Part shown: positions 1 through 26,909 of the stretch, in pieces
Position numbering within the stretch: the first letter of the stretch is position 1
How the letters are laid out: each line of letters opens with the position of its first letter
Source of the DNA: an uncultured Bacilli bacterium
Lineage (GTDB): Bacteria; Bacillota_I; Bacilli_A; RF39; UBA660
DNA length: 26,909 bases
Assembly (NCBI GenBank): GCA_947627635.1
Contig: CANQWT010000013.1
Span: 1-26,909 of the forward strand
Direction of reading: 5' to 3'
The notes under the pieces: generated by a model
Told to the model about the DNA's origin: nothing
The model's database searches: none
What the model saw: only the letters and a program-made list of their open reading frames with translations
Position numbers and translations under genes: made by a program

Positions 1-202
1 TTCCCTTATTTTACGGTAACTTAATAAAATAAAGATAACTTCCTTTATCACCGGTAAGTTATCTCTGTAGTTAACGTCTTCTATTGCGATTTTTTCCTTA
101 GCTCTTTTTATCATCATACCTCACCCTATTATTACTTTATCAATATCGACAAATTTTTTCAAGTTTCAGGGTTAAAAAAAAGAAAAATGTTAGTTTTTCT
201 TT

Positions 203-1477
203 TTATTTATGGTATTCAAAATAGTAATCTAAAATACGAACCATATCTCCTTCTTCAATTCCCATTTCTTCTAGTTTCTCATCAATGCCCATCTTTCTTA
301 ATTTATTCGCAAAACGATAAACTGCTTCATCACTAGAAAACTTGGTCATCTTAAAGAGTTTTTCAATTTTTTCTCCAGAGATAACATACGTATCATCCTC
401 TTTTGTAATTTCAAATGGCGTTTCTTTTTTAAACGTATAGAGAACATGACTTTCAAAAGCATCATCTTCATAAAGAGCTTCTTCTTTTTGCTCCTTTAAG
501 ATAATATCCAAGTAGTCAATAACATCCTCTAGTCCTTTGCCTTCTAAACTTGAAGTCGCAAAAACCTTTAAGTCCTTATATTTTTCTTTAAATTTTTCTA
601 GATTTTCTTCTGCCTGAGGAAGGTCCATTTTGTTTGCTAAAACAACTTGAGGGCGTTTTAATAATTTTGGATTAAAGTTTCTTAATTCTTCGTTGATTTT
701 TTCATAATCTTCAATTGGATTTCTTCCTTCACTTCCTGCGATATCAAGTACATGTAGTATGACTTTTGTTCTTTCAATATGTCTTAAAAATTGGTCTCCT
801 AAACCTTCTCCTTTACTTGCACCTTCAATCAGTCCTGGCAAATCTGCAATCACAAAACTATCACCATTTCTAGCTTTGACAACTCCTAAATTAGGAGAAA
901 GTGTAGTAAAATGATAAGAGGCAATTTTAGGTTTTGCTCTTGAAACTTTAGAAATAAATGTACTTTTGCCAACCGAAGGAAAACCAACAAGACCAACGTC
1001 CGCTAAAAGCTTCAGCTCAATCTTTAAGTTTCTTACCTCTCCAGGTTCTCCATTCTCAGAAAAATTAGGTGCTGTATTTTCATGAGTTTTGAATGCTGTA
1101 TTTCCACGTCCTCCACGACCACCTCGAGCAATTAAGACACAATCATCTTTTCCTTTTAAATCCGCTAAGATAAGTCCTGTATCCAAATCCGTTACTACAG
1201 TTCCTTGAGGAACTTTAATATAAATATCCTCCGCATTTTTTCCATGTTGATTTTTTCCTTTTCCGTTTTCTCCCTTATCTCCCTTAATTAACTTTTGATA
1301 ACGTAAATCAAGAAGTGTATGAAGTCCTGTATCCACCATAAAATAAATGTTAGAACCACGTCCTCCATTTCCTCCATAAGGTCCCCCTAAAGGAACATAT
1401 TTTTCTCTTCTAAAAGCTGTACAACCGTCTCCACCTGCACCAGCAATCATTTTTAAAGTGACTTCATCGACAAACAT
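203..1477 (-). CDS. obg: GTPase Obg (ObgE/CgtA)
   Basis: N-terminal glycine-rich Obg fold (GGDGG..GGxGG repeats). G1 P-loop GFPSVGKST and G3 DLPG are present. There is a C-terminal Obg_CT/TGS-like extension typical of Firmicutes. It lies next to rpmA-prp-rplU as in Bacillus. Confidence 0.95.
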   Translation of the reverse strand: MFVDEVTLKMIAGAGGDGCTAFRREKYVPLGGPYGGNGGRGSNIYFMVDTGLHTLLDLRYQKLIKGDKGENGKGKNQHGKNAEDIYIKVPQGTVVTDLDTGLILADLKGKDDCVLIARGGRGGRGNTAFKTHENTAPNFSENGEPGEVRNLKIELKLLADVGLVGFPSVGKSTFISKVSRAKPKIASYHFTTLSPNLGVVKARNGDSFVIADLPGLIEGASKGEGLGDQFLRHIERTKVILHVLDIAGSEGRNPIEDYEKINEELRNFNPKLLKRPQVVLANKMDLPQAEENLEKFKEKYKDLKVFATSSLEGKGLEDVIDYLDIILKEQKEEALYEDDAFESHVLYTFKKETPFEITKEDDTYVISGEKIEKLFKMTKFSSDEAVYRFANKLRKMGIDEKLEEMGIEEGDMVRILDYYFEYHK

Positions 1478-1503
1478 AATAAGCCTCCTTTCTTAACAGT
1501 ATA

Positions 1504-2412
1504 TCATTCTTTTATAAAAACTTTTTCTTTTTTTTGTTGAGGTTTTGTATAACTTTCTTCAATTTGACAAATTTTTTTAAGATTTTCTCTAGCAGATTGA
1601 TGAAGAATATAAAAATCCTCTAACATTTCTTTATCTATTTTTCTTTTTGGTAAATTTTGGTATTCCATATCTTCTAAAGAGGGTAAGCCAAGTATCTTAC
1701 GAACTTTTTCATTTTGCTCCTCTTGGTCTTGAAGTACTAAATTTTCTCCACTTTGAACAGACTTTAACAGTTGATTAGAAACAAACAAATAATCTTTTTG
1801 GTTGGTAAAATCTTTAACCATCTTTTTTCCGTGGACTGTAATGACATTCACTGCATGCATTTTAATTGGATGAAGTTCATAAGGATAACAAAAATAAGTA
1901 GATAAATATCCTGTTTCTATTGGAAAGTTTTGGGAAAAATCATCAAAAAGTGTCGCAATATGACGGCATTCAGCTTTTCCACTAAATACTCTTTCTCCAT
2001 AAAGGCGAGGAATTTCATGAGAAACTTTACAACTTTCTACTTGAAAGGTTAAATCTTTAGAAAAAAGTCCTTGATATAAAGCATCTTGAAATAGATAAGC
2101 AACATCATATGAAGATGTAAAATCATATTGTTTCAAAAGCAAAGAGATAGAGTTCAAATAAGTTTGATAAAGTTGTTCCATTTCTAAAATATCTTTTTGC
2201 TTTCCTATAAATGTTTCGATATCATAATGCTTATCAATTTGCTTTTTTAAAGGAAGAAGACAAAAAGAAATAGGCAAAATAGAAATCAGAGACTGAGGAA
2301 AAGGAAACGAATATAAACTAGAAGTTAAAACTGCAAGAGAAGCTAAGTTTGCTCCTCTTTGAGCCCATTTTTGTTTTTGAATTTCCATATCAATACGATT
2401 TTTTTCTTTCAT
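1504..2412 (-). CDS. Membrane-anchored transglutaminase-like (papain-fold Cys-His-Asp) domain protein, paralog 1 of 3
   Basis: Hydrophobic N-terminal segments. Conserved GKAECRHIATLF matches the transglutaminase-core motif G-x-CRHFAxLF. Downstream HAVNVITVHGKKMVKDFTN matches the HAWxEV..GW..DPT His/Asp block. Confidence 0.5.
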   Translation of the reverse strand: MKEKNRIDMEIQKQKWAQRGANLASLAVLTSSLYSFPFPQSLISILPISFCLLPLKKQIDKHYDIETFIGKQKDILEMEQLYQTYLNSISLLLKQYDFTSSYDVAYLFQDALYQGLFSKDLTFQVESCKVSHEIPRLYGERVFSGKAECRHIATLFDDFSQNFPIETGYLSTYFCYPYELHPIKMHAVNVITVHGKKMVKDFTNQKDYLFVSNQLLKSVQSGENLVLQDQEEQNEKVRKILGLPSLEDMEYQNLPKRKIDKEMLEDFYILHQSARENLKKICQIEESYTKPQQKKEKVFIKE

Positions 2413-2427
2413 GATGCAACCTCCTTT

Positions 2428-3354
2428 TTATTTGATTATTTTTTTGGCTTTTCTAATGTCTGGCATGGTGTATTTTTCCTCAATTTGACAAATTCGTTCT
2501 AATTGACTTTGAGATTTTTGATTCAGTTGTTTCATATTCTTCATAACACTTAAAAACTGTTCTTCACGAAACTGTTGATTTCTTTCATTGCATGTTGTCA
2601 TATAGTCATCCATATTGAGTGATGGAAGAGCTAAAAATTTATCAATATCAGTTGCTTGATTTCCTTTGATAAAGAAGATACTACTGTCTTCAATTCCTTT
2701 TAGTTCTTTTGATGATGTGAACAAATATGTTTGATGATTGGTTATATCTCGCGCCATTTTTTTACCATTGACTTCTAGTAAACTGATGGCATGATTTGCT
2801 TGTTGCTTAGAAGTGTCTAGTTCCTCTCCTAAATATCCACCAAGCCATCCTGTTTTAAAAGGATAACTTTCTGTAAAGTTTAAAAACAAACTACTAATAT
2901 GGCGACAGCATCCTAATCCACTCATAACTCTACTTCCCTCTAATAGAAAATGATTGTGCTTAAATTGATGATTGTTATAGTGAAAAACTCCTTCTTTCGA
3001 AAAATAGCCATTCCATAAACTCATTTCAAAATATCCTGTGACATCTAATGGATGAGTAATAGAAAAAGCATCAAAAACCGCTTTTGCATCTTTTAAATAT
3101 GTACAGTAAAGTTCTAATAGCTCTTGCATATCTTTTTGTTTTAAAAGATAGGAAGTATCATCCATCTTTGTTCTAATCTGCTTTGTGAAGTAAAGATTAC
3201 TTCCTAATAGAAGTGGAACAGAAACTAAAAAAGGAAAACCTGTTAGATGAAGAAAAGGCATCAATATTGGAAGCCCCAAAGTAACCGTATCCAGTCCACT
3301 TTTAAGATAAAAAGACTTTTTACGATTTTCAAGAATATAATCTTTTTCTTTCAT
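2428..3354 (-). CDS. Membrane-anchored transglutaminase-like domain protein, paralog 2 of 3
   Basis: Same architecture as paralog 1: two N-terminal TM helices, SGLGCCRHISSLF Cys motif, HAISLLEVNGKKMARDITN His/Asp block. The C-terminal ERICQIEEKYTMP motif is shared by all three paralogs. Confidence 0.5.
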   Translation of the reverse strand: MKEKDYILENRKKSFYLKSGLDTVTLGLPILMPFLHLTGFPFLVSVPLLLGSNLYFTKQIRTKMDDTSYLLKQKDMQELLELYCTYLKDAKAVFDAFSITHPLDVTGYFEMSLWNGYFSKEGVFHYNNHQFKHNHFLLEGSRVMSGLGCCRHISSLFLNFTESYPFKTGWLGGYLGEELDTSKQQANHAISLLEVNGKKMARDITNHQTYLFTSSKELKGIEDSSIFFIKGNQATDIDKFLALPSLNMDDYMTTCNERNQQFREEQFLSVMKNMKQLNQKSQSQLERICQIEEKYTMPDIRKAKKIIK

Positions 3355-3370
3355 CCTTTCACTCCCTCTA

Positions 3371-4258
3371 TCAATACTTTTTCATGAATACCTTTTTCTC
3401 TTTCATTTGTGGTTCTGTATATTTTTCTTCAATTTCTGAAATTCGTTCTAGTTGTGGTCTAGATTGTTGTTGTAAAGCTCTTAATTCTTTAAAAAGAGAG
3501 GCTTTGTCTATCGAAGTAAGACTTTCTTTTTCTTCTTGATACTCCTCTATTTTCCAATGTGGTCCTTCTAAAATTCGAGCTTGTTCTAACGCTGAAATTG
3601 TCGTAAAACAGTCTACATAATAAACCATACTTTTTGCTTCATCCTCTAATCGTTTTGAACCTGTAAAGAAGTAGACATCACGATTGGTTAAATCTAGTCC
3701 TATACTTTTTCCTTTCCACTCAATAATATTGATGGCATGTCCTATACTTTTTTTAAAAGCCTTCTTCTTTGTTTGCCATGGAAAAGCAGAAAAACCATAA
3801 ACTTCAGGAGCAGTAAAAGAAAAGTTATCACTAAAATCATTAAAAAGTGCACTAACATGGCGACAAACTCCAGTACCACTCATAATTCTAGGGGCAAACA
3901 AAAGAAATAAGTTGTTATCATAAAAGCTATCTTGAAATTGAAACTGTCCACTTTTGGAAAAGATACCTTGGTAAATCGCATCTGAATAGACTTCTGCTAC
4001 GTCAAAAGGATGAGTAACTCCATTTTTTTGAAAGATAGATGCAACCTCACTTAAATATCCTTCATAAAGATAATAAAGCTCTCGAACATCATCTTGTCGG
4101 TATAAATACATTTGAAAATCACTTACATTTTCTAACTGTTCCATTACAGTTACTTGTAGGCGCTTACTAAATGGAATGAAATTTAAAATAGATTTTACCT
4201 TTTTGAGTTTTTCAATTTCTTTTTGTTGTTGATAACAGACTTCCTGATAAGCACTCAT
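3371..4258 (-). CDS. Transglutaminase-like domain protein, paralog 3 of 3 (N-terminus less hydrophobic)
   Basis: SGTGVCRHVSALFNDF and HAINIIEWKGKSIGLDLTN motifs and the C-terminal ERISEIEEKYTEP motif are present. It lacks the clear TM hairpin of the other two paralogs. Confidence 0.5.
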   Translation of the reverse strand: MSAYQEVCYQQQKEIEKLKKVKSILNFIPFSKRLQVTVMEQLENVSDFQMYLYRQDDVRELYYLYEGYLSEVASIFQKNGVTHPFDVAEVYSDAIYQGIFSKSGQFQFQDSFYDNNLFLLFAPRIMSGTGVCRHVSALFNDFSDNFSFTAPEVYGFSAFPWQTKKKAFKKSIGHAINIIEWKGKSIGLDLTNRDVYFFTGSKRLEDEAKSMVYYVDCFTTISALEQARILEGPHWKIEEYQEEKESLTSIDKASLFKELRALQQQSRPQLERISEIEEKYTEPQMKEKKVFMKKY

Positions 4259-4394
4259 TCTCCTACTCCCCCTTTTCGAAGTATGCTTATTATACCATAA
4301 TTTCAGAAAAGCAGCAATAAAAACAAAAGACTAACAAAGTATTCAAACAATAAAAAAAGTGACAAATCATCACTTTTAATTCTATTTATTTTTA

Positions 4395-4685
4395 TTACTC
4401 TGCAACTGGATATACAGAAGCACATTTTTTATCACGTCCAAGACGTTCATATTTTACAATTCCATCCACAGTTGCATAAATTGTATCATCATTACCACGT
4501 TTTGCATTTTCCCCTGGATAAATTTTTGTTCCTCTTTGACGATAAAGAATACTTCCGGCAGTTACAAATTCTCCATCACTTGCTTTAGCCCCTAATCTAC
4601 GACCGATTGAATCACGTCCATTAGATGTAGAACTTTGTCCTTTTTTATGTGCGAAGAATTGAATATCTAATGCTAAAAATCTCAT
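4395..4685 (-). CDS. rpmA: 50S ribosomal protein L27 with cleavable N-terminal extension
   Basis: [12 protein letters not shown]|[14 protein letters not shown] matches the L27 pro-peptide that Prp cleaves after FFA. Conserved L27 core follows. Confidence 0.95.
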
Positions 4686-4697
4686 TCTTTTTCCTCC

Positions 4698-5000
4698 TTA
4701 CTTTACAACAATATAATCTTTATATTTCATTTCTAATTCCTTGAACATTCGAATCATCACTCGAATTAAGGTTTGCGTTACTTTATCTTGTTTCAAGACT
4801 TTAATAGAAAGTCCTTTACTACTCGATAAATAAGTAATACTTTTGTTATCAAGTGCTAAAAGTCCATTGATTGTAGTGATTACAATACTAGATACTGCAC
4901 TACATACTATATCTTTCCCATACTCATCATACATTGCATGTCCTAACACTTGAACACTGGTAAAATTTTGTTTTTCTTTCTCTACTTTTACAGTAATCAT
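4698..5000 (-). CDS. prp: Ribosomal-processing cysteine protease Prp (YsxB)
   Basis: About 100 aa. GHAMY...G.DIVCSAVSS matches the Prp His/Cys catalytic motifs. It sits between rplU and rpmA as in Bacillus. Confidence 0.85.
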   Translation of the reverse strand: MITVKVEKEKQNFTSVQVLGHAMYDEYGKDIVCSAVSSIVITTINGLLALDNKSITYLSSSKGLSIKVLKQDKVTQTLIRVMIRMFKELEMKYKDYIVVK

Positions 5001-5006
5001 ATCACT

Positions 5007-5309
5007 TTATCCATTGATTTTTGTAATTTCAATCTTTGTATAAGGTTGACGATGTCCTTGTGTTTTACGGTTAGAGCGACTTTTATTTTTATATTTGAAA
5101 ATACGAATTTTCTTGCTCTTTCCATTCTTTAGAACTTTACCTGTTACAGTAACGCCTGTAAGATAAGGACTTCCGATTTTTGCATCAAGCATAAGTACTT
5201 GGTCAAAAACAACTTCATCTCCAATTTCAGCATTTAGTTTTTCAACATAAATTTCGCTTCCTTCAGAAACATAGTATTGTTTTCCACCTACTTTAATGAC
5301 TGCTTTCAT
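5007..5309 (-). CDS. rplU: 50S ribosomal protein L21
   Basis: MKAVIKVGGKQYYVSEGSEIYVEKL is a canonical L21 N-terminus. A GGAGG RBS lies 8 nt upstream of the ATG at 5309. The track ORF begins 7 codons earlier, at 5330, with no RBS. Confidence 0.9.
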   Translation of the reverse strand: MKAVIKVGGKQYYVSEGSEIYVEKLNAEIGDEVVFDQVLMLDAKIGSPYLTGVTVTGKVLKNGKSKKIRIFKYKNKSRSNRKTQGHRQPYTKIEITKING

Positions 5310-5330
5310 TTTTTTACCTCCTTTTTTCAC

Positions 5331-5405
5331 TCAAGACTCGCTTTTAAGGTACAGATTTCTGTTTTTACCTTTTCAATGCGGTTTACAGCATGAGGCCACA
5401 AACAT
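5331..5405 (-). promoter_or_regulatory. Putative rplU 5' leader (L21-leader-type ribosomal autoregulatory element)
   Basis: A roughly 75-nt untranslated region lies between a strong promoter and the rplU RBS. Firmicutes rplU operons are known to carry a structured L21 leader. No structure was computed here. Confidence 0.3.
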
Positions 5406-5410
5406 TTATG

Positions 5411-5439
5411 ATTTTATCATAGAATAGTGATTTCGTCAA
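5411..5439 (-). promoter_or_regulatory. Sigma-A-type promoter for rplU-prp-rpmA
   Basis: Minus strand reads TTGACG, a 17-nt spacer, then TAAAAT. It sits about 100 nt upstream of the rplU start. Confidence 0.5.
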
Positions 5440-5467
5440 TTTTTTATTGTTTTTTTTGATTTTATCT

Positions 5468-5812
5468 TTATTTTTTCTTATTCTTACCTTGCTTCAATAA
5501 TTTCTTTTTAGAAATAGGTTTTTGATAAATAGGATTGGGATGCATCGTAAAAGATTGTTCTGCACAAGAAATTTGATAAAGTGGAAAATCTTTGATTTGA
5601 TGAGAAGACTTTTCATCTGTTTTCAATAATAATAAAACTGTATCTTCTTTACTTTCCATCAAATCTTTAGCCTCAAAGAAACGATAGATTTTATTGTTAT
5701 AATGAAGTTCATTCTGTACTAAAACATAATCGATATTCCTAGCTGTAAAAGTTTCTTCTATCGTCTTTAGAAAAAGAGGATATCCCATCATATAAATATG
5801 AACTACTTGCAT
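5468..5812 (-). CDS. Hypothetical protein with Lys-rich C-terminal tail
   Basis: Open frame of 114 aa. No motif was recognised. Confidence 0.4.
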   Translation of the reverse strand: MQVVHIYMMGYPLFLKTIEETFTARNIDYVLVQNELHYNNKIYRFFEAKDLMESKEDTVLLLLKTDEKSSHQIKDFPLYQISCAEQSFTMHPNPIYQKPISKKKLLKQGKNKKK

Positions 5813-5820
5813 CGTTTTTT

Positions 5821-6585
5821 CTATTTTCCTTTCTTTCCTAACCCTTCAATGGCATTTAGCACTTCAATTGGTACTGCGAAGATAATGGTATTAGATTGGT
5901 CTGAACTAATATCATTCAAAGTAGATAAAGTTCTTAAATGAAGAGCACCAGGAGCACTACTCATTAAGGCTGCGGCTTGTTTTAAGTTTTCTGCAGCCTC
6001 GACTTCTCCTCTACTTTTTGTAATGACTGCTTCTTTTTCTCTTTCTGCTTCAGCAACTTTTGCAATAACTCGTTTCATTTCCATAGGAAGTGCAACATCT
6101 TTAAGCTCAACATTTTCAACTTTAATTCCCCATGGGTCTGTTGCTTTATCAATCACTTTGCAAATTTCACTTGAAATTTTTTCGCGTTCTGTGAGTAACT
6201 CATCAAGGGTCACAGACCCAACAATATTTCTCATTGTTGTCTGAGCAAGTTGTCCTACAGCATAATAAAAGTTTTCAACTTCACAAATTGCTTTTCCTGC
6301 ATCAAATATTTTATAGTAAATGACTGCGTTAATACGAATTGATACATTATCTTTCGTAATAGCTTCTTGCTCAGGCACATCAACTGCCTTCGTTCTAATA
6401 TCTACTTTTTGGTAAGACTGAATAATAGGTAATACAATCGTCCAACCTGGATTTAAAATTTTCTTGAATTTACCAAAAACAAATAAAATTCCCCTTTCAT
6501 ATTCATTGATTTGTTTAATCGAACATAATACAATTATTCCAATAATAATAGCTATAACAATTATAAATTCCATATTGACCTCCAA
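5821..6585 (-). CDS. SPFH/band-7 (stomatin/prohibitin-like) membrane protein
   Basis: N-terminal TM helix, then an SPFH core (GILFVFGKF..., VDIRT...V.TKDNV...). The C-terminal tail is coiled-coil and Ala/Glu-rich. Confidence 0.85.
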   Translation of the reverse strand: MEVNMEFIIVIAIIIGIIVLCSIKQINEYERGILFVFGKFKKILNPGWTIVLPIIQSYQKVDIRTKAVDVPEQEAITKDNVSIRINAVIYYKIFDAGKAICEVENFYYAVGQLAQTTMRNIVGSVTLDELLTEREKISSEICKVIDKATDPWGIKVENVELKDVALPMEMKRVIAKVAEAEREKEAVITKSRGEVEAAENLKQAAALMSSAPGALHLRTLSTLNDISSDQSNTIIFAVPIEVLNAIEGLGKKGK

Positions 6586-6624
6586 TGATTTTTTAATTTA
6601 AGCAAAAAAGAGCACAAAATCACA

Positions 6625-7182
6625 TTATGCTCTTGATACATACTTACCATCTTTTGTTCCAACAAGAATTTCTTCATCTTGTTCAATAAAGAGTGGCACT
6701 TTAATAATCATACCTGTTTCAAGTTCAGCATCTTTCATAGCAGAAGAGGTTGTATTTCCTTTTACAGCTCCTTCTGTACGAACAACTTTCATAACCACTT
6801 TATCAGGTAAATTCATTCCTAACATTTCCCCTTCAAAGAAAATGATTTCCACTTCTAAGTTTTCTTTTAAGAACTTTGTATCATCACCAATGACACTCTT
6901 ATCAAGTTCAATTTGCTCATAGTCTTGCATGTTCATAAAATAATAAGTATCTCCCATACTATATAAGAACTGCATGGCTTTCTTTGATATATGAGCTGTT
7001 TCTACTTTAACACCAGCATTGAATGTTTTTTCAACAATAGAACCTGTACGTAAATTCTTCATCTTAGCTTTAACAATTGCGGCACCTTTACCAGGTTTTA
7101 CATGTTGGCTTTCTATAATCATATAGATACCACCCTCAAACTGAATTGTTAAACCAGGTTTAAAATCATTAGAATTAACCAT
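6625..7182 (-). CDS. efp: Elongation factor P
   Basis: NDFKPGLTI...HVKPGKGAA..VKAKMKNLRTG is the canonical EF-P signature, including the modified-Lys loop KPGKG. Confidence 0.95.
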   Translation of the reverse strand: MVNSNDFKPGLTIQFEGGIYMIIESQHVKPGKGAAIVKAKMKNLRTGSIVEKTFNAGVKVETAHISKKAMQFLYSMGDTYYFMNMQDYEQIELDKSVIGDDTKFLKENLEVEIIFFEGEMLGMNLPDKVVMKVVRTEGAVKGNTTSSAMKDAELETGMIIKVPLFIEQDEEILVGTKDGKYVSRA

Positions 7183-7357
7183 CGTATCGTACTCCTTTCA
7201 AGCGTATTGGTACAACTTTATTTCTTATTCCTAATTTTTTCTCTAAAACTTTATTTTGAGCAATGACTTCAGTATTTTCTGAAGCTTGTTTCTCAATAAG
7301 TTCTTTTATCCTATTTGGATTAGGTAGAAATGGATTTTCTTGTGTAAATCTTTGCAT
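7175..7357 (-). CDS. Small hypothetical protein (60 aa)
   Basis: An AAAGGAAG RBS is correctly spaced directly after the rpmG stop. The protein is hydrophilic. It overlaps the efp start by 8 nt. Confidence 0.45.
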   Translation of the reverse strand: MQRFTQENPFLPNPNRIKELIEKQASENTEVIAQNKVLEKKLGIRNKVVPIRLKGVRYDG

Positions 7358-7372
7358 GCCTAATCTTCCTTT

Positions 7373-7537
7373 CTACTTCTTTTCTTTATGTGTTGTATGT
7401 TTTCCACATTTTGGACAATATTTACTGATTTCTAAACGGTCGGTTGTATTTTTTACATTTTTTTCAACACGATAGTTTTCTTCATTACATTCAGTACAAA
7501 TTAGTGTCTTCTTTTGACGATTTCCTACTTTTGCCAT
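7373..7537 (-). CDS. rpmG: 50S ribosomal protein L33 (absent from the ORF track because it is under 60 aa)
   Basis: Manual minus-strand translation gives [54 protein letters not shown]. It has the L33 CxxC...CxxC zinc ribbon. An AAAGGGAGG RBS lies upstream. Confidence 0.85.
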
Positions 7538-7594
7538 TTTAATTCCTCCCTTTTGCTCGTTTACAGTATATCAACTTCACTTTGTTTTTTCAAG

Positions 7595-8863
7595 CTACTT
7601 ATTTGCTTCTTTTAATAATTCAATTGTTTTTCTCATTTCAAGGTCATAAGCAATCATATCAAGTCCACCGAAACTCTTTAAAAGTTCTTCTTTTTCCATT
7701 TGATATTTCTTTGCAAGTTCTTCTGCTTCTTTATCTGCATCCTCTTCTGTTACTTCAATTTGTTCTTGGTTCATAATTTCTTCAAGCATCAAGCGATATA
7801 AAACGTTTTGGAATGCTTCTTTTTCAAGTTGGTCTCTTAAAGCTTTCTCATCAGAATGTGTATATTGATAGAATAAGTCTAAGCTAATACCTTGCATTTT
7901 TAAATTTTCTTCCATACGATGCATCAGTCTATCGATTTCTTCTTCTGTCATTGCTTCTGGAATATCAACTTCTACGTTTTTAGAAACAGCTTCTAATAAG
8001 TTATCAATGTATTGATTTTCTGCATCCATTTCTTTTTGAGCTTTGATGTTCTTTTCAATTTCTTCTTCTAAACTTTTCTTATCAGTAATTCCTTCCATTG
8101 CAAGGTCATCAAAGAAGTCTTTATCTAATTCACGAGCAATTTTTTCTTTAATTTCATTCACTTTTACTTTGAATGTTACTTCTTGTCCTTTTAATTCTTC
8201 ATTTGGATATTCTTCTGGGAAAGTTACTTGAATTTCTTTTTCTTCTCCTGTTTTCATTCCCACTAACTGTTCTTCAAATCCTGGAATAAAAGTATGACTA
8301 CCAATTTCTAATGAATAGTTTTCCCCTTTGCCACCATCAAATGCTTTTCCATTATGGAACCCTTCAAAATCAATGATTGCAAGATTACCATTTTCTACTG
8401 TTCCATCTTCTTTAGTAACCATTTCTGTAAAGCGTTCAAGAAGATGACCAATTTCATGTTCAATCTCTTCTTTTGTTACTTTTACTTCTTCTTTTTTAAC
8501 AGAAAGTCCTTTGTATTTTTTTACTTTTACTTCAGGCTTTGTTGTAATTGTGAAAACAAAAGTCACACCATTTTCATCAATAGATTTTAAGTCAACATTA
8601 GGTTGTACAACAGGTACTAACTCGTTTTCCTTCATTGCTTTTTCATAAGCTTTTTGTATGCTTGCATCAGCAGCATCTAAATATAAACTTTCCTTTCCAA
8701 ATTTCTTTTCATAGACACTTCTTGGACATTTTCCTTTACGAAAACCATCAACAGTGACTGTTTTTACTTTATTTGCAAAGGCATCATCAATCGCTTTTGT
8801 CCAATCTGCACCCTCAATTTTTACTTCTACTTCATGTGTAGATTTATTCGCTTTTTTAGCCAT
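7595..8863 (-). CDS. tig: Trigger factor (ribosome-associated PPIase chaperone)
   Basis: The N-terminal ribosome-binding domain carries the GFRKGK signature. A central FKBP-like PPIase domain (FEGF..GK.F.GG) and an acidic C-terminal domain follow. The likely start is MAKKANK at 8863, since a TATAAT promoter lies just upstream. Confidence 0.93.
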   Translation of the reverse strand: MAKKANKSTHEVEVKIEGADWTKAIDDAFANKVKTVTVDGFRKGKCPRSVYEKKFGKESLYLDAADASIQKAYEKAMKENELVPVVQPNVDLKSIDENGVTFVFTITTKPEVKVKKYKGLSVKKEEVKVTKEEIEHEIGHLLERFTEMVTKEDGTVENGNLAIIDFEGFHNGKAFDGGKGENYSLEIGSHTFIPGFEEQLVGMKTGEEKEIQVTFPEEYPNEELKGQEVTFKVKVNEIKEKIARELDKDFFDDLAMEGITDKKSLEEEIEKNIKAQKEMDAENQYIDNLLEAVSKNVEVDIPEAMTEEEIDRLMHRMEENLKMQGISLDLFYQYTHSDEKALRDQLEKEAFQNVLYRLMLEEIMNQEQIEVTEEDADKEAEELAKKYQMEKEELLKSFGGLDMIAYDLEMRKTIELLKEANK

Positions 8864-8884
8864 AATATCCCTCCAATACGTTAT

Positions 8885-8913
8885 ATTATACATTGTTTTT
8901 CTAGCTATTTCAA
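8885..8913 (-). promoter_or_regulatory. Sigma-A-type promoter for tig
   Basis: Minus strand reads TTGAAA, a 17-nt spacer, then TATAAT. The -10 ends about 20 nt before the tig ATG. Confidence 0.55.
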
Positions 8914-8931
8914 TAAATTTATTACGAGATA

Positions 8932-9711
8932 TTATCTTTTTTTCATATAAGGCATCAAATAATCACCATCGTACTGATGTTTTTTCTGAGCAGTAGACAT
9001 TTTTTGTAAAACCATTGTACCTTCTTTAGAAATATGTTTAGGCTTCCATCCTCTTTTTAATTGGAATAAAATAGATGGATAATCATATCCTGTCATTGTT
9101 TCTAGGATTGTTAAGTTTAACATATAAGTATCAACACTTGGTGGAAGTATACCCTTTTTCATAAAGGGTCTTAATTCAGAAGTATTAAGGTCAATAGGAT
9201 AATTTTCAACTTGCATGTTATCCAAATCACAAAAACTAGTTTTTCTATTTCTTGGGTCAATTAAGATATTGGCATTATTGATATCACCATAAACAATTCC
9301 TTGTTCATGAAACTCATTCAATTGTGCTTTAACTTGATTCATAAAGAAAATAAAAAGTCGTGCATCCATATCTAATTGGTATAATGCATAAGCTCTTGGA
9401 TTTCTTGTCATATCATATCCTACAAATTGTCCGTTACAACTAATCGTTTTTAAGATTTTAACATCATTTCGAAAAGCTTCGTTATCGTAAAGTCTTATGA
9501 TTTTGATACATTTATTTTCTCTCATTTGTTCTTGTTCTTCACTTGTTTTGTCTTTGCATCCCATATCTTTTTTGAAGATTTTACGAGCAATAGGACGTCC
9601 ATTTGTATCCTTTAAGAATAAAACATCAGCTTCACTACCACCAGTTTTACTTTTCTTCCTCATTCTCTCTAATTCTTGATAACTAATTTCAATATTTCGT
9701 AATGTTTGCAT
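8932..9711 (-). CDS. Protein-kinase-like fold protein (CotS/aminoglycoside-phosphotransferase-like catalytic loop)
   Basis: GIVYGDINNANILID resembles the catalytic loop HGDLHxxNIL of the kinase-like fold. A downstream FCDLDN sits at the DFG-equivalent position. Confidence 0.45.
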   Translation of the reverse strand: MQTLRNIEISYQELERMRKKSKTGGSEADVLFLKDTNGRPIARKIFKKDMGCKDKTSEEQEQMRENKCIKIIRLYDNEAFRNDVKILKTISCNGQFVGYDMTRNPRAYALYQLDMDARLFIFFMNQVKAQLNEFHEQGIVYGDINNANILIDPRNRKTSFCDLDNMQVENYPIDLNTSELRPFMKKGILPPSVDTYMLNLTILETMTGYDYPSILFQLKRGWKPKHISKEGTMVLQKMSTAQKKHQYDGDYLMPYMKKR

Positions 9712-9815
9712 AATTTTAGTTTTCCCCCTTTTTAAACAGCCATATTATAACACAAAACGAGGAAAAACACAAGAAAAAGCAAACTAACAAAAAAAGGACT
9801 TAAAATAATTAAATC

Positions 9816-10922
9816 CTATTTAAATCCACATGTTGGATTAGAAATTCCATTGATTAGTTTTAAAACTTCTCCTACTAAAAATGGTAGTAGGAATAAAACG
9901 ACTACTGCGATTAAGCGAACAACAAGACGTGACTGAGCTTTTTTCATTGCCTCCTCATCAGAAGTTGCGATGGCTTTAATGAATTCTAACATACTTAAGA
10001 TAATGACTAGAACTGGTCCAATAATCTTAATATAGTTAAGAGCTGTTTGTATGAGCCATCCAAAGGATTCTTTTGTAAAGTTTCCATTTCCATCGGTTTT
10101 TCCAAAAATACCTTCACAGCCAATTCCTGAATTTAGTCCATCTAAATCAACATTGGAGTTTTCAGTATCTCTATTTTCTGGTAGAGTACGATCTGTATCT
10201 GCATCTGTCCCACTTTCTACAATTTTAATCCTATAATGAGCAAGATTAGAGGTATAATCTGAAACTTTATCAGCATAAATATAAGCAGGACAAGTAAATG
10301 CATTATCTTTATAAAATAAAGAAGTTGGATTATTTTCCATATCACAAACTGTTGAAACAGTAGAACTAACATCACAATCAAAAGAAGCTGTTTGATTATC
10401 TTTCTTAGTTACTTCTATAGTAGTATCTTGAGTAGGCTCACTTATATATTTACAGGAAGTGTCAGTAGAACTTTTTAGTTTATACTGTTGTCTTGAGTTT
10501 GCATTACTAGAAGTTGATTGATCTGTATCACCTTTTGTTCCATTTACATTTTCAATACAATTACCTTTTCCCTTATCTTTTTCACATTCATCTTTAGATT
10601 GATATACAATATAATCAGCATTCCAAGCTGTTACAAATACACTAATAGTTGGACAATTACCACTACTTAAACTAATACCATTTTTATCATAAAAAGTAAC
10701 TTTCTTAGTAAGAGTTCCCTGATTTGCAAAACCTGAACCCTTAGTTAAAACATTTTCATAGTTATCTGTTTCTAATACAATATTATTTTTTTCACTACCA
10801 GTACTATAAGTACAAACTGTTTTAGCGTAAACTTTAGTATAACTAGCAAAAAGTAGGACAAAAAAGAATAAAACATAAAACAGGTATTTCATTTGATTTT
10901 GTTTCTTTTTCATGATTATCAC
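9816..10922 (-). CDS. Secreted Cys-rich protein with a C-terminal two-helix membrane module
   Basis: Lys-rich N-terminus followed by a hydrophobic signal (YLFYVLFFFVLLFASYTKVYA). The ectodomain carries many Cys residues. The C-terminal IKIIGPVLVIILS..IKAIATSDEE..KKA..VVLFLLPFLV hairpin is homologous to the N-terminal modules of the ORFs at 17226 and 18258. Confidence 0.6.
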   Translation of the reverse strand: MIIMKKKQNQMKYLFYVLFFFVLLFASYTKVYAKTVCTYSTGSEKNNIVLETDNYENVLTKGSGFANQGTLTKKVTFYDKNGISLSSGNCPTISVFVTAWNADYIVYQSKDECEKDKGKGNCIENVNGTKGDTDQSTSSNANSRQQYKLKSSTDTSCKYISEPTQDTTIEVTKKDNQTASFDCDVSSTVSTVCDMENNPTSLFYKDNAFTCPAYIYADKVSDYTSNLAHYRIKIVESGTDADTDRTLPENRDTENSNVDLDGLNSGIGCEGIFGKTDGNGNFTKESFGWLIQTALNYIKIIGPVLVIILSMLEFIKAIATSDEEAMKKAQSRLVVRLIAVVVLFLLPFLVGEVLKLINGISNPTCGFK

Positions 10923-11063
10923 TGCTTTCTTTTCTTTAAGATATCCACTATAAGATTAACCCATATAAACTTTTTTTTCAAGAAGTAAGTTTTAAAACTA
11001 TAAACTCAATATTTACTATTTCAAAATATTTTTTTATTTATTCTATCATTATATATTTATAAG

Positions 11064-11096
11064 CCAAAGAAAAAACAGGATATTTTTATTTAATTT
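11064..11096 (-). terminator. Possible weak rho-independent terminator after the lectin-like gene
   Basis: AACAGG...CCTGTT stem followed by a T-run on the minus strand. The loop is long, so the call is weak. Confidence 0.2.
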
Positions 11097-11123
11097 TATA
11101 CCTGTTTTAATTATTTTATCAAA

Positions 11124-13073
11124 TTAGTTAGCATTTGGGGTGAGGACGATGCGAAAAGTAAGCCATGCAGTCATTCGACCATTATCACCACTGAATGCGA
11201 AAACTCCTGCATTTTGACCATTACTGGGGTAACCACCTCGAATCATCCATGGACTATCCGTATTCACCATCCATGTGAGATCACTATACCACTCTGCTCC
11301 TTCTCCTAAGGAATGTCCTTTACAGGAGTTTCCGTTACATGCTGTTTCTGTTAATATTGATGTGTATTCATCAAAGTACTTAGTAGCTGGCCATTCTCTT
11401 GCATTTTCTGTAAATTCGCTTTCGTCAGTTAATTTTCCTGAATAGCCCGAATTTCTTTCTTGTGCATTTCCACTCCGTTTTTCTAGCACTCCCATGGTGT
11501 ATTCCCATGCTCCTCCATTGATATCATAGATTCCCGTAATGTTTCCTGTACTTGAAGCTCCTGCTCCAGTATAACCCTTGCCTTCTCCTCTATCTACTAG
11601 GTCATCATACGCTGCTCCTTCTTCAGTGGAGCTTAAGGCTGATCCTTGTCCACTTGAACGTCCTGTCTTATAACCACTATAATTATTCATGAATACTTCT
11701 TTATTAGCTCCTGTATATAAAGAATTACCATATTTTCCATACTTGCTTTGAGTTAAGTATGATATCAAAGCCCACTCTGTGTTCTTTGAGGCATGACTAT
11801 CATATGTTTCTTGATTAAATCCGTAAATGTTTCCTACTTTCGTTATTCCCATAGATACTATTTCTAATGTTGACACTCGAATATTTCTCCATGAATATAC
11901 ATTTGGCTTAATTTGAACAGTTAAATTTTCTAGATCACAACCATTATTTACATCATTATTAGTGGTAGAACAGTTTTCAATGTTACTACTTTCAAACTTT
12001 CCTATCCATACTCCTGATAAGTTTTCATCACCAAAAGTAAATCCTGGTGGTGTAAACCATCCTTTGACACTTTGTCCTTTTTTGTACTGTGCTGTTCCAT
12101 CATCTTTTGTAGAGGTAGAGATAAATTTCACATCGATTTCTCCTGGATTTGCTGCACTTTCTCCACCCTTTCCATAATAATTTGTTCCATCTTCTGATTT
12201 AATTGTATAACTATATCTTGGTATCCATACAAACATCTGCAAGATATCATCCATATTGATTTTTGCTCCAGCTTTGGCATTCTTGTATGTTTCTCTTGTT
12301 TCATTTGTTACTGTTACTGCATTTGCCCAATTTTGTTTATCATAATCATACCACTTGTTATTCACATCTGCTTTAATCCAACTATATCCATTATAAACAA
12401 CAGGTATCATGTTATCTGAAAGCACTGGAGGATTAGGCTCTTGTTGGTTTTCATATCCTGCAAGCTGTTGTGTTGCATCTACTTTTAACTTTCCAAAGAA
12501 TACTTTTCCTTGAGCATCATTTCCTGCATCATAATTGAGCCAAACACGAAGTTCATAATCGATTTTATTTGCTTCACCTTTTAAAATTGTTCCAGCATCA
12601 ATAATACGATTATGAGGAAGAGTTTCTACTTCTTCTTTTCCATTTGCAATGAGTTGATAACGAATATCTTTTTCATCTAAATAACTACAATCAGGACATT
12701 CTTGTTGCTTTTCTTCATTGTCAATTAAAGAAAGCTGATAATCCAAATTCATCATACTTTCATTATCCAAAGTAAAGGTATAAGAAACACCTTTCTTACC
12801 CTCTTCATCAACAATAGGAACTGCAGGAACCTCAGAACCTAAATCAATTCCATCATTTGTCTCATCTAAAATAAGATTTAATTTCTTCGCATTAAGTCCA
12901 ACATTTTTTGTACCTTTTACTGATGTTCTTAACCAAGCATAACTAAGACTAAAAAAGAGAAGTAAGCAAATTATTAAAAGGATAATTCCACTAATAATCA
13001 TGGTCTTATTTTTTCTTTTTTTATTTCTTATATCCTCCATATATAAACACCCTATCTTTCTTGTAATAATCAT
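11124..13073 (-). CDS. Membrane-anchored surface protein with C-terminal FGE-sulfatase/C-type-lectin-like (DUF323-like) domain
   Basis: N-terminal TM (MIISGIILLIICLLLFF), then roughly 250 aa of beta-rich sequence. The C-terminal part carries FGE-fold hallmarks: NTEWALISYL ~ PTEAEWEYAAR, GGAWEYT ~ GNVWEWT, PWMIRGG ~ RVLRGGSW, and a terminal FRIVL ~ GFR. It is paralogous to the ORF at 25560. The true start could be the internal Met at 13040. Confidence 0.75.
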   Translation of the reverse strand: MIITRKIGCLYMEDIRNKKRKNKTMIISGIILLIICLLLFFSLSYAWLRTSVKGTKNVGLNAKKLNLILDETNDGIDLGSEVPAVPIVDEEGKKGVSYTFTLDNESMMNLDYQLSLIDNEEKQQECPDCSYLDEKDIRYQLIANGKEEVETLPHNRIIDAGTILKGEANKIDYELRVWLNYDAGNDAQGKVFFGKLKVDATQQLAGYENQQEPNPPVLSDNMIPVVYNGYSWIKADVNNKWYDYDKQNWANAVTVTNETRETYKNAKAGAKINMDDILQMFVWIPRYSYTIKSEDGTNYYGKGGESAANPGEIDVKFISTSTKDDGTAQYKKGQSVKGWFTPPGFTFGDENLSGVWIGKFESSNIENCSTTNNDVNNGCDLENLTVQIKPNVYSWRNIRVSTLEIVSMGITKVGNIYGFNQETYDSHASKNTEWALISYLTQSKYGKYGNSLYTGANKEVFMNNYSGYKTGRSSGQGSALSSTEEGAAYDDLVDRGEGKGYTGAGASSTGNITGIYDINGGAWEYTMGVLEKRSGNAQERNSGYSGKLTDESEFTENAREWPATKYFDEYTSILTETACNGNSCKGHSLGEGAEWYSDLTWMVNTDSPWMIRGGYPSNGQNAGVFAFSGDNGRMTAWLTFRIVLTPNAN

Positions 13074-13192
13074 AGCAAAGATAAGGTTTTCACTTGTTTA
13101 ATATTCCAAATTGTCATATGTAATATATTGTCAAGAAAAGTGAAGAATTTACACTCTATTGATTGGGTACTAATGTAGTCTTTTTTACTCCT

Positions 13193-13909
13193 TCATTCAA
13201 TATCAAAAACTTGTCCATCATCTGGAACGACTACATTTGAATACTCTAATTTTTTAAAAGCTTTTCTTGTTTCATCTTCCAAATGACTTACAACAAATAT
13301 ACAATTTGGGTATTTTTGACATAAATACGTAATATTATCAATGCCCATATGTGACTTTGTTCCCTTTAAAAGCATTCCATCACAAAATAAATAATCACAC
13401 TGACTAGCCATTTTTTCTACTGTTTCACAAAGACTTGTATCTCCTGTAAAACCTACAACTTTATTATTTTGATGAAATAAGTATCCATAAGCAGGAGCCA
13501 TTCTACCATGGTCTACTAAAACTTTTTCAATTTTGTAGGAAGCGATTTGAAAAGAATTTTGTAACTGATATTTTAAATCTAGCTCTTTAAATATATCTTT
13601 ACAAGAATTTGGAAAAGCAAGTAAAGTTATCTTTTTAATTTTACGAATTCCTTCCTTACTACAATAAACTGTTACTTTATTCTTTTCTGATTTAGATTTT
13701 AATAAATAGAAAAATGGCATATCAAAATAATGGTCACCATGAAAATGTGTTAGTAAAACATGTTCGATTTCAATAGGATTTAATTTTTGACGAAACAGAT
13801 TTTTACACATTCCATTTGGAACATCTACCAAAATATTATGATCAATTTTATAAGATGCACTATTATATGCATTCCACATACTTCCACTACCAACAACTTG
13901 TACTTTCAT
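13193..13909 (-). CDS. MBL-fold metallo-hydrolase
   Basis: The THFHGDH motif (HxHxDH) sits in a beta-lactamase-fold context. An RBS is present upstream. Confidence 0.7.
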   Translation of the reverse strand: MKVQVVGSGSMWNAYNSASYKIDHNILVDVPNGMCKNLFRQKLNPIEIEHVLLTHFHGDHYFDMPFFYLLKSKSEKNKVTVYCSKEGIRKIKKITLLAFPNSCKDIFKELDLKYQLQNSFQIASYKIEKVLVDHGRMAPAYGYLFHQNNKVVGFTGDTSLCETVEKMASQCDYLFCDGMLLKGTKSHMGIDNITYLCQKYPNCIFVVSHLEDETRKAFKKLEYSNVVVPDDGQVFDIE

Positions 13910-13955
13910 TCATATCATCCTCTTTTGTTTTATTAAATCATATTTTCTAAAAAAT

Positions 13956-14206
13956 GAAAATAAAAAGCAAGATTTTCGTAGAACTACTCATCTTACTTTC
14001 CTTTTGTTTTAAATAGACTTTACAAAATAAACTTTTCTTTTGTAATCCGATACTTGGCGGAACGAAACATTGTTATCTACATTACCATACCAATTGCTGA
14101 ATGCGAAAACACCTGTGTTCGCACCATTTTCAGCTCGTCCACCACGCTCTAACCATGGATACGTCGTATTCACCATATTATAGTTATCACCGTTTGTCGT
14201 CTATTC
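13956..14206. repeat. Cassette repeat copy 1: 5' boundary box + orphan C-terminal lectin-tip coding segment + conserved 3' flank
   Basis: The roughly 70-nt block GAAAATAAAAAGCAAGATTTTCGTAGAACTACTCATCTTACTTTCCTTTTGTT(T/A)TAAATAGACTTTACA is near-identical to 14998-15068. The shared box TATCACCGT.T.TCGTCTATTC marks the other end. Confidence 0.8.
14009..14200 (-). pseudogene. Orphan 3' gene fragment (last ~55 codons of FGE/lectin-like family)
   Basis: Minus-strand translation gives ...TTNGDNYNMVNTTYPWLERGGRAENGANTGVFAFSNWYGNVDNNVSFRQVSDYK... It aligns with the C-termini of the ORFs at 11124 and 25560. An in-frame TAG sits immediately 5', and no start codon is present. Confidence 0.7.
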
Positions 14207-14274
14207 TATTTTAGTTTAACACAAGTTTTCTTTTAAAATTTGATTTGTCAAAATGATGTAATATTAAAAAAAAT

Positions 14275-14943
14275 TTAATCTAAGTTCATACCATCAATAC
14301 TTGTATCATAAATCCATTGCTTTAAATCAGTATAATCTCCTGTCTCATAGAATTTTATTAACTTTTCAAAGAAAGTTGGTTGATTTTCTTGAGAAATAGT
14401 AATTATTCCACATCCATTATCAATCATGATTTTATTAGCAAACAACATAGCAACCCTTTTATTACCATCAATAAACATTTGTCTTCTCATAATCCACAGC
14501 ATAATTTCAATAGCTATTTCTGTTTTTGTTTTTTCAACTTGATTGAACAGTTCTTGAAGTTCTTCTTTAATTTGACTTTCTATTGGAAAATTAGGTTTCC
14601 AAGATGTTCCTCCAATATTTACTGGTGTTGTTCTTATCCTTCCTAGATTTTGGTCTAAAACTAATTTATCACAAGTAAGTTTATGTAAATGACATAATAC
14701 CTTAAAATCATCTTCTATTTCAGTATTTTCAAGAATAAACTGCCATGAATATTTTAAATTATTGATAGCGATAATTTTATCAACAGTTAATCCATTGACA
14801 ATACCCCCATCATAAATAGCTTGGGTTTCAGGATATGTAACACCAATTCCTTCCAAATTAGCACTTTTCCAAATATAATCTACAATATTTCTCTTTGCAA
14901 CAAATACATTTTGCTCTCGTGTTAGATTAAATTTGTCTTTCAT
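14275..14943 (-). CDS. Fic/Doc family protein (non-canonical motif QMFIDGNKR)
   Basis: The N-terminal SANLEGIGVT..ETQAIYDG matches the Fic S/T-x-x-IEGN region. The core WIMRRQMFIDGNKRVAMLF matches the Doc-type HxFxDGNKR motif, with Gln in place of the catalytic His. A GAGGTG RBS is present. Confidence 0.7.
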   Translation of the reverse strand: MKDKFNLTREQNVFVAKRNIVDYIWKSANLEGIGVTYPETQAIYDGGIVNGLTVDKIIAINNLKYSWQFILENTEIEDDFKVLCHLHKLTCDKLVLDQNLGRIRTTPVNIGGTSWKPNFPIESQIKEELQELFNQVEKTKTEIAIEIMLWIMRRQMFIDGNKRVAMLFANKIMIDNGCGIITISQENQPTFFEKLIKFYETGDYTDLKQWIYDTSIDGMNLD

Positions 14944-14997
14944 AAATAAATCACCTCATATAAAGCTCTTTTCTAACTAAAATTATATCATAATTTT

Positions 14998-15247
14998 GAA
15001 AATAAAAAGCAAGATTTTCGTAGAACTACTCATCTTACTTTCCTTTTGTTATAAATAGACTTTACAGAATACTATTTTTATCTGTAATCCAACTCTGGCG
15101 GAACGAAATCCATTCAGTAAACCGACCATTATCGTTGCTGAATGTGAAAACACCTGCGTTTGCCCCATTATCATGTTTACCACTACGGACAAACCAAGGG
15201 TTCGTCGTATTTACCATCCAATTTCTATCACCGTATCTCGTCTATTC
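14998..15247. repeat. Cassette repeat copy 2 (same organisation as copy 1)
   Basis: The 3' flank is more than 95% identical to copy 1 over about 70 nt. The 5' box TATCACCGTATCTCGTCTATTC is shared. The coding core is diverged. Confidence 0.8.
15062..15241 (-). pseudogene. Orphan 3' gene fragment (last ~55 codons of FGE/lectin-like family)
   Basis: Minus-strand translation gives ...TRYGDRNWMVNTTNPWFVRSGKHDNGANAGVFTFSNDNGRFTEWISFRQSWITDKNSIL*. An in-frame TAG sits at the 5' edge. It begins only 8 nt after the rubrerythrin stop. Confidence 0.7.
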
Positions 15248-15252
15248 CACTT

Positions 15253-15798
15253 TTATAAATAATTTTCTGCTTTTACTTCCATGTAACTTTTTGGATGTTT
15301 ACAAACAGGACAAACTTCTAATGCATCTTTTCCTACATAAACATGTCCACAATTTCTACAAATCCAAATTTTATCCCCATCTTTGTGGAAAACTTTATCA
15401 TCTTTAATATTCTTTAAAAGTGCTAAATATCTTTCTTCATGTTCTTTTTCAATTTTTCCAACTTCTTCAAAAAGATAAGCAATACGGCTAAATCCTTCTT
15501 CACGAGCTACTTCTGCGAATTCTTTATACATTTCTGTCCATTCGTAGTTTTCTCCGTTTGCAGCATCTTCTAAGTTTACCAAAGTTTCAGGTACATCTCC
15601 ACCATGAAGTTCTTTAAACCATAGTTTAGCATGTTCCTTTTCGTTGTTTGCTGTTTCTTCAAAAATTGCCGCAATTTGTTCATAACCATCTTTCTTAGCT
15701 TTTGAAGCATAATAAGTATACTTATTTCTTGCTTGGCTTTCTCCTGCGAATGCAGTCATTAAATTTTGTTCTGTTTTTGTTCCTTTTAAATTTTCCAT
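15253..15798 (-). CDS. rbr: Rubrerythrin
   Basis: An N-terminal ferritin-like diiron domain (E..EH..E..EH spacing) is followed by a C-terminal rubredoxin-like CxxC...CxxC (CRNCG...CPVCKHP). Confidence 0.92.
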
Positions 15799-15814
15799 TT
15801 TTTTCCTTCCTTTC

Positions 15815-17119
15815 TTAAATAACTTCTATATCAGAAGAATCCTCTTCGATTATAGACTTTTTAGTAAAATAGTCCCTGTGTAAATAGGCTTTGGCAAGTG
15901 GACTATTCGGATACATAAAATACATATCATACACTTGCTTTACATCCATATTTTCGTGACTACATCTTATTCTAGCACGTCTATCAAGCTTCGACAAGTT
16001 ATTCATTCTTTTTTTTGTCTGTTCACTTTGTAAATTGATTGTCCCAAGAGGCTGTCCTCCTCCACCAACACAACCATTTTCACAATTCATGACTTCAACA
16101 AAATCATAAAGTACTTCACCATTCTCTAAAGCTTCTAAGATAGGTCCTACTTCTTTCATTCCCCAAACGGAGGCGACCTTTAAAGTTTTTCTATAAGTTT
16201 TAACCTCAAGTACTCGCTTACTTTCTGTTTCTTCAAGGGTCTTAATTTTAAAAGGCTCACCCATTAAGAAAGAAAGTGTTCGAAGAACAGCTTCACTTAC
16301 TCCACCCTTTCTTCCAAAAATAGTCGCAGCTCCACTTCCTTCACTTAATAAAGCATCAAAATTTCTTTCTTTTTCTTCTTTTAAATTCACATTTTCTTCC
16401 TTTAATAAGAGAAGTAGTTCACTCGTTGTGATACAAATATCCATTCCTGGAACATCAATAATTTCTTGTTTTTTCGCTGTACAAGGAGCAACAACTACAT
16501 GAATAACATCTTCTTTTTTCAAATTTTCTTTTTCTAAAAAATAACTATTCAAAATAGCCCCTTGCATTCCAATTGGGCTTTTGGCTGTCGATAAATAACA
16601 TGTATACTGTGGATAAAATTTTGTCACATAAGAAACCCAAGCAGGACAACAAGAAGTAAAAAGTGGTCGATGTTCTCCATCCATAATAATTCCTAAAAAC
16701 TCTGTTGCTTCTTCCATGACTGTTAAATCTGCCCCAAAAGTAACATCAAAAACATAATCAAAGCCAATTCGTTTTAAAGCTCCTATTAACTGAGGCAAAT
16801 TGTTTTCATCCTCATCATAACCAAAAGCTTCTCTTAATGAAACACGAACTGCAGGTGCAAGTGAAATGGTCACAACTTTATTCGTGTCGTGCAAATAATC
16901 AAGGACTTTTTTATATTGATACTTAGGAGTAAGTGCCCCAACAGGACAAGATAAAATACATTGTCCACAACCAAGACAAGTCTTTTCATAAATATCTCTA
17001 TCTATCTTTTCTTTTTCAATACAAGTCTTTTTACAAATTCCACATTCAATACATCTTTCAATAATTCGGTTGATGCATTTATTTTCCTTGTCAATATAGA
17101 CTGCTTTCTTTTGCCCCAT
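15815..17119 (-). CDS. [FeFe]-hydrogenase catalytic subunit (HydA-like)
   Basis: N-terminal ferredoxin-like Cys clusters (CIECGIC...[13 protein letters not shown]). H-cluster motifs are present: L1 TSCCPAW, L2 [10 protein letters not shown]3 [14 protein letters not shown]. Confidence 0.85.
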
Positions 17120-17174
17120 ATTTATTCACCTTACTTTACTCTATTATAACTTTTTTTCTTGATTTAGAGAAGTG

Positions 17175-17211
17175 ATTTCTTGTTTTTTAACTACTAAATT
17201 TATGTTATAAT
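17175..17211 (+). promoter_or_regulatory. Putative promoter with extended -10 (TGtTATAAT) for the plus-strand membrane-enzyme cluster
   Basis: TGTTATAAT sits at 17203-17211, with a TTG-containing -35-like sequence about 20 nt upstream. The region is divergent from the hydrogenase gene. Confidence 0.35.
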
Positions 17212-17225
17212 GAAAAAAATGAGAA

Positions 17226-18242
17226 ATGAGTGATATTATGTTCAATATTTTAGAAACAACAGCCTGTACTGATTATGTCTTAGGCTATTACTTATCGATT
17301 GTCAAAACAATTCTTACCGTTTTACAAATTGCTGCCCCTATTGTGTTTATAATTTCTCTAGTTATTTCGTTTATCAAAATTACTGCAACAGGAGATGAAA
17401 ACAAAAAGATTGCAAAAGGAATTGTCAAGAAAATTATCGCAGTAATCATATTTTTCTTACTACCTTGGATGGTCAACTTAGTACTTGGACTGATTGAAGT
17501 TGAAAATGTAGATACTGGAGCAAGATATACCCTTGGAAGTTGTTGGGAAAATGCAAGTGAATTAAGAAAAGAAGTAGACAATACTCATAATGATGGTGTC
17601 AATAAAGGTAATCCAACTGATTTAAAACCGGATAATTCATCTTTAGAAAATATCGAAGCAGATGATGATACTGACACCGATACCGATACGAGTAGTAATA
17701 GTGGAAATAGTAGTAGCAGTAGTGGTAATAGTAGTTCTGGTACTACTTCTAATCAAACCGAAACACCTACAAAATTGATTTTTATAGGTGACTCTAGAAC
17801 AGTAGGAATGCATAATGCTGTTGGTGGAAAGGATACTTGGAGTTGTAAATCAGGAGAAGGACTTGCTTGGATGAAATCAACTGGAGTTCCACAAATTGAA
17901 GATAAAATTGACAATAAAACTGGTATTATTATTCTAATGGGTGTCAATGATTTATATAATGCTGATAAATATGTAACATATATCAATGAACAAGCTAAAA
18001 AATGGGTTGCTAAGGGTGCTAAAGTTTACTTTAACTCTGTCATGCCTTGTAAAGGAAGCTATGCAAATAGAAATGTTAGTATTCAAGATTTCAACAAAAA
18101 GTTAAAAGTCAAACTCAAAAATGTAAAATACATTGATAGTTATTCCTATATGACTAAACAAGGATTTGATTCACCTGATGGACTTCATTATAATGCTGCA
18201 ACCTATAAAAAAGTATATAAATATATTAAAAATCGTTTATAA
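17226..18242 (+). CDS. Membrane-anchored SGNH/GDSL hydrolase with N-terminal two-helix module and D/T/S-rich linker
   Basis: Module LQIAAPIVFIISLVISFIKITATGDENKKIA...IIFFLLPWMV is followed by a low-complexity linker, DDDTDTDTDTSSNSGNSSSSSGNSSSGTT. SGNH blocks follow: I FIGDSRT, III GVNDL, V DGLHYN. The alternative start is the second Met, at 17238. Confidence 0.8.
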   Translation: MSDIMFNILETTACTDYVLGYYLSIVKTILTVLQIAAPIVFIISLVISFIKITATGDENKKIAKGIVKKIIAVIIFFLLPWMVNLVLGLIEVENVDTGARYTLGSCWENASELRKEVDNTHNDGVNKGNPTDLKPDNSSLENIEADDDTDTDTDTSSNSGNSSSSSGNSSSGTTSNQTETPTKLIFIGDSRTVGMHNAVGGKDTWSCKSGEGLAWMKSTGVPQIEDKIDNKTGIIILMGVNDLYNADKYVTYINEQAKKWVAKGAKVYFNSVMPCKGSYANRNVSIQDFNKKLKVKLKNVKYIDSYSYMTKQGFDSPDGLHYNAATYKKVYKYIKNRL

Positions 18243-18257
18243 AAAGGAAGTGATTAC

Positions 18258-19346
18258 ATGCTTAGTCTTTTAGATTTAACTGAATGTAAAGATTTTGTCT
18301 TAGGCTATTTTCTAGCAACAATTAAATCCATTCTTGACTTACTTCAAATTGTTGCTCCTATTGTTTTAATTATTTCTTTGATTATCTCTTTTTCTAAACT
18401 TGTAATTAACCCTGATAATGATAAGAAAGAAATTCATGGAATGATGATTCGAATTGTTGGAATTTTCTTCTTTTTCTTTCTTCCTTGGGTAGTAGAACTT
18501 GTCTTAAATGTCTTCGTCATTAACAGTAAAGATGACCAATCACTTTACTTATTAGGAAGCTGTTATAAATATTCTAAAGAAATAAGAGAAGTTTTAGATA
18601 GTTCTCCTAGTAAAGGTGTTGGAAATAATATGACACCAGTTCAGTTAAAGACAACCATTGGTGAAATTACTGTTGAGAAAGCCATAGAATCAATGGAATC
18701 AGATTCAAGTAAAGGTATGGGTGCTGTTAAAAAAGTCACTATCAAATACAATCAAAAAGATCCTGAAGGACGCTGTGGTAAAGGAAAAAATGACTATTGT
18801 TCTGCCATTGCAACTGTCAAATATGAAAAAGGAACTGTCAAGTACTATATGGGATATCAATATAATTCTGGACTTCTTGATGGATCTTGTAGAGCACATG
18901 CCCTAACCTCAGCGATTAACGCTATTAAAAATACAAAGATGTCTACCCTAGATTTACAAAATTACATGTATAAGCTAACTCCTAATAGTGGTGTCTTAGT
19001 CGGAAATAAAATTGATAAAGCGATTAGTCATTATGGAATAAAAGCAACTGTTTTCCATAGCGAGCTAACACAAGAAAAAGCAGCAAACATTATTAAGGAA
19101 GCTGTTAAAAATGGACAACCTGTTATGGTCTTTGTTCAACATTCAAAATGTCCTGACCTTGCAGGAACTCATCATGCTTATCTGATTTTAGATATCGATG
19201 ATGATGGCCATGTTGTTATGATAGATAGTTGTAACTATCCTAGAAATGCAAGTTACAAAAAAAGAACACCAAGTGAACTTGCAAAATGTTTAAGTAAAGA
19301 TGATATCGCTGATAGTTATTATCGTTTGATTTTATTCGAATTTTAA
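18258..19346 (+). CDS. Membrane-anchored papain-superfamily cysteine peptidase (C39-like domain) with the same N-terminal module
   Basis: The module LQIVAPIVLIISLIISFSKLV..D.DKKEI...FFFFFLPWVV is homologous to that of the ORF at 17226. The C-terminal domain has LDGSCRAHALTSAINAI (Cys motif) and GTHHAYLILDIDDDGHVVMIDS (His block). An AAAGGAAG RBS is present. Confidence 0.7.
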   Translation: MLSLLDLTECKDFVLGYFLATIKSILDLLQIVAPIVLIISLIISFSKLVINPDNDKKEIHGMMIRIVGIFFFFFLPWVVELVLNVFVINSKDDQSLYLLGSCYKYSKEIREVLDSSPSKGVGNNMTPVQLKTTIGEITVEKAIESMESDSSKGMGAVKKVTIKYNQKDPEGRCGKGKNDYCSAIATVKYEKGTVKYYMGYQYNSGLLDGSCRAHALTSAINAIKNTKMSTLDLQNYMYKLTPNSGVLVGNKIDKAISHYGIKATVFHSELTQEKAANIIKEAVKNGQPVMVFVQHSKCPDLAGTHHAYLILDIDDDGHVVMIDSCNYPRNASYKKRTPSELAKCLSKDDIADSYYRLILFEF

Positions 19347-19361
19347 AAGGGTGTGTGTTTT

Positions 19362-19970
19362 ATGAATAAAAAATACTTTATTATTGTAGGAGCAATTATT
19401 GGAGTACTCTTGATTATTTCTTTTATTAACCATAGGCGAGTTCAAAATCAAGATGGAAATTATACCAAAGAAACTTATGAAGATGCTCCTCGTGTCAATA
19501 ACACCAGTGATTTGACAAAGTTATCCAATTCAATTATCTATTTTCAAAATAGTGAAAATTACTTATTACAAATTGCAGTAGTTCTTGCCTCTTCTATTGA
19601 TAGGAGTAAAAGTAAAATTGACTTTCAAACCTTACCTAGTGATGAGATTTTCAAATATACCAATTATCTTTTAAGTGATGGTGAAAAAGTTTGTTACTCC
19701 AGAAAATTTTTATTAGAAGAAGCCAATAATCTATTCCATCGACGAATTTCTACAATTCCTACTAATGATGAAATTTATCAGATTTATGATACAAGTACAG
19801 TCTGTTTCGGTTCAACCTTTCTAAATGATATTCCCCTTCAAAATCAACAAATCAATACTCTACCTAACAGCGATATAGAAATTATTCTTTCTGAAGAGCA
19901 AACTAGTTTAAAAGTACTTTTCTCACAAAACTATGGAAACTATTATATTAAAGAAGTGACTATTTATTAA
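19362..19970 (+). CDS. Single-pass membrane protein of unknown function
   Basis: N-terminal TM (YFIIVGAIIGVLLIISFI). An AAAGGGTG RBS precedes the ATG at 19362. The track ORF starts 3 codons earlier, at 19353. It sits immediately downstream of the peptidase gene. Confidence 0.55.
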   Translation: MNKKYFIIVGAIIGVLLIISFINHRRVQNQDGNYTKETYEDAPRVNNTSDLTKLSNSIIYFQNSENYLLQIAVVLASSIDRSKSKIDFQTLPSDEIFKYTNYLLSDGEKVCYSRKFLLEEANNLFHRRISTIPTNDEIYQIYDTSTVCFGSTFLNDIPLQNQQINTLPNSDIEIILSEEQTSLKVLFSQNYGNYYIKEVTIY

Positions 19971-20005
19971 GCACTTCTTTTTCTTTTTGGCATAAACTAC
20001 AACAG

Positions 20006-20239
20006 GTGATTTTCGTGAAAAAAAGAAAAAGACATTCCCATTCCTTTTGCTGTCGTTGTAACATGTGTAAACAAAAACGTTTGTTAAGTCCTATCTATTT
20101 ATCAATTATCTTTTTCTTAATTGCCATTACCATGTATCAAGCTTTTCTACTCATCTTTCTAACCACTAAAATTCATGCAATTTTACTCTTTATCGAGTTA
20201 TTTTTCTTCTTGTTTCTGACATCGCTTATCCTCTTCTAA
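20006..20239 (+). CDS. Small hydrophobic protein (possible two-TM peptide); start uncertain
   Basis: A basic, Cys-containing N-terminus is followed by two hydrophobic stretches. It overlaps the 3' end of the convergent ysxE-like gene. The call is weak. Confidence 0.3.
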   Translation: MIFVKKRKRHSHSFCCRCNMCKQKRLLSPIYLSIIFFLIAITMYQAFLLIFLTTKIHAILLFIELFFFLFLTSLILF

Positions 20240-21073
20240 TAAAAAGAGAAAACACTTCTTAAGTTTATTCAGATTTCTTGATAAAAAAACTGTACCTTGA
20301 TAAGTTGATAGAACTTCTAATTTTGGAGGAAGTGCTAGTAAAAAGGAAAATAAAAGTTGTTCTTCTTTGGTAAAAGGATAAGTCTTTTGATAAATTGAAT
20401 AAAGAGATGAAATATCCAGTTCTAGACAATGTGTCTGAATAAAATAAACCAAATCAGTAACAGGACTTCCATAATCCATTTGACTTAAGCTAAGAAGACA
20501 TGGCATTTTTCCATCTAAAAAATGAGAAAGTTCAAAACGATGATGAACCAAAACTTTACGAATATGCTTTTTTAAAGTAACTGCTTGATACCACTTTTCT
20601 AGTTTTTCTTTGGCATAAGATAAAGAGGAAAAAATCAATGAGAGATTTCTTTGAAAAAGATAGATGGAAGAAGATGGATAAACTTCTTTCAAAAAGCAAT
20701 TTTCTAAGTTTTCATAGTAACAAAACAAATCTGTAAGTTCTTTACTTTTAGCTTCATAAAATTCTTTTACTTCATCTAAAATAATCTCTTGATAAAATGT
20801 AGTCTTATTTTGTAAAAGCGATAATACATGAATCATGTCTATCGCTTTTTCGTCGATTTGATAATGTTTTTCAGGAAGATATAAAAAAATTTCTTCTTGT
20901 TCTAATCGTTCGATAGGTTTTAAGAAATGATGAAACCCTCTATCTTCTAACATTTCATAAATATCTTCATTCTTAAATTTTCTTTTTGGCTTTATAAAAT
21001 AGGCATTATCATCTGTTACTATAATACGATTATTTTTGACTAACGTTATTTTCTTAATGTGCCTACTATTCAT
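20198..21073 (-). CDS. CotS/YsxE-family spore-coat kinase-like protein
   Basis: VLVHHRFELSHFLDG...MDYGSPVTDLVYF resembles the CotS-family HGDLHHGNIL...ID...D pattern. It sits directly downstream of a spoVID-like gene, as ysxE does in Bacillus. Confidence 0.5.
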   Translation of the reverse strand: MNSRHIKKITLVKNNRIIVTDDNAYFIKPKRKFKNEDIYEMLEDRGFHHFLKPIERLEQEEIFLYLPEKHYQIDEKAIDMIHVLSLLQNKTTFYQEIILDEVKEFYEAKSKELTDLFCYYENLENCFLKEVYPSSSIYLFQRNLSLIFSSLSYAKEKLEKWYQAVTLKKHIRKVLVHHRFELSHFLDGKMPCLLSLSQMDYGSPVTDLVYFIQTHCLELDISSLYSIYQKTYPFTKEEQLLFSFLLALPPKLEVLSTYQGTVFLSRNLNKLKKCFLFLLEEDKRCQKQEEK

Positions 21074-21839
21074 TTGAAATCACTGTAGGAAGAATTAACT
21101 TGCTCCCTACTTTCAAATCATCTAATTGATTATACTCACTAATTTCTTCTTTGGTTACTCCATAACGATTTAAAACCTCATCTAAAGTGTCATTTTCTCT
21201 TAAAATATAAATGGAATAAGTAGAAAATGTTTCTTCAGTATCCTTAAAGGCTGAAAAGATAGAATGCATCACTTCTTTGGATGTGTCTTCTTGTGAAATG
21301 GTCTTTAAAGTTTCTTCCTTGGTTTTTTCTTCAGTTTTTTCTTTGATTACATCTTCCTTAAATAATTCTACTTCTTTCTGTGTTTCTTCTTTATCTAAAA
21401 CGAAATCTTTTTGGAAAGCAAAATGACTATCTTCCATAGGTTCTTCTTTTTCAGTTTCTATTTTTTCAATGATTTTCTCTTGTTCTTTTAAAACTTCTTC
21501 TTCCTCTAAAATATCTATTTTTTCTCTTCCCATCACAGCTAAATCGATATGTACAAGTAAAGCTTCTTCGTCTAGAATTTCATAAGTAAAGTGGTCAATT
21601 TCCACTTCACGGTCATCATCTAAAGGCGTTGTTAAAACAATATCCACAGGTACTTTATAAGAAAAATCTAAAGAAGCTTGGGTATCTTTTGTAATTTTAT
21701 AAGTTCCACTAACAATAAAATCCCCTTGAATAGAGCTATCATCTTGAAAAGCTAAAGTATGTTCCAAAGCAATACTTTCTACTTCTCCGATCATGGTTTT
21801 AAATGGAATTTCTTTTTCAAATGAAATAATTTGTTTCAT
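21066..21839 (-). CDS. SpoVID-like spore-coat morphogenetic protein (acidic, C-terminal LysM)
   Basis: The N-terminal domain pattern (F..PVDI....D..ID.F.YE.LD...L...DLAV.G) resembles the SpoVID N-domain. A highly acidic middle region follows. The C-terminus is a LysM domain (YILRENDTLDEVLNRYGVTKEEISEYNQLDDLKVGSKLILP). Confidence 0.6.
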   Translation of the reverse strand: MKQIISFEKEIPFKTMIGEVESIALEHTLAFQDDSSIQGDFIVSGTYKITKDTQASLDFSYKVPVDIVLTTPLDDDREVEIDHFTYEILDEEALLVHIDLAVMGREKIDILEEEEVLKEQEKIIEKIETEKEEPMEDSHFAFQKDFVLDKEETQKEVELFKEDVIKEKTEEKTKEETLKTISQEDTSKEVMHSIFSAFKDTEETFSTYSIYILRENDTLDEVLNRYGVTKEEISEYNQLDDLKVGSKLILPTVISNE

Positions 21840-21890
21840 TACAGTTCTCCTTTCTATAATTCATTGTACGAAAAAAAAAGAAAAGTATGA

Positions 21891-24212
21891 CTAATTTTTT
21901 ACTTTCCCTTTTTCAAACAAGCTTTCATAAACTTCCATGTAGCGCTCTACAAAATGAAATTCAACTTCTTTTTGAATAATTTTAGGAAGTTTTTTAACAT
22001 CCTTTTGATTTTCTTTTGGAAGATAAACTTCTCTTACTCCAGCTCGATGAGCTCCTATGATTTTTTCTCTTACACCACCAATTGCCAATACATGACCACG
22101 TAAAGTAATTTCTCCAGTCATGGCAATCGATGATGATACCTTTTGTTTAGATAACGAACTAATCAGTGCTGAAGTCAAAGCAATACCAGCACTTGGACCT
22201 TCTTTGTTGACTGCACCTTCTGGAACATGAATATGAATATCTTTTTCTTCAAAAATATTTTTAGGAATGCCAAATTTTTCTCGATGGGCTTTAATATAAC
22301 TCAAAGCAATTTTCGCAGACTCCTGCATTACTTCTCCAAGAGAGCCTGTTAAAATCAGTTTGCCCTTACCTTCATAATATGTTACTTCAATTGGTAAAAT
22401 ATCTCCTCCAAAAGGAGTATAAGCAAGTCCATTTACAACTCCTTCTTGCATTTTCTTTCCACTATCATGATAATGATATAGAGCATCATCTAAATAAGTT
22501 GGTAAGTCCTTAGCCATGATTTCAAAGAAAGGAGTTTCCTTATCAACATAAATCAGTTTTACAATTTTTCGAAGAACTTGGTCTATCATTCTTTCCAAAT
22601 CACGAACTCCTGCTTCCTTCGTATAAGAACGAATGATTTCTAAAATCGCATCATCTGTAAACTGAACTTCTAAAGCCGTAAGACCATTTTGTTCTAACAG
22701 TTTTGGCAAAAGACATTGCTTTGCGATTTCTAGCTTTTCATACTCTGTATATGATGAGATATGAATAATTTCCAAACGGTCTCTTAATTCCAATGGAATT
22801 TGTTCTTCGTAATTTGCTGTTGCGATAAACAAGACTTTGGAAAGGTCAAATTCTTCCTCTAAATAATGGTCTTGAAAATGCATATTTTGTTCTTTGTCAA
22901 GAACCTCTAATAAGCAAGAGGCTGGGTCTCCTCGAAAGTCTTTTTGCATTTTGTCAATTTCATCAATGATAAATACAGGATTAGCACTTTCCGCTTTAGC
23001 AATTCCTTGAATAATTCTACCAGGAATAGAACCGATATAAGTTCTTCTGTGTCCTACAATTTCTGCTTCATCACTCATTCCACCTACAGAAATTTTCGCA
23101 ACAGTACGATTTAAAGCTTTAGCAATACTATAAGCAAGAGAAGTCTTACCAACTCCAGGAGGACCTACAAAACAAAGAATAGGTGTTCTTTCTTTTTGTT
23201 TCTTTGTATTTTCTTTGACAGCCAAATACTCAATCATTCTTGCTTTGACATCCATAAGTCCATAATGAGAACGATTTAAATAAGAAGAAACATCCTTCAT
23301 ATCTGGATTATCTTTGGTATATCTTTCCCAAGGAAGACGGAACAACCAATCAAGATAATCTCTTACTCCTGAGTTTTCAGGAGAATTTGTTGATAAGTTT
23401 TCATAACGTTTTAATTCTTCTTCTATTCTTAATTTAACTTTTCTTGGACACTTTAATTTAGAAAGACGTTTCTTCATTTTTTCAATATCTTGTTCTTTTG
23501 TCGAAACATCTCCAAGTTCTTGTTGTATCACTTTCAATTTTTCACGTAATAAAAATTCCTTTTGGTTTTTCTCCATCTCTTGTTGAACAGCCATATCAAT
23601 TTCTCGCTCAATTTTGACCATACCAAGTTCTCGCTTGATTTCTTCCATAATCATTTTGGCTCTTACAACAGGATTGATTTCATATAAAAACTTTTTCTTC
23701 TCTTCAAAAGAAAGAGTTAAGAAAGAAGCTACAACATCCGTTAAAATATCAATGCTTTCAATATCATTGATTTGGCTTAATAAGGCATTACTCATATAAG
23801 GAGATTCTTTAATATACCGGTCTACTAAACGAAGTAACATATCCTTATAAAGTATTCTTTCTTTAAGAGAAATTTCAGGCTCTATGACTTCCTCACATTC
23901 AGCATAGTAAACACCATCTTCTAAATAATAAGATGTAACATTCACTCTTCTAAGGCCTAAAATAACAGAACGTACTTTAGAATTAGGAATAGTCAGTAAT
24001 AACTCCAATGAACCTAAAATAGCCATAGATGGAAGTTCGGTAATATCAAAATCATTTCCTGCATGAAGTGGGGTTGCGACTAACACTTCATGAGGTGTAT
24101 CTTTATCAACTGCAGAAAGAGTTTTAACTTGTCCTTCCCTATCCGTTTCCATACGAAGTTCACTTTCAGGGAAAAGAATTGCATCTTCAATAATCAGTAC
24201 AGGTCTTTTCAA
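21891..24212 (-). CDS. lon: ATP-dependent Lon protease (LonA type)
   Basis: The LON N-domain is followed by an AAA+ domain with Walker A GPPGVGKTS. The proteolytic domain has DGPSAGIALTSALIS with the Ser-Lys dyad context. Confidence 0.93.
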   Translation of the reverse strand: MKRPVLIIEDAILFPESELRMETDREGQVKTLSAVDKDTPHEVLVATPLHAGNDFDITELPSMAILGSLELLLTIPNSKVRSVILGLRRVNVTSYYLEDGVYYAECEEVIEPEISLKERILYKDMLLRLVDRYIKESPYMSNALLSQINDIESIDILTDVVASFLTLSFEEKKKFLYEINPVVRAKMIMEEIKRELGMVKIEREIDMAVQQEMEKNQKEFLLREKLKVIQQELGDVSTKEQDIEKMKKRLSKLKCPRKVKLRIEEELKRYENLSTNSPENSGVRDYLDWLFRLPWERYTKDNPDMKDVSSYLNRSHYGLMDVKARMIEYLAVKENTKKQKERTPILCFVGPPGVGKTSLAYSIAKALNRTVAKISVGGMSDEAEIVGHRRTYIGSIPGRIIQGIAKAESANPVFIIDEIDKMQKDFRGDPASCLLEVLDKEQNMHFQDHYLEEEFDLSKVLFIATANYEEQIPLELRDRLEIIHISSYTEYEKLEIAKQCLLPKLLEQNGLTALEVQFTDDAILEIIRSYTKEAGVRDLERMIDQVLRKIVKLIYVDKETPFFEIMAKDLPTYLDDALYHYHDSGKKMQEGVVNGLAYTPFGGDILPIEVTYYEGKGKLILTGSLGEVMQESAKIALSYIKAHREKFGIPKNIFEEKDIHIHVPEGAVNKEGPSAGIALTSALISSLSKQKVSSSIAMTGEITLRGHVLAIGGVREKIIGAHRAGVREVYLPKENQKDVKKLPKIIQKEVEFHFVERYMEVYESLFEKGKVKN

Positions 24213-24329
24213 GTCAAATCTCCTCCCTTCTTTTATATTTTTCTATTATAATGAATTTTAAAATTTTTACAAGTAAAACCAAAAAGATTTCAAAATTTTT
24301 TTGATAAAAAAAAGAAGCTCTTGCCTCTT

Positions 24330-24578
24330 TTAAAATTTGTCAAAATTGATTTTGACATATTTGTTATCGTGAAGTGCACTACTTGCTTGCATTAAAGTAC
24401 GAATTGCACTTGCAGTCTTACCATTTTTTCCAATGACACGACCTAAGTCATCTTCTTGAACCATGACTTCTAAAAGAATTGCATTTTCATCGTCTTCTTG
24501 AAATTCTTTGACACGAACAGCTTCTTTATCAACAACTAAAGCCTTCACGATTTTCTCTAAAGTTCCTACGTAATCCAT
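24330..24578 (-). CDS. khpA: KH-domain RNA-binding protein (KhpA/YlqC-like)
   Basis: About 80 aa. The KH GxxG loop reads RVIGKNGKTASAIRTL. It sits directly downstream of rpsP as in other Firmicutes. Confidence 0.85.
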   Translation of the reverse strand: MDYVGTLEKIVKALVVDKEAVRVKEFQEDDENAILLEVMVQEDDLGRVIGKNGKTASAIRTLMQASSALHDNKYVKINFDKF

Positions 24579-24859
24579 TAGGCATTACCCTTTTTGCTTT
24601 TTTCTAAAGCAAACTTCTTCATAATTCCAGCTTCGCTTAGTAAATTACGAACTGTATCTGATGGAATAGCTCCTTGACGTAACCATTTTAAAGCTACCTC
24701 TTCATTGATTTTTACTTCTTTTTCTGAAGGTAGTGGATTATATGTTCCAATTAGTTCTAGATATTTACCATCTCTTGGACTTCTAGAATCGCTTGCAACG
24801 ATACGATAGAATGGTTTTTTCTTAGCTCCCATTCGAGTAAGTCTTAATTTAACTGCCAT
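24578..24859 (-). CDS. rpsP: 30S ribosomal protein S16
   Basis: [42 protein letters not shown] is a canonical S16 sequence. Confidence 0.95.
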
Positions 24860-24937
24860 GTTTCTTTCTCCTTCCTTTTTTCAATCAATTTCAAGACTAT
24901 TATAACGAGCAGTTATTAGTTTGTCAACCTTTTTCGG

Positions 24938-25468
24938 TTAACATTCTTTTTCTTCAATAAATTCTTCACAAACTTCCCTATCGATTTCTTCGTCTATTTT
25001 ATCTGTTTCTAATAAATTATCCCATGTATCTTCATCTTCTTGAACGGCAATTTTTACTTTAGTATCTCCGACAAGTTCTATCCCAAGCGTTTTTTCAATG
25101 GTATAAGAAATACCTGTTTCATCAATAGATGCTTTTGTACAAATAGGTTGTTTTAAGCTTCGAACAAGGATTTCTTCTCCTTCTATTTTCTCACAATTTT
25201 TAAAGTTCACTACTTCATGGTATGTATTCGTATCTTTAACCACTTCTGTTTTAGTATCATTGTCATAAGAATACCAAATATTCACATCATAACTTCCATC
25301 AATGACAATATTATCTCCACTTTTACTTCCTTTAAAATCATGATTGATAATCCAACAACCTAAAATTGTAGTTGGCATATTTAAAAGTGATACATGACTA
25401 TCTGTCGTGAAAGTCTTTTTTCCTTTTTCAATAATTGCTTTTGTAACAATTTCTCTATAATTAGGCAT
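24938..25468 (-). CDS. cotE: Spore coat morphogenetic protein CotE
   Basis: YREIVTKAIIEKGKK...ILGCWIINH...YDVNIWYSY and an acidic C-terminus match Bacillus CotE (about 180 aa). Confidence 0.75.
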   Translation of the reverse strand: MPNYREIVTKAIIEKGKKTFTTDSHVSLLNMPTTILGCWIINHDFKGSKSGDNIVIDGSYDVNIWYSYDNDTKTEVVKDTNTYHEVVNFKNCEKIEGEEILVRSLKQPICTKASIDETGISYTIEKTLGIELVGDTKVKIAVQEDEDTWDNLLETDKIDEEIDREVCEEFIEEKEC

Positions 25469-25559
25469 ATTTTTCCTCCTCTATATAATTTATGCGAAAA
25501 AATAGAGTTTTGTACCAAAAAGAAAAGGATACAGAAATGTATCCAAAGAGTTTTTTTAT

Positions 25560-26909
25560 TTATTGAGGTGTAAGAACCTGACGGAAAGAGCCATTTCCAT
25601 CTACATTACCATTCCATCCGTAGAATGTGAAAACTCCTGCGTATGTTTCATCCCCAGCTCGACCTCCACGATAGAACCATGGGCGTGTTGTACTCAATGT
25701 CCAAGGAGCATCACCATACCACCCTGCGACTTCGCCTAAGGCATGTCCCTTGCATGGATTTCCGTTACAGGCAGTTGCTATTGATATTGACGTGTAAACA
25801 TCATAGTATTTTTCATCGGGCCAGCCTCGTTCACTATCATAATTGCTTTCATCTGCGAGGAGTCCTGGATATCCTGAGTTCGCATTTGCTGTATTACCAC
25901 TTCGTTTCTCTAATACACCCATTGTATATTCCCAAGTAGCTCCATTTATATCATAAATTCCTGTGATGTTTCCTGTTGAACTTGCTCCGGCTCCTGCGTA
26001 GCCCTGACCATTTCCTCGGTCTACCATCACATCATATTGATTTGCACATGTTGTTGAACTACTTGCTGTTCCTTGTCCACTTGAACATCCTGTCATATAC
26101 CAATTGTAGTTATTTATAAATACTTGTTTATTTTCTCCGGTATATAATGGGTTACCATACTTTCCATATTTACTTTGTGTAAGGTAACTGATTAGTGCCC
26201 ACTCACTATTTTTTGAAGCATGACTATCATAGGTACTTTGATCAAAGCCATATATATTTTCTTCTTTTGTTATTCCCATAGACACTAACTCTAACGTTGA
26301 TATTCGAATTCCTCTCCATGAAGTAATATTAGGTTTGATTGCTACTAAGTTATCTGTATCCACATCTCCTGGACTTGTTCCATCAATTGATCCTGTCTCA
26401 AACTTACCTACCCATATCCCTGATAGGTTCTTCTCTCCAAACTTAAATCCTGGTGGAGTGTACCATCCACTTGGTGTATTTGAATTTGTATATTGGGCAC
26501 TTCCTTCATCTGTAGTAGAACTATTGATAAACTTCACGTCTATCTCTCCTGGTAAGGCTTGACTTGGTTCATCACTTCTTCCTTCCTCTTTCTTTCCATA
26601 GTAATGTGTTCCATCTTCACTCTTTATGGTGTAACTGTATCTCGGTATCCATACCCACATTTGGAGAATATCATCCATCTTTACTTCTTCTCCTGCTTCG
26701 GCATTCTTGTATGTCTCTCTACTTTCATTTGTTACTGTTACTGCATTCGCCCATTCTTGTTTATCGTAGTTATAATAGTCACTACTCTTCTTTACCCATG
26801 TCTTTCCATTGTATACGACTGGTATCATATTGTCACTTAGAACTGGAGGGTTTGCTCCACTCTTATCTTTTTCTATATAAGGTAATAAGTACTTACTATT
26901 ACTTGGAAA
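25560..26909 (-). CDS. FGE-sulfatase/C-type-lectin-like domain surface protein, paralog 2 (5'-partial; runs off window end)
   Basis: Manual translation upstream of the track start continues without a stop, ...FPSNSKYLLPYIEKDKSGANPPVLSDNMIPVVYNG, matching NPPVLSDNMIPVVYNG in paralog 1. The C-terminus is PWFYRGGRAGDETYAGVFTFYGWNGNVDGNGSFRQVLTPQ. Confidence 0.8.
   Translation of the reverse strand, partial: FPSNSKYLLPYIEKDKSGANPPVLSDNMIPVVYNGKTWVKKSSDYYNYDKQEWANAVTVTNESRETYKNAEAGEEVKMDDILQMWVWIPRYSYTIKSEDGTHYYGKKEEGRSDEPSQALPGEIDVKFINSSTTDEGSAQYTNSNTPSGWYTPPGFKFGEKNLSGIWVGKFETGSIDGTSPGDVDTDNLVAIKPNITSWRGIRISTLELVSMGITKEENIYGFDQSTYDSHASKNSEWALISYLTQSKYGKYGNPLYTGENKQVFINNYNWYMTGCSSGQGTASSSTTCANQYDVMVDRGNGQGYAGAGASSTGNITGIYDINGATWEYTMGVLEKRSGNTANANSGYPGLLADESNYDSERGWPDEKYYDVYTSISIATACNGNPCKGHALGEVAGWYGDAPWTLSTTRPWFYRGGRAGDETYAGVFTFYGWNGNVDGNGSFRQVLTPQ

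Follow-up and report, generated by a model that had tools for sequence, protein, structure and literature searches.

How does the C-terminal tip of gene1, a putative surface protein of an uncultured Bacilli bacterium, become variable, and what are the two short cassettes homologous to this tip that are found nearby? The stretch of DNA analyzed here (26,909 nucleotides, hereafter the window) is a complete contig that contains gene1, a second paralogue (gene2), and the two cassettes (cassA and cassB). In a diversity-generating retroelement (DGR), a complex of reverse transcriptase (RT) and Avd reverse-transcribes the RNA of a template repeat (TR) and misreads template adenines, and the resulting cDNA replaces a variable region (VR). 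In the usual description of a DGR, a single template supplies one VR or a few, with diversity confined to template adenines and a fixed length. Taken as a whole, a likely explanation is that the tip of the gene1 family is the VR of a DGR, that the cassettes are stand-alone TR RNA genes, and that the RT and Avd are encoded off the contig. The features of the window are listed in table 1.

Table 1. Features of the gene1 locus and its template units in the window
Feature	Position	Strand	Description	Basis
gene1	11124..13073	-	649-aa ORF; probable start Met12 at 13040	ORF list
gene1, N-terminal hydrophobic segment	12936..13004	-	residues ~24-46, after a Lys/Arg-rich stretch	sequence inspection
gene1, beta-sandwich domain	12459..12926	-	residues ~50-205; resembles TasA/camelysin	
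gene1, FGE-like/C-type-lectin-fold domain	11127..12431	-	residues ~215-649 (~430 residues)	
gene1, VR-homologous tip	11145..11285	-	residues 597-643	alignment with cassettes, entropy profile
gene1, hypervariable loops	11208-11231; 11160-11192	-	residues 615-622; residues 628-638	
cassB, complete TR unit	13955..14215	-	leader AATAGACGACAAAC ~14192-14205; TR 14056-14191	
cassB, hairpins	~14016-14048; ~13963-13999	-	hairpin 1; hairpin 2 and T-run	
cassA, complete TR unit	14997..15250	-	leader AATAGACGAGATAC ~15233-15246; TR 15097-15232 ending TCGTTCCGCC	
cassA, hairpins	~15058-15090; ~15005-15041	-	hairpin 1; hairpin 2 and T-run	
gene2 (second paralogue)	25560..26909	-	truncated by contig end	ORF, translation
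gene2, VR-homologous tip	~25575-25715	-	3' end TTCCGTCAGGTTCTT	alignment

The FGE-fold motifs quoted in the initial annotation and all four tip copies were found in the sequence, all of them on the minus strand. The second paralogue is not short at its N-terminus; its reading frame is open up to the contig end at 26909. In the database version of gene1 (P0001), the protein starts at Met12 and has 638 amino acids. Its hydrophobic segment was taken for a signal anchor or a signal peptide, and the membrane topology is a prediction from sequence; in the AlphaFold model, residues 6-44 form a single long helix of low confidence.

The structure model of gene1 (pLDDT 82.7, pTM 0.82) had its best PDB structural matches among DGR variable proteins and FGE-like proteins. 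On the other hand, no Pfam family was detected in gene1 at E <= 0.01, including FGE-sulfatase (PF03781), NCBIfam gave no family assignment, and a phmmer search of PDB sequences returned zero matches at E <= 10. Thus, the FGE-sulfatase/C-type-lectin assignment made earlier holds at the fold level but not at the sequence level, and there is no sign of a catalytic role. Solved DGR variable proteins such as TaqVP (5vf4), TvpA (2y3c), and Mtd (1yu0) have 13-21% sequence identity to gene1, with no sequence-level match, and differ from it in that the gene1 domain is much larger (~430 residues) and is preceded by the anchor and the TasA-like sandwich. Gene1 may be described as a candidate cell-surface protein in which an anchor at the N-terminus is followed by a TasA-like sandwich and then by an FGE/C-type-lectin domain that would bind ligands.

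At least 1985 homologues of gene1 were detected, and none has a Pfam domain for this region. Among species-representative genomes, 548 family matches were confirmed, in uncultured gut Bacilli, "Tenericutes," and Candidatus Onthousia; the best match among the representatives obtained is 55% identical. One MAG holds at least 24 family paralogues. Per-residue entropy over 119 family members revealed a mean of 3.0 bits in the two hypervariable loops, versus ~1.1 bits elsewhere in the C-terminal domain and 0.6-0.7 bits at the RGG and FRIVL motifs, which bears out the earlier proposal that tip variation is concentrated in loops. As in DGR variable proteins, the fold of gene1 is C-type-lectin/FGE-like and its variable residues lie in C-terminal loops. 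The G+C content of the gene1 tip is 46%, compared with ~31% for gene1 overall. Gene1 is a member of a large, greatly expanded paralogous family of DGR-type variable surface proteins.

The link between this family and DGRs is provided by related genomes. In a sister clade, the target gene precedes a tandem TR array, which comprises from 3 to at least 25 units, and the array precedes bAvd and RT; this arrangement was observed at L022, L025, L028, L030, L032, L038, and L046. The bAvd of these relatives belongs to PF22296 (E = 9.5e-24), and the RT matches RVT_1 (E = 1.7e-17) and contains IGNYTSQ and YMDD motifs. For each of five VRs of the array clade, exactly one unit in that VR's own array matches, and every mismatch falls on a TR adenine (0 of 63-71 non-A positions): 16/26 A and 0/68 non-A positions are mismatched in L022, 15/31 and 0/63 in L028, 11/25 and 0/69 in L030, 17/27 and 0/70 in L038, and 5/26 and 0/71 in L051. 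All DGR-linked VRs of this clade have CGTTCCGCCTCGTGATGAG and the TAGTCCGTAAGGACT hairpin. The templates within an array measure 91-109 nt and differ in fixed residues, with one target. Targets adjacent to avd-RT that have adenine-only TR/VR pairs are 41-47% identical to gene1. Because VRs in relatives match TR units of their own arrays with mismatches only at TR adenines, the gene1 family is a DGR target family. The suggestion that the tip represents a DGR variable-region scaffold is therefore supported, as homologues in related genomes are targets of bAvd- and RT-containing DGRs with strictly adenine-specific TR-to-VR differences. In these uncultured low-G+C gut Bacilli, the C-terminal tip of the family would be the VR of a DGR, and the tip of gene1 itself presumably gained its diversity in this way.

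Comparison with these loci also clarified the nature of the cassettes: cassA and cassB are complete TR units, probably stand-alone TR RNA genes rather than silent gene fragments. In each, a -10-like box and a conserved leader precede a TR of ~136 nt with a G+C-rich 3' end (TCGTTCCGCC); a conserved hairpin and a second, terminator-like one come after it. Both align with units located directly upstream of avd-RT in L089 (order target-TR-avd-RT) and L090/L091 (order TR-avd-RT) across the leader, TR, TCGTTCCGC end, and both hairpins. The two hairpins 3' of the TR covary, with 7 pairs changed on both sides among 7 units, and a covariance model of the 3' part of the unit (R1) scored 107.6 bits for cassA and 112.9 bits for cassB. 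The same model weakly matches the corresponding position after many array TRs (20.6-30.2 bits, E 0.013-1). In view of the alignment to avd-RT-adjacent units, the covarying hairpins, and the R1 scores, the statement in the initial annotation that the window has no template repeat was wrong: it contains TRs together with the RNA elements that flank them in this lineage's DGR.

Sequence conservation points to selection on the units. CassB and the L084 unit have the same leader, with adjacent proteins only ~58% identical, and cassA is syntenic with a unit after rubrerythrin in L016, which represents another species. Between cassA and cassB, the 3' flanks are 91% identical over 94 nt and the TR bodies 68%. 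Each cassette has 7-8 Asn (AAY) codons, fewer than clearly active TRs. Judging solely from the -10-like box, cassA and cassB may be transcribed; they may also be used in trans. A sigma-70 promoter/terminator scan around the cassettes gave nothing above shuffled expectation, and its simple terminator rule misses G-U-containing hairpins. A search of the whole window detected no Rfam family. When metagenomes were scanned for the leader motif AATAGRCGANANACGGTGAT, four chance matches and zero TR units were obtained.

Such organization makes it highly improbable that the locus reflects ordinary divergence of paralogues, with exposed tip loops under diversifying selection and the cassettes as random pseudogene remnants. 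Loop-centred variation and in-window differences at all four bases would suit this idea, but the precise cassette boundaries and flanking modules recur in TR units at six other loci, one cassette unit is syntenic in another species, and the family is demonstrably DGR-linked. Two further mechanisms were rejected. Duplication of a 3' end by an integrative element does not agree with cassettes that lie upstream, not downstream, of the full gene and have common precise boundaries. A shufflon would involve inverted cassettes and a site-specific recombinase; all four copies are direct (minus strand), and Pfam/NCBIfam scans of 13 window ORFs turned up no recombinase.

Within the window, homology between cassettes and genes extends from GGTGAT (WYGD motif) to TTCCGC (SFR motif), ~139 nt. 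Pairwise mismatch among the four tip copies is 32-46% and affects all four bases; as had been noted, the differences are not restricted to adenines, and no pair among the four in-window copies differs only at TR adenines. Between cassA and gene1, 16/37 A and 26/97 non-A positions are mismatched, and between cassB and gene2, 15/33 A and 21/88 non-A positions. The odds ratio for adenine bias is 2.1-2.7 in cassette-to-gene comparisons versus 1.65-2.2 in gene-to-gene or cassette-to-cassette baselines, and we consider the former no stronger than baseline. The 3' ends differ as well: gene1 ends with TTTCGCATCGTCCTC, gene2 with TTCCGTCAGGTTCTT, and the cassettes with TCGTTCCGCCA, such that there is no IMH-like match between VR and TR 3' ends and the TCGTTCCGCC end seen in the cassettes is missing from both gene VRs. 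Moreover, neither gene has the GTAA-loop hairpin that trails DGR-linked VRs in the array clade, and only A/T-rich terminators are present downstream. A protein-level search of 119 family homologues gave no convincing candidate for a partner VR of cassA or cassB. Gene1 and gene2 are thus not current products of either cassette; as they have no 3' end that matches the TR, either other templates elsewhere in the genome serve them or their diversification has ceased.

The earlier proposal of a DGR-independent route by cassette conversion is not supported either. In a scheme of this kind, comparable to Neisseria pilE/pilS or Borrelia vlsE, homologous recombination would copy silent donor segments into the expressed genes; we regard it as very unlikely. 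It would accommodate the partial, promoterless-looking copies on the same strand as the genes, a relative whose VR is a mosaic of two array units, and the two relatives whose VR reproduces one unit almost exactly. However, every informative donor-to-VR comparison in relatives differs only at donor adenines, with avd-RT adjacent, which is the signature of retrohoming and not of recombination. An adenine-poor, stop-containing ("null") unit was copied into the target in 2/8 genomes, and even the near-exact copy in the L032 VR differs from it by one A-to-G change and the length of a T-run. These differences (one A/G, one T-run length) and the recurrence of the state in an independent MAG also led us to reject an assembly artefact for the VR equal to the null unit. 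In addition, no tract is common to cassette and gene in the window, the cassettes are homologous over their full length, from leader to hairpins, to TR units beside avd-RT, and a recombination donor would not need conserved noncoding leader and hairpin modules. Silent-cassette systems (pilE/pilS, vlsE/vls, and Mycoplasma genitalium MgPar) resemble the present one in having a library of partial, nonexpressed copies near an expressed surface gene and segmental or mosaic replacement. They differ in using RecA-type gene conversion rather than adenine-mutagenic reverse transcription by an adjacent avd-RT, as in the relatives; donor and expression-site tracts that are identical including non-adenine differences were not found in the window, and in relatives the differences are adenine-only.

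With regard to the retroelement machinery, phmmer searches with the family RT and bAvd against all window stop-to-stop ORFs >= 50 aa gave no match to a DGR-clade RT or Avd, and Pfam/NCBIfam scans of 13 window ORFs (8932-21839 and 25560-26828) revealed no RT. The reported lack of both genes in the window was thus borne out. However, stand-alone TR RNA genes can lie far from any RT, so the absence of an RT nearby does not mean that the system is not a DGR. The other option raised earlier, an RT outside the window, fits the family evidence, as avd-RT is found beside like TR units in L089 and L090 and beside arrays at seven loci. We suggest that cassA and cassB would be used by an RT and Avd encoded off the 26.9-kb contig.

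Signs of DGR activity were also found in the window's clade. Here, single TR units adjoin avd-RT or are scattered beside family genes, and intact avd-RT with the same unit type as the cassettes was found in L089 and L090. The TR of L089 and a remote VR in the same MAG (L049) have identical 3' ends, and their 5' 56 nt contain 3 A-to-G and 0 non-A changes. From RGG on, all non-A differences between the L016 TR and its neighbouring VR are third-position C>T or G>A. Most paralogues in each related genome have no TR-matching end, and nondiversified paralogues are therefore the norm.

A fossil DGR would explain several of these observations: the genome would have lost RT and Avd, gene1 and gene2 would be former targets that are now ordinary paralogues, and the cassettes would be leftover templates, perhaps retained only because the cassette hairpins act as terminators for the rubrerythrin and Fic genes upstream. 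The lack of RT and Avd on the contig, the high non-adenine divergence between cassettes and VRs (24-27%), VR 3' ends that no longer match TR ends, few AAY codons in cassA and cassB, paralogues in relatives that mostly lack a TR-matching end, and neighbouring VRs in L016 and L089 that have drifted from their own TR are all in line with such a loss. Nevertheless, leader and hairpins are kept across species with flanking proteins only 48-58% identical and with compensatory pair changes, the flanks of cassA and cassB are far more alike than their bodies, and avd-RT is intact alongside the same unit type in the window's clade. Furthermore, the contig covers only 26.9 kb of a genome that is likely >1 Mb, and DGR targets and TRs distant from the RT have been documented (PMC5758913), which weakens the fossil interpretation. 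We consider it unlikely.

A DGR with an off-contig RT shares many features with canonical systems (Bordetella phage BPP-1 mtd-avd-TR-brt, Legionella, Treponema). Relatives have bAvd and a DGR-type RT that carries the I/LGxxxSQ motif, and their VR is located within the final ~45 codons of the gene for a C-type-lectin-fold protein. The TR has many AAY codons, the VR departs from it at adenines only, the two have a G+C-rich 3' end in common, and a small GNRA-type (GTAA) hairpin follows the VR. Unlike canonical DGRs, there are 3 to 25 or more units, which lie in tandem or singly at dispersed sites away from the RT and each of which has a separate leader and structured spacer, and the window contains TR units and family genes without RT, Avd, or an adenine-only pair. 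It thus appears that each retroelement in this lineage draws on many templates, either arrayed in tandem between the target and avd-RT or dispersed as single units. More than one template per RT has been reported in multi-TR DGRs (e.g., Stenotrophomonas sp.), but the architecture was mentioned only in passing. In the papers searched, we found no descriptions of a single VR served by a long tandem array of TRs, of VRs that match a different unit from one genome to the next, of mosaic VRs, of a unit that is poor in adenines and contains stops, or of TR units standing alone at a distance from the RT. The multi-template DGR represents a new form of a known system, and up to 25 templates in a row are undescribed in these papers.

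A broader model may be put forward tentatively, with somewhat less than even confidence. One RT-Avd would serve a library of many independently transcribed template RNA genes, either scattered or arranged in tandem, up to 25 or more in a row; the choice of template, together with partial retrohoming, would alter loop length and non-adenine scaffold residues, with adenine mutagenesis on top. An adenine-poor, stop-containing template would be a reversible OFF or reset cassette, and cassA and cassB would be trans-acting members of the library.

Many templates and mosaic VRs add a second, combinatorial layer to diversification, and the sequence space that the retroelement can reach grows. If the library model is true, template choice could alter loop length and non-adenine scaffold residues, which are out of reach for a single-TR DGR, and the stop-containing template found in the target of 2/8 genomes could act as an on/off switch. 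The boundary between DGRs and antigenic variation from silent cassettes is thereby blurred. One published DGR pipeline set aside genomes with two or more TRs; automated DGR finders that assume one TR per RT or set multi-TR cases aside would probably miss or miscount such loci. The very large, unannotated surface-protein family to which gene1 belongs would be the main diversified interface of these poorly known animal-gut Bacilli.

The window is a complete MAG contig of 26,909 bp (~31% G+C) carrying Bacillota housekeeping and sporulation genes (Obg, EF-P, trigger factor, Lon, S16, YsxE-like, and SpoVID-like). A six-frame motif search located the RGG...GVFxF...FR tip at exactly four places, each on the minus strand: at the ends of two family genes, gene1 (649 aa; the database version begins at Met12) and gene2 (not truncated, its reading frame being open as far as the contig end), and in two non-coding cassettes, cassA and cassB. 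Homology between cassettes and genes extends over ~139 nt, from GGTGAT (WYGD) to TTCCGC (SFR). The four copies differ pairwise at 32–46% of positions, with mismatches at all four bases. Across 119 aligned family proteins, mean entropy was 3.0 bits at residues 615–622 and 628–638, compared with ~1.1 bits in the rest of the C-terminal domain and 0.6–0.7 bits in the RGG and FRIVL anchors. Thus, the four copies, loop-centered variation, and mismatches beyond adenine positions described in the initial annotation were confirmed. An inversion shufflon was excluded because every tip copy is direct, and random pseudogene remnants were excluded because the unit boundaries are precise and recur.

Searches of gene1 against Pfam, NCBIfam, and PDB sequences returned no matches. 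The AlphaFold model built from the 119-sequence family alignment is confident (pLDDT 82.7, pTM 0.82), and Foldseek ranked TaqVP, the variable protein of a Thermus aquaticus diversity-generating retroelement (DGR), first in the PDB (E 1e-8, probability 1.0) and Mtd sixth. Based on the predicted fold and these matches, the N-terminus (a Lys/Arg-rich stretch and a hydrophobic segment, from which we infer topology) is followed by a TasA-like sandwich and then a large FGE/C-type-lectin domain, whose extreme end bears the variable loops. Both the fold and the DGR variable-region scaffold originally read from the tip were correct.

The family comprises at least 1985 homologs. A scan of species-representative genomes gave 548 confirmed matches, the best 80 of which come almost entirely from rabbit, chicken, and other animal MAGs classed as uncultured gut Bacilli, "Tenericutes", or Candidatus Onthousia. 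A tip-peptide search of 79 loci detected 100 gene-attached and 41 orphan tips (98 and 56 after refined classification). One MAG, CANQOD01, contains at least 24 paralogs. In this ~30% G+C genome, runs of 8–9 G (e.g., AATAAAACTGGGGGGGGGTAG) recur between tandem paralogs, shortly after one family gene or before the following one (L005, L007, L010, L013, L016, and L052). These runs, which are absent from the window, are candidates for phase variation by slipped-strand mispairing.

In DGRs, a reverse transcriptase (RT) and Avd copy a template repeat (TR) into a variable region (VR), misreading TR adenines. In a sister clade, orphan tips are arranged in tandem behind a family gene, repeating every 320–360 bp. 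Each unit consists of GCGCGGCGG, 75–95 variable nt rich in AAY codons, TCGTTCCGCCTCGTGAT, and a conserved structured spacer of ~220 nt; TRs are 91–109 nt long, and arrays hold from 3 to at least 25 units. At seven loci, bAvd (PF22296, E 9.5e-24) and an RT (RVT_1, E 1.7e-17; motifs IGNYTSQ and YMDD) directly follow the last unit; at the eighth, L051, the array reaches the limit of the flank examined. Compared as nucleotides, five target VRs each correspond to exactly one unit of their own array, are of equal length, and are mismatched solely at unit adenines (mismatches at A and non-A: L022, 16/26 and 0/68; L028, 15/31 and 0/63; L030, 11/25 and 0/69; L038, 17/27 and 0/70; L051, 5/26 and 0/71). 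The array position of the matching unit varies from genome to genome, indicating that array units are functional alternative templates. The L046 VR combines two units, one supplying the 3' two-thirds and another the 5' loop; each part differs from its unit only at adenines, and the two meet at the conserved GCAGGnGTTTTC core. Such a mosaic would be the expected outcome of 3'-anchored, partially extended retrohoming.

DGR-linked VRs have the same G+C-rich ends as TRs, followed by the TAGTCCGTAAGGACT hairpin, and usually just one paralog per genome has such a VR. The TR 5' end (GCGCGGCGG) is complementary to its 3' end (CCGCCTCG) (e.g., L022:13693–13971, alignment A6), and in the consensus fold of the inter-TR spacer the 3' end is predicted to pair with the 5' end of the next unit, all pairs being invariant. 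Pairing inside one unit would close the TR into a loop. Three or four further hairpins are conserved in the spacers, with compensatory changes at 15 pairs.

The first array unit is adenine-poor and T-rich in seven of the eight array loci (L022, L025, L030, L032, L038, L046, and L051, but not L028). It is 83–88 nt long, with in-frame stop codons, a conserved core (TTCTTTnTTGCTCTAT), and a VR-like 3' flank (GATGAGCGTGACTA). The target VR copies this unit in two of the eight genomes, truncating the protein; in L032, VR and unit differ by a single A-to-G change and in the length of one T-run. Copying of this unit may represent a DGR-written OFF or reset state. In a complete long-read chromosome (OZ006970.1), a target with DGR-type VR ends and hairpin precedes an adenine-poor first unit; neither Asn-rich TRs nor avd-RT were found within 10 kb, the remaining parts being elsewhere or lost.

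Features of the window (no locus prefix) and of loci from related genomes
Feature	Position	Strand	Remark
gene1, with tip at its end	11124-13073	-	
gene2, with tip at its end	25560-26909	-	
cassB tip copy	14056-14191	-	non-coding
cassA tip copy	15097-15232	-	non-coding
Metallo-beta-lactamase-fold gene	13193-13909	-	between cassB and gene1
Fic/DOC-family gene	14275-14943	-	between cassA and cassB
Two-helix module gene	9816-10922	-	Cys-rich secreted domain
Two-helix module gene	17226-18242	+	GDSL lipase domain
Two-helix module gene	18258-19346	+	C39-like peptidase domain
TR array	L032:5194-8407		between single target gene and bAvd-RT
TR array	L022:12923-15113		between single target gene and bAvd-RT
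TR array	L051:3413-12052		at target gene; at least 25 units
Further array loci	L025, L028, L030, L038, L046		
Mosaic VR	L046:5555-5651		units at 7027 and 8023
Adenine-poor unit / VR copy	L032:5194-5278 / L032:4542-4627		
Adenine-poor unit / VR copy	L025:12914-12999 / L025:11756-11841		
Target and adenine-poor unit	L045:11669-12234		OZ006970.1
Hairpin 2 behind full-length gene	L006:2615-2714; L020:1502-1583		
Genes downstream of avd-RT	L089:2706-6307		

In both window cassettes, the body is preceded by a leader, AATAGACGA.A.ACGGTGAT, with a TAGAAT/TGGAAT box ahead of it; the two are 91% identical over a ~94-nt downstream segment, compared with 68% in their bodies. Units of the cassette type are also found in other loci. 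In L016, one follows rubrerythrin, in synteny with cassA; L048 and L084 have theirs behind family genes, and the L084 unit shares its leader sequence exactly with cassB. In L089 (gene order target-TR-avd-RT, MAG CANQEE01) and L090/L091 (HisKA-TR-avd-RT-RecG), such a unit immediately precedes avd-RT. The alignment holds from leader to terminator for all seven distinct units. Two hairpins lie downstream of the TR, GAYTACAAA...TTTGTARAGTC and a terminator-like stem followed by a T-run; both are maintained, with seven base pairs changed on both sides and pairing kept. A covariance model of this part, which has no Rfam family, scored 108 bits for cassA and 113 bits for cassB, and weakly matched the corresponding position after many array TRs (20.6–30.2 bits, E 0.013–1). 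Based on the unit alignment, covarying hairpins, and avd-RT adjacency in relatives, cassA and cassB are templates, and the initial statement that no template repeat is present was wrong. The alternative raised in the initial annotation, RT-independent conversion of tips by cassettes, is contradicted by adenine-only transfers and adjacent avd-RT in relatives, the RNA-type modules of the cassettes, and the lack of any shared cassette/gene tract within the window.

The second hairpin (AAGAAGATGAGTA...) is also found behind some full-length family genes, consistent with an origin of TR units by duplication of a gene 3' end plus terminator. In syntenic L016, a single unit lies directly between rubrerythrin and the family gene; thus, the Fic-cassB-metallo-beta-lactamase block of the window looks like an insertion or duplication. 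Three other window genes share a two-helix module similar to the pilins of conjugative T4SSs (weak matches to PF18895 and to Mycoplasma-ICE NCBIfam models), fused in each gene to the domain given in the table.

Traces of DGR action are present within the window's clade. The L089 TR and a remote VR of the same MAG (L049) have identical 3' ends, and their first 56 nt differ by three A-to-G changes and no others. From RGG onward, the L016 TR and its neighboring VR differ only at adenines and by third-position C>T or G>A, suggesting an old retrohoming event followed by drift. Downstream of the L089 avd-RT are genes for a BclA_C-domain protein, an ADP-ribosylating-toxin-domain protein, and an AAA/TniB-like ATPase, and this DGR may reside on a mobile or toxin-associated island.

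Within the window, family RT and Avd matched no ORF. Mismatches occur at 16/37 A and 26/97 non-A positions between cassA and gene1, and at 15/33 and 21/88 between cassB and gene2; these odds ratios (2.1 and 2.7) are not above the VR-to-VR or cassette-to-cassette baselines (1.65–2.2). The VR ends also differ (TTTCGCATCGTCCTC in gene1, TTCCGTCAGGTTCTT in gene2, and TCGTTCCGCCA in the cassettes). Therefore, the gene1 and gene2 VRs are not current products of cassA or cassB. Both are followed by nothing but A/T-rich terminators, and their G+C content (46% vs. ~31%) is raised as in TR-derived sequence. It is possible that the system is a fossil in this genome, as suggested by the lost VR end match to the TR, drift, and fewer AAY codons. 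Alternatively, an off-contig RT would use the dispersed templates in trans; this reading is favored by leaders and hairpins that are conserved and covary across species, and by cassette flanks that are more alike than the bodies. Overall, the DGR explanation is likely; if it holds, gene1 itself is probably not being diversified at present.

The relatives' system works like canonical DGRs (BPP-1, Treponema, and Legionella), with all defining features present. In contrast, the window alone lacks three of them (RT, Avd, and an adenine-only TR/VR pair) and was thus classed not as a complete DGR but as orphan TR units together with genes of a DGR target family. Remote targets, and TR and RT on different strands, are known among DGRs (PMC5758913). 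The literature searched, with incomplete coverage, gave no account of a single VR served by a tandem array of 3–25 templates, mosaic VRs assembled from two templates, an adenine-poor template with stop codons, or stand-alone TR units away from the RT, and the novelty of this architecture is accordingly provisional. The multi-template library represents a new architectural variant of DGRs, which in the window is dispersed and possibly inactive.

Follow-up and report, generated by a model that had tools for sequence, protein, structure and literature searches.

The window analysed here, a stretch of DNA of 26,909 nt, carries two discrete units of 251-252 nt on the minus strand, interspersed with unrelated protein genes, together with two genes of the protein family whose variable tip the units copy. 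These units, cass1 and cass2, are given below with their predicted parts and their neighbours; all coordinates for cassettes and cassette parts refer to the minus strand. L097 denotes a contig of another species that carries a third copy.

13955..14206, minus strand: cass1, complete template-repeat-like unit (5' arm, template core, post-template hairpin, 3' arm, A-rich linker, terminal hairpin and U tract)
14213..14221, minus strand: TGnTAAACT, putative extended -10-like element, 7 nt upstream of the cass1 5' arm
14199..14206, minus strand: cass1 5' arm GAAUAGAC, pairing with 14011-14018 (GUCUAUUU) in the MFE fold, as a duplex that encloses the template
14054..14191, minus strand: cass1 template-like core GDNYNMVNTTYPWLERGGRAENGANTGVFAFSNWYGNVDNNVSFRQ, 46 codons with no start and no stop
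14020..14045, minus strand: cass1 post-template hairpin UUACAAAA ... UUUUGUAA, with 3 pairs that differ on both sides when cass1, cass2 and L097 are compared
14011..14018, minus strand: cass1 3' arm GUCUAUUU; the A-rich linker AAAACAAAAGG comes next, at 14000-14010
13964..13999, minus strand: cass1 terminal hairpin, predicted 10-12-bp AU-rich stem with loop GAGUAGUUCUACGAAA, and a U-rich tract to 13955
14997..15247, minus strand: cass2, a unit that shares its flanks with cass1 but differs from it in the core
15240..15247, minus strand: cass2 5' arm GAAUAGAC, predicted to pair with 15053-15060
15095..15232, minus strand: cass2 template-like core GDRNWMVNTTNPWFVRSGKHDNGANAGVFTFSNDNGRFTEWISFRQ
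15062..15087, minus strand: cass2 post-template hairpin UUACAGA ... UCUGUAA
15006..15041, minus strand: cass2 terminal hairpin, identical to that of cass1
11124..13073, minus strand: full1, full-length family gene of 649 aa, variable segment at about 11145-11282
25560..26909, minus strand: full2, family gene running off the contig end
14275..14943, minus strand: Fic/DOC gene lying between cass1 and cass2, outside the module, in an association that is not conserved
13193..13909, minus strand: MBL-fold hydrolase gene between cass1 and full1, outside the module
15253..15798: rubrerythrin gene, bordering cass2

Shared flanks and diverged cores

Both units are bounded by sequence that they share. 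The 5' box GAATAGACGAnAnACGGTGATA occurs exactly twice in the window, at 14185-14206 and 15226-15247 (0.01 occurrences expected by chance), and its copies match at 20/22 positions. The 66-nt 3' flank also occurs exactly twice, at 13955-14020 and 14997-15062 (0.00 expected), with 65/66 positions identical. When the units are compared segment by segment, cass1 and cass2 agree at 19/21 positions of the 5' box, 89/131 of the core (~69%), 24/36 of the tail and first hairpin, and 61/62 from the 3' arm to the terminal hairpin; the sequence outside the units is unrelated. The first-pass annotation had described two start-less units with a shared 5' box and 3' flank, an in-frame TAG inside the boundary box, and flanks better conserved than cores. 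All of these features are present, and the contrast between flank and core calculated from the segment identities is strong (Fisher p = 2e-7). The flanks of both units are under constraint.

The cores are start-less, stop-free copies of the variable tip of the family, and both are homologous to the C-termini of full1 and full2 by tblastn (cass2 against full1, 61% over 46 aa; cass1 against full2, 55% over 47 aa). The C-terminal homology was correctly recognized in the first-pass annotation, but its extent, put at the last ~55 codons, was overestimated: the homologous part covers ~46-49 codons, from GD to SFRQ, and the last ~7 codons of the family (VLTPxx) are missing. The tails that follow FRQ are not family-like. 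Those of cass1 and cass2 are homologous at the nucleotide level, yet are read in different frames. The reading of the TAG as a recoded codon was dropped, as family homology is lacking upstream of this codon and cass2 begins 5 nt past the rubrerythrin stop codon.

The neighbouring genes are the MBL-fold, Fic and rubrerythrin genes that had been named at the outset. Each unit precedes a different accessory gene, the spacing of the units is nearly equal (1041-1042 nt), and GC content dips to 27-28% across 13-15 kb. Such a layout might be produced by insertion scars or attachment-site duplications from the Fic and MBL genes, as a mobile cassette with a copy of the target 3' end, or by orphan C-terminal modules that travel with a partner gene, as in CDI/Rhs systems. 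We consider either origin extremely improbable. Pfam searches of 30 window ORFs, including the large ones, identified no integrase, recombinase or transposase, both units are situated upstream of full1 and not downstream, and Fic and MBL proteins do not form a toxin-immunity pair for a 50-residue lectin tip. Moreover, in L097 the unit comes immediately behind an intact family gene, and what follows it is a glycosyltransferase operon, without Fic or MBL.

A third unit and the predicted RNA architecture

The L097 unit carries the same 5' box, identical to the window copy at 21/21 positions, and begins 28-60 nt after the intact family gene. Because this copy lies after an intact gene, the 5' boundary is an intrinsic edge of the unit and not a deletion scar, which agrees with the original argument that random truncation would be unlikely. 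The link to the following enzyme genes is not a general feature, since the L097 copy precedes glycosyltransferase genes. Sequence just outside the units does not align between the window and L097. The three window-type cores are only 57-69% identical, yet reading frame, stop-free state and scaffold residues are kept in all of them. Compared with its neighbouring gene, the L097 orphan shows 63 mismatches, of which 22 are at A, and the divergence is not adenine-specific.

Near-matches to the 3' box in contigs L001 and L002 were rejected, as they lie inside an unrelated conserved gene. A flank 24-mer had no match in JGI metagenomes or IMG/VR, Rfam returned no match within 13100-15900, and no orphan units were seen in the window-clade contigs L096 and L098 (the latter by gene list only). 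The genome-contig scan recovered relatives sharing 32-36% identity (two short fragments reached 61% and 49%); the loci of these relatives contained no window-type unit, and one of them, L003, has a lineage-specific template-repeat (TR) unit. Exact-protein look-ups of the rubrerythrin and of P0001, P0002, P0003 and P0004 returned no record.

The window units share a fixed order of elements: 5' arm, template, hairpin, 3' arm, A-rich linker and terminal hairpin with a U tract. In the MFE folds of both window cassettes, pairing of the 5' and 3' arms is predicted to loop the template out. The flanking RNA architecture of the TR of a diversity-generating retroelement (DGR), in which an upstream/downstream duplex is combined with a stem-loop just downstream, is therefore present in the window units by prediction. 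Across cass1, cass2 and L097, 98.7% of cells are paired, and five pairs change on both sides, compared with 0-1 in slid controls. All 8 pairs of the enclosing duplex are invariant in the three copies, so there is no covariation in that helix; in the terminal hairpin, 2 pairs change on both sides relative to L097. In these models the constraint on the flanks behaves as one on base pairing, that is, on RNA structure with compensatory changes, and both the unit anatomy and the modelled flank structure are conserved across species. Two features of the L097 copy, its compensatory changes and its position just behind an intact gene, lead us not to regard the window units as deletion scars.

A family diversified by retroelements in relatives

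The protein family comprised >1,900 members in our search and is without a Pfam domain. Its designation as FGE/C-type lectin is only weakly supported, by PF03781, which appears below threshold in 5/34 members (best E = 0.0037), but no Pfam domain exceeds the threshold. A PDB profile search gave no match, and both AlphaFold models are of low confidence (pLDDT ~56). Variation within the family is concentrated at the C-terminus. P0013 and P0121, two close relatives in the clade of the window, are ~98% identical up to GWYGD and diverge from the next residue, a point that coincides with the 5' limit of family homology in the cassettes, and within each of four clusters at 90% identity the variable columns all fall among the last ~50 of the alignment. 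As judged from these alignments, the cassette cores cover exactly the hypervariable C-terminal segment of the family (GD...SFRQ). Each core is thus a non-coding, stop-free copy of the variable segment of the presumed target, with the variable region (VR) boundary at GD.

Among 174 family C-termini, the best matches of the cassette cores reached 25-27/46 residues. The closest to cass2 was full1, with a clear lead (159 vs 112 for the next), and the closest to cass1 was full2, with a marginal lead. Proven TRs have the codons TCG TTC CGC, which are retained in both cassettes; the local genes use other codons there.

In relatives, members of the family are demonstrated DGR targets, with mismatches between template and target restricted to adenines, adjacent bAvd and RVT_1 genes, and hypervariation confined to the VR. 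The orphan unit of contig L066 differs from the adjacent VR at 15 positions over 127 nt, 15/15 of them TR adenines, and the L094 TR at 13698 differs from its VR at 9 positions, 9/9 at A. In contigs L094 and L092, six TR units stand in tandem with bAvd (PF22296) and RVT_1 after them, the RT beside these arrays displaying IGNYTSQ...YMDD motifs. The L094 array spans 11882-14281, and the L066 array consists of three units. In relatives, multi-template sets with the anatomy of the window units diversify this family: of 15 otherwise identical proteins, 8 have VRs that fit TR2 and 7 have VRs that fit TR5 of the L094 array, with 0-1 incompatible positions. The modular tip swapping considered in the first-pass annotation therefore does occur in a relative, where 15 otherwise identical genes have drawn their tips from two units of one array.

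As in the window cassettes, the proven TR units combine conserved flanks with diverged cores. They possess a 14-bp upstream/downstream duplex with compensatory changes, post-TR stem-loops, an A-rich linker and a terminal hairpin, and their homing segment is 20-25 nt of GC-rich identity, with hairpins such as GTTGCGAAGCAAC after the VR. Proximity to an RT is not a constant feature: the TR units of L066, L087 and L003 have no RT within 6-10 kb, and L003 pairs its TR with an Avd homologue, with no RT nearby. The unit at 12401 of L094 is degenerate and contains stops, although it lies inside an active array.

The window units resemble the arrays of L094, L092 and L066 in target family and segment, in the flank/core pattern, in the order of RNA elements and in a loop motif, and in the arrays, too, some members are Asn-poor. 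The array units differ in running head-to-tail with a 310-660 nt period and in having a GC-rich 3' homing segment in common with the VR, and at least one unit per array matches a VR at every non-A position. In primary sequence the flanks of the arrays are not detectably similar to those of the window. A covariance model built from lineages A and B scored the window hairpins at 11.5 bits (E = 2.8, not significant), and an nhmmer profile of proven TR flanks gave E ~7-8 against the window, likewise not significant. The only likenesses between the two sets of flanks are the element order and the loop motif AGUAG N4-7 YGAA, common to the terminal hairpins of window units and proven TR units; the motif is a post hoc observation, and 1.3 hits per window are expected by chance.

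These findings bear on the reading adopted in the first-pass annotation, that the cassettes are silent donors for RecA-type segmental gene conversion into the expressed lectin-like genes. The window units share with Neisseria pilS, Borrelia vls, Treponema tprK and the Mycoplasma synoviae vlhA pseudogenes the form of promoterless partial copies of a surface protein's variable part, present in several versions per genome, here stop-free and with conserved boundaries, and wholesale tip replacement between near-identical genes of the clade is evident in P0013 and P0121, where it includes the residues after SFR. However, the donors of those systems have conserved DNA, flanking or interspersed, in common with the expression site and use DNA recombination, whereas the window flanks are absent at and after both full-length genes and are apparently conserved as base-paired structure. 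Because they are absent from full1 and full2, the conserved flanks are not homology arms. Islands shared inside the core reach at most ~20 nt, and searches of 5.8 billion proteins, 121 family proteins and 174 C-termini yielded none with a core or tail like that of a cassette; in the largest of these searches the cass1 peptide shared no words with any entry, although the method needs three shared 5-residue words and a diversified VR could escape it. Given that relatives with the same anatomy use RT-mediated, adenine-specific copying, gene conversion of the pilS/vls/tprK type is not supported, and we consider it very unlikely.

Proposed template modules, possible relics and retroelement activity

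We propose that each cassette is probably a stand-alone TR module of a DGR. Under this model, the unit would be transcribed as an RNA whose structured flanks recruit a DGR RT together with its partner Avd, both encoded in another part of the genome. Copying of the template to cDNA would introduce errors at adenines, and this cDNA would then take the place of the variable region in a family gene. With their different cores, the two units would represent two alternative tip scaffolds. That the window units are transcribed and recognized by RT and Avd, and any present-day use of them, are all steps that we infer.

Searches for an active DGR in the window were negative. No DGR-clade RT was found on the 26.9-kb contig by Pfam, by an SQ...YxDD regular expression that had been validated on a true RT, or by tblastn with the L094 RT, and the 7-kb L097 contig contained neither RT nor Avd. 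The L094 Avd matched L092 and L003 in tblastn, but had no match in the window or L097. None of the 12 ordered pairs among cass1, cass2, full1 and full2 showed adenine-specific mismatches (identity 54-69%, 30-43% at A), and no VR partner of either cassette was present among 121 family proteins, each of which had at least 9 incompatible positions. The local genes lack the GC-rich homing sequence (IMH/IMH*) and the post-VR hairpin, and share with the cassettes TT(C/T)CG(C/T) and few further bases. Asn counts were 9/46 in cass1 and 7/46 in cass2, whereas the local VRs have 3-4/46 and the L097 orphan 4/46; typical proven TRs have 10-13 per 35-42 residues, and Asn-poor units also occur in the L094 array. 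Neither full1 nor full2 is currently being rewritten from the window cassettes.

It is conceivable, but on balance unlikely, that the units are fossils: descendants of TRs in a lineage that has lost the retroelement or on which it has ceased to act, now functionless or serving only as terminators for upstream genes. The absence of RT and Avd from the contig and the lack of homing-site features in the local genes are consistent with such decay. The closest pairings, cass2 with full1 and (marginally) cass1 with full2, are each only 66-67% identical, with most mismatches at non-A positions, as might be expected of old pairs that are no longer rewritten. Decay of such loci does occur, as shown by the L003 TR with its Avd homologue and no nearby RT, and the stop-containing L094 unit shows that degenerate members exist even in active arrays. 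Against this stands the preservation of the units. Within the genome, flanks have remained identical at 61/62 positions while cores have diverged to 89/131; between species, the 5' box is unchanged at all 21 positions and helices 2 and 3 carry compensatory changes. The three cores are still in frame, stop-free and in possession of their scaffold residues, although neutral sequence just outside the units no longer aligns.

The TR-module interpretation can be compared with the BPP-1 DGR, whose avd-TR-Sp RNA is the prototype of DGR template RNAs (Handa et al. 2018; bioRxiv 2023.10.23.563531). In both, the C-terminal variable region of a ligand-binding protein is present as a start-less copy enclosed by an upstream/downstream duplex, predicted in the case of the window, with a stem-loop just downstream of the template and then adenosine-rich sequence, and in both the flanks are under constraint as the template evolves along with its target. 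The window units differ from BPP-1 in having no adjacent avd or RT and no adenine-only VR partner. Their downstream RNA would be short (~110 nt), each appears to be a small independent gene, having a -10-like box and a terminator-like end, unrelated protein genes lie between them, and their cores are only mildly Asn-rich.

DGRs with remote targets have been described in Treponema denticola and other bacteria (Wu et al. 2018, PMC5758913). As proposed for the window, the retroelement of these systems acts in trans over distance, on several paralogous targets per genome. There, however, the TR stays with the RT, whereas here and in L066, L087 and L003 the template unit lies away from it. We tentatively extend the proposal to a distributed multi-template DGR, in which small template-RNA genes are scattered away from RT-Avd and act in trans. 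The cell might first switch the whole scaffold of the lectin tip through its choice of template and then hypermutate it, with Asn-poor units such as cass1 and cass2 serving as low-mutagenesis 'reset' or archival templates. This extension is rather doubtful at present. If it were true, template switching would add a second layer of diversification atop adenine mutagenesis, and DGR surveys anchored on the RT would overlook modules of this kind altogether.

Pipelines for DGR discovery take the RT as their starting point and usually assume one adjacent template. If stand-alone template RNAs in scaffold sets exist, the reach of DGRs in gut Bacillota has been underestimated. A large unannotated family gains an annotation as DGR-diversified, and orphan 3' ends such as these should not by default be classed as pseudogenes or gene-conversion cassettes.

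Two minor observations concern the region upstream of cass1. A promoter-like site was called at 14237-14208 in a scan that did not score above its shuffles. The sequence context of TGnTAAACT is also found in L097.

Start-less cassettes and their protein family

Everything relevant in the window lies on the minus strand:

11124-13073 (-), full1, intact family gene (649 aa)
13955-14206 (-), cassette 1, start-less copy of the family's C-terminal tip
14997-15247 (-), cassette 2, a second such copy
25560-26909 (-), full2, family gene running off the contig end

The 5' box of the cassettes (GAATAGACGAnAnACGGTGATA) has just two occurrences, at 14185-14206 and 15226-15247, where chance would give 0.01; the 66-nt 3' flank is likewise confined to 13955-14020 and 14997-15062, its two copies agreeing at 65/66 positions. 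The two start-less units with shared flanks and diverged cores described by the first-pass annotation are real: the copies agree at 19/21 positions in the box and at 61/62 between the start of the 3' arm and the end of the terminal hairpin, but at 89/131 in the core. The tail matches at 24/36, and beyond the unit edges the sequences are unrelated. The adjoining genes are also as described there (an MBL-fold hydrolase behind one unit, a Fic/Doc gene behind the other, rubrerythrin abutting cassette 2); the Fic/MBL association is not conserved at L097, a locus from another species.

Both cores share homology with the C-terminal ends of full1 and full2 from GD to SFRQ, and this homology ends before the last ~7 family codons. 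The tails that follow are in different reading frames in the two cassettes and are, therefore, not constrained as protein. The protein search returned at least 1,985 members of the family, which has no Pfam domain; the earlier label of FGE/C-type lectin is weakly supported. Within four clusters at ≥90% identity, ~570 residues are near-invariant and hypervariability is confined to the segment between RGG and SFR. P0013 and P0121, two proteins from the same clade as the window, share ~98% identity as far as GWYGD and part ways at the very next residue, the point at which cassette-family homology has its 5' limit.

Family proteins, as seen in full1 and the family alignment, open with a transmembrane/signal segment that has a conserved SYAWL-like motif at its end and presumably resembles SipW-type (TasA/camelysin) signal peptides.

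Template repeats at related loci

Diversity-generating retroelements (DGRs) and their template repeats (TRs) are known systems. Metagenome contigs were scanned with the family alignment, yielding 80 loci, a minority of which carry orphan C-terminal copies. At locus L066, comparison of the orphan with the variable region (VR) of the adjacent gene gives 15 mismatches over 127 positions, every one of them at an adenine of the orphan; such adenine-only differences are the signature of a DGR TR. Two more orphans lie behind it, one of which shows eight mismatches, six at A, to the VRs of genes on three other contigs.

At L094 and L092, a gene-free stretch of ~2.3 kb 3' of the family gene holds six tandem template units (L094 11882-14281; L092 ~12726-14919; also in L095 and L093) with a period of ~310-350 nt, followed by the DGR partner protein bAvd (PF22296) and an RVT_1 reverse transcriptase (RT) with IGNYTSQ...YMDD motifs. 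The L094 unit at 13698 differs from the VR at nine positions, all adenines. Among 15 proteins identical outside the tip, eight tips are compatible with unit 2 and seven with unit 5 of the L094 array, with 0-1 incompatible positions. One and the same gene is therefore rewritten from templates that differ between samples, by switching within one array. In L066, L087 and L003, no RT was found within 6-10 kb of the proven template units.

DGRs that carry at least two TRs are a minority that surveys have noted but set aside (PMC11661182; PMC6642488), and remote DGR targets are already known (PMC5758913). The literature searched held no description of tandem arrays of complete template units used alternatively on one gene, of template units far from any RT, or of template-like units separated by ordinary genes. 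The strongest new biology lies in the related loci rather than in the window itself.

Other features of these loci were recorded. L003 (15310-16223) has an Asn-rich TR 3' of two tandem family genes, then an Avd homologue (56% identity over 78 aa), with no RT detectable within ~6 kb; its VRs are 18-21 nt longer than the TR. L087 (12367-12606) has template-type flanks around a diversified-looking core (VR-like, not Asn-rich), as if the template module itself had been rewritten. The DGR RT gene of L092 (15261-18239) is split, with residues 1-222 and 224-353 ~1.9 kb apart and a second RVT_1 ORF of 438 aa between them, probably a group II intron insertion. IS605 OrfB/TnpB (Cas12f-like TNB) genes are found just upstream of the DGR target gene in L094 (8642-9791, fragmented) and L095 (1201-2349). 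The family protein P0098, on the same 80.8-kb contig as L008, has the VLTP tail of the window's clade and an Asn-rich tip, SGNYNYGSNAGSFNFNHS, that looks freshly template-copied, a hint of DGR activity in this clade too.

RNA anatomy of the units

Proven template units of every lineage have conserved flanks, diverged cores and RNA elements in one order. An upstream box pairs with a downstream box, enclosing the template (in lineage A this duplex has 14 bp, three of which show compensatory changes); stem-loops directly 3' of the template are followed by an A-rich linker and a terminal hairpin, the stem of which varies by lineage while the loop keeps (U/G)AGUAG N4-7 YGAA. This order agrees with the general DGR RNA layout of Handa et al., and the window cassettes have the same anatomy. 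Both are predicted to fold with GAAUAGAC pairing with GUCUAUUU around the core, followed by:

Hairpin 3' of the core (predicted fold): cassette 1, UUACAAAA/UUUUGUAA; cassette 2, UUACAGA/UCUGUAA
Linker after this hairpin, both cassettes: AAAACAAAAGG
Terminal hairpin at the unit end, both cassettes: 10-12-bp stem, loop GAGUAGUUCUACGAAA, U tract

Exactly such a unit occurs a third time at L097, 28-60 nt 3' of an intact family gene that shares 58% identity with full1. The 5' box of this unit and the 11 bases upstream of the box match cassette 1 at every position; the core reaches only 57-58% identity with either cassette, and the hairpins carry compensatory changes. Over the three copies, the share of paired cells is 98.7%, and in five pairs both sides are changed, versus 0-1 in slid controls. 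All three cores are in frame, stop-free and retain the scaffold residues. Given these cores and the third like unit, the units are discrete conserved modules, not deletion scars, and the earlier rejection of random truncation is borne out by a like unit directly after an intact gene. An origin as insertion scars or att sites is very unlikely, being contradicted by L097 and lacking a recombinase in the window.

Proposed readings: template function, fossils and gene conversion

We consider it probable that the cassettes are DGR-type template RNA modules; that they are active at present is the less likely part of this reading. Mismatches are not adenine-specific in any pairing of the four local sequences (two cassettes, full1, full2), nor between the L097 orphan and its neighbouring gene, and of 121 family proteins not one could be a product of either cassette. 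A GC-rich homing segment and a post-VR hairpin, both present in the relatives, are missing from the local genes, and the cassettes are modestly enriched in Asn. Neither a covariance model nor an nhmmer profile of proven flanks significantly matched the window flanks, so flank homology rests on architecture; the loop motif in common was spotted post hoc, and 1.3 hits to it are expected by chance per window.

Among 174 C-termini, the closest is full1 for cassette 2 (clearly) and full2 for cassette 1 (marginally), at 66-67% nucleotide identity with mostly non-A differences. This is expected of old pairs no longer rewritten, as would be the case if the cassettes were fossil modules outliving their retroelement. 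We regard that explanation as rather unlikely, and lean towards template modules that still work, because within the genome the flanks hardly differ, across species they remain base-paired, and the cores keep coding capacity. Working modules would act on paralogues beyond the window, with the RT encoded elsewhere. The first-pass proposal of silent donors for pilS/vls/tprK-type gene conversion is very unlikely: the conserved flanks that it requires are absent from the full-length genes, and no mosaic was found among the family sequences compared.

The 26,909-nt window, a complete contig of an NCBI metagenome-assembled genome (GC ~31%), encodes no recombinase, integrase, RT or Avd; its gene content includes housekeeping and sporulation functions (obg, L27, L21, efp, tig, lon, S16, khpA, cotE, rubrerythrin, Fe-hydrogenase). 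Three tandem paralogous ORFs at 1504-4258 (-), of 302, 308 and 295 aa, have internal repeats in common and no Pfam match. Directly 3' of full1, at 8932-10922 (-), are a 368-aa secreted protein with a T4SS-pilin-like C-terminus (sub-threshold) and then a 259-aa protein-kinase-like ORF, both of which may be functionally associated with the surface protein full1.

Follow-up and report, generated by a model that had tools for sequence, protein, structure and literature searches.

A pilin-like hairpin in fusions with cell-wall-type enzymes and a Cys-rich ectodomain in an uncultured Bacilli bacterium

VirB2-like pilins and related transfer proteins

The termini of the VirB2 and TrbC pilins are joined by head-to-tail cyclisation, and the VirB2-like pilins of Gram-positive bacteria were reportedly recognised only in 2025. 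VirB2-like pilins have two transmembrane helices joined by a short, charged loop in the cytoplasm; once the pilus is assembled both termini are on its exterior, and virB6 adjoins the pilin genes. PrgF of pCF10 is the only Gram-positive VirB2-like protein that has been tested experimentally, and no VirB5-like tip protein is known from the Gram-positive systems (bioRxiv 10.64898/2025.12.18.695078). The Pfam family PF18895 (T4SS_pilin) served to find arrays of VirB2 in Patescibacteria (PMC12102498).

The window, that is the whole stretch of 26,909 nucleotides analysed here, encodes three proteins with a common hairpin of about 100 residues and two transmembrane helices. It is located at the N-terminus of ORF 17226-18242 (+ strand, 338 aa) and of ORF 18258-19346 (+ strand, 362 aa), and at the C-terminus of ORF 9816-10922 (- strand, 368 aa). 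Like the PF18895 pilins, for example those of the Patescibacteria arrays, the copies are two-helix hairpins with a short charged loop, but they are fused to large extracytoplasmic domains, either enzymes or a Cys-rich ectodomain, they are far from any secretion genes and they score below the Pfam cutoff. VirB2-like proteins are typically small and stand-alone, about 50-150 aa, and the window proteins of 338, 362 and 368 aa exceed this size; the typical position next to virB6 and virB4 is not found in the window either, but it is found for homologues that have the module at the C-terminus or consist of the module alone.

PrgF_B2 of Enterococcus faecalis pCF10 resembles the module in being small, in having two transmembrane helices and in being encoded just upstream of a VirB6-like gene, and its loop SNDDPR has an acidic/basic likeness to the module loops NPDDKK or SDEE..KK. 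It is however a stand-alone protein of 75 aa without flanking cysteines or fused domains, and comparison with PrgF, by sequence and with the family profile, detected no similarity (hhalign probability 0.3%). The Gram-negative TrbC/VirB2 pilins (PF04956) have the topology that is predicted for the module, but the forms with an N-terminal module do not have the long cleaved leader, there is no cyclase context, the host is a monoderm, and the module occurs in fusions. By analogy, a disulfide between the two cysteines of the module could do the job that cyclisation does in TrbC and VirB2. The Mbov_0395 pilin-like, Mbov_0396, MMCAP2_0566 and pLS20_p028 proteins of NCBIfam also have N-terminal hairpins followed by larger regions, but the scores are far below the curated cutoffs and these are components of ICE or plasmid transfer, not enzyme fusions. 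Finally, the VirB1-like wall hydrolases PrgK, TcpG and CwlT carry NlpC/P60-, CHAP- or amidase-type domains and an N-terminal membrane anchor; their anchors are ordinary single-span ones and the genes are located inside the transfer operon, whereas the enzyme fusions considered here have a pilin-family hairpin as anchor and are encoded in housekeeping loci.

Three copies of one hairpin and their attached domains

BLASTP with compositional adjustment aligned the module of ORF 17226 to that of ORF 18258 with 44% identity over 115 aa (E 1e-31), and to the C-terminus of ORF 9816 with 41% identity over 68 aa (E 1e-12), while a direct match between the ORF 18258 module and ORF 9816 was not significant. 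A family HMM recovers all three copies, with E values of 4.8e-34 for ORF 9816, 5.7e-30 for ORF 17226 and 1.8e-26 for ORF 18258. The shared two-helix unit that the first-pass annotation had read from the letters is therefore real, and its consensus with the trailing LGSC is correct, the Cys of LGSC being among the best-kept positions of the family. Relatives were recovered by exhaustive profile search: a profile made from the three window modules alone found 6,832 proteins at E<=1e-3, of which 385 reach E<=1e-10. A word-indexed homology search with the ORF 17226 module as sole query gave no match, and the module was absent by tblastn from the annotated plasmid and phage collections. Look-ups by exact sequence gave no record for any of the three window proteins.

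Among the best 150 relatives the two Cys that flank the hairpin are kept in 143 and 144 proteins, the Pro of helix 1 in 145, and the Phe and Pro of the helix 2 motif F-x-x-P in 148 and 150; the D and KK of the loop are kept family-wide. It is hardly credible that the likeness merely reflects the composition of hydrophobic helices, with three signal-anchor or stop-transfer segments that share no ancestry. Such hairpins do draw noise, since a PDB profile search gives spurious matches to GPCR TM5-TM6 at E ~2e-3, and one of the three pairs is not significant by BLASTP, but the E values of 1e-31 and 1e-12 were obtained despite compositional adjustment, the kept positions include non-hydrophobic ones (two Cys, D, KK and two Pro), 385 database proteins match at E<=1e-10, and the gene neighbourhood is consistent among relatives. 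On these statistics we consider the artefact refuted.

From hydropathy and charge distribution all three copies are predicted to form the same hairpin with the N-terminus out, the loop in and the C-terminus out; the N-tail has no K/R and three D/E, and the loop has 4-6 K/R. An AF2 model of the ORF 9816 hairpin, made with an alignment, reached a pLDDT of 80.9 with helices at 24-57 and 60-93 of the 105-residue module. Two transmembrane helices, a short charged cytoplasmic loop and both termini outside, as in VirB2-like pilins, are thus predicted from hydropathy, charge and AF2. The module had been proposed to work in both topologies; the prediction is instead of a single topology, with cargo on either of the two outside ends. 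The conserved Cys pair, which is located outside the 71-position PF18895 model, may form a disulfide clamp.

The hairpin of ORF 17226 covers aa 5-111 (17238..17558, + strand), as judged by the family HMM, a sub-threshold PF18895 score, hydropathy, charge and alignments. It has a short acidic N-tail with Cys14, helix 1 at about aa 22-50 with Pro38, a K-rich loop TGDENKKIAKG, helix 2 at about aa 66-92 with F77-x-x-P80, and then LGSC(106)W. The ATG at 17238 (MFNILE...) is the more likely start and fits the M-F-x-I-L start of the family. A low-complexity linker rich in Asp, Thr, Ser and Asn, read directly from the sequence, follows at 17559..17771 (+), and the SGNH/GDSL hydrolase domain occupies 17772..18239 (+). 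The SGNH identity proposed for this ORF holds, with a Lipase_GDSL score of 28.3 bits (cutoff 23.6) and intact motifs GDSR (GDS at aa 188), GVND (aa 239) and DGLHY (aa 318).

ORF 18258 has its hairpin at aa 1-107 (18258..18578, + strand), marked by Cys10, Pro34, F73-x-x-P76 and LGSC(102)Y. A putative papain-like domain of the Peptidase_C39_2 type is located at 18750..19343 (+). Its own score is weak, 19.1 bits against a Pfam cutoff of 24, but two homologues are above the cutoff, L054 with 27.9 bits and P0048 with 34.8 bits, and as L054 is 43% identical over the full length the C39-like call is backed by homology. The candidate catalytic residues in the sequence are Cys211 (GSCRAH) and the His in GTHHA. 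Downstream is a gene for a membrane-anchored protein of 205 aa (19353..19970, + strand), found from the ORF list, hydropathy and start context, with the ATG at 19362 as probable start, which is likely to be co-transcribed with the fusion genes. It had no family match in Pfam or NCBIfam, and no similarity could be detected between it and the partner proteins in other loci, which have about 240-260 aa. When 17000-20400 was scanned for promoters and terminators, the result did not surpass that for shuffled sequence.

At the other orientation, ORF 9816 begins with a signal peptide (10824..10922, - strand) that has a K-rich n-region, a hydrophobic core and a predicted VYA-KT junction, recognised by sequence and hydropathy. 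The following ectodomain (10128..10823, -) has eight Cys; it had no match in Pfam or NCBIfam, and a single-sequence AF2 model of the ORF had a low-confidence pLDDT of 42, at which the ectodomain is uninterpretable. The C-terminal hairpin, aa 266-368 (9819..10127, -), is supported by PF18895, the family HMM and AF2, and consists of GIGC(269)E, helix 1 at about aa 289-318 with Pro305, the loop TSDEEAMKKAQSR, helix 2 at about aa 330-358 with F-L-L-P, and then NPTC(365)GFK. The protein had been taken for a secreted one, but it has a hairpin anchor at the C-terminus as well as its signal peptide and should not be freely released.

The cargo domains among the relatives comprise NlpC/P60 (11), CHAP, Amidase_3, Amidase_5, YkuD, GDSL and C39_2, and in the fusion protein P0014 the SGNH type of the window adjoins an Amidase_3 domain. 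The hairpin is kept while the attached domains swap. With its Pro, Phe and Cys positions and its loop motif kept across thousands of proteins, it is more than a generic signal anchor, as had been suggested. A holin or a signal-arrest-release endolysin was also considered and dropped, since the hairpin is homologous to pilins of secretion clusters and the cargos include non-lytic enzymes (YkuD, esterases).

Relation to T4SS_pilin and gene context

By its sequence the module appears to be a diverged branch of the VirB2-like family T4SS_pilin. The gathering threshold of PF18895 is 26.6 bits, and the window proteins score below it, ORF 9816 with 23.9 bits (E 4.6e-5) and ORF 17226 with 15.6 bits, while the Pfam scan gave no PF18895 match for ORF 18258 itself; no window protein would be assigned by its own score. 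Close relatives are above the threshold, and these are full-length homologues: L054 with 31.8, P0048 with 30.4 and L040 with 27.7 bits. L054, which is similar to ORF 18258 over the full length, is above the Pfam thresholds for T4SS_pilin and Peptidase_C39_2 alike. Of the 150 proteins that match the window-only profile best, 76 also match PF18895 (best E 9e-10), and 16 profile matches carry a precomputed PF18895 annotation, while TrbC/VirB2 (PF04956) was matched by one of the best 150 (E 1.4e-5). In NCBIfam the hairpin had weak matches to membrane proteins of mycoplasma-ICE and pLS20 conjugation, with E values from 1.4e-4 to 0.05. In the PDB, Foldseek with the hairpin model found no match at E<=1e-3, and the profile search returned the GPCR noise only and no pilin. 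The module, which the first-pass annotation could not place in a named family, can thus be assigned to T4SS_pilin; that family is named but barely characterised, and placement in a well-characterised family, which would have spoken against an uncharacterised module, was found in part only.

In related genomes of uncultured gut Bacilli the module genes form arrays of 2-4 paralogues beside VirB6-, VirB3- and VirB4-like genes. Neighbours in 30 GTDB loci include TrbL_4/VirB6-like genes in 28, VirB4-like genes in 27 and VirD4 in 22, the VirB4 being of the Mbov_0397 type. Stand-alone module proteins of 100-150 aa occur among the relatives, and in 28/30 related genomes the C-terminal-module version comes after one or two stand-alone pilin genes (about 115 aa) and before VirB6-, VirB4- and VirD4-like genes. 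In 24/24 assessable loci small module genes, of about 110-125 aa, are paired with large ones, and the arrangement of pilin, large module and VirB genes is repeated in seven metagenome loci. The 26.9-kb window has no type IV secretion-system gene, and the enzyme fusions were located in housekeeping loci outside the secretion clusters in every case examined.

The fusions might be true pilus subunits, the hairpin polymerising with the small pilins on a VirB6-like platform. A type IV secretion pilus of Gram-positive kind would then present the ectodomain (as adhesin) and wall-drilling enzymes on its surface or at its tip. The location of the C-terminal-module type between the small pilins and VirB6 in all 24 assessable loci is in its favour, and so are the outward-facing termini of VirB2-like pilins, which make fusions at either end geometrically possible, the lack of a known VirB5-like tip protein in Gram-positive systems, and the high conservation, even in enzyme fusions, of the loop and of Pro and Phe within the membrane, beyond the need of a plain anchor. 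We nevertheless regard this as unlikely, as the enzyme fusions are found outside the clusters, the hydrolases of the clusters themselves (SpoIID-like, M23, NlpC/P60) are without the hairpin, and the window is without secretion machinery. Still less probable, and put forward as speculation, is the extension that the type IV secretion pili of gut Bacilli consist of a small major pilin and pilin-domain fusion subunits, with the Cys-rich ectodomain as the missing VirB5-like tip or adhesin and others with wall-cutting or wall-modifying enzymes, an enzymatically armed pilus of whose subunit repertoire the three window genes would be dispersed members.

The hairpin could also be a mere membrane anchor of pilin descent, and the SGNH and C39-like proteins housekeeping or sporulation-related enzymes of the wall or coat with no tie to secretion. 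The region of ORF 17226 is syntenic with L032, in the order rubrerythrin, SGNH fusion, small membrane ORF and a 291-aa coat-region gene (no family match), followed by a SpoVID-like gene, Lon and CotE; NlpC/P60 fusions adjoin mltG in five loci (L034, L039, L043, L047 and L049), and the presence of YkuD and amidase domains among the cargos suggests a part in ordinary wall metabolism. A simple anchor, however, needs no invariant Pro, Phe and Cys and no conserved loop across thousands of proteins, the hairpin is conserved while the cargos are swapped, and the coat genes beside the window fusions are on the opposite strand and therefore do not imply co-regulation. On balance this alternative is possible but doubtful. 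Of the locations that had been guessed for the module, a pilus-like one was in the right direction, but a spore or septum location has weak positional support, from the neighbouring coat genes on the opposite strand.

Proposed role of the pilin-domain fusions

The reading that we prefer, at a probability of roughly 60%, is that a VirB2-like T4SS_pilin domain of type IV secretion in uncultured gut Bacilli has diverged and serves as an anchor, or as an assembly domain, by which cell-wall enzymes are tethered. The hairpin would insert with both ends outside the cell and the conserved acidic-then-basic loop (D-E/D...K-K) in the cytoplasm, and would probably be clamped by a disulfide between the conserved Cys that precedes helix 1 and its counterpart behind helix 2. 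Both ends would then be extracytoplasmic, and therefore a domain could be attached to either of them. The C-terminal end would carry the enzyme, in ORF 17226 the SGNH esterase and in ORF 18258 the papain-like C39-type peptidase, and the N-terminal end of the ORF 9816 hairpin would bear the signal peptide and the Cys-rich ectodomain. ORF 9816 should be an orphan paralogue of the protein whose gene, in relatives, has the small pilin genes on one side and the VirB6-like gene on the other. That protein would most likely be a minor pilin, a tip pilin or a surface protein associated with the pilus. Both enzyme fusions would be part of a broad set of fusions between pilin domains and cell-wall enzymes in housekeeping loci, and they most likely hold wall-modifying enzymes, with a presumed substrate in the wall, on the outside of the membrane. 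If genes elsewhere in the genome encode a secretion system, the fusions might also dock onto its VirB6-like platform or assemble with it, but a pilus role for them is without genomic support because of their consistent housekeeping contexts.

Pilin domains seem not to have been reported before in fusion with cell-wall-type enzymes and a large surface domain. To our knowledge, the passage of substrates across the thick Gram-positive wall is still an open question. The pilin hairpin would be a portable domain that takes cargo on either outside end; in the secretion clusters, the fusion with a large ectodomain occupies the position expected of a minor pilin, and in core loci of poorly known uncultured gut Bacilli the hairpin would on many occasions have been taken up as a tether for enzymes that act on peptidoglycan. 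The family supplies specific candidates for subunits at the pilus tip or in an accessory role and a testable model of membrane-proximal control over wall hydrolases, and several thousand 'hypothetical proteins' gain an annotation.

The three module genes and their family

Two adjoining genes on the forward strand, an SGNH fusion at 17226-18242 (338 aa) and a C39-like fusion at 18258-19346 (362 aa), begin with the module, and a third gene on the reverse strand, 9816-10922 (368 aa), ends with it. The first ~110 residues of the two fusions are 44% identical over 115 aa (BLASTP E 1e-31), and residues 290-357 of ORF 9816 align with the module of ORF 17226 with 41% identity (BLASTP E 1e-12), while a direct comparison of the ORF 18258 module with ORF 9816 was not significant. 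A family HMM recovers all three proteins (5e-34, 6e-30 and 2e-26), and together with the pairwise matches this indicates a genuine repeat of the module, with a similarity far above chance, in agreement with the first-pass annotation. Family alignments suggest that the true start of ORF 17226 would be the ATG at 17238 (MFNILE...), and ORF 18258 is preceded by a strong ribosome-binding site, AAGGAAGTGA.

A profile made from the three window copies only was searched against 1.84 billion representative proteins, with 6,832 matches at E<=1e-3 and 385 at E<=1e-10. Among the best 150 of the 6,832, the module is C-terminal behind a signal peptide and a large Cys-rich region in 78, N-terminal and followed by another domain in 31, and a stand-alone protein of at most 160 aa in 41. 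The other domains found in these 150 relatives are NlpC/P60 (11), GDSL (4), CHAP (2), Amidase_3 (2), Peptidase_C39_2 and Amidase_5.

ORF 9816 matches Pfam T4SS_pilin (PF18895) with 23.9 bits, below the cutoff of 26.6, and ORF 17226 is also sub-threshold with 15.6 bits. NCBIfam gives weak matches to membrane proteins of mycoplasma-ICE and pLS20 conjugation, one of them 'Mbov_0395 family pilin-like'. When the 150 best relatives were scanned individually PF18895 was found in 76 (best 9e-10), and TrbC/VirB2 in one. Relatives of the same architecture pass the curated cutoffs: a 353-aa protein (L054) with 43% identity to ORF 18258 over the full length (E 7e-87) reaches 31.8 bits for T4SS_pilin and 27.9 for Peptidase_C39_2, another (P0048) 30.4 and 34.8 bits respectively, and a YkuD fusion from locus L040 27.7 bits for T4SS_pilin. 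On this evidence the module represents a diverged branch of a family that has a name but has been little studied, and the probability that it is a VirB2-like T4SS_pilin-family domain is about 0.9. The earlier view of a reusable module with a possible pilus connection is partly right, but the module does have a named family, PF18895, which is among the profiles that located VirB2 arrays in Patescibacteria (PMC12102498). Foldseek and a PDB profile search of the hairpin were uninformative with so simple a fold, pCF10 PrgF has no profile similarity to the module family, and the plasmid and phage collections searched with the module gave no match.

Topology and conserved positions

Every window copy has two hydrophobic helices of ~30 residues each with a short polar loop between them. 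The N-terminal tail of ORFs 17226 and 18258 (17-21 residues) contains 0-1 Lys/Arg and 3 Asp/Glu and the loop 4-6 Lys/Arg, and by the positive-inside rule the loop is therefore predicted to be cytoplasmic and both ends outside. ORF 9816 has a signal peptide (VYA↓KT), then a 230-aa ectodomain with 8 Cys and finally the hairpin, which should dip in and out of the membrane and leave an 11-residue tail outside. A single topology is thus predicted for all three copies, N-terminus out, loop in and C-terminus out, which does not agree with the initial idea that the module works in both topologies; in ORFs 17226 and 18258 the cargo is predicted to follow the hairpin at its outer C-terminal end, and in ORF 9816 to precede it at its outer N-terminal end. 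AF2 modelling of the ORF 9816 module from a 47-sequence alignment gave a confident hairpin (pLDDT 80.9) with helices at 24-57 and 60-93. According to a December 2025 preprint (bioRxiv 10.64898/2025.12.18.695078), the VirB2-like proteins of Gram-positive bacteria measure 50-150 aa, have two TM helices joined by a short, charged loop on the cytoplasmic side, and expose both termini on the outside of the pilus.

The best 150 relatives share a Cys N-terminal to helix 1 (143/150), a Pro in helix 1 (145/150), a loop D-(E/D) followed by K-K (128/150, 130/150 and 115/150), F-x-x-P in helix 2 (148/150 and 150/150) and a Cys C-terminal to helix 2 (144/150), the last being that of the 'LGSC' noted in the first-pass annotation; helix 1 terminates in a conserved D-F-x-K in the family alignment. 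The Cys pairs are C14/C106 in ORF 17226, C10/C102 in ORF 18258 and C269/C365 in ORF 9816, and since both residues should be on the outer face of the membrane they probably form a disulfide that clamps the two hairpin ends.

Secretion clusters of relatives and the surroundings of ORF 9816

A scan with the C-terminal-type module alignment, using one genome per GTDB species, gave 30 loci, all from uncultured gut Bacilli or 'Tenericutes' MAGs (e.g. Clostridium sp. CAG:451, Candidatus Onthousia, and rabbit, Hadza and goat MAGs). Gene clustering revealed one conserved single-strand cluster, with genes for a ~800-aa protein, DUF5411, an RcpC/CpaB-like protein, a T2SSE-family ATPase, four proteins of no named family, one or two stand-alone modules (~110-125 aa), one or two C-terminal-module proteins, a TrbL_4/VirB6-like protein (~690 aa), a ~104-aa protein, a split VirB4 (an N-terminal piece matching Mbov_0397 ICE ATPase, 9e-15, and an AAA_10 ATPase), a SpoIID-like hydrolase or M23 and NlpC/P60 hydrolases, and a VirD4 coupling protein, in that order. 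The VirB6-like gene is present in 28 of the 30 loci, VirB4 in 27 and VirD4 in 22. All 24 loci that could be assessed pair small with large module genes, and in seven metagenome loci the genes are arranged alike, with 2-4 of the small pilin genes. The hairpin is absent from the hydrolases that the clusters themselves encode. Gram-positive VirB2-like genes lie close to virB6 and their products assemble on a VirB6 pentamer (bioRxiv 10.64898/2025.12.18.695078); the stand-alone and C-terminal module genes stand exactly where the virB2 gene is expected.

The one-strand cluster of ~20 kb (L002-L030, L045, L046, L053, L058 and L059; e.g. L005:3-20258) joins a Tad-like block (DUF5411, RcpC/CpaB-like protein, T2SSE ATPase and several unnamed membrane proteins) to a mycoplasma-ICE-like T4SS set (pilin array, VirB6-like protein, split VirB4, wall hydrolases and VirD4), and no relaxase was seen in the 10-kb flanks. 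In several loci the VirB6/TrbL-like protein itself starts with a hairpin matching the module HMM, at aa 36-119 of a 926-aa ORF in L045, aa 30-120 of a 683-aa ORF in L059 and aa 37-109 of L015:10274-12349, echoing weak NCBIfam matches to Mbov_0396, MMCAP2_0566 and pLS20_p028.

No cluster genes were found in the 26.9-kb window by blastp clustering, tblastn of cluster proteins or Pfam on nearly all ORFs, so that ORF 9816 is an orphan paralogue of the type encoded in the clusters. The modules of L001-L003, of which L002 and L003 lie in full clusters, share 75-86% identity with that of ORF 9816, and ORF 9816 would be a paralogue of a candidate minor or tip pilin; a VirB5-like tip protein has not been found in Gram-positive systems (bioRxiv 10.64898/2025.12.18.695078). 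The window represents an ordinary chromosomal stretch of a spore-former, with genes for Obg, L21-Prp-L27, an SPFH protein, EF-P, trigger factor, a kinase-like protein, a metallo-beta-lactamase-fold protein, a Fic protein, rubrerythrin, [FeFe] hydrogenase, a SpoVID-like LysM protein, Lon, a KhpA-like protein, S16 and CotE.

ORF 9816 is followed directly, on its own strand, by the gene for a 259-aa protein-kinase-fold protein (8932-9711 (-), Pkinase 35.5 bits), and directly upstream is one of two 65%-identical paralogues (11124-13073 (-), 649 aa; 25560-26909 (-), running off the window end), both with a membrane segment at the N-terminus and without a match in Pfam or NCBIfam. Between obg and the L21-Prp-L27 operon, at 1504-4258 (-), lie three tandem paralogues of 302, 308 and 295 aa with a common G-x-G-x-C-R-H motif and no family match.

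Enzyme fusions and the role of the dispersed copies

Locus L032 and the window are syntenic (identity 86% for Lon, 88% for rubrerythrin and 92% for S16), and L032 has one SGNH fusion in the same place, 49% identical to that of the window and followed, as there, by a small membrane ORF (77-89 aa, 70% identical). The C39-like fusion and a 205-aa membrane protein are the window's additional gain between these two genes. The small ORF (window 20006-20239 (+); L032:4070-4339; L033:3196-3421) has a Cys-rich N-terminus (C-x-C-x2-C) and hydrophobic helices, and is probably a real gene given its conservation immediately downstream of the SGNH fusion in a syntenic relative. L032 lacks the [FeFe] hydrogenase gene that in the window (15815-17119 (-)) separates rubrerythrin from the SGNH fusion, and together with the C39-like and 205-aa gene differences this marks the spot as variable.

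In five loci (L034, L039, L043, L047 and L049) NlpC/P60 fusions lie between mltG/yceG with a methyltransferase gene and U32 peptidase genes, often duplicated and alternating with membrane-anchored proteins of ~240-260 aa. A single-span membrane protein usually accompanies the enzyme fusions (window 19353-19970 (+), 205 aa; ~240-260 aa elsewhere, L034:8862-9644, L035:298-1017 and L039:5619-6344); the window protein has no detectable similarity to its longer counterparts, and these proteins could be regulators or inhibitors of the enzyme. Four fusions are found in L040, one of them the YkuD L,D-transpeptidase, and an alpha/beta esterase fusion in L036. One protein relative (P0014) combines the hairpin with Amidase_3 and an SGNH domain homologous to that of the window (E 4e-16), and another (P0130) has a signal peptide, Amidase_3 and then a C-terminal hairpin. 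Judged by domain type the cargo would be overwhelmingly peptidoglycan-active, and in the cases examined the enzyme fusions are situated outside secretion clusters.

We propose that the hairpin derives from a pilin and serves as an anchor or assembly domain, disulfide-clamped and with both ends outside, which in ORFs 17226 and 18258 would tether wall-modifying enzymes, a probable peptidoglycan esterase (SGNH) and a candidate papain-like peptidase (C39-type), to the outer membrane face. The geometry would permit the fusions to enter a pilus, but this is unsupported for those with enzymes, and we consider it unlikely. The role of the fused, dispersed copies is less certain than the family assignment. 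The loop and intramembrane residues are strongly conserved even in housekeeping enzyme fusions, suggesting that the hairpin may do more than anchor, and it may for example dock to a VirB6-like protein. No description of pilin-enzyme or ectodomain-pilin fusions was found within the literature searched. The family itself is already named (PF18895), and what is new is how the module is fused, together with its conserved pair of Cys and its spread into core loci.
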